A stretch of DNA of 50,045 nt, counting the filler, from Catajapyx aquilonaris (taxonomy: Eukaryota), in assembly GCA_000934665.2 (NCBI GenBank). It is 2 parts of 2 records of this genome, joined end to end, with 100 filler letters (N's around TTAATTAATTAA, not from the genome) between each part and the next. Parts side by side here need not be neighbours in the genome. Positions count along the whole stretch, not along the records: positions 25,081 to 50,045 come from JYFJ02005434.1; 1 more part is not named here. One strand, written 5' to 3'. Made by a program: the position numbers and the translations under genes. Below, piece by piece: positions 1 to 50,045 of this stretch. The notes beneath the pieces are model-generated. The model was not told where the DNA came from, did no database searches, and saw only the letters and a list, made by a program, of their open reading frames with translations. Each line of letters opens with the position of its first letter. Within the stretch, counting starts at the first letter, position 1.

Positions 1-642
1 GGAACTGATATCTTAAAACGGAATATGCCAAAAAAATCCAAAAAATATGGGCGAATTTATTATGTAGTTTCCAAAATGAAGGCTAGTTCCCCATTCACTT
101 TAATTTCTGTATCGCCAACACCCATGGGCGATCTGCTGTCGAGTCAGTTTCTCCTGGTTGGTTAGCAGTCGTGGTATCCAAGTGCATGCACCTTTCAGTA
201 CTGCCGTTGCCGTTTGATGATCGTGTCCAGAGGGGTGCAGGGGTCATTTTGGTAATGGCAGCCTCCTTACTGAAATTCTTGGCCTTTTATCGCGTAGTAC
301 AAGGTCATCAAAAAACAATGTCCCAATTTTAAAACACTATAACTCGAAAACTTGTAGACATACATATACTCTAAATTCTTAAGTTTTGAAATCCTAAGAA
401 CTGTCTTAAATCTTGACCTCACCTTAGTTTGCTTTGATATGAGCCCCCGCGCGCGCAGCCACCCGGGTACTAGGCGAAACTGGTTTAATGTCATGGGTTT
501 GAGCCAATTTTGAAGGGGGTTTCCGTGGGCGGCATGCTCTTTCGTCAGCTCTTTCGAATGGTCATATCGGAGTGTACCTGGAACCAGGCAGGATGGATGA
601 GCAGGGAGCTCCTGGTGTGGGTACTTCCGCTGGTCCAATTTT

Positions 643-880
643 TGTGTAGTCTGTCGGCGTCGCAGCCGTGAAGTCAGCCACGAGAGTTTTTTTCTTTTCA
701 TTTCCGTGTTGAAAGGAACATTTGATGCGCCAATGGCAAGCAGCGCTGAATTTACCTCCAACGTGTGTACCCAAGGGAAATCATCGGGTGTGCATAGATC
801 ATTTTGACAGGGAGTCACTATTTCCATACACACCACATAAGAGGTGGGCACTGAAGCCCAATGCTGTTCCTAAACTGCAG
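643..880 (+). pseudogene. Degenerate THAP zinc-finger exon (probably transposon-derived)
   Basis: CVVC, a frameshift in poly-T, then FSFPC*...RQW...RVCIDHF...LKPNAVP, matching the THAP C2CH and AVP box; ends at a CAG|gtagg donor-like site. Confidence 0.7.
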
Positions 881-952
881 GTAGGCTTATTCTGGGACAA
901 AGGCCGTACCCAGCGAGGGGCAGGGGGGCAGCTGCGTGAAGACGCAGATCGA

Positions 953-1305
953 GTCGCTGACGAAGTACTTCAAAAAGCGCAAGACATTGCAGTGAAATCG
1001 GAAATATCTGTTCCACGGCTTGCTCACAAGCAAAGACACCGGAGCAATCATCCATCAGACAGTGTTAATGACTACTGGAAGAGTTCACTAATTATACCAT
1101 ATCTTGATTCGCTTATATCATCGTTAAATATACGATTCTCCCAGGAACATACCCCACCTTTTGCCTTGACAAAACTGCATCCTCTAAAAATGAGTGTCAG
1201 TGACTTTTAAAAACAAGCAGAATTCTTTACAGAGTTGTATGAATTGGAAGGTATCATCGCGTAGCTGGACCTGTGGCATAACATGTGGAAGAATAAGGAT
1301 TTAAC
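953..1305 (+). mobile_element. hAT-type transposase C-terminal fragment (copy 1)
   Basis: PRLAHKQRHRSN...DYWKSSLIIPYLDSLISSLNIRF resembles hAT/ZMYM/P52rIPK-type transposases; in-frame stops; inverted copy at 4806-6153. Confidence 0.7.
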
Positions 1306-1904
1306 GGAGGACAAGTTAATGGGGCACTACAGTCATCGACCTTCAAAAATTCGGCTTTATTTTTATTTTTGAAAAAAAATCAAGCGTCTTTTCCTGCGTC
1401 GACGCGGCAAAATGCGTCCAGATATTCAAAAATCAGCGCGTCGGAAGCGGATGCCTGGCAACCTTGCCTGGCAACGACCTTCGGTTCCCCCTGCTCTCCC
1501 CACCTACCCGCTGGCATGAGCGCCATCAGGTGCTGCTCCCGCGCGGACGCGGAGGCACTAGGCCGGTCCTGCTGTCAACAGCGTGTATGTGTGACACTAG
1601 CGTTTTTAAAAAAAATCACATTATCGCTCTGTTACGTTACCCTACTTTTAACTTTAAACGCGATTTTCTCAGTTTTCCGGATTTGGACACTGTCGCATCG
1701 CCCAGGCCACAAAAATTTAGCTATACGGACTTCCCACTTCACCAAATTTATCCTCAAACGCTATCCAGTGGCCTAAAAGATTTAGCCTGCTCGAACTACT
1801 TCTATTTTAAATTGGCTCCCTCCCGAAGGAAGGGGAGTGGAGGGGCTGGGCACCCCCTCGCCTGCGCAGCATAAGAATCCCCATCGGAAAGAGCAATCCC
1901 AGCG

Positions 1905-1980
1905 ATGGCTGCTGTAGTGTATTGGTTAGCGCGCTGGCCTATACATCAGAAGACTGCAGGTTCGCGTCCCCGTGAGGCTT
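1905..1980 (+). repeat. tRNA-like head (A/B boxes), probably a SINE or tRNA pseudogene
   Basis: gtagtgtattggttagc (A-box-like) and ggttcgcgtcccc (B-box-like); no convincing acceptor stem. Confidence 0.45.
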
Positions 1981-2293
1981 CTTTCCCCCCCCCCCCCCNC
2001 CCCCCCTCTTTTTTCGTCGTCTTTTCTTACGTGAAGATAGGGCTGTATATGTGAAGATAGGGCTGGTTACGCTGAGGATAGGGCTGTATCCGCAACGAGT
2101 GAAGGTTAGGTTTGGTTAGTACATCGTACTAAGCTTCTTGCTTTTTTTCTTTGCCTTTCAAATTCCCCACTTTCCACGCCCACTCCCCCTCTTGCGGGAG
2201 GGAGCCAATGGGGGGGCCTGGATTTAGGTCCTATTCTGTACTGTTGAGCTTTTGTAAATATGCGTGCGGGTGTGTGTGTTGGTGTGTGTGTGG

Positions 2294-2512
2294 GCGCGCA
2301 TTGCTATCCTTGTGAGGAATTTTGTCATTACGAGGTAGTTTTCCTGTACCTCATAGTGAACACACGCCTCACAAGGATAGGGAAAAATCTAAAAATACCT
2401 CATAAAGACAGTAAAAATATATTTCACCAAAATTTCGTGTTTCCTTGTAGGTTAGGTTAGGTTAGGTTAGTTTTAAATTTTGGAAAAACCTCACAAGGAT
2501 AGGAATGCGCGC
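2294..2512. repeat. Small inverted-repeat element containing (TTAGG)n
   Basis: gcgcgcattgctatccttgtgagg ... cctcacaaggataggaatgcgcgc flank gttaggttaggttaggttag at about 2451-2470. Confidence 0.6.
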
Positions 2513-3159
2513 CTGGGTGTGTGTAGGTGGGGGCAAGGGGTGGGGGTTTCTCTGTGAGGTTGGGGGGTTGAGTGGCAATCATCGGCGAAGGGCCCTAGGA
2601 TAATCATGAGCAGCGGGCAGTTGTGATTGTTGCACCTGCACCACTACTTTTGAAAATCCATCATGTTGCATAGGGTGATAGGCAGTAATTGTTTTCCATG
2701 AGGTCTTTAGGTGCGCAATGTGAACCATGTGGCCGGCGGGCGGTGCAAATCCTTCTCGACTATACAATGAGCATCCAAATTGGCCCTCGGGCTGCCCCTG
2801 GGTGCACACCACACCCAGTGCCGTGTCTAGATAGAAAATCGTGGGAGAAGTCAACAAATTTCGCCCCCCCCCCCCNNNNNNNNNNNNNNNNNNNNNNNNN
2901 NNNNNNNNNNNNNNNNNNNNNNNNNNNNNNNNNNNNNNNNNNNNNNTATCAGTGTCATGGTATGATACATACTAACATATAGCCTACAACTGTTCATTGC
3001 GTGCAGTCGCACCGATGCACAGCCCTAAGGCCGTCTCTGGGGTTAATCTTCCAGGACATTCATGGGTGATTCTCCAAAAATCATCTAATGCAATATCTGG
3101 CTTTGATACTAGAAAATTGTTAAATTACTTCAATGAGAAGCTCTTAGCAATTTCCGACC

Positions 3160-3411
3160 CAATTGAGGGGTGTGGGGGAAAACCATGATAACTGTCATTT
3201 TTCACCTAAACACCTAGCAACTATGTATAAGACATGACAAACAGTTTGGTATACTCCAAGTTCATGTATCATGCATGAGGCGGCCACACGGACTAGATCA
3301 CAACCAGCATTCCCTATGATTTGTTAAGAAAATCAAATTTCAATTCGCTCTCCTGAAAAATTTATTACTCTTTTGTCAGTTATCATGTTTTTCCCCCACA
3401 CCCCTCAATTG
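3160..3411. mobile_element. MITE-like element with about 35-bp TIRs
   Basis: caattgaggggtgtgggggaaaaccatgataactg ... cagttatcatgtttttcccccacacccctcaattg; no clear TSD. Confidence 0.6.
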
Positions 3412-3515
3412 ACAGAAGGGAAAGTCCAACCAGTCTCGTTTGCATCATGGTTGAGCACAAATAGTTCTTAATCAACTTTAACTTGCTGAAACTCCTCTCA
3501 CATGATGCAATAGAG

Positions 3516-4016
3516 CAGCGGTTCTCAAACTTTGCCACATCGGGCCCCCCTAGAAAGTAATTTCAGATATGCCCCCCAACAACCGAATAAGCCCGCCGCA
3601 GGCGAAAATTTTTTTGTTCAACGTCACACAATCTTAGGTGAATGCAATAACTGACAAAGTACAGTGGAATCCTCCTATACTGAAAGCACATCGCCTATAA
3701 GCAAGTAGAAAGATCGGTCCCTTACTTCATATTTCCAGCAGTGCCAATGTCCAAGCGCAGTTGAAGCCGGATATAACAGACTTGTCTGCTATTATCTGAC
3801 TGCACAAATCCTTATTCGGAACTGCACTTTTGGCTTTTAGAATTCACGAATTGTGTAGAACTGCATGCTACAGTAAGCCCTGAGAAGTAGTTGTTACCTA
3901 ATCTGTGCGACTTTTATCCTTTTCGAGTCACAGATTTTTTGGGTTCGCCCCCTGTTCGCCCTGCCACCCCTTCGCGCCCCTCCAGGGGAGCGCGCCCCAC
4001 AGTTTGAGAACCGCTG
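3516..4016. mobile_element. Non-autonomous hAT (Charlie-like) MITE
   Basis: TIR cagcggttctcaaact / agtttgagaaccgctg; perfect 8-bp TSD caatagag (3508-3515, 4017-4024). Confidence 0.9.
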
Positions 4017-5107
4017 CAATAGAGACTGGTACAGTCAATAGAAGAATGTTGGTTGTCAGTGAATTTGGAAAAACCTCTTGAAGATTGTTCTTCACAATGA
4101 AATTGGCTATGACAATTGGCTTTGATGACTTGTTGGGCGCTCATCAATATCCCCTCCCCCCTACTCGGTGCTCATGTCCATTTTGAAATATGCCCCCTGG
4201 CCGCGGTCCTCAGTCGAGACTGCTTTTTTCGCCCCCCTTTGCTGATTGCGCCCCCTAATTGGCGAAACGGGGGGGGGGCGGTCTTCACCCCCCAACCCCC
4301 CACAAAACACGGCATTGACCACACCATTGCATTGTATTCGGTTGGGGATGTGATGATTAATCCGAGATTACAGAACTGAGAACGCACATTCAAAGTGGCC
4401 CCGGGCCGCCCCGGGGCCGCCCCTAGCCACTGTCCGTCCACAGTCACGGTCCGTCCCCGTCCTCACTCCACACATTTGGTTGGTGAGGCGATGGAAAATC
4501 CGACCTGACGGAAGTCACATCCAAAGAGGCCCCGGGACCGCCCCAAGCCTCAGGCCTCCCCCGGGCACTCTCCCCCGCAACCTGAAGCAAACCCTGCCCC
4601 ACCAAAACTCCCTGGGGGCCTGAAAAAGCCCAGGGCCAACACTCCCATAAGTCCTATGGAATCTCGAGACGTCCCGTGGATATACAGGATGTTTTCAATC
4701 GCGCGCCTCCCGTAACTTTTCACCACGGTGGCGTCCGTCGTCCGTATGGGAGTTACGTCACAATTTATGCCCCTGCAGACTTACGCGAGCCACCACGATT
4801 CCGGCATAAATCCTTATTCTTCCACATGTTATGCCATAGGTCCAGCTCCGCGATGATACCTTCCAATTCATAAAACTCTGTAAAGAATTCTGCTTGTTTT
4901 TAAAAGTCACTGACACTCATTTTTAGAGGATGCAGTTTTGTCAAGGCTAAAGGTGGGGTATGTTCTTGGGAGAATCGTATATTTAACGATGATATAAGCG
5001 AATCAAGATATGGTATAATTAGTGAACGCTTCCAGTAGTCATTAACGCTGTCTGATGGATGATTGCTCCGGTGTCTTTGCTTGTGAGCATGCCTTGGAAC
5101 AGATATT

Positions 5108-5390
5108 AATAATTCATACCCCGTTATCAGCCTATCGGCTCTTTAGGGGGGAAGTTTTTTGTTTTGCCTGGAACTCTTTGCTTTCATTTTACTGCGCTTT
5201 TTGGGATAGGATAGGGACGGAAGGAAGCGGCTGTGGCCTATTAATTACGGAAGCAACTCCGGAATTTTCCTGGAAGGACCGTGGGAAACCGCAGAAAACC
5301 ACGGTCAGAGTTGCCGGCTCCGGGATTCGAACCCAGGACCTCCCGATTAGCAGTCGGACGCCTTATCCACTATGCCAACCTGCTTCGGTC
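5108..5390 (-). mobile_element. tRNA-derived SINE
   Basis: Near-identical to the SINE at 23168-23500; 13-bp TSD tggaacagatatt (5095-5107, 5392-5404). Confidence 0.9.
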
Positions 5391-5405
5391 GTGGAACAGA
5401 TATTT

Positions 5406-6095
5406 GAATAGCTGATTTTCTAAAGGGCGGAAGTCCATTTTCGTCAGTTTTGATGCGGATTTGTCTAGATAAATAGCTCCCCTATGAACTGACATTGTAG
5501 AGGGCTGATTGTAGTGAAGTGAAGACCACACTGCCAACAGAAATCAACTTTCCCAAGGCGTACACATAGGAGGTCCCCATCAACGACAGAAAAATTGCGG
5601 ACAGATTGCGGTTAAGAAAGTCCTCAAGTACATCCCGGAAGAGCACCGCCCCTTCTACGACAAAATCGTGTCGTGGAAGACCACTGTAGCGGACTCTGAT
5701 GACTGAAAACCAGATACTTTTCAGTACATTAAAGGATGTTGTCAAGTTACAACAGGTTTGAACATTACTGTAATGCGTTGATTTTCTAAAGGGCGTAAGT
5801 CCACAACTTTGAAGAGGTCCATGTAGAGCTATGCATACCTAACATGTGCTACTGTACGTATTTAGTAGTGATTAACTGTTAGTAACTTCAGCTAAATTGC
5901 TTCCCAACGCAGACCTTTAGCTTTGACGGAATTTTGTTTTTTTACGCAAAACATGTACTATATCGCCCAAAAAGATAGAGACGATTTTGCATTTGACTCA
6001 AGTGCAACTTGCACTTGAATCAAATGCCAATCGTCTCTATCTTTTTGAGCGATATAGTACACAGTGACTTACGCCCTTTAGAAAATCAGCTATTC
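5406..6095. mobile_element. Non-autonomous TIR element with 4-bp TSD (possibly Sola1-like)
   Basis: TIR gaatagctgattttctaaagggcg / cgccctttagaaaatcagctattc; TSD attt on both sides. Confidence 0.8.
5954..6061. repeat. About 108-bp palindromic mini-element (copy 1)
   Basis: tgtactatatcg...cgatatagtaca near-perfect hairpin; second copy at 33410-33518. Confidence 0.85.
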
Positions 6096-6953
6096 ATTTC
6101 TATTTCCGATTTCACTGCAATGTCTTGCGCTTTTTGAAGTACTTCGTCAGCGAATTTGTACAGACTCTTCCATACCTTTTTAAGAGAGGAAGGCATTGTC
6201 TAACGGCTAGGGCATGTCTGTAGAAGACAGAGTGACTATGGCTGCACTCCTTCGATTTTTTTTACTTATTTCTGGTGACAGCTCAGGTAGTCTGGACAGT
6301 CATTGCTTCCGGCCAACTGTGAATACCTTGATGCAGTAGTAACATACAATGCCATTTGTGGTGAAAAATTAGTCCAATAATAAACTAAAAATTTCGAGGC
6401 CGTTGTGTTAAATGGCAGGTGGACCCGTGAACTACTGGATTTTATTGAAACAAGATTGGCAAATCACGTGAGCGTGATTAGAGAAGACTTTTTCGTGTTT
6501 ACTGCTATTGTCCCCAAAGTCAGGCACGGGACTGGGAGGGGAGATCTGGGGGAGGGGGCGATGGGGGGACTGGGAGGTCAGCGGGAAAGGGACGTGGAAA
6601 GGGGGGACGTGGACAGGGGGGTGAATGGGCGGTCAGGGGGAGGGGGAGGGAGCAGCCAGAGGGCTCGGAAAAAGTCTTGGCTCTGTCTGTCTGTCTGATA
6701 CCTGTCCACAGACAGGCAGAGAGACAGAGCCGTTCTATAATACTTTTTTCTTCGAAAAAGTCTAAAAGCATCCTGCTATTCTCAATGTTTCCGCGGAGGC
6801 CTATATGCATAGCTTTGCGGAGCCCTTGGGACACCATACAAAGTGTTCCACGATGTGTTCTGGCAAATAGCAAGGAGCCAGGACTTATCAGACTCGCCCT
6901 GTGTGTGGTCAGATGGTCACCACCCAGGATCTGCTACACTAAGTAGTGATATA

Positions 6954-7516
6954 CAGTAAAACTTCTATAAGTCGAACTTCCCTAAGTCGAAGTTCTCTAT
7001 AAGTCGAAGAAAATGATGAGCTTGGTTGGTCACAATGTAAAATAATAGGAAATAAACATCCCTAACTCGAAGTGCAGGCAGGGCCTTACGATGGGATTTC
7101 AATGCATTTTCAGTCTCCCTAAGTCCAAGTTCATGTTGGCGAGGACGGAAAATTTTCTAATTTCCCAACCGAAGGGTCGAGAGTAGGCCACATGTATCAA
7201 TACAGAAAGGCTCAATTTCCTGATCTCGGTCTACCAGACGTACCGAAAGAAGTGTTTGGCTCGATTGTGACAATTGAATCCTTGAATCTAAGAGTAGGCA
7301 AATGTCCATAACGGAGATTTTTTACAACAAAACAATGAGGAAGTGTGATAGTGAGAGTTATTTTTAAGTTATCGACACCTTTCGTGGCTGGATATAAAGG
7401 TAGGCTTCCTTATAGAGTTATGTGCTTAAAGAAATCCAAGCTTCACTAACTCGAATCTTCTATAACTCGAAGTTTTTTCCGGTCCCATGGAGATTCGACT
7501 TATAGAGGTTTTACTG
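6954..7516. mobile_element. Tigger/pogo-type MITE
   Basis: TIR cagtaaaacttctataagtcgaa / ttcgacttatagaggttttactg; TA TSD; subterminal taagtcgaa repeats. Confidence 0.88.
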
Positions 7517-7694
7517 TATTATCAATCTCACCATCTTGGTGCTGTCTGCTGTGGAGACCATTTCCCCACTACACAGAGTGATCCTCTTGTCCATGAGATA
7601 CCATCATGGAAGTTTTTCGGACGCATAATGAAACACTTTGTATTCTGTCATACATCTTTGCCGGACAATTGGAAGGATTGATATATTCTCTTAC

Positions 7695-7811
7695 CTGTGG
7701 ATTTCCAGTAGTACGGCCCACTGATTTGTACTCATTCTCGTAATTATCTGCACAGTGACCAGAGTCTACTAGGGAATGTTGTCCATTCGCATGCCCATTT
7801 GGATAACCACC
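7695..7811 (-). CDS. Cytoplasmic exon (GGYPNGHANGQH...TTGNPQ)
   Basis: Acceptor tgacag|GGT and donor CAG|gtaaga; 117 nt with no stop, phase 0 to 0. Confidence 0.7.
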
Positions 7812-10800
7812 CTGTCAAGGAGTGAACAAAAGTAGTCATAAGTAACATACGCATTGAGAGATTACAGGAGTGAATTGCTTGCAAACGCCATTAGTACGAG
7901 GGCTATTTTTAAGTTCTCATGAGCTGTGAATCAAAAACAAAGAGCGGTGGATTCTTTTCTACTTACAAAGTTAGCTACATTCTTATGCTATTTATCGACA
8001 TAGTCACCATCCCAATTGAATCACTTATCATAACACATCACCATCTTTTGTATGCCTATCCCATAGAACAGAGGGCTCAAACATGCGGCCCCCTTCTTTT
8101 GCGCCGCACTAACCTCGGAGAGGCAATGCAATGGCGCCATGGCGGCTGGACTCAGCTCCGCTAATCCAGCCGTATGTGAGGCAGTGCGGACCTGGCAATC
8201 TGGCATACATATTAAATATGCGTATCCTGATTTTGGCAGTGGCTATCTTCATGGGGCTTCAAGAAGTAAATTAATTTACTTTTAAAAAGACGGGGTCGGA
8301 GCAAGGTCGGAGCGCTATCATCCGAGAGGCGCGATTTTTAAAACGGGCGTTCGAAATGGAATCAGGTAGGACAATGGCATAGCAACATGGAACAGTCTAG
8401 CAGGCATGATAGTAGGGCCTAGGCGCAGGGGGAATAAATGGCATACAGGTTAGCCAGGCTCCTGCACAACATTCGGCGTGTGTGGAGAGTGCGGCATGTG
8501 GCCAACACCCCTACCTCACCTTCGGATTTATCGTCCCCGCCTGGATCCATATTCTTTGCCTTCTTCATCCCCTTTCCAGCCATTATCTCACTCGATTGAC
8601 TTGTCTGCAACGTGCACCAAGGCTACTTCTACTACTGGATCGGAATATAAGCCTTGCGTGCACACAACGTGTCTGCTACCTACAATGCTGCTACCGAAAA
8701 CCAAGCCAAATGCCGAAGTACCGAACCTCCGAACGCAAATTTATTAGTTTACGCCGCAATCCTTGATCGTTGTATCATCCCAGATCCGGTTCCGAACAGA
8801 GGCGGGCGACGATCTTCATTTGTTTCCCCAGCTCCGAATTTCATTGCGTAAATCCGTCATTACTAATTGTTTAAGCATCAAAAATGTGTTTTCAGGACTA
8901 TAAAATATATGAAATAAAAAAGACATGTATCAATATTAAAAAGCCCATTTATCGCACAGACAGTGCCCGAAAACCTGACTGTGAAATCGTGGCAACACCG
9001 CGACTCGGTAGTGCACCCTTCCAACCTAGTGCCCTCCTCTAAGCAGGCAGTGAGGCAACTCTGAATGGGAGCAACTAGTGTGGCGCTAGTGCGGACCTAG
9101 TTTCGCACTAGTTAATGAGGACTTTTGCGTTGCATTAGCCAACGACTCTGAATACGGACCCATGTCTGCATTTATGGCTCTGCCATGGTTTCAGTGGGGA
9201 AGTCTGGGAAAATATTTCTTCTGGAAGTGTCAGGTGTAGTTGTGTTCGGTAGCACCAAGACTCACAAGGGCATAGATTCGACTGGCCGCAGAGGAAATGC
9301 GGCCCAGATGTACAGATGTTCGGAGTCTGGTGGCTCACAGAATGACCGCCTGACACTGTCCGTAATTTATTATGCCCCACGCTAGCGTTGGGGGTGCATA
9401 GGGCCCTAGGTCACCTGGTTGGGGGGGGGGGGGGGGGAATTAATTNATTGGGACTAAAAATGACTACTCATCTTGGGCCCATCCTTCCAAGTTACTCTTT
9501 AGTCGTGCTTTATACTCCATCGTGCTGGTTAGTCGTCAGTGTATTCCCGCATCAGTGATCTGTGCATCAGGACGCCCAAAAATGAAGAGGTAAAGATTGA
9601 TTCACAAATGCGGCGGATGCGGATGGCTGAGCGAGCGGCAGCGCCGCCATCTTGCCTCCTCCATCTGCCTGCTACCCGTCCGCGCCAGTCCAACCAGATG
9701 GACTCGAGCTGTCCCCACCGCCCAGAGTTTCCGCCCGCAGAGCCACCGCCGAATATGTGAATTGCCACCGCTCACATTCCGCACCCCCATCGCACGCTTT
9801 CCGCCCGCTCAGCCATCCGTCGAGTTTGTGAAGCAGCTCCTTGAGTCCCTAGCCACACTAGGGGGAATCGCCGCGACGGAATTTCCGATGTGGTCCGCTC
9901 AAAAATCTCAAACACATGGAAATAAACGGGCTTCCGTCGGGATAAGGCACACACGCCGGTTTTTCCGTCGTTCCGTCGAACACCAGCGGAAGACACAGCA
10001 GAGAAAATCCGCTCAGTTTTCCGCCGGGGACAACAATCCCACTGCAATACATTGATTCCGGCGGGGAAAGGCCACACTACCGATGGAGAAATCGGGTTCG
10101 CTGGCCCTGCACCAGGGGGATTGGTAGCTGAAAGGGCCGCAAGGCGGCAGCATGGTCGACGGAAATTCCGCTTGACAAAACGTGACAAAATCAAACCGTT
10201 CTCAAAATTGTTATTCCGTATATTTTAACGTATTTCATAATTAAATTAGCCTAAAGGCCATTTCACAAAAAAAATGTCGCGCGGCAAACGGCGCGACTTG
10301 CGGCAAATTTTTATTTATATTTATTGTTGCCAATTGTTGGCAACAATAAAATTTGCCGCAAGTCGCGCCGTTTGCCGCGCGACATTTTTTTTGTGAAATG
10401 GCCTTTACAGTTGGCCGGCTGTACTCGAATTTCGAGTTTTCCCAGCGGTATTTTTGAAATTAATTTATGAACTTCTATGGGAGTAGAATTGTTTCCACCA
10501 CATTCATAGGGTTTTCCATGATCGGGTAAGTATATCTTAGCTGTTATTGTTTGTAAAATATCTTGTTCGCATCTTCAGCGCATGCGTAAGCAGAAAACTA
10601 GGCGACGCGTCGCCTAGTTTTCTGCAGTACCAGCTGTACCCGCCGCCGTCGCGACGGCGGGTACAGCTGGTACTGCGCGGATTGCCGAGATTCTAGGTGG
10701 CTGGGGCTCAAGGGGGTCAACTTACTTTGTTTTTTACTTTGTATCCTAAGCAATTACAAGTATAACCAAAAACCTCGCCAAAAACCTTTATTGAAAAATT

Positions 10801-13800
10801 TAAAAAATCTCTATGTGACCATTTTATTTGGACATGTGAGTTCAAATGGATTCAAGAAATGAAACATCTAACTAGGAAAAAAACGTCTCACCTTGGTGTC
10901 AAGATGGGGTGTCACATCTGATGCAATGATTGTTAGCATGGGAACAAAACTTTCCATTACATTGCCATCCATAACGGATGTTCGCTTCCCTTTGAAAATC
11001 CCACAGCGGTCAGTATGGCTGCTACCTACATTCCCATTGCACTGGTGTAAATCAGGTGCCCTGGTAAGTCGTCGACGACAAACAACAACGGTAGTGCATG
11101 TAGTAATGCAGGTCAATCCAATCAATATACCTACAATCACTCCTGAGCCAGATAATAAAAAATACAAAGTTTAGCTTTATTTCAACAGTCTTAAAGAAAG
11201 GGTTCAGTGATTTTGCATGTTGAGCTTCAAAGATCAAGGAAGACCTGATTCCTAAAATATGGTCAGTTTTTGAATTTGACGCCGCGTAAGCAAATGCAGT
11301 TAGGTCAAAGGCGCAATCCGCTACGGTAGTATTTGATTTGGTAATCGTACAGCTAGCACCGCCCGCGGAGATCCCGGTAACCTGCAAGGACAAGGACCCA
11401 ATGAGATTGGCTTACCCACGAAGTCAATTTTTGTACTAGGAAATGGATGGATAGGAAATGGATGGCCCTTCCTCCGACGCCGTCACATGCAGCCAAGATG
11501 TGGGCAATGTGTATTTCTCGTCTCTCTCCGGATTATACCTCGCGACACTACCCGCCTTGGTAAAGGCCGGTATCGACGTAAAAGTTTCTCGAGCACGAGT
11601 CCTCTTCAGCGAGGAATCTTGCTCATCGAGACGGACTCTATGTCGCCTCAGGTTCCTCGGACAGTCTGTGGGTTAAAGTTGAAAATTTTCTACTTTTTCT
11701 CGTTCCTCTGATCCGATCATGCACAGTTGGCTCCTCTTGCACAAGAAAAGTTTTACGTGGATACGGGCCTTAAAGGGACACTCCACTTAAAATACAAGTT
11801 GGCCCCCAAAAATCGGGCAAAAAAATACGATTCCAACGACACCAATAATGAATTTTTCCGATGAACGATGACCCCAGGGGAACCGGCTCATTACGCGTAT
11901 TTTAGCGATACGGTTGTAACCGTATGCTACTGTTCACGACACCCTCGCCGCCTGGCGGCAGGAATGGGAAATGGAGTATGCTCAGCTCTGCCCGCGAATT
12001 CAAACCTGAACGTATTCGAACCGTATGCAGTGGTAATTTGAACAGTGAAATCCATCCTGGACTTTAAAATGTTTATTTACCATACAATTGACCATTTTTC
12101 TACCCTTCCTGACAGTCCCATGACACACTTGCGAAGCTGGTGCGCTAGTGTTGCCTAGCGCGCCTGGCGCGGCAGTTGTTTCTTGAGCACTCTATATACT
12201 TCTCCGGTTTGCCGCAGGATGCTGTTGTATCGCCCTTCTTAGCAGACGACGTGTGTAGATATATGATTTTCCGTGTTACCGTTGGGCGTAGAAAAAAAAA
12301 AACCGATTGCACATTCGGAATCATGATTTTTTTCCCGATTTTTGGGGGCCAACTTGTATTTTGAGTGGAGTGTTCCTTTAAGTCTCGAACTGGTACGGAA
12401 GTATATCCTGCCGTTGGCGTCCCTCTCTCCTACTCGCCCTCCCTCCGACCTTCCCTTCCATCCCCCCTGCCCTTGGCACCCGGGGCGGGTTCCGCTATGG
12501 TCGAAAACACAAAAACCTGGCTTGCAATGGGCCAATGACCTGTCGCAATGGGGGCGGCCATCTTTTTCCCCTTGCTTAGAGCTTCCATCCTTGCCGCTAG
12601 AGAGAACCGTGTTCGGTGCTGATTAAAAAAAATAACGACTTGAAAATTTACGCTCATGGTACATTTGCTACCAAAACAGACCAGATATTCAGAATCAGGG
12701 AGTCCTGCTTGAATTTTAACACCCAACATGCAATATCACTGAACCCTTCCTTAAAGATGAAGGACAACCTACCTATGTGATAATCATGCAGAGGTTGATC
12801 ATTAGATGAACTCTGGGTGTTGCCGTCATTAGCCAAAATCACCATAGGAATGGTAGGGGTAGCTTTCCCCAATCCTGCTCGAGTGGCTGCCCGAATGTAC
12901 ATGTAATATCGCATGTTTGACAGCAAACCTGACAACTGGATGAATCATCCCATACAGTTGGTCCTACTATATTCTAAATGGCAGAGGGTGGGTTTTTCGT
13001 CCTCCTGCAAGTCTCTGATAACAGCCAGCTTGTGCCAGTCAGAATTATTCTCCCATGAAATTTCTTATGGGTTACCAGTTTAACTATTGTTGACATGTAC
13101 TGCTGATTTTAGCAGTAGGACCAAACACCTACCAATTGTCCATAAGTATTGTCAAGCCTGATTACCTTGCACTTTGTGACGTTGCCGTCAACTTCTTCAA
13201 CTTGCCATTTATCCTGGTTAATATTCAGGTCATTCGCATAATATATGTTATACATTAATATTTGTCCATTGGTTGCTTCGGGTGATTTCCATCCAATCAT
13301 GATGCTGGTTGAGTTGAAAGGGTCCCAACTTGGCTCCAGTGGTGCACCTGGTACTAGAAATGAAACACAGCAGTAACATTAGCACCAGTGTTGTACAAAT
13401 GCTTACTCAGGGCCAACTCAACTCCTAATCAACCAATATCAGATCTTCTATATTCTTGGGCATAGCAAAGATCTTAGGAGAGGAGGGCAAAAAACCCGGG
13501 GAGGTGGGGGGGATGGTGGTCTGGTGGCTATGCTACTGGCAAGCCAAGCAAGATGTCCGAGGGTTCAAATCTCGTCCCAGCCACATTCCCTGGGTCGGAT
13601 CTTTTTCCGCTTTTCACCTGACGTGTCCGGGCAGACTTGCACTCCCTTCTCTCCCCAGGGACAGGAGAAAAGGTCTGGCTTTAAGGACTGTCCGAAATGA
13701 CTCTCTCTACATTCTATGAAGACTGCTAGAATAAGGCATTCTTATGATGTGCAATATGAATTTTTAATGTAACTAAATAAGAGTAATTTTATTGCTAATA

Positions 13801-16800
13801 GAGGTGACTACTCTGAAGGTACGCGTCTTGCACCTGCAATAATTTTATATTTAGTAAATATCGAAAATCCGTTCTCCAGATTGGGCGGAAATGTCAAGTA
13901 AACATTATCCTGATCATTTGACATTCCAAAGATGTCGTAGCGGTCGATTACACTGATCTGCATTTTTTAAATTTATTCTGTTGTTTTGAAATAAACATGT
14001 GTGTCCGAGCGGATTTTCTCAGCAGATTACGAAAATGACATTGAAAATCTCCTACTACGTCTAGTTTTCGAGTTACAGGGTGTGCCATAAATTCACATGG
14101 GTATGTCCACATGTCCAGCGCGTGACGTGGATGGAGTTGACCTACCGTCTTTACACCACATTGTGGTGACACTCATCCTTGTTACGACCACCAAGTTTGA
14201 TTCCGATTGCATCATTCCACTGGGAGTTATGCACCTCAGAAGGTGTGAAAGTGTGGGTCGGAGGTGCATATCGGTGAACTTGCGGGCATCAAATAAAATC
14301 ATAATTATGTAATTAATCGAGATAACATTAATTATGATATTGTACGAAGAGTAGGTGGCGACGCTCTATCATACGCCATCATCAACAAAAGTGCCCGACA
14401 ATCCATGATGTATCAGGAGTGTTTGGAAGAGACCCCCACCCATGCACAAAAGGCAATATCGGGAAGGCACAAAGTATGCAACACTACACATTTTGTCGCA
14501 TTTTGTGCATGGGTGGGGGTCTCTTCCAAGCGCTCCTGATCCATCTTGAATTGTCGTGCACTTTATTTGATGATGGCGTATGATAGAGCGTCGCCACCTA
14601 CTCTTCGTACAATATCATAATTAATGTTATCTCGATTAATTACATAATTATGATTTTATTTGATGCCCGCAAGTTCACCGATATGCACCTCCGACCCACA
14701 CTTTTACACCTTCTGAGGTGCATAAAGGCCCGTTTACACGACGACTTTCCTAACGTTTGTACTTTACGCAACTTTCCTAACGCAAGTCCCTACCCTCCAC
14801 ACGGCCACTTTGCTAACGTTCGTACGTGGTTCGTACTTATGGAAGTGGGCCGATAGTAGCCAAGCTGCTGGGCCGTTAGCAGTGTTCGTAGCAAAGCGGC
14901 TTTCTTCCGGCCTAGCTGAATATGCACCGGATTTTACAGCTCCTGCCCCTCCACTGTCGTCGTCGTTGTCGTGCTAGGCAACACGGAGTGGAGGGTGCAC
15001 GACGGTGCACGATATATCCGCAAATGGACAGGAGTTTGGCAAACTCCGCAAGTGCACGGGTGCGACCATGCTGCCATCTAGGGGGGTTTACGTACCAGCC
15101 GTTCCTAATTTTACGTAGATATGGGATGTAGGGGATCCGAAAGTACAAACGTAGGAAAGTAGGGCCGTTAGCCAAGTAGGAGCAGGGAGCGCTCTGATTG
15201 GCTCTCCGTCCCTACTTTACGTAGGAAAGTCATCGTGTAAACGGGCCTTAACTCCCAGTGGAATGATGCAATCGGAATCAAACTTGGTGGTCGTAACAAG
15301 GATGAGTGTCACACCAATTTGGTGTAAGGACGTTGCTGTAGGTCAACTCCATCCACGTCACGCGCTGGACATGTGGACATACCCATGTGAATTTATGACA
15401 CACCCTGTAACTCGAAAACTAGACGTGGAAAGGATTTTTCAATGCCATCTCCGTAATCTGCAGAAAAAATCCGTTCGGATAGACATTTCAATTTGAAAAC
15501 AACAAAACCTTGCGTATTAATGTTATTGATCAATATCAAAATCAAAATGTGTTTGATTTAATATTTCTGGATTATTAAATTTTGAGTATGAACATCTCCT
15601 GGAGCTTAAAAATACCTTTCGAAAGCACATAATATATCAGATTTGACCAGATCTTCTCCGAGTTATGGTCCTCCAAATGAGGTGACTACACTGACGGGAC
15701 GCGTTTGGATCCCAAAAAGTTATTATTGTTGGCAAATATCAAAAATCTGTTCTCCAGATTTTTCGGAAATGTCAATAGTAAATATTAAGTGTCATTCAAA
15801 AGAAGTGGTAGGGGGCCATTAATAAGCAATGTCAAAATCAATGTTTTGGGCGCCATCTTTGACTTTCAATTTTTGGATTTTTCAGTTTTGAGTATGACCA
15901 TCTCATAGAGCGTAAATTTACCCTTAGAATGCACATATCAAATGTTATCGTTGACCTGACCTTCTAGGAGATATGGCCATCTAACAAGGGGGGGCCATGA
16001 AGTGGGCTCTGTCAGATTTGAATAAAACTTGCACAGTAGGTGTATCACAGGCTTACAATTTCACTGGTATGGGCCATTTTCTGCTACGGCCAGTCGTTTT
16101 CAATCTATGAGGTACAATAGATCCGCATGGGTGCGTTCAGGAGAGTAAGGTAAGTGAACGGAAAGAGCTAGGAAAGCGGGCTGTTCAGTTTCCAGGGGCA
16201 CCCCGCTAGTAAACAACAAGGTAACCAACAGCGCAATGCTCCAGGAAGTGTTCGAATCATCTTCAGGACCAGTATATTATTGGTTCATTTTATGTTTGCT
16301 TTTTTCCGTCCCGCATTTCCTTTACGCTGTAGCCATAATGCCAATGCACGGTTCCCTTCATTTATGGGACCTCTTATCGACATGACGCAATAACACAACT
16401 TTCGACGCAAATCAGGAACAAAACAGAGGTGGTAGCTGCTTCGAGACTCTGCTGCACACTTTCGTGCAGACATCATCCGAAACCATCTGCCAGAAACCAC
16501 TCGAAACCTTCCCGAATTTGAGAGAAGCCAGCCAAAACTAGCAATTTCGGGAAACCAGCATACACTTTCACCCACTCGCCCTTTGAAAATAATCAGCATT
16601 TTGCATTGCTCCATCAGAACGGAAGCAATATTTTTGAAACTTACACATTGGAAAGGGTGGGGAGCTCCATTGTGAAACACAAATCAGCGATTGGAGGAAA
16701 ACAAGTTAAAAATTAAACTAGGCCTCACTTGCAAAGCAGCTTCCCAATGGAACAACTGAAGGTGATTCTAACGTGATTCGAACCATCCCTGGAGAATTGC

Positions 16801-19800
16801 TCTGTTGGGTACCTTGTTGTTTACTAGCTGGGTCCCCCTGGAAACTGAACAGCCCGCTTTCCTAGTGCTTCCCGTCCCCTTACCTTACTCTCCTGAACGC
16901 ACCCATGTGGATCTATTGTCCCTCATAGATCGACAACGGCTGGCCATAGCAGAAAATGGCCCGTACCAGTGAAATCGTAGGCCTGTCATACACTTACTGT
17001 GCAAGTTTGATGCAAATCTGACAGAGCCCACTTCATGACCCTTGTAAGTGACAGCAAACGGAGCAGAAATGGTCGAAAATTGGCACATTTGACACCCTGT
17101 AGTTACGCAACCACGCAACGCGGAGGGATAATAATTTGGATTCCTGCACAGGTCGATGAAATTTGGGTCAAGGTCCTCAAAGATTTGTCCCTACAAGTTT
17201 GTCCCCTGAATTCATCAGGAATCACCCTGTATATACTATACAGGGTGTTTCCTGTAACTCAGTAAAGACTTGCAGGGGTAATGGAGGGGACCAAGACAAG
17301 TATTTTTGACATAGGAATCCGTGTCCGGAAACGCCATCTAGAGGGGGTTCATACAGCGCCGGATTTACCCCCCGGCCGCCCTTAGGCACTTGCGATACGG
17401 TCGCCCCGGCCTGACGCTTAAAAATGCAAAAAAAATATTGTGTTGTCTTTTTCATTTCATTTAATTTTATTTTAAAGTATTGTAGTGTCCCATGGTCCCA
17501 CGTCAGGAACACCACGATGAATGATAGGCACCGGACAGCTTTAAAAATCTTAAAGCTGTCCGGTGCCTATCATTCATCGTGGCAAGATCCAATGTTGGCG
17601 GGAAATGATTTAGGCATGGCATATTGTCCATCACATAGGCTGTGATGCGGTGTTAAAAGCTGGTCGGGCAAAATGTGTTAGTTCCATAGTATATGAGCCC
17701 AAAAACTGTCGATTCAAGCAAATACCGCAAGATCCAGCAGCATCGTGCAAGCAAAACCAGCAAGATCTACAGAAAAGTTTGCGATGGATCTTGCGGGTTT
17801 TGCTTTGCCGCTCCTCGTATATTCTCCACACATGTACAGATAACCGTAGCCTCCATAGCAACCGTTACCATTAACCACACCTGACAACAATACACAGTCT
17901 TGCCAACATGACTCGAACCACTACAATATTCTATTGAAAGTTATGGTCGTCCAGAGGGCGGCCGCCCTTCGGCAATTACCTTTTCAGTCTGTAGTGGTAA
18001 ATCAAGCTCTCAAAATTTTGATTTCCTTTGTGATCTCGCCTTAATTTCCTATTATTGTATTTGAGAAATATTATTTATTGCAACTCCGCGGCCGCCCCTA
18101 GCCCAGTGCCTACTGTGCCCAATGGGAAGTCCGCCACTGGGTTCATAGACAAGGAATGGGTGCACTCAGACGTGTCACGTGGGAGGCGCTAGGCGAGCGG
18201 ACTGTTTTGTTGATAGATGGCGCTCGGATAGTAAACACTGATGCGATGTGCCATAACCTTGCAACAGCAGAGCCATCTAGCAACTAAAGTCCGCCTCCTA
18301 GGAGACGCGCGGAGAGTAAACAGCTGTTCTGTTGTTGCCATGTTATGGCGTACCCTATCGTTGTTTACTTACACCGACGCGATACACCATAACCTGGCAA
18401 CAATTGCTCGCAATCTATCAACAAAACAGTCCGCTCCGCTGGCCTAGTGCCTCCCGCGTGAAGCGTCTGAGCGCACCCATTCCTTGTCTATGAATCCCCT
18501 CTAGATGGCGTGTCCGGACACAGGTTCCTATGTCAAAAATACTTGTCTTGGTCCCCTCTATTACCCCTGCAAGTCTTTACAGAGTTACAGGAAACACCCT
18601 GTATATGTACTACCAAGCTCTTGGTACTACCCATCGACTATGCAGGAAGCCATATTTATTATGCCTCTGTGTTGCGTGGTTGCGTAACTACAGGGTGCGG
18701 AATCGACTAATTTATACGAATTTTTGCTTCGCATGCAGTCACTTGGATTACCATAACTCCAAGAGGATATGTACAAATCCTAAACTTGACCGTTGGATAC
18801 CTATTTTAACTCTCTATGAGATGGCCTTACTTATGATAACGAGAATCAAAAATTTAAAGTAAAAAATTTGCGCTCCAATTTTGATTTTTATCAAACTTGG
18901 AAATTTGTGAGATTTTTTTGAATGACTCTTAAAATGATGCTGGACATGACTGGCCGATATTTCCGAAAACTCTACGAGACCGAATTAGGTCTTTCACGCG
19001 CTATAAGCCGAAACGCAATCCCTGTACGGATTTTTGCTTCTCATGCAGTCACTTGGATTACCATAACTCCAAGACGATAGATACAAATCCTAGACTTAAT
19101 ATGTGCGTTGGATACCAATTTTAACGCTGCATGAGATGACCATAGTGGTGACTAGGGGAATAAAAAATTTAAAGTCAAAAGGTGGCGCTCCAGTTTGATT
19201 TTGATTTTTCTCAAACTTGGCCACTTTTGAGATTTTTTAAATGACTCTTACAATGATGCTGGACATGTCTGGTCGATATTACCGAAAACTCTACGAGACC
19301 GAATTTGGTCTTTGACGGGCTAGAAGCCGAAACGGAACCCTTGTGCATGCGCTTGGACCAGCCCGGCCGCTTTTCCGCGTGTATCCAATTCTAGCGTGTA
19401 AAAGGTCAAATTCGGTCTCGTAGAGTTTTCACAAATATCGGACAATTTTTAAATTCGATGGTCTTTTATAGTACATCCTGTATGTCCTTGTTCAAAATAA
19501 CCTGAAAATCAAAATTAGGACCGCGAAAACATCGGGAAATGTTATTTTCACCTGCTTGTAATGTTTATTCTACACGTTCTTAAATTCCATGGTGAGTTTT
19601 TAGTACATCCTGTAGGTATCAGTTCAAAATAGCATAAAAATCGAAATCAACAACCGCAAAAACAGGGGAAACATAATAAATTTCACCTACTTGTACCGCT
19701 TATTCTGCAGATTATTAAATTCTGTCCTGTTTTTGGTACACCCTGTAGGCCGGAGTTTGATAAGAGCCTCAAAATATGAAGCAGTGACCGCAAAACATAG

Positions 19801-22800
19801 GGTAACATCACAAACCTATTCATTCCGCTTATTCGACAGAATTATTCTCAAATTCGATCGTGTTTTTTGGTCCACCCTGTAGGTCTACGTTCAAAATAAC
19901 CTGAAAAACTGAAATCAGCGACCCTGAAAACATTGGGAGACATGTAAACGGTTTAGTTGTGAAGCTATCGTTCGTGTTTTTCTGATCTTGACCAGTTGTG
20001 CTCCACCTACCGCGCTGACGCCACCCACATACGTATATTCTTCCCAGATACAGGTGCAAGGGTTGCGTCATTAGCCTTTTTACCACAATCATAAAGACGC
20101 CACGAGAGATTTTTGCAGTAGGTAGTTAATAATATTTTCCAACGTTTTAAAGCGAAAAACCTATAAAGAAGGGGTAAGTGCACTTAAGGCCAAAACACAA
20201 AGATTTCGCGGCAGCGACAAGCGGCAAACGCCTGCCCCGCCAATTGTTATTAATTATTGGCAATAATAAATATAAATAAGAAATATGCCGCAACGCGCGC
20301 CTTTTGCCGCGCGACGTTTTTTTTGTGAAATGGCCTTTACCTTCTTATTGCAGAGAACCCTTCATATATGAAGGGGTCGGTGCAATACCGCCCTAACCCA
20401 CCAAATGGCACAAATTTTTTAATTAAATTTGATTTGATTTTACCCCGTGATAGGCCTACATAGGCCATGTTGGGGGGTGGTACACCACCATCGATTTTCT
20501 CGTTTTCTATTTTTCTTTCCCCCAGTGCAAGGGGACAGGATATGGATAATGAGAGGCCGAGGGGGGGGGGGTGCAATGTCTCAAGTTGGGGGGTCGTGTG
20601 CAGTCCCCCAGGGGGTCACGTTGCAAGACAATCTCCTAGGTGCAGGTCAGAAATGGGCACCGACACCGCACCTCCTCATGGACGGGGCAAGGATATAGGA
20701 AAGGAAGGAATCGGCTGTGGCCTATTATTTAGGAAGCAACCCCGGAATTCTCCTGGGTGGACCGTGGGAAACCACGGAAAACCACGGTTAGGATTGCCGG
20801 CCACGGGACTCGAACCCAGGATCTCCCGATTAGCAGTCGGACAACATATCCACTCCACCACTAGGCCTACTGCTTCGGTCAAATGACACAAATTGAGTTT
20901 AGCACACTTCCATATACTACACTCGTGTATCTCATAAAATCCATTGAAATTGTCCAGTTTCTGCCATCGGTCACTGAGAAATCAAATGAAATAAGTCACA
21001 TGGTATATGGGATGTCATACGTATGGCCTCTCAAACCTTCAACTGCAGTTTTCTCAAAATCAGGTTTGGGAGGGTTAGGGCAGTATTGCATCGACACCTT
21101 CATATGTTTGATGGGTTTGACCACTGCCACACACCGAAATAATTCGCCGAAAAAGGGCTGATTTCCCGCCAGGCCCAAATTTTGGGAGCGCCCCCCTCCC
21201 ACCAGTGTTGCGCAATAGGACTGAAATTTGACATTTCGCATTAGGTCTTACAGGTGTGTACAACCAGGATTTTTTTCAGCCAAATCGGAGATGGTCGAGC
21301 AACACTTTAACTCAGTTGAGCTGGAATAAGTGACTAATATATTCACAAGTAGTGCCATCCCTTTGGCTTAAATAAATTTTAGAAACTGCCCTATGCAAAT
21401 GGACCACTGTGCCCCGATACCCGGGGCACAGTGGTCCGGAAGTGATTGGGACCCTTAATTCACACAAGTATATATTATTTTTTATCCTACATCTAACCCT
21501 CTAACTAAATAAACCGCAAATAAATAAAAGGGACTTCTGTTACTGCAACCTGCGGACAAAAGTGAATCATTGTCTCTCTCCGGAAAGTTGACCTGGTCCT
21601 GCCACATCCTTTGGCGAATGAACTTTATTTCATACTAAAGTGTACTATGTTAAAACCATTAGTATACAGTACATTATAAAACTACGATGACAAAGTGCTG
21701 TACAGAGGCAAAAGGGTCGTTCACAAAAAGGTGCTCACTGGTCCATGGACCACTGTGCCCCAGGGGGCAGCAACTGACACGATGTTATGAATCGTAGCTT
21801 CCATTGCAAATGACACTTCCCAAATCTCCAGCATTTATGCACAAAGGATGGCACTATTCAACAACATTTTTACATCAGGGTCATGGCCAGCATCTACGCC
21901 TGACATGGCATTTAAAGGATCTGTTCAAGGTTATCCTGACTAAGAAAAACAACCCGCATGGCACAATGATTCGTTTCTTTAGATTGGAGCAGATCACTGA
22001 AACTTGGCAATGTAGGGGAGTTGGATCGAAATGGCTGCTGTCCAGCCACTCTAATATATTGTCATTCAAAGGAAGACTGCTTCTAACAGGTGACCTTCAA
22101 CGCGTTCAACAGATTGGAGCAAGGGTTCGACCATGGTTGTATAAGACTCCCCACCCACCCCCTGCCGAGGGGTTTTGCAGTGGGTGCTCACCTGAGACCG
22201 CCACGAGAGATTTCCCAGATCATTTATATTTTATGTGGCGACCCTACCGGACTAAGGCTGAACTTAATAGGTACGAAAGGGTGGCTACATGCTGGCCCAA
22301 CATGGCCGCCGGCGGCCATGTTGGGCCACCCAATGTAGCCCTCCCCTTTCGTACCTGTAAAGTTCAGCCTTAGTCCGGTAGGGTCGCCACATAAATGCTC
22401 TGGGAAATGTCTCGTGGCGGTCTCAGGTGAGCACCCGCTGCAAAACCCCCTCGGCAGGTGATAAGCCCAGAAGATAGGGGTAGTGTCCGTGGGCTGGGTT
22501 CGACCTTGCTTTGCCAACGAACGCCATTTTGAATCCCTCTTTCTCTCTCCTCTCTCTCTTATCGGGGGATTGGAGGAGAGAGAAAGAGAAGAGAGGGAGA
22601 GACACGCGGTTGGACATACGCGGCATATCAAGATGGGGGTTGCATTTCGCATGTTTGACACTCGCGTACGACATTTGTCCATTTTCACGGTGTTAAAAAC
22701 CACATAAATTGTCGTGCACACAACTGTCATTATGATGTGGCCAAGATGTGGTGCCCCATGTGGCAACATATTTTGAATACTACCAAGGCCGCCAGATAGC

Positions 22801-23453
22801 ACCACCTACCACATCAAAGATACAGCGAGTGGCGAACACAGCGGGGTATAGCGTAAAACTAGGTGCATAGAATATACACTACAAGATGAGCCTAATTTTT
22901 GTCGTTTGGGTTGTGGGGCTACTCAGGGTAACCTTCAACAGGTCCTTGTGGGCCACTAGTTACTTCACTACCCTTCAAATAGATTTCCCCTGATACAGCA
23001 GGATCACAAGCATCTCACACGTACGTGGCTGTCACGTTGGCAAGAACCACAATAGGCTTCACGAGGTACCAGATGAAGACATCATACCAGTTTCTTATAT
23101 TTCTAAAATGGAAAGGACCACTGTGCCCCGGTCTCCCCTATTTCAGTCATTGGATATTAATAATTGAGACCGAAGCAGGTTGGCATAGTGGATATAAGGC
23201 GTCCGACTGCTAATCGGGAGGTCCTGGGTTCGAATCCCGGGGCCGGCAACTCTGACCGTGGTTTTCTGTGGTTTCCCACGGTCCTTCCAGGAAAATTCCG
23301 GAGTTGCTTCCGTAATTAATAGGCCACAGCCGCTTCCTTCCGTCCCTATCCTATCCCAAAAAGCGCAGTAAAATGAAAGCAAAGAGTTCCAGGCAAAACA
23401 AAAACTTCCCCCCTAAAGAGCCGACAGGCTGATAACGGGGTATGAATTATGAA

Positions 23454-23504
<51 letters not shown>

Positions 23505-24478
23505 TAATAATTGAACATTTTCGTATGTAGATGAACTGCGGCAAGATAGGGGCGTAAAAAGTTTCAAACTTGTACCAGCGAAAGTTAAGTAATGATCCGT
23601 TTTTGCTCATTTTATGACTGATTTTGCTGATTTTATTTTTAAGTTTTTCCAAGTGGACTTGGCTGTTTTTGATCTGGGCCCCCTCAAATATTGCCCATCA
23701 CATATTCCATACAGGACATTTTACAAGTTGCTTAACGTATCAGTGTTCACAACATTCAATCACACACAACATTCAATCACACACAACATTCTTACCGTCT
23801 TCATTTGTCCTACATTCAACTTTCTGGCTATATGGACTCTGCCTGTTGCTCGGATCACGTGCATGCACACTAAACTCGTACAGTGTGTCTGGTTTGAGAA
23901 AGAGCACTTCCACTTCATGACTTGTGCTGTAATTAATGCTCATTTTAAACAACCATTGAAATGTGCCATTGATTGTTACTTACCTCCGGATGTAACTGAC
24001 AGTGACATTGCTCATTGTTGGAGAATTTGACACAGGGTGGTAGCGTACAGTATAATAACTAACATTATTGGGGCCAGGTGACCACACCAATCTAATGCTG
24101 CTATGGCCTAAGGGTTCAGCCTCCAAATTGCAGGGTGGCTCTAGAACCCCAGGCTGTTCTGATTCATCCCATTCGCTGGCATTTCCTTCAGGGAGAGTGT
24201 GGATCAATTTCATCCCTATTTCTCCCTCACCCTCGTTGTTGAAACCCTGAATTTGAACTTCATACCAATTGTGAGATGCTGTAACATAAACTCGGAATAA
24301 GTCAAATAATAATAGATGTAATCACACTTAAGAAAAACTCACATAAATCCCGGAGCATAAAATTTGATTGGTTCCCTGGTAGACGTATAGGACCCATTAG
24401 CTGCTCGTTCTGCTTGCGATAGTACAATTTGAAACCAGTTGGATTGTGCTCGTTTTCTTTTGGCATTGACCACGTGGC
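7695..24478 (-). CDS. Prtg: Partial spliced gene: fibronectin type III repeats, transmembrane helix and cytoplasmic tail of a protogenin-like (DCC/neogenin family) receptor. The 5' exons and the last exon were not located.
   Basis: Seven exons with GT-AG boundaries and compatible phases: 24343-24478, 23984-24278, 23796-23926, 13166-13353, 12773-12935, 10892-11142, 7695-7811. The joined translation gives FN3 signatures (W..P....GFKLYY; WYEVQIQGFNNEGEG; LKPDTLYEFSVHA; LLSNMRYYMYIRAATRAGLG), a TM segment GVIVGILIGLTCITTCTTVVVC followed by RRR, and the tail motif HLDTK|GGYPNG. The family call is recalled resemblance, not a search result. Confidence 0.8.
10255..10404. mobile_element. PIF/Harbinger (Tourist-like) hairpin MITE
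   Basis: Arms of about 60 bp beginning aggccatttcacaaaa, flanked by taa/tta; related copy at 20187-20336. Confidence 0.8.
10892..11142 (-). CDS. Transmembrane and cytoplasmic exon
   Basis: Acceptor ctcag|GA and donor AAG|gtgaga; 251 nt, phase 1 to 0; hydrophobic stretch followed by RRR. Confidence 0.85.
11564..11770. mobile_element. PIF/Harbinger-like MITE
   Basis: TIR aggccggtatcgacgtaaaa / ttttacgtggatacgggcct; TAA TSD. Confidence 0.75.
11774..12377. mobile_element. Non-autonomous TTAA-targeting TIR element (Kolobok-like)
   Basis: TIR of about 50 bp agggacactccacttaaaatacaagttggcccccaaaaatcggg; TTAA on both sides; AG...CT termini rather than piggyBac CC...GG. Confidence 0.8.
12773..12935 (-). 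CDS. FN3 C-terminal and juxtamembrane exon (LSGLLSNMRYYMYIRAATRAGLG...DYHI)
   Basis: Acceptor tccag|TTG and donor G|gtaggt; 163 nt, phase 0 to 1. Confidence 0.85.
13166..13353 (-). CDS. FN3 exon (VPGAPLEP...IMIGWKSPEATNGQILMYNIYY...KCK)
   Basis: Acceptor ttctag|TA and donor AAG|gtaatc; 188 nt, phase 1 to 0. Confidence 0.88.
13509..13710 (+). mobile_element. Second tRNA-derived SINE family (degenerate)
   Basis: A-box-like tggtctggtgg and B-box gggttcaaatctc, followed by a SINE-like body ending ctctctc. Confidence 0.5.
13990..15490. repeat. Large foldback palindrome with arms of about 450 bp, centre about 14480
   Basis: 13990-14450 is the reverse complement of 14500-14725 plus 15249-15490; the right arm is interrupted by a MITE. 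Confidence 0.9.
14726..15248. mobile_element. PIF/Harbinger-like MITE inserted in the foldback arm
   Basis: TIR aggcccgtttacacgacgactttccta / taggaaagtcatcgtgtaaacgggcct; TAA TSD; the empty site is preserved in the opposite arm. Confidence 0.9.
15996..17037. mobile_element. Foldback element with about 270-bp inverted arms
   Basis: 15996-16265 is a diverged reverse complement of about 16760-17037. Confidence 0.8.
17241..18601. mobile_element. Tc1/mariner-type long-TIR MITE
   Basis: ta|cagggtgtttcctgtaactc ... gagttacaggaaacaccctg|ta; arms of about 200 bp; itself lies inside an outer inverted repeat (17093-17126 / 18663-18698). Confidence 0.85.
17354..18139. mobile_element. hAT MITE nested in the Tc1-like element
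   Basis: cagcgccggattt ... aagtccgccactg termini; 8-bp TSD ggttcata (17346-17353, 18140-18147). Confidence 0.85.
18720..19945 (+). repeat. Tandem diverged repeats: two units of about 310 bp, then about four units of about 130 bp
   Basis: 18720-19017 resembles 19030-19335; aaattc.atgg...acatcctgtag...ttcaaaata...ccgc.aaaaca recurs across 19450-19940. Confidence 0.7.
20187..20336. mobile_element. PIF/Harbinger-like MITE, diverged relative of 10255-10404
   Basis: aggcc...tgtgaaatggcct termini; TTA TSD on both sides. Confidence 0.75.
20690..20880 (-). mobile_element. tRNA-SINE, diverged relative of the 5108/23168 family
   Basis: Same 5' start gaccgaagca, same B-box region and central ggccacagccg.ttccttc.c domain; different 3' part. 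Confidence 0.75.
21401..23139. mobile_element. Decayed pogo-like element
   Basis: ggaccactgtgcccc / ggggcacagtggtcc repeats at about 21401, 21422, 21747 and 23116; ends ggtctcccc|ta. Confidence 0.5.
22161..22458. repeat. About 300-bp loopless palindrome
   Basis: Arms mirror about the centre aacatggccgcc|ggcggccatgtt (about 22310). Confidence 0.9.
23168..23500 (+). mobile_element. Full-length tRNA-derived SINE with (ATT)n tail
   Basis: A-box tggcatagtgg, B-box ggttcgaatcc, (tta)n tail, 14-bp TSD atattaataattga (23154-23167, 23501-23514). Confidence 0.93.
23796..23926 (-). CDS. FN3 exon (STSHEVEVLFLKPDTLYEFSVHARD...CRTNED), absent from the ORF track
   Basis: Acceptor ttacag|C and donor G|gtaaga; 131 nt, phase 2 to 1; canonical L.P.T.Y.F.V.A motif. 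Confidence 0.88.
23984..24278 (-). CDS. FN3 exon (SSHNWYEVQIQGFNNEGEG...PPCNLEAEPLGHSSIRLVW...YTVRY)
   Basis: Acceptor ttacag|CA and donor AG|gtaagt; 295 nt, phase 1 to 2; in frame with both neighbours. Confidence 0.88.
24343..24478 (-). CDS. FN3 exon of protogenin-like gene (ATWSMPK...FMLRDL)
   Basis: Acceptor gagcag|GCC and donor T|gtgagt; 136 nt, phase 0 to 1; FN3 W and YY motifs. Confidence 0.8.
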
Positions 24479-24980
24479 CTGCTCAGATGAAAACACCATA
24501 ATAATAGTGTTGTATGTATTAGGACATTAGGTAGACAAAAAGGAGGCAAAAACACAGCTAAGCAGACACTAATGCAGTGGTTCTCAACCGGTGATGCGCG
24601 CCCCCCTGGGAGGGGGGCGGGGGTCGAAAAGGACCTCCGAGTGGCTATCAGCAACATTCTGCCCCGAATCCAAAACTTATGTGACTCGCACTGATTTGGT
24701 AAGTACAGTACCGTCAAACGGGGTTACTTAAGCCGGGTGGGTAACTTAAGCCATTTTGCTGCGTAAATTTCGGACACTGATTTTGGCAACACTGTTTTGA
24801 GTTGAAATGTTATTTTTCATGACATAAGTTCCATATTTAAGTGCAGTTTTGGACTGCATATTTGAATATTGTGTTTGTGTCAAAGGTAACTTTGTAAAAT
24901 CTTAATTATGTTTAGGATAATTGCATCATAAATTTATACCCTACGTAACTTTCATCGCCAACATCTTCTGTTTGAATTTA

Positions 24981-25080
24981 NNNNNNNNNNNNNNNNNNNN
25001 NNNNNNNNNNNNNNNNNNNNNNNNTTAATTAATTAANNNNNNNNNNNNNNNNNNNNNNNNNNNNNNNNNNNNNNNNNNNN
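24981..25080. other. Assembly gap containing a TTAATTAATTAA spacer
   Basis: 12-mer with stop codons in all six frames, placed between two N runs. Confidence 0.85.
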
Positions 25081-26314
25081 CCCTGACCCACTGCAGATTT
25101 TGGGAGAAAAATCCCGGGCGTTTCCCAGCTACTTTGGGTCCTACTAACATGATGTGCATAGTGGTTTCTGAATAACACGCCGAAAGTTTTTTTTTGTTGC
25201 GCTGTGTTATCAGTTTATCCTTCACTAATTTAACATAATTTGCGTTTGGGCCTAACACATGTCTTTCTTTCCACAGAGTCTTTCTCACACTTCTAGTCCT
25301 CAGTGAGTAGTCTTGGGATATCGATATTGATGTGCCTTTCAATTTTTTTGCGTTGGTCAAAATCTGTGTGCGGTCCTCCGAGTATGGGATCTTGGCAATT
25401 ATTGGTGGTCTTAAGGATTTCCCTAGGACATGCACTCTGTCTATGAACACCTTTGACGGGTCAATGTTCAACTTGGTGTGGAACAGCTCGTTTAGCGCCC
25501 TTCTACAGCCTGTCGCCGGCATAGCCGGGTTGGTATCCAAGCCAAAAAATACTAGATTTCCCTCCCTCTGTCTGTCTTCCAGATCCGTTACCTTATCCCA
25601 TAACTGATTAATTTGCTCGTCCTTCTCTCTTAACTCTTTCTTAAGGTCTTGAATTTCCTTCTTATTATGTTCCCTACTTATTGCTTCCCTACTGCCTTCT
25701 ATAAATTTGTCCATTTTGTCCGACATAACCTTGGCCAGATTATCCCATTTGTCTGACATCGTTTTAGCTAAATCGACTACATAGCTCTTTAGGTCTTCCT
25801 GTTGTATCAATTGATCTGGAGTAAGTTCTGACCTTGTCCTTTTTGCTGATACCATCGTAGATAAAGGGGTTGCTTGCAATCCAAGAGGGTTCGGAACCAC
25901 TTCCTTTTCCTTATCGCCTTCTACCCCCGTTATCCTTAAACCCGTGGGGGAGTGTCCGGTTATGGGACCAGGATTGATCTCCACTCCACCTCGCCTCAAC
26001 AACACGTTAATCAGTGTTTGGGGGGTGAACAATTTGACTCCAAGCGTGTCACCCTGCAGGACCCTAGACACACCCATTACACCCTTCCCAGCAAACACAC
26101 ACTGATCCACTTCCTTCTTGAGGCCGCCCTCGTATGCTCGTGGTCCTGTCAAAAAGGCTCCTCCCATCAGCAGCAACAGGCAGAGGATCCATCTCCTTCC
26201 CTTTCCGCTGTCCTTCCGGGCAGCCATGGTCCTTGTCGAGCTGTGTGCTGAACCTGGACCCCTTGGCAGGGCCGCCCGCCACTGGACTACGTCGTTCCCC
26301 ATTTTCTCGACCAA
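25081..26314 (-). mobile_element. Non-LTR retrotransposon (CR1/L2-type) ORF1 with a 2A-like motif, coiled coil and RRM-like domain; truncated by a gap
   Basis: Long ORF with LLRRGGVEINPGP, a heptad coiled coil, then LEDRQREGNLVFFGL, IDRVHVLGK..RPPIIAK and KKLKGTSISISQDYS..TR..RK.L, typical of LINE ORF1. Confidence 0.8.
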
Positions 26315-26929
26315 TGCCGTAAGTAAAATATCAGTATCCGTTCGCCCTGACCATCATTAGGCGGTCATTAACACTGATCACACTCACCCTTTGGTCGGGT
26401 GTGGCCCCTGGGGAGGTCACTACAGCCACTAAACCAGGCCTTTGCCCAGGAGCCCTACCTGCCCTTGCGTCCTGGTTGTGTGTACCTTAGTACGGAGCTC
26501 GATTTTTCCCACTTCTTGCCTGGTCAAGCGTCGGTGGAGAAGTCACAACGTATGTATGAGAACGTCTCCATACAAATTGCCTGAGTGGGTTTTGTCGGAA
26601 GTCATTATATACGCATGTGGCTTTTCTTATGTAGTGATTAGTACTTGCAATTGAAAGGTTTGAGTCATTAAATATTGCCCATTTTTGTGTCGAATTCAGA
26701 TACGCGTTTTTATGATTACATAGGACCATAAAACATTTGCGAAATTTAAAATGCCTTGCCTCCTATCTCAGTTAATAACACCGGTATTGTATAGGGTACA
26801 TGGGTCATGCTGAGTTATTCATAGGCATCATTTTGGACTTTCATCTAATTTGTGTAGTAGTCTCTAAACCAGTGTGTGTTTAGTCAGGCAGAAAGACATG
26901 TTACAAGTGGTGCATGTCAAACGTGTCGT

Positions 26930-27280
26930 GGTGCTGTTGCAAAACGGGTGCATTCATGAGTTTGTGTTTTCGGTGATATTTCAGGCATGTGCAATACGTT
27001 CTTTTGCAAGGCATCAGGTGCTGGGGAATCCCTTCCCTCCTCTTCTGCATGTAAATTAAATGCTCTGCTGTCTTCATCAGATAATGTAGTCAAGGATGAT
27101 CTTTTTTGGCGTGCTCTCCTTGCAGAAATTTAACAGTCGACCTTTGATGCCAGGATAGTGATGTCCTCCATTGCTTCTCAACTTGGAATGTCATGGATAC
27201 ATTCCATATGTGATGAGCACCTGTTTGAGTCTCGCTGAAGTTCAGCCATTTCCTGAGAGAGGTCATTCTCAACTATATTT
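26930..27280 (-). pseudogene. IAP-like remnant (BIR then RING)
   Basis: LRMTSLRKW, S*EAMED and HQRS..KFL (BIR-like), then FTC...LMPCKRTYCTCL...PFCN (RING-like); several frameshifts and stops. Confidence 0.55.
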
Positions 27281-28169
27281 GCTCTTTAGTGGAGTATGTA
27301 CACAGCTTATATTGTCACTCCGAGGGAATTATTTGCTGCGGAAGGCGCATGTTGCGGCTTGCCCTTTCGTGTGACACATGCTTTAAGACTGATGAAACTG
27401 AATGTTACACGTAGCGTCAAAAATATGTAATTGCCAATACTTATCCGTTACACACACCAAATTTCCTCGCACCTCTTTGCACATCAGTAATTCTTTCTCG
27501 AATGCATATTTGGCGTAATATCAAAGCACGACCCTCTGATTACTGTTCTTTCAATCATGTTTACAGCAGTGGCGTCGTGATCAATTATGGCCCAAGTATT
27601 AATATTGGTTCAACGCAACGCTTTTCTTCAAAAGTTACATTACATTTTCGTAAATGTTTACGCGATGATGCCTGATGCGGTGGCCGTCGGCCTGCCTTCA
27701 GCCGCTGCAAGGTAGTTTGCGACTGCCTCCGTAGTCTCTTTCTTATATCCGACGGCTTTTTGCTGATGCCGTTGTACCCTTTCGAGCCTTCCATGGAATA
27801 AGTTGGCCGGCTGCTTGTGCAGTTTATTGTCATGCTCAGGAGCACAGTATGTTGGTCTACATCCTGTTTTCTCCTGTTGTCATTTCCGGTTTTCTGATAA
27901 TATATCCGACCCTCGAACTATTCTCTCAAAATTCTCCTTCAGCACAGCAATACTTCTGTATTTCTGGGACAATTGAGTTTCGTAGAAGATAGGAATATTT
28001 GGGTCGTATTTCCTTCTCAAAACTGACACTGAAAAATCTTATGATGTGCTTGACAGTGGAGATAGTGTTCTGTGGAGTCCCAAGGCAAAAGGCAGTATCT
28101 GCATTTTATTCTAGTTTTTGTTCGCACCTGAATGCGCCTGTGATACTGCACATATGAAGCGCACTGCCA

Positions 28170-28600
28170 TATGGGCGTTCGGCCAATTGGGAGATGGAAA
28201 AAGGTAGTATATGCAGAAAAATAATTCTTGCTTCAAGGCAAAGGGCAGTATATGCAAGCAGCCAATCAACGTCCGGTATTCCGTGACATGATCATCTTAG
28301 AAATGGCCGCCGACTTCCCAGTGTATGATTAATATTATTGCAGTTAATCACCACTTACATTATTTTTGTAATGTGCCTTTCTGTAGATGATGATACTTCT
28401 CAACCCGTTCCAAAATCAAAAGCAAAGCAGTGCAAAAGGGCAAGGACACTGTTATCAACTCAAAATGTTCAAAAAGGTGCCATCACACCATCAAATCACA
28501 CAAGTTGCAGATAATATCATTTTAGCAGGTGTTCCAATAGGTCATACGAACTGTTGGGGACCCTGTAGTAATGCCGGAGATATGGGCATTATTGTAGGCC
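28170..28600 (-). pseudogene. Two degenerate BIR-like repeats
   Basis: PISPALL...NDIICNLCDLMV*WHLFEH...LPFC at about 28425-28590; NTGR*LAACIYC at about 28245-28280. Confidence 0.6.
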
Positions 28601-28959
28601 TATTGTACCCACTAGCGACCCTATGATTGACACTGGTTATTGTCCAGGGTAAATGAATTTTCAAGTATTTAATTAGGAGAACTTTATTCCCTTGGATACG
28701 ATTTATTCAAGCTCCAGCCACCATGCACCAGTCCACCGTCCAGTGTACCCCTTGTGGGTCAGAATACGAGAAGCCACTAGACGTAAAGAAACTAAACTCC
28801 CAAAACTTCTCATGCAGGGCGACATCACTCGATTGACAGTTCCTTCAAGTCACCCTCGCTTGTACTGTACGTGGACCCATCTGTGCTAAATTCGGACATT
28901 ATACTGTATAAATTTGCTACACGTGAGTCGAGGGACGTGTTCAATTGGACATCTGGTGG

Positions 28960-29965
28960 TTTTTGTAATTTGAATTTTCATATTGGCCGCAGATGAGCGA
29001 CATCCCACAGAAACAGCCAACAATTTGTCTTCTGGAAGTGGCTGTTCAGGCACATTTGGGAGTGATATTAGTGAAGCTACATATTATTATTATTATTTTT
29101 GGTTTGCTGCTTTTACAGTTCTCAGCATAATCAGCATTCCCCGTCCTTTGGAGTAATCAGTCTCGCTTTCACAGATCTGCTATTTTCAGCAAGTATGTCG
29201 TTCTTACCATAAAACTTCCGGGATGACTACCTGCACCTGTTGCGAAATGCCCAGAGCGATCAAAAAGTCTGCACCGGATGATGACGGTGCAGAAACATGC
29301 GAAAATATATTTAACAATTTCAGCCTGATGCAATGAAGTTAGCGTGTGTCGGCAGCTTACACTCAATAGTGCCGTTAATGATGCGGCTGTTCCTGCCATC
29401 CACTTCATCACATGTCACATTTTATTGATGAGTCTGTAAACACGGGATTTAATAACTGAGAAAAATTAGCCCCAACATTTACATTCACACATATCAGGAA
29501 CAATTTTGGCTTTCCAGTAAGCGAGGGACAGTTGCCAGGCAGGAACGGATCCCACAGAATGGATGGTTTGTATATACAAACAGTCGCTGGCATGAAGCTC
29601 CCCACTCCTCCCTGAAGTTAAGACTGCCTCAAGTACACACACCCATTTCCTGAAGTCCTTCCTAGACACTGTAAAATATCAACAAAAAATGAATCAGAAA
29701 AAACTAAATGACAATGAAATTAAATGGATATGAAGTCACATGTTCCAACTCACAATTTTCAACCATTTCTTTCACTGTCGCTGCTGACAAGTCGGGGCGC
29801 ACCTTGACTTAAAGTCCCAGACGCTTCAGTCTTATTTCCAGTAGAGGATGTGTGTCTCTTGCATTTTTTTCGTAAGCACTCTGATGACGAGTCAACCACA
29901 TCTGGCATGTGCATAGGTACAGTACATGTGCTGCTCATTCGAACAAGCATGGCTCTCCTACCCAT
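28960..29965 (-). pseudogene. Caspase-like pseudogene (p20 and p10 remnants) with a retained spliceosomal intron
   Basis: LKRLGL*VKVRPDLSAATVKEMVEN, intron 29669-29753, LSRKDFRKWVCVLEAVLTSGRSGELHASD, frameshift, YKPSILWDPFLPGNCPSLTGKPKLFLI, then DEVDG...CKLPTHANFIAS...GSFMV; collinear with the caspase fold. Confidence 0.85.
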
Positions 29966-30869
29966 ATCGTCATTGTGTAGTTTCGATGCATATCCTCACG
30001 CACGTTTCTTGGATTGCTCGAGCAGTTTCGCCAGGATTTTACATTCTCTCAGGATTGCCACAACCAGAACTTCAAAGAGTCCAATGTGCTATGAAATCAT
30101 ATCATCTAGGGGCTGTCCCCTGGTCCGTATAAAGCAAACAAAATGTGGAATTCGGAGCATTATTCTTCCATGTTGGCTGGATATTCTCAGAGTTTGTGAC
30201 AGTTGCATGTGCAACAACCTGGAGTGTGTGATTATGCTTGGGATATGGCATAATCATGGCGAGATCGCTTTCTACTCCTAGACTTTTCGTTCAATAAATG
30301 TATCGCGTAGGTTTTTCATCATCTCTTCGTATTCTGAGGAGCCTCCTTACATCACATAATTAATAATGTTGTGCACAATAATATGTCCCGATGTTTTTTG
30401 AATAGCTCGTTGGTGACAGTGTTCGGGATTTGTCTGTCCCCGAACAGCTTTATGCATCTGGCCTTTATAAGATTTACAGCAGTGGAGTTGGGAGCAAACG
30501 TTGGGGCCACCTGAGTTGCCGGTGCAGTAGTTTCTTTTGATATGGTGTTGGATGTGGCGCAGCTTCTGGGCCGTCGTTATTACCATAACCGTTTTTCAGA
30601 AGTTAATGCTGCATATTTGACGTATATTAAGGTTTCATGTTGTTCAATTACGGTAGGGACTTGAGTGCTGACTATAGGAGGTGGCTGAATCAGCTTCAGT
30701 CGTTCTGAAAATTCCAATTCTGTGATTCTTGAATGAATTATTGTAGCGCATCACATGAAGGGTTTGCAATTCTTTAACCCTGTGGGATATGCCAGTGGTT
30801 TCAGGATTACAAACGTAAGCTCCTTCAGAATCAGAATTTATTGATGTTATTTTTCATTTGGGACACTGA

Positions 30870-32945
30870 AGCCAGATCGCGTTTTGTTGCCACATAAGCA
30901 TAATATGCCCATAATTAAACTCTTCGTCATCTCGCACAGTGATGCGAATAAAATCTGAAATAGACAGGTTCTTTCTCTCCAAGATCTATCGCATATGTAC
31001 TTTTACTGTCTCTTAATTGATACTACACGACTAATACTAAACAGTATCAAAATGACACACCCAGTCACCGGGAAAGCGTCGCGTCGTCGGATCTTAATTC
31101 TACCATCTCGAGCCAATTTCCACGGAGGCTTCGTCCATGAAGATAAAGTTTCGTTGGCCCATTCTTCCGTCCAACTGAATTCCTCAAGAAAGTTGAGACG
31201 GAAATGTAATACTATCGCACGAAGTGACAACCACTCTTGCTAATTAAGCGCCGCGCCTGTAAGATAACAATGTGGAAATTTGTAAATAATACGCCGCAAT
31301 TGTCAGTAGTTATCGCCTCATCTTAATTTATACTAGACGCGTAACAGTATGAGCTGCACAGTTACATGAGCAACAACCTAGAGTTTGTGATTATGGCTTA
31401 ATCATGGTGAGATCGCTTTCTACTGCTAGACATTTAAAAAAAATAAGTGTACTGTCTTGGTTTGTCATCATAGCGTCACTCTGACGTCATCCTAGAGCTT
31501 AACATTCATACGAGTCTCATTCGTAACTGATTTAATAATGTAATGCTCTTGGATGCAACCTATGTTTTGGTCTAGATTACCATGGTGGAGTCACCTGTTG
31601 TCATTCATGTGCTTTTCCGTGGTTGTAATGTTATCACTTATCACCAGTGCTTCACACTGTTCAAATGCGATGTACAGTGTTGTTATTCCAATGCGGCGTA
31701 GCAAGAATGTAATGTACGGATAATTTGTAATATTCTAATATGCAGGTTACCACCCTTTAAAAAAACAGCAATGCACCCACAGAAGAATCATCAGCATTCA
31801 CTATTATTGTGGTATAACTGGCTGAAATGTTTAAATCTTGGTGTCTGACGTCGAGCTGCTTCTTTGCGGATCGTCCTGCGCATTTTCATGCTGTGCTGGT
31901 CCCTCGTCACTTTCCAATATCTGATTTAAATACATGTGTTTTTGTACACATGCAACCAAATGTATTCAACAGTTTGAAATATTTGAGTGCTGAATTGTAA
32001 TTATTAGATTAATTCGTCAATCGATTATTACTTATTACTACCTTTTTGTCGGAATGTTTCCTCGCCGAGCTACATAGTTTGCAAATGGGTTGTCTGTCTA
32101 TTCGTTTTGCCAAGAACCCCTCCCATCTTGACGTCGTAAATGGCGCGATCGACTATAGCACAAGAGTAATGATGCCAGACGACGTGAGTATAGATTTCCA
32201 CTACTTTGCTTTGTGGTTCACTACCGGAGGAGCGAAGAGAGCAATATTGTGTTAGCAGATTTATAACACTGTGGAGGTAAAATAACATGATCATTTCACT
32301 CCCCTACATGATGGTATATCCCGCTGTCCCTTGGTGGTGTAGGTATACGGGGTGATAGACACGTACGCCAGTGGTTCCTTGCGTGGTTTTATCTCCACAA
32401 CGAATTAGCGTGTTTCACATTGTTAGGAAAACGCTTTTCGTTACGTCATAATTTACCCTTTCATAAGCTGGTCACCTGGTTACCTCTGGAATGGCCGTAG
32501 ATTACTAAGTTCTGTTACTTCTACGAGGCAGGTCACTAGATCCGAGTTTGTGGTCGATCGTATTTCTCCCAATTCATTGGTTAGGGCAGGAGGGCGTGGT
32601 TGGTTTTCGTGGCAGAAGAATTCGTCGAGATCTCCATCCCTGATTTGGCATGCAATTTGGGAAACAGACTGATGTCGCTTTTCAGCCCAAGGATCTTAGT
32701 CTTGGTCTGGCAGATGGACCGAACTGGCTTTGAGGACGTACCGAAGATGGGAGTTCTTATCGATTGAGTTTTAATGGGGGGGTCATCATCCCCACGGAAC
32801 ATTCATCAAGACGTTCCCGTACAAGTGTGACCTTCCTGTACGTCCAACACAGTGGAGCCTTCCCTTCTCCATTCTCTGCATTGCAACTCACCTGAGCACG
32901 GAGCACATGAGCTGCTGGCCAAGGAATATTCCATGCCTTCAACCT
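30870..32945 (-). pseudogene. Multi-BIR IAP-like remnant
   Basis: YRLKAWNIPWPAAHV...AENG...RLDE/FRGDDDP (32780-32945); SWQNE*TDNPF (about 32080-32115); TLSSWTKPPWKLARDG (about 31100-31150). Confidence 0.55.
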
Positions 32946-33409
32946 ATATGACTAGAACAGCTGAGTGTAAACAGGTCGTCATCAGTTTCATGTTCTTTGT
33001 TCAGTTGTGAAATTTCAGAGAAAGAGAAGGGAACATGACTCGTTAGAACGTGAAGTAGTGAGACCTTTAGACCAGTGTGAAGTCAGTGGTGGAGGCTGTG
33101 TATTTAGAATACGTTTAAAATACATTGCATTTTATCATAATTTTTAAATGTAATTGTGTCGATTAATCGATATAATCTTGTCATGCAGTGTCTGTTTTTC
33201 GAGTATCGATTATGTCTGGAGGTGCGATATATTTTGGCAGGCCTTTCTTTGGCTACAATATGTCATTATAAATATTCTTTGCACATGAATTGTGTCGAAA
33301 TGTGGAGAGTCAGATAAAAGGCGGAGATGTAAGGGAAAATGGCGCTGGCCTACTCTCCTCCAAAATACACAACAAAACGAAATGCATGATGAGAGTATGT
33401 AGACTGATA

Positions 33410-33518
33410 TGTACTATATCGCTCAAAAACATAGAGACGATTTTGCATTTGATTCAAGTGCAGGCTGCACGTGAGTCAAATGCAAAATCGTCTCTATGTT
33501 TTTGAGTGATATAGTACA
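33410..33518. repeat. About 108-bp palindromic mini-element (copy 2)
   Basis: Same hairpin family as 5954-6061. Confidence 0.85.
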
Positions 33519-33799
33519 ATATGGAAAGAAAATGTGGTTCACACCCTTCCCAGTGGAGGTTCATAATTACGAGCAAAGAACCAGATCATGGTGTGTCGAC
33601 AATAATTAACAAATGACCAATACATACAAAAATACAGTTTTAACATATTCCACGATCTGTCTCCATATTGATGCTGTGGTCCAAGGTGCGTCAAAGATAT
33701 TCACTTCGTCACTTTCCTCTGAGGTCTGAGGGGATGTCGGCGTATATTTTGATAATTTTTTTCCTCTTGAGGTGTGGATAACACTGGTCGTGGGTGTCG

Positions 33800-34560
33800 A
33801 AGGTTGTTGACTGCTCCTGCTGGGTACTGAATTTGTGGTGCATAATTCTCCAGGAGCAAGATCCACCTGACGACCTTTCCAGTTGGGTTTTTCATAGACC
33901 GAAACCTCCTTTGCTGGTTGTGGTCTGTTATCTCATCGCATGAATGGTTTCAGTGCTTACATAACTACAACGGCTTCTCTCGTCACGGAATAGCAGTGTG
34001 AGAAGCGTCCTCGTGTAAACTGGATGAGATGGAATGTGTGTCCCAGATCGTGGTATTTGTGGATTATTGTGTAGCTCTTGATAAAACCTCCGGAAGGTGG
34101 AGTGTAGGGAAATCAATTTTTTTGGTTGGTTATATTCGCTCTTGTCGCATGTAATATTTGAACATATCATAAGCTATTTATTGGGGGAAATCACCATTAG
34201 CTTTCTTTATACCCTTAGTTTGAATGACGATACCTTACTACGGCTGGCTAGTATCCAACCCCAATAAAGGGCATTTCCTCAGAAGGTAATGGCGCAAGGG
34301 TGGTTTTGTTGTGAGCTTATTGTCATTGGGAATCGCACAATGGCTTTTCTTTCGCTTTTTCACTATAATGTTGGTTCCTCGCCGCTATCCAAGGTTGATG
34401 ATGAGTTACCAGACAGACAGCGTCTAAAAGCAAATGTGAGCCACACGATGTTAAGTAATAAGTTTTCTTCCCGCTGTTTGCAATGTTGTTCACAATCAAC
34501 GTATGGTCTCTTAACTCTTTCCATGCCTCAATCTTTCGTCCTCGGGGGACCTTTTGGTAA
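33800..34560 (-). mobile_element. Highly degenerate Ty3/gypsy pol (RT/RNase H) fragments
   Basis: KNPTGKVVRWILLLENYAPQIQYPAG (RNase H end), KKLISLHSTFRRFY (FLGL..YYRRFI-like), LSGNSSSTLD (L.G...FSTLD-like). Confidence 0.65.
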
Positions 34561-37351
34561 GGGATACCATCTGAACTTTGTCAGCATGCCCAATATTTTC
34601 ACTTGACCGGCCTGACGAGAGTTCACATATTCAAATACATAATATAGTTTAATTCGTTTATCAGTATTTTTCTGATCTTCCTGTGTTGGGCCAACCATTC
34701 AGGATCAATTTACTCCGTAATGACATTAAATGCTCACATGTTACAAATGACATTCATGTTACAAGTTGGGCCAGCGTCAAAAAATGTAATTGCCAATACT
34801 TAAGACAGATAATAATCACACCCACAAATTTCCTCGGCCGTTTTGTGCATCCATCTTCTATCTTTAATGCATATTCAGCATATCAAATCACGACCCTCTG
34901 ATTAAGGCGGAGATGACATATTTTAAGGTCAAGTGTCCATGTCGACAGTGCATTTTCTTGGTTCATTGTGGGTGAATATCAGGTGGGAGGTAGGTGTTTA
35001 GAGACGTATGATTTGATGTAAAATGTTATGACATGTCCAAATCTCTGGGCTTGTTGCAGACTCATTCAGTCATGTTCAGGTCTCATAATCCATCTGATTA
35101 TTTGAAGAGCTAATTTCTTCGTTATATTTTTTTTTACACACTTGTGAAACTTTGTTGAGCCATGAGGTTCAGGAATTAATCTGTTGCACTTCCTTTGCTC
35201 TTGTGACTGCTCGTTACAATCGTCCATCATAATCTGTACTAGTGTTTCCTTTTGATGCATCAGACAACTGAACTTCCCCTTGTGATTAGCACCTTACCAG
35301 GTCTCATAGTTTATACCATTAAACATAGTCATTGGGCACCATATGTAACCTTCCTAAGTGTTGAATGATTCAATGATTCATTGAATGATACATTTCACCA
35401 CACTGTCTGATATTTACGTCTTATCATAAGACCACATAATATTGAGTCAAGGTCTCCTTCGTCATTAGTATTTTATACCATATACACATTTGCGAAACAT
35501 TTTCTGCAGACTGATTAAAAGCTGATTACTTGTCACCCGGATATAAGGCGGACTCTGATATTTTTTTGACTCACTGGTTTTTGGTGCTTTCTTCCGATTT
35601 CGCCGTAGGATGTAAGCTATCTCATCTTGTTCAGGTGGTACACCTTTATGCGGTCTCTCTGAATTCTTTCGCACATGTTTTGGAACTGCAGCCTTGATAC
35701 GTACTGTAGATTAAAGAGAAATAACCATGGACTGACATGATCATTTCATTTTCCAGTTTGATCGTATACCACTGGCATGGCACTCCTATACGTCTCTCTC
35801 TCTATCTGTCATGAACTAGTATGTTTTCCTCTTGCACTACGGATATCTCTCCGGAGGGCTGCCTGGATTTACAGCCACTAATAAATTAAAAGGGGAAAAA
35901 AATGCTGTGAATGTGTCACTTATTTTGCATTTATTCAACAGGGCTTTAATGATAAGCGGTGCCATGCAGTAAGTAAATGCAGAAGTGTCAATAATAATTA
36001 ACCTGCTTACGCCGGCGACCCTTATTCGTTTCTGTCATGTCGCATCCGGAATGACCTATTTACTCGAGGTAAAAGCCTCTAGTTTTAGAATATTATTAAA
36101 ACGTTTGATTGTAGTATTCAGGTTACCTAGTTCAGGAGGCACTATTCCTTACTGAACACAGCGGTGGTAAGTGCCGTTATGATACGTATCTGGATTTCTA
36201 TGCTGCTGCTTCTTTTACCTCCCAACCTACCTAGATCGTGGGTAGAATTTTCTCCGAAACATCAAATATGTTCATTGACCACTTTGAGGAAACCTGCCGC
36301 TGCCGTCGGGAGAGTTGGTAATTCATCCAGACCATCGTACACACAACATGTACGTGGGATTCTTTACTGTATTACTGCGTTGAATCGTCAAATTGTGGAT
36401 ATGTGATTAGTTCCTCTGACAGTTAAAGCAACAATTAAGCAACGTGAAGTGAAATTGCTACATACCCGTTATAATTAAACGATGAAATGGCTATTAAATG
36501 CTGCGGAAGAGAAATACAAATTTTTGTACATTTAGTATAGGGCTACTATTGCAAAGATTACTTCACAAGGGAAGTTATTACTCAACTGGGCTAGATTACC
36601 CCATCATATGTAACAAAAGTGATCTTTAATTAGCATCTGTAAAAATCTAGCTGATCTTAATATCCACTACCTCCGACTGTCTAATCATCATCAAGAGAGG
36701 ATGTTAATAGGTGAAAAGGCCATTAAATGTATGATTCTACACCAACATTGAAGGTGAGTTGAGTGTTAGCTACTACTTGTAGTGTAGGGCCACCCCAGCC
36801 GGACAGGTCTTTGGGATAGGAGACAGACTAAGAGAGATGCCAGTCTTTCCTCTCTTCATCTGTCCCACCTTTGCTTCTTCTTACAGCCAGATAGCCATAG
36901 TTGCTTTGGCTTCTTCCAAATAAACCAAACCAAACTACTTGTAGTTTCTGTTCTAGTTGAATGCTACCGGTACTGTATATTATATGTGATAACAGTCAAA
37001 CTCCAAAGCTTATCAGTATACATAATTATGAATCAAGGCCATTTGGGCATTTCACTCATTCGCTGCACTAATCTGTCGCCAATCTTGGAGGGCAGGAGAC
37101 GAACAGCTGTTTTGAAAAGACCAAACATCCACCGACTTCTTCCAGCTTGGTAATGAGCATTGGGCACCTTGTCCAGTAGCGCTTTCTCAAACTCCGAATA
37201 CAACCTGCAAGATTACACGTTGCATATAAACACCATTTACATTGTTGACAGTCATTGTTGTCCACATTTCACCATGATAATGTTTGCACGAGCGCAACTG
37301 AGTGCGCACCCACACGCGCTCAGCTCCATTGTTCCGACAACAACGTTGCCA

Positions 37352-37847
37352 GGGCCCATTTCCACGATGACGGCAGGGAGCATATACTACATAAGAGTCG
37401 CAAACATTCGATTTCCGCGTCTCTTTGTTTGGGGCCGTTGCCAAGGCTGGCGGCCATTTTGAAGTGTGGGTAACGCCAACGAGGTGTAAATAGGGTACAG
37501 GCAAAAATGGGGTCCGCCATCTTTGATTCGCGCGTGTTCTTGTCGTGTAGTTGCCATGGCCGCCCAAACCAAAGATGGCGGACCCTATTTTTTGCCTGAA
37601 CCCTGTTTATACCTCGTTGGCGTTGCCCACACTTCAAAATGGCCGCCAGCCTTGGCAACGGCCCCAAACAGAGATACGCGGACATCGCACCTCTTATGTA
37701 TGCTCCCTGATGACGGTCCTAACGTAAGTAGGAACGGTCAGCCAATCAGAATGCTCCACTCTGCTATTAACGTAACAGCGTAGTAGTGCATTCTGATTGG
37801 CTGGCAGTTCCAACTTCCGTTAGGACCGTCATCGTGTAAATCGGCCT
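37352..37847. mobile_element. Harbinger-like MITE carrying a nested insertion
   Basis: gggcccatttccacgatgacgg ... ccgtcatcgtgtaaatcggcct termini; internal hairpin at 37710-37833. Confidence 0.65.
37374..37709. mobile_element. Foldback MITE with CA...TG ends and 7-bp TSD (P-element-like)
   Basis: cagggagcata...tatgctccctg; arms of about 140 bp; TSD atgacgg (37367-37373, 37710-37716). Confidence 0.8.
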
Positions 37848-38223
37848 TTACTCCACAGGAGACAGGTAATTAAAATTACTTGAAATTAAAAATGATTAAA
37901 ATGAAACACGATTAAAATTAATTAAAATTAATTAGCCAAATTATGAGAACAAATCACACCCGTTGCATCTGAGGTTTGTTCCATAGCATTGAAAACGTCG
38001 CAAACGTCGGCCATTTTGTTCCCCTCCAATCGTAGCGTTGGAATTAAGTGCAGAGCATATCCACTATTCAGAGGGCTTATCACCTATCATTAATAATGCC
38101 AACCGTACATGCTGCGTGAACTGTGGTGCGCACTCGATTGCGTTAGTAAAAAATACTTATATTTAGACGTCCCATGTCTTTCACAGAGTTTTGACCCTGG
38201 TTTCTAATGATGGCCAACTTTAC

Positions 38224-38870
38224 CTTGGTACTTTAAGCTCCCTGGGATGTTGCTTCTCCGGAAATGCCGTCATCACGTGCTGGTGCACCTTCCAGAAGAA
38301 CTTGCCATAAAAGTCCTTCTCCCATTGCGACATCTCGCTGGCCATTTCTCTCGAGTTCTTCCCCTGGTTCTGAAACATGTTGGTGTCCCCTGGCAGGTCA
38401 CCAGGCTCCAACGTGGATACCAGCACGCCGTACTTGTCCATTTCCCTCCTGAGTGACTCTGCCCACGCATATATCCCAGACTTCGAGGCCGAGTATGGTC
38501 CCAAGTTTGGCAAAGAAATATGAGCGCAATTGGACACCAGCACCAGAATCCGACCTTTGGCTTTGATCAATGCTGGGGTCATTTCTCGGGTCAGGACAAT
38601 GGGGCCCAGCACGTTGACCTCCAACTGACTTCGTACCTGTTGTTCCGTTTGCCAGCTGCTTTCGCCGAAAACCAGGACCGCTGCATTGTGGACCAGCCCG
38701 CCCAGGTCCATCTGGTGCTCTTCCAGAAGTTGCTCTACCTGCCCACGGGCCGTCCTGATGCTGTCCTTTAAGGTCAGGTCAAGTCCGACCACGTGCAGGT
38801 CTGGGTGATTGGACAAGTTTGTGGCGCCCGGACCATTTGGGTTCAAGCACGCTGCTATCACTGGCATACC
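38224..38870 (-). CDS. Internal exon of a short-chain dehydrogenase/reductase (D-beta-hydroxybutyrate dehydrogenase/retinol dehydrogenase-like)
   Basis: Open 647-nt exon with acceptor atgcag|GGT and donor AG|gtaaag. SDR motifs: LDLT, GLVHNAA, EVNVLG, GRI...S, catalytic YSASK, LRREM.KYGV.V..LEPG. The N-terminal GxxxGxG exon was not found in the window. Confidence 0.88.
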
Positions 38871-39032
38871 CTGCATGAATCATACAGATATTAATAGAAA
38901 TTGATTTGAATATAGATAATGTTTTCTCATTTATACAGGACGGTTCAGGTCCATTGATAAACTGTTATTTTTTTTTCAGATTCGGATTCAGCTCATCCTA
39001 AATAGGTGTCATGATCAACTGGCCTCTCCCAG

Positions 39033-39294
39033 CGGCCATTTTGTTCCCCTCCAATCGTAGCGTTGGAATTAAGTGCAGAGCATATCCACTATTCAGAGGG
39101 CTTATCACCTATCATTAATAATGCCAACCGTACATGCTGCGTGAACTGTGGTGCGCACTCGATTGCGTTAGTAAAAAATACTTATATTTAGACGTCCCAT
39201 GTCTTTCACAGAGTTTTGACCCTGGTTTCTAATGATGGCCAACTTTACCTTGGTACTTTAAGCTCCCTGGGATGTTGCTTCTCCGGAAATGCCG
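39033..39294 (+). repeat. 262-bp direct duplicate of 38008-38269
   Basis: Apparently identical; includes the last 46 nt of the SDR exon, its donor site and 216 nt of intron. Confidence 0.92.
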
Positions 39295-39297
39295 CCT

Positions 39298-40665
39298 TAT
39301 TGCGAAATCCTAAATTTGAGGCTGCTGGAGTCAAATCTCACGGAGATATAACAATGGAAAGTTCAACAATGACGTCCATATATAGTATTTTTACCTATTC
39401 ACACTGTTCACCCAACACCAACATGTTATATATCGAATGGAAGGTAATGGAGAGAGGAATAACATGGTTACAAAATATTTCACGTAACTCGTAAAACGAC
39501 ATTGAAAATAATTCGCACATGTGATATACGGTATGTGTAAATCACTCTATATTCCCGATAGCAGTAACTCATAACATTATGATTTTAACAAAGTGATATT
39601 TAGGATACAGGGCAATCACATTTGCCTAATATCACATGCAAAACTTCATTGTGATTGATCACGCAGGGTTGGAAATAAAAAATCCATAAAAAATTAATTA
39701 CTCCATTTTGCCGATTTTCGAGCTCAAATTTCTCCAGGTAGGACTGCACCGATTTTCCTTTAGGTAGGTATGTCAATCGCTTCCTTGTATCATACCCTAT
39801 TCAGAAATGCATAAGCCATTCTTTCCACGTGAGCGATAATTGATCGACGAATTTTCAAACGCATGAATCACAATGGATCATGCATTGGATCATGCACTGA
39901 AGCAAAATAGTCATTCCATGGTAAGTCGATTGTAATTTCTCACACTTTTGAAACACGCTCATATATGTTAGTAATGATTACAATATGTATGAATTTTTGA
40001 AGGGTAATATGTACATTTGTCACAGCATAATTATGACATCCTCTGTTTATACGATGCCAACGATGGCAATGATTCCATGCACCACTTTATGCACCCATGC
40101 GTTTGAAAATTCTCCTATCAATTATCGCTTACGAGTAAAGAATGGCTTATGAATTTATGAATAGGGTATGATGCAAGGAAGCGATTGACATACCAAAAGT
40201 CAAAGTCGATCCAGCCTGTCCTACCTCGAGAAATTTGAACTCGAAAATCGGCAAAATGAGGTAATGCATAATTTATGAATTTTTTATTTCCAACCCTGGG
40301 TGATCTATCACAATGAAGTTTTGCATGTGAATTTAGACAAAGGTGATAGCCCTATATCATAAATATCACTTTGTTAAAATCATAATGTTATGAGTTAAGG
40401 CTGTCGGGAATTTAGAGTGATTTACACACAGTAGCCTATCATACAATTATGTGCGGGTTTTTTTTCAATGTCATTTTTCGATTTAAGTCAAATATTTTAT
40501 AACCGCATTATTCCTCTCTGCGTTACCTTCCATTTGATATATAACATGTTGGTGTTGGGAGATCAGTCTGAACAATTCAAAATACTTTATATGGACGTCA
40601 TTGTTGAACTTTCCATTGTTATATCTCCGTGAGATTTGACTCCATCGACCTCGGATTTCGCAATA
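39298..40665. mobile_element. Large foldback element with about 570-bp diverged inverted arms
   Basis: 39298-39865 is a diverged reverse complement of about 40075-40665. Confidence 0.85.
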
Positions 40666-40831
40666 GATTACGGATCCCAACCTACCTGATTTTTTACATT
40701 AAATCAGAAGGGGTCGAGCCACCACCATTTACAGGCGGCTGGATTTATCCGAGTGAACCAGTGCAAGTGTCGATTTTTATCTCATATACTCATTTGCCAT
40801 GGCGACTCATGTTGCTAGCAGTACCACAGGA

Positions 40832-41056
40832 TTATTGTCCATCAACGTACAGTGAAACCTTGGTAATCTGAATTTTCCATATGGAGCCCGGTGTGTCATA
40901 ATCATCTATCTCCCTTCCTTTGAAAATGAACTTGAAGCCCGGTACAGGCACATTCACTCTTAGGCTATAATGTAGCTTTAAAACCCACAATTCCGTAGTC
41001 GTCTTGATACGGAAAGGCATTTCGTCTTGGTCCTCGTCCACAACCCAAATCTTCAT
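40832..41056 (-). pseudogene. Divergent SUMO-like domain lacking the C-terminal GG
   Basis: MKIWVVDEDQDEMPFRIKTTTELWVLKLHYSLRVNVPVPGFKFIFKGREIDDYDTP aligns by eye to the SUMO core (I.LKV..QD..EIHFRVK.TT...KLK..Y..R.GV.....RFLFDG.RI.D..TP); ends VDGQ*. Confidence 0.8.
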
Positions 41057-41639
41057 TGTTGGTGTGCGATTGTGTTGATGTGATGGCGTGTTGACTGGTG
41101 GTTCATGGACTGGTTGACTGGTTGTATGGATGTTTTGACTGGATGCTTGATTGCCAGTGTTTTTAAACTTGATGGTTGCAGTTTTTTGTGTGTGTATTTG
41201 TTCTTAGTGTAAGGGCCCCAACGCAACGGCTGGGTAAGCCCATTAAAAAATTCTTAATAATGAAACCTTGGTATAACTCTCCCCCATTTAATGCTTTACT
41301 TCATACCGCACGGTTTCCCTGGTCCCCAGAGACACTTATCCTGAATAATTATAACGTTAAAATGTGCAGTAATTTATGACTTCACTACAGGGTGGCTCAA
41401 ATTTTGCATCACACAGTCTTCTCCTTTTGCAGACCTTCTTGCACAACAATACTGCTGAAACATAGAATTGCATCATACACTGCTGTCCACAACTGCCCTT
41501 GTTTTACAAATTAATGTGGTTTGATTATAATATGTGGTTATTATTAATTTGTTATGGTTATTATTGAGATGTCAATTAGGAACTGCAGCAATGACAAGAT
41601 TCCTCTTCCACTTATTAAGACCATTTTTCTTTTCTTTTC

Positions 41640-44520
41640 TATTGTTACACGTACAGTTGCCAGTCGCTTACAGGAGTCGCGTTATTCGTGTAATATCTCG
41701 CTACATATGCCGTCACACACTGGATATATTTTTCATCTGCCCAAATCTGGAGAGGTTTATGGTGGACATATTCTACATGTGTGCTGTTCTGCCCATAGAC
41801 AAGCGCATTGTGAGGAAATTGCCAAAACTCACTGATGTTGGCGTTAATTATTTTTCCACCAACTGAAGATGTAATGATCCTGAAGATTGTGATGGACACA
41901 GTAGGAGGCCAGCTGGACAGACTACGAATAGATTTCACAAGTTATTTGGAGCAGGACTCCTTCTTAGCCCTTGGACAGTGCCCCTAGCTGGAGGTAGGAT
42001 TGGTTGCGCCATTTCGATCATGTGTTTCCAAATCCTGAGTTTGAGTGCAAACCCTGGTGTTATAGGAAAGTGTTGCCTCAACCTTCTGTTTTGATAGATG
42101 TATGATAGAAGTACGGTATTAGTCATCTGGTGTCATTCATCTGGTGTAATTCGTGGTACTCCTTTGTGGCATGTGGAGTGCTGACAGTCCCATTTTCTCC
42201 GTTGGTTATTATCGTCGCTCTTGTCGCATGTACGACGCAATTGACAGTTATTGACTTTGTTCAGTGTCAAATGTAGCATATTGGATACTGGATTGATAAC
42301 GTACCGGAAAATGCAAGCCTTGCTCGACGACTCGCCTCTGCCAAGGGTCTCTTTACGGTAGAAATGCAAAATGGAAAGAGCATGAGTGAGTCCCATGGTG
42401 CAACGGGATTTCAGTGGCCATGGGCCTGGAGGGTTCCTGAACATTTCTGACCGTCTCCACTTCTCCCTTGATGTGGTTGAGCTAAAATATTCGAGATAAA
42501 AAGAAAATAAATAAGAAAGTGGGAATAGCATTTTCTTCCCCTGATTGTTGCCTTCCATATCATGCTGAATCTTCTAATTAGCGTACAATCAGAGCGAGAA
42601 ATGTAGATCATTCGGCGGCCGCATTGGTATTAACATCGTCAATCATTGGGAACGCTGTTAAATCTTTGCTAAGTTTTATTTCTTTATTTATTTTGGCTAC
42701 CCCGTATCAGGGCCAGAGGCCCTCTTAGGGGGACAATCTTTGCTTAGTGTTGAATCCTTTCTTCATTTTACGACACGGGCTGATATTACGTCATAATTAT
42801 CATAAGACCACATATTACATTTGCTGCAGAGTGTGATTAAATGCTGATCAGTGTCACCCGGATATTATGTGACTTTTTCTCTTCTTTCAATATTATTTTC
42901 CCTCGATGTGACACAATGTTACAGTATGTGGTGTCACCTCACAAGTCAGTCATTAAATATTAGGTATTCCTTCATATTTGTGCTTCCAATGGGATATTTA
43001 TACGGGATAAATAATTTGTGAGTGTAGAAATAATTGTAGTTTGAAGAGAGCCTCTGTTGTTATTCTGGCCTCCAGCTGTTATATATTCTCTGGGAATTGA
43101 TAAATGGTTCTGACGACGATGCAGTTAATTCTTCGTATATTTCGGTCCGGTTGTGCGACTTTATGCCGTCGCTCTGGGGCATTTTACGCGGGCTCCTTCA
43201 CATAGTGCACGTTAGTCACGTTTCAACATATTGAAAATGAATGTATGAGCACGAATACTGGAAGCGTTTCTTCTGATAGCACCGTACCTGGTGACATTAT
43301 CCTTCCATACCTCATCATAAAAGTCTAAAAATCGTTTTCGCCCTTCGTTTCTACCAACTACCTTGTCACATTGCAAATATCACCCAGTTGTCAAGAAGAC
43401 TATTTTGCCGTCACAGTCAGTGTGAGGGCAACGAGTTGTTTGGTTACATAATTGATGGATTGAGTCAAGGTTTCCCTCTTCATTATTTTATAGGATTTAC
43501 ACATTTGTAAAACATGCTGGGGAGTTATTAAGAGATACGTACTTGTCTCCAGGACTTGAATCTGAAATTTTCCTGTCTCCTCTTAATGGTGGGGGATGGG
43601 GGAATTCAGCCCGTTACAATGTATGGCGGCATTTCCGGTGATGGGTGTTTGTGTAGGCAAGTGTGGGTGCTGAGTGGATTTTTCCAAGCCAGTATAAGTA
43701 CTACCAGGTGGCCCAGAAAGGGTGGAGAGAGTTGAATTTGTCTGCGATGTCTTGCTGAAATCTTTCCCCGTGTTAGTCTGACAAGTCACCGCAATTTTCT
43801 GGGAAATATTCCAGATGCGAATGCATAATATTGTGAGGGCCTCCGGATACACTGAGCCAAGGAGCCTAAAATCATGCTAAGGTTACCATTGGAACAGACC
43901 CAATCACATTTGTTTGAGTTCTACCTCCACAAGAGAGTTCACCCCACTTGCCAGCAAATGCTGCAAAATGTCACTGGCAGCACCGCCATCACAGGCTTTT
44001 GTTTTGTTGTTGTTGTTCAAAGTGAGATTGTCACTTTCACTTCACTTCACTCACACACCTGCCCAAGATTTGTCCATTGTTACACTATTCCCAAAATGTT
44101 TCCTTACCTCTAACAACATGTGCTCACTTATTACTTAACTTATATTTAACATTTTCTTAATAACCACATCACTAAGACTAGAGACTTGAGACGAGAGACT
44201 TGGAGTGAACCTGCTTTTCAAAAACATTAAAAATGCAAAAGCTGAGACTGGCGGTTCTTGGAATTGTTAGCTACGTGTATGGCATTTCACACACAGAATC
44301 TTAATTGTCGTAGCCAGTCAGGGTCAATACGGGTGATGGGGTTGTTGTTGATGCACTGACATAGGCCTATTACCAAATAGGCCGAGTTGGCGGCAAATGT
44401 CATGGCGGCGGAAAATTTAAGTCCCTTCACGGTAGAAATGGACACGGCTCCAGTGAGTCCCATGGTGCGACGGATTGTTCAATGAAATGAACACTTGTGC
44501 GATGTTTGCCCGGATTCAAT
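41640..44520 (-). pseudogene. Second block of degenerate BIR/RING-like remnants
   Basis: PGSTYTGLEKSTQHPHL (about 43660-43710); GRSGDGQKC and PWDSLMLFPFC (42360-42470); PWDSLEPCPF (about 44435-44465); LVYGQNSTHVEYVHHKPLQIW (about 41740-41805); shares DNA repeats with 35417-35545. Confidence 0.5.
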
Positions 44521-45639
44521 GCCTTACCTAGCAGGAAATATTGTGATTCCACTTTTCGTCTAAAGCTGTGATGCTTTGACAGCCTGGATGGACACGAAGC
44601 AAGGCTGCCTTTGGGTTGAGTGGGACCACACGAATCAGTGAATCATGTTTAGTTCTGAGACATGTTGACGCTATATCCTAAGTCGTCCTAAGTGGTGCTG
44701 TGTCCTCTTGGTGTGTTGCACATCGGCGTCCTAGGGTGTACTAGCTAGGTTTGTCCAGATTCTCGTGTCCTGAGGGGTTGCTGGAGCAGGAGGTTCTGGT
44801 GGTGGGAGCCCCACACAGCCTCTCTCTATAGCTTGGTCTGGATTGACACAATGAATAATCATTAGTTAATCCATTGTTGAATGAGACACCCCTGGCACAA
44901 ACCTTGTGCTGATTAGGGGAGACGCATGGTATACGTTACGTTATTGTTACCAACACATGAACCTGGCGCTGAATTTATAACAAAAGAGTATTATAAAAGC
45001 ATTTAGCCTCATATTTTTCAAGCAAGACAAAATAACAAAATCATGTGGCGCCAGTCCTATTCGTTGTGAGGAACCCCCTGACCCGGGATGTCCCTAGACC
45101 CAGCAAGCTCAGGTGTTGTTAATCAAACCAGTCAGGTAAGGTAAAAGACAAGTGTATTGTTCCAAAGCTCCGACCAGGAAGAGTGCGGGCACGAAGCCCC
45201 CCCCCCCCNCCTCCTCCTTAAATACAGACATCACGCCACTGGGCGGTACCACAGACGAGGTCGCGGTGGATGAATGCCGAAACCACACACGTGGTCCCGA
45301 CATATTACAACGACCAAATAGTTACATTATTTTGGTTTTAAAAAGTAGACGTACACTATATGACTGTACCGTTGACCGTGATCTTGCAGGTGGAGAGCCC
45401 TAGCCAGAGCGGAGTTATTCATTTACATGCAGGTCCTTCGAGGCCTTTATTTCATCTACCAATAATATTGTGTTTATTGTGACAATTTTTGTCTAGTTTT
45501 ACGCGTACGTACATGAACTTTTTGCCACCCCTAAATCACTTCGATAATAAGGTTCTCCTCACACCAGGACGCGATTAATATGCTAGGTTTTAGATCTTTA
45601 GTTCAGAATGAAATGCTTGCTGACATAAAATTTGAAGTA

Positions 45640-45780
45640 CCAATTCCCAGTACTCTAAAAACATTTGTTTCAATATCTGTTTGACTCGACTGAAAACTCG
45701 ATCACTCGGCAAAAAGGAATGTCCTGTTACTAAAGATATTAACTGAAATGATTTCAATGCGTTGGGAGGGTTCAACATTG
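45640..45780 (-). mobile_element. DNA transposase fragment (Sola-like)
   Basis: LVTGHSFLPSDRVFSRVKQ resembles the GHS.LP.DR.F..IE motif. Confidence 0.55.
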
Positions 45781-46633
45781 CTTTCCATCAGATGAGCAAG
45801 AAATTTCGTGATGTGAAGTTAAATAGTGGAGATGACCAGTTTTCCATCTACATATAACCACCACACCCCTCATATCATCTCAGTGAAGGCGGCGGCGAGC
45901 AGGTAGAATTGGAGGCTCATCTCAGTGGACTATGGAGACACGGAGCTCACTTTGACCCGGAGCACCACACTTTGACACCACAATTGCACGTTGGCTACTG
46001 GACACAATTGGACCCATATCATCTCAGTGCTAATCATTGTTGTTTTCCAGCTTGGTCGGATTGATTAATCAATGTCTGATGCATATGCTTCCACATTCAG
46101 TGTTAAGAGCCACGGAAAAATGCAAAGATGAGACCGCTTGAGATTGCAGCTTCAAAGCCACCCAGCATCTCCAGCACGTTATTTTATTTATTAAAAATTT
46201 ATTATAGGTAAGAATCAGTTTAGAGTTTCATGCTGTTACTGGTGTTCTCCTGAGGCGCACACCAAAAATGACGATGGAAAGTGTCATGAACATTGTTAGT
46301 GGACCACCATGCCATGCATGTTGTTCATGACCTATGTGTTGTTAACAACTGTTCCAACACGTGGTGCATTCGTGTATACATTTCAATTATAGGACTACAT
46401 AACCAGTAACAATGGTATGTTAAACGTGCTTCCCACAGTCATGTTCAGATCTTAAACTATAAAATTGATCTCACACACATTTTCATGCAATATTCTCGTA
46501 TCTGGTACAAAAATGTACATAATGCTACGCATGCCCTATGATGCCCTAACATCCTTCCACACTTGCTTTTGATGTAGATAAATCTGGCATTACATAATAA
46601 TTTTCGTCATACCTTGTCATATACCTATTATGA

Positions 46634-46918
46634 TTGGGGTCTTTGGAAACTGATTTGGGTGAGGGATATGTTGAGGCTGTCATGAAGAAGCTTCATCTAT
46701 CGGCTTCCACACAAGGCAGTGCCAGGTTCACAGCCACACTTGCAGAGAAGAGTAGGAAGGCTGAAGCAGAAAGTCCCCATCACAAGTTAAGACGCAACAT
46801 ACTGAAGAAGGCTAAGGCGGCACTTCGAAAGAAGAGGGACCGAGCACTACACGTTGCTAAAACTTTAGCCCCACTGGGCAGGAACAATATCACAGAGTAT
46901 GACAAGGAAACTGGCTAA
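46634..46918 (+). mobile_element. Possible Mutator-like transposase C-terminal fragment
   Basis: G.GYV..VM.KL.LS....followed by a basic helix K.RR..LKK; weak resemblance only. Confidence 0.3.
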
Positions 46919-47349
46919 AGCAAACATTTCTTTCAATGAACTTGATGTGTATCACACTGGTGGGGAGATAGGAATAAGAAATTTGCTTACTGGTGAAGTT
47001 AATGGTGTTGTATAAAGGTCATGAAAGCACCATATGTGTTGCAAAAGATAATTGACAGTCTTCAATGACAACACTGTTAATCATGAAATGTGACAGGTGA
47101 CAAGTGGAATGAATGATTTGTGTGTGTTACATGTCATATTTCTTACTTTCTTCCTCCATAAATTTTTCAGGCCATTCGTTCATAGATGTGAGAGTAATAG
47201 GCCTACCATCGAAATAGTAGGACGTTGTTGTAGCCTTTCAGGAAATCTGCTGCCACGAAAGCATTGACAACATGACTCAGCAGTTCAATCCACCTCTATA
47301 GTACATAGCGTAATTATGTGATTAATTAATTAATTAATTAATTAATTAA

Positions 47350-47700
47350 CCCGTTTATAACCACAAGAAAGGCTCTAACTCCCTTCACTCTTCGTTGGTG
47401 GCTTCTCCTTTTCCATTCAGGCTTCATTCCTCCACTGCATATACACGATGTGACCAAGACACTTTTTCTCTCCCAAAAGTGCCAGTTGGATATAGATTCA
47501 GGTTTAATCCAGCAGCTTTGAGCTTTCTGACTACTTGGACTAGTCATTCGATATGGTCTTCCAGCGTCTTGGGGAATTTAATGTGTCGTCAGATGCTATA
47601 CAAGTAAATGCATTCATCGCATCCCGGTTCTTCGGGTTTGTTTGCCACTACCGCTCCCTGGATAACCCCGAATATCTCCCTCCACTTCTGATCCAGTTTT
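47350..47700 (-). mobile_element. Ty3/gypsy reverse transcriptase fragment
   Basis: SDDTL / KTLEDHIE*LVQVVRKLKAAGLNLN ... GMKPE ... VKGVRAFL follow the gypsy RT palm and thumb order. Confidence 0.75.
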
Positions 47701-48199
47701 TCAATCGATAGTTCTATGGCTGATTGGATCTTGCCAATCCGGGGGATCCAGTAGAGTCGTGATCTCGGTCAAAGTTGCCATCGGGACAAATGGCGCCACT
47801 TTCACTATCTCAACCCGGAGAACTCTAAAGTAGTCGACCGGTCTGCTTCTCGATCCGTTGCTGCAGCGTCGCTTCCATAGCACAGATGAACACTCGATCG
47901 ACTGGATTGGAACCGATCGTAGCGGATTGTGTCAATCACGATTATGGTCGGGTACAATATATACGTGACGGATTAAAGAGAAATACTCATGAACTGACAT
48001 CTACTGTTGGATCATTTCTCCATTTTCAACACTCATACCTCTCTTCTTGCATTTGAGCTCTTTTTCGCCCCTCTCACAGAGCTGAGCCATATACAGTATA
48101 GTATGTCTGGTAAGACGAGACAATTCAGCTGCTTCAGTTAAACAGGCACCAATCACAATTTTCCCCCCTCGTTACTTGTTTTGTTGTTGTTCCAGATTT

Positions 48200-49320
48200 G
48201 AACGTATTGGTATGACACTTGGCTCACTGTTATTCTTCTGCATTCGCTTCATTTTCAGGAATACCAGTGAGTGTAGCACATTAGCTCTTCATTCGTCCTT
48301 GGTCCTACTTCAGGAAAAAATTTAATCGGGTTGGTTTGTCTGGTTGTTCCACAGATTCTGAAAGTATCATAGGGCGTTTTTGCAACTATACATCGGTAGG
48401 TTGACGGACCTGTTTTGAGCAGTCTAGTGCAATTGTGCAAATGTACGAGTGTGTGTTTAACAAAGGAATTTACTACTCACTGTCAGTACTCAGTAGTAAA
48501 AAGAATTGATGTGCAAGAGTGTATTTTGATCTATTGTAATTTCTCTGTCACATGTCTGTCTTCCGAAGTGTACAATATATCGTATTTTCTCCGTGTGTGT
48601 CATACAGCAACATCACACAAAGTCGTGCAACGGTCGTGCTAACCGGTGCTAACGGTCGTGTAACGGTCGTGTTCAGGTTCTGGAGGCAAACTTGTAAGAA
48701 AGCTGATCAGGTGCCATTTTTGACGACACTTAACACTTGCAATTAGTGTTGATGGAGTGCTGAGCAAGTGGGATATCTGTATGTATAGGTGTCGACCTTC
48801 GTTTTCATTGTTGTACGTGTCGGGCTTGCTCTTTACTGCGACAGTATTCCGTGAAGGAAATGGTCCACTCAAAAATTGTCGCCACACATTTTTGTCTTTA
48901 TTTCCATCACTACCACTACCAATGACGTCGCATCATGTAGTTTACAGCCCCATACATGTGCATGCGTGGGTGTTGCAACTGTCATAGACACACTATTAGT
49001 ACGGGTCAATGGTAAATTAGCATGATGATTATTATAACTTTAATTTCAGTAGATAATTTTACTAGGCGAGTATCGATTCACCCTGTCGTATCGATATTTC
49101 CAACAGGCGTTCCAAAATGGCGGCGAGTCTTTTTTCGAAGATGAGTTCCGTGTCTTTTTTTGGCCCCTGGTTTCTCTCGTGATTTGAGCCCCATCCGGAT
49201 CTGGGATGGAGCCAGACGGTGGGGGAAGGAACACAGAAACGCCAGGTAATATTGCCCGTCTTTTTGAGTGGTACTGGATAATTTAGAGGGGAACCAGACG
49301 TGTTGAGCAAGCAACCCCTA
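48200..49320 (-). mobile_element. Degenerate retroviral-type integrase fragments
   Basis: VWRQFLSGPFPSRN resembles the D..GPFP motif; upstream CVP and downstream YR....KTPY segments are weaker support. Confidence 0.45.
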
Positions 49321-50045
49321 GGTGAAGTAAATGTGTGCAGCGGTCTAGAGGTGTTGAAAGGTTATTGATGCCCATAGAGGTGAGTGCCAATCAAAACAAA
49401 TTTATATTGATTTTTACCGCTTCTGTAAAATTTCTGAAATGGTTTATTCGCCCTTTCTCTTTATTATCTCGTTGACTCCTGGTTCCTTGCATTTTTTTGA
49501 AGGTATCTAATCAGAATCAGTGTCGTCCTGGGGCATATATTAACGAAATTAAAACCACTTTATATATTTCTGCCATTGTTGGGCCCAACAAGTTCCTCCC
49601 AGTGTGAAGTTCATAGTCGGTATCGTTTTTTAAGAACTACGTAAGCATGTGATATTAAGTTACATATTATGATCGAGCTGGTCGTATTACTTTTATCGGA
49701 CTGACGTAGCTTTCATATTTACGATATTTGATGTGCTTATGTTTATGGGAGTAAAAACTAAGAGGCTCATTGACAGCGAAAGATGGGGAACATTCTTTAC
49801 TATTATCTTTCAATTTTGGTCGCCTATTATTATCTAACCTTTGCTTCTTCTAACAGCCAGATAGCCTTAATTACTTTTACAGATGTATTTATTAAAATTT
49901 ATTATGGTGCAGCAGAGAGTGCCCCCAGATTAATTTGAAAAATATGTTCCTTCAAGCCATCCTACACTTGACATAGGAACATGGGGTGAAATTTTCGTCA
50001 CACTGCTAAGTTATTAGTAGTGCCATATTGCCACCACTGGTACTG

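Follow-up and report, generated by a model that had tools for sequence, protein, structure and literature searches.

Caspase-like DNA at positions 28960..29965 of the window, by which we mean the whole analysed stretch of 50,045 nucleotides (filler included) from Catajapyx aquilonaris, was interpreted in an earlier note as an intron-containing caspase relic without either catalytic motif, and as a decoy pseudo-caspase that had existed at this place before it decayed. The locus thus raises the question of where the catalytic residues were lost: in a complete gene at this position, through random decay of a copy, or in another gene from which the DNA was derived. The last of these is very probably the answer. 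The window contains a dead 510-base fragment of an intact, spliced gene located on contig C1080 of the same genome (G000), and the product of this source gene, which lacks the catalytic His and Cys, is predicted to be a decoy partner of active caspases.

Extent and structure of the caspase fragment

The peptides by which the caspase scaffold had been recognized, LWDPFLPGNCPSLTGKPKLFLI and KLPTHANFIA, as well as VLTSG at the SHG site, were all found on the minus strand, in different frames and with stop codons in between. A DNA search of window positions 28900-30100 against the same genome returned three matches: the window itself, C1080, and a short repeat in the flank. The match to C1080 (locus L002) extends over 510 bases, and the relic is real and not a chance likeness, but only 29333-29842 is caspase-derived. 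The likeness begins at 29842 and stops at 29333, in each case within an exon. Neither flank (28960-29332 and 29843-29965) aligns with the source gene, and about half of the interval first described is therefore not caspase. The same flanks (29843-29965 reads MGRRAMLV...) were considered as the missing caspase ends and rejected, as neither has an alignment to the source or a protein match. Positions 29917-30112 match a different short contig. The fragment is composed of the following parts.

29333..29842, minus strand: whole caspase-derived fragment, a copy of G000:C1080, L002 about 1501-2012 (89% identity, E 2.7e-193)
29754..29842, minus strand: 3' portion of source exon 2 by alignment, with TAA at 29811-29809; the parental letter at 29811 is visible in a spliced contig
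29669..29753, minus strand: first intron, 85 nt (83 nt in the source gene), GT..AG, phase 1; skipped by a source-gene contig from public run X1, with place and phase as in three active paralogues
29489..29668, minus strand: copy of source exon 3 by alignment, with Ser (TCA, 29615-29613) at the His position and a 4-nt insertion at 29571-29574
29434..29488, minus strand: second intron by alignment, 55 nt (63 nt in the source gene), GT..AG, phase 0; place and phase as in three active paralogues, bridged by no contig
29333..29433, minus strand: 5' portion of source exon 4 by alignment, with His (CAT, 29430-29428) at the catalytic-Cys position, where the source has Leu

The 85-nt GT..AG intron had been delimited correctly, its boundary being identical to one skipped by a spliced public contig aligned to the fragment. 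The proposal of in-frame splicing is correct as regards the boundaries but not the frame: a TAA lies upstream of the intron, the insertion in the exon-3 copy shifts the reading frame, and a second TAA (29424-29422) follows in the exon-4 part, giving three disabling lesions in all. Transcripts across 29669-29753 had been suggested as a check, and the sole X1 contig over the fragment (85% likeness) does skip the intron; it differs in 15 letters, however, and is without the insertion, and it therefore belongs to the source gene and not to the copy. The sequence CVNVN, previously taken for the QACxG site, is in reality the Cys that ends the exon-3 copy in KLFLIC (Gln in paralogues) followed by read-through into the second GT..AG intron, 29488-29434; after splicing the site reads C/THQ and a stop (the slash marks the exon joint). 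The exon-4 part also encodes DEVDG at 29409-29395 (DAVDG in the source).

At its 5' side the fragment lacks the start of the source gene together with the first half of exon 2, and at its 3' side the complete last exon; neither the alignment over 1.7 kb nor a protein search detected any remnant of the first or last source exon near it. No A-C-x-G coding match lies nearby, the sole match in the window being located 17 kb off on the opposite strand, and the window copy is absent from the 53 genome matches to the caspase family. Its source is a single gene. A protein search with source exon 3 gave 16 matches, among which C1080 is 100% identical, two window pieces are 71-72% identical and the other 13 are 42-56% identical; with the last source exon as query, C1080 is the sole match. 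A partial gene that retains its introns and has a single identifiable source elsewhere is an unprocessed dispersed gene fragment, and the two retained introns bear out the earlier view that copying took place at the DNA level rather than by retroposition.

The source gene and its lost active site

The source gene on C1080 starts with an ATG at 49668, and its stop codon ends at 50955. In L002 its structure is as follows.

1024-1079, 1369-1589, 1673-1848, 1912-2035, 2103-2311: source exons 1-5 (own annotation of joints)

The exons are separated by four GT..AG introns and join into 261 codons without a stop, a predicted joining in which two joints are bridged by contigs and two are predicted. Homology to the caspase domain is established by the PF00656 score of exons 3-4, 27.8 bits against a cut-off of 21.4, and 24 PDB sequences match, all of them named caspase. 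The gene sits between two caspase genes with intact His and Cys. Contigs of run X1 that are 99% or more alike skip the L002 introns 1590-1672 and 2036-2102, and one X1 contig spans the Ser codon at the His position without any other letter; the first and third introns, including the joint at the Cys site, are bridged by no X1 contig. X1 is a single public run of a kind not on record, with a depth of 3-8, and stretches without contig cover, in the source gene as in the window, are not read as silence. The skipping of two GT..AG introns points to RNA as the probable nature of the run. With open exons, and with contigs of the single run X1 skipping two introns out of four, the source gene is intact and appears to be expressed; by its predicted exon structure it is a real pseudo-caspase, still open.

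Both copies lack the residues that define an active caspase (C14A). At the His position, Ser is found in the window and in the source, which both read VLTSG, and at the Cys position the window reads C/THQ and a stop where the source reads C/TLQE, so that neither has the catalytic Cys of QACxG. The 13 paralogue exons (the 16 exon-3 matches minus the source itself and the two window pieces) all have His and all have the terminal Gln, where the source has Ser and Cys. In all 13 paralogue loci an A-C-x-G coding match follows on the same strand within about 550 bases downstream, and in the source locus there is none.

The register of the Cys site is set by the introns. The second intron of the window, 29488-29434, corresponds to L002 1849-1911, and in three active paralogues compared base by base (the two C1080 neighbours and one on contig C8534) a phase-0 intron lies between the Gln and A-C-x-G. 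The same three have a phase-1 intron ahead of the His exon, at the same place as in the source. The comparison with host caspases proposed in the earlier note therefore places both introns of the fragment at the same position and phase as in active genes. These common places and phases fix the alignment: IC/TLQE of the source stands for IQ/ACQG, with TLQ aligned to ACQ. At the codon for the catalytic Cys the source consequently has Leu, and the window has His. The possibility raised earlier, that a second intron after KLFLI supplies QACRG, turned out to be half right, in that the intron is present but QACRG does not follow it.

The absence of the dyad was thus not produced by random decay of the copy, as the intact source carries the identical change from His to Ser and likewise lacks the catalytic Cys. 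As source and copy both lack the dyad, the loss predates copying, and of the two sequences it is the source alone that has kept an open frame since then.

Ancestry, anatomy and selection

Exon by exon, the source is 37, 52-55, 29 and 33% identical to the C8534 paralogue. In exon 3 its identity to C8534 is 52-55%, compared with 49 and 41% to the two genes beside it, and its last exon is preceded by an intron that C8534 also has and the left neighbour lacks. These two features indicate descent from the effector-type QACQG clade, and not from the adjacent genes, as the likely ancestry. All intron places and phases of the source are those of C8534, whose His and Cys are intact, and the source thus has the makeup expected of a decoy, a duplicate of an active caspase with the catalytic residues replaced.

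Gaps of the source relative to this paralogue are whole codons only. Eleven residues are missing before the first substrate-binding Arg, which is itself kept; six are missing at the start of the last exon, which takes out the Arg after Trp; and five are missing ahead of the last strand, which is kept. The three gapped stretches are presumably the caspase loops L1, L3 and L4 around the active site, and the final strand is what we take to be the dimer strand. About 37 residues precede the domain (the first exon being predicted), and the tandem death effector domains characteristic of cFLIP are absent from this predicted frame, upstream of which a further exon may lie. Two DxVD/G sites are present in the source protein, one before the domain and one in the linker.

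A HMMER search of 1.84 billion representatives with the source gave 378 hits. The best 150 of the 378 are 29-58% identical, and none of these 150 is an evident orthologue. Word-based protein searches with exon 3 (15 candidates) and exon 5 (39 candidates) yielded no scored match, which is weak evidence. The named database relatives come from crickets, locusts and a spider. In P0006 from Anabrus the first domain has Ser at both catalytic positions, and P0123 from Schistocerca has Ser at the Cys position; with His or Cys replaced in several of 24 hit sequences, degenerate effector-type caspases recur in arthropods. P0006 (Anabrus simplex, XP_068084304.1) is a 1011-residue model with three tandem caspase domains, the second and third intact, and could be either a fused gene model or a built-in decoy. 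Within G000 the caspase family is large, with 53 matches on about 17 contigs, in tandem clusters. Contig C1587 (L004) has a paracaspase-like frame with an Ig domain, which we take to resemble MALT1.

The copy and the source differ in their state of preservation: the copy has three lesions (366 coding bases), the source none (786). By a hand calculation, equal rates would place all three in the copy in about 3% of cases, a figure that is flattered by the source having been picked as intact. The dN/dS check put forward in the earlier note was carried out pairwise as a hand count: over 121 codons there are 20 replacement differences (two of them stops) and 4 silent ones, with no sign of constraint on the parent. 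With a frozen source and equal mutation in the two copies, silent changes should make up about 9-10 of the 24 differences, and a count of 4 or fewer has P about 0.02. There are accordingly too few silent differences, and either the copy mutates faster or the source itself is loosely constrained. The pairwise differences as such fit neutrality and demonstrate no amino-acid constraint on the parent. Six of the seven differences that can be polarised by C8534 are new in the copy (by eye, and in small numbers), which favours faster change in the copy.

Origin of the fragment and role of the source gene

The flanks of the fragment are a mosaic of low-copy repeats. With the two flanks as queries, scattered repeats turned up, but neither an empty site nor another copy of an element with the caspase piece was found. 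No long or near-perfect inverted pair encloses the fragment among the 25 longest of 90, although decayed terminal inverted repeats could escape such a comparison. A second intron-bearing piece of a host gene, from a short-chain dehydrogenase (SDR) gene, is located 6.5 kb from the caspase piece, so that two host-gene fragments with a source occur in about 10 kb of the window.

36380-39030, minus strand: copy of the end of an SDR gene (last exons, intron, 3' end), 86-98% identical to G000:C859 about 40540-43086

X1 contigs cover the SDR piece with 1-2 other letters, and may come from the 98%-identical source. That C859 might carry one large element in a further copy was considered and discarded, as the likeness ends at window position 36380 and upstream of the SDR exon. 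Positions 38001-38270 and 39030-39295 form a direct duplication of about 265 bases that flanks the main SDR exon (by eye), and X1 contigs connect 37340-37979 and 37352-39118 across this area. Adjoining the SDR piece, a large foldback-like inverted-repeat element occupies 39312-40658. Its arms, several hundred bases long, are 87-91% complementary, and one of them also occurs upstream of the SDR exon on C859.

Other features of the window include a 123-codon open frame with a SUMO/ubiquitin-like domain (40835-41203, minus strand; Pfam Rad60-SLD, E 3.8e-7) beside a low-copy repeat family, and a 109-base near-perfect palindrome (33410-33518), a high-copy MITE-like element for which, out of 745 candidates, about 40 copies were scored, at 89-98%. 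A 424-codon open frame (25081-26353, minus strand) has no Pfam match over the cut-off and presumably resembles a LINE ORF1, a likeness judged by eye. The Pfam scan of the window, which covered ten ORFs, also detected a THAP domain piece (713-1207, plus strand, E 1.3e-6) and a fibronectin type III exon (23983-24321, minus strand, E 3e-7). Diverged internal duplications are present within the flanks of the caspase fragment at 27400-27560 / 34760-34905 (7.36 kb apart) and 30199-30287 / 31358-31435 (1.15 kb apart).

Repair from a non-allelic template is the origin favoured for dispersed gene fragments in the available text of two reports (PMC8277862; bioRxiv 10.64898/2026.08.09.743762), and we infer the same for the present piece, which would have been pasted in as DNA during break repair, by template switching, into a repeat-rich stretch, and would have drifted neutrally since arrival. 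As far as the available descriptions go, it resembles the tinkering loci of Drosophila and single-copy Pack-TIRs in being a DNA-level copy of a host gene shorter than 2 kb, in single copy, in a repeat-rich stretch with a second piece, but it differs from them in that outside the fragment nothing is shared with the flanks of the source, no terminal inverted repeats around it were found among the longest inverted pairs and no transcript of its own was seen.

The claim that this position was once home to a decoy gene which then decayed is not borne out, as only an internal piece with both ends missing is present. The decoy idea itself holds for the parent gene, as a predicted function, and not for a decoy that decayed in the window: two stops, a 4-nt insertion and the loss of both ends distinguish the fragment from the intact gene that a decoy would need to be. 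With so much of the source gene missing at either end, it was most likely never a complete gene. That a complete decoy gene once stood here and later lost its ends is accordingly quite improbable: the shared dyad loss, both introns, the DEVDG of the copy and one site with perhaps the older state (Gly, as in C8534) would suit it, and are outweighed by sharp ends inside exons, the absence of any first- or last-exon trace in 1.7 kb or by protein search, and another truncated host-gene copy in the region. More improbable still is a small-RNA locus of which the fragment would be a used part, its one-strand pieces giving RNA that could silence the source gene. All four coding pieces in 25081-41203 (the long ORF, caspase, SDR and SUMO-like) are indeed on the minus strand, but four on one strand would occur by chance in 1 case out of 8, the 11% divergence from the source would weaken pairing, and the only contig over the fragment bears source-gene letters.

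A more serious, though still unlikely, alternative accepts the fragment as described above and takes the source for a transcribed but dispensable duplicate in slow decay, without a regulatory role. The excess of replacement over silent changes (20 to 4, copy versus source), the lack of an orthologue among the best 150 of 378 hits and transcript support from one low-depth run are what such a gene would give; multiple changes in the His codon and in the Cys-motif codons next to a well-kept scaffold, gaps of whole codons throughout, GT..AG at all four introns, no lesion in the source versus three in the copy, and the six of seven polarisable differences that are new in the copy argue against it. 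That the source is an unusual active protease, using the Cys two residues before the normal position, is the least credible proposal. Both copies do have Cys in place of the Gln that ends exon 3, but the His is lost too and the loop with the second substrate-binding Arg is deleted by alignment; the terminal Gln of caspases lines the pocket and is not positioned to attack.

Insect caspase-like decoys, Aedes aegypti CASPS18 among them, were reportedly described by Bryant et al. in 2010. In the available text of three reports (PMC7768685, PMC4840389, PMC3141678), decoy caspases are inactive duplicates that regulate other caspases in several insects, and CASPS18 enhances CASPS19. According to these descriptions CASPS18 is, like the source gene, a duplicate of an effector-type caspase with critical residues replaced; the source differs in lacking both dyad residues and three loop stretches and in that its regulatory role is a putative one, and the window copy differs in being a dead fragment and no decoy. 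FLIP(L), as the available part of PMC7586951 describes it, has both His and Cys replaced (by Arg and Tyr) and works as a heterodimer with an active paralogue. To that extent cFLIP(L) resembles the source gene, in which both dyad residues are replaced and for which a heterodimer mechanism is proposed here, but cFLIP(L) has two death effector domains and derives from the initiator caspase-8/10, while the source is of effector type in both sequence and introns and is predicted to have a short N-terminus. Judged by these features, the source gene is of independent origin from cFLIP(L).

By analogy with these proteins, we infer that the source gene regulates a partner. Its protein would fold as a caspase and be unable to cut, would either use the kept strand to pair with an active caspase or be cut at the two DxVD/G sites, and might thereby tune caspase activity. 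A more far-reaching reading, which we regard as doubtful but worth stating, is that the source is a selected arthropod pseudo-caspase of effector type, a FLIP-like cleavable allosteric partner without death domains that arose independently of CASPS18, shedding the dyad and three loop stretches while keeping the dimer strand and the two DxVD/G sites, and that the window is a fragment-collecting hub (tinkering locus) outside Drosophila.

The fragment itself is ordinary genomic debris. It serves as a built-in control, in that it dates the loss of both residues and displays the unselected fate, with three lesions in 366 coding bases. If the predicted decoy on C1080 regulates its neighbours, it would be another independent invention of a caspase decoy, with the dyad and much of the loop bundle gone, and would make it possible to test cleanly if the dimer interface by itself suffices to tune an effector caspase.
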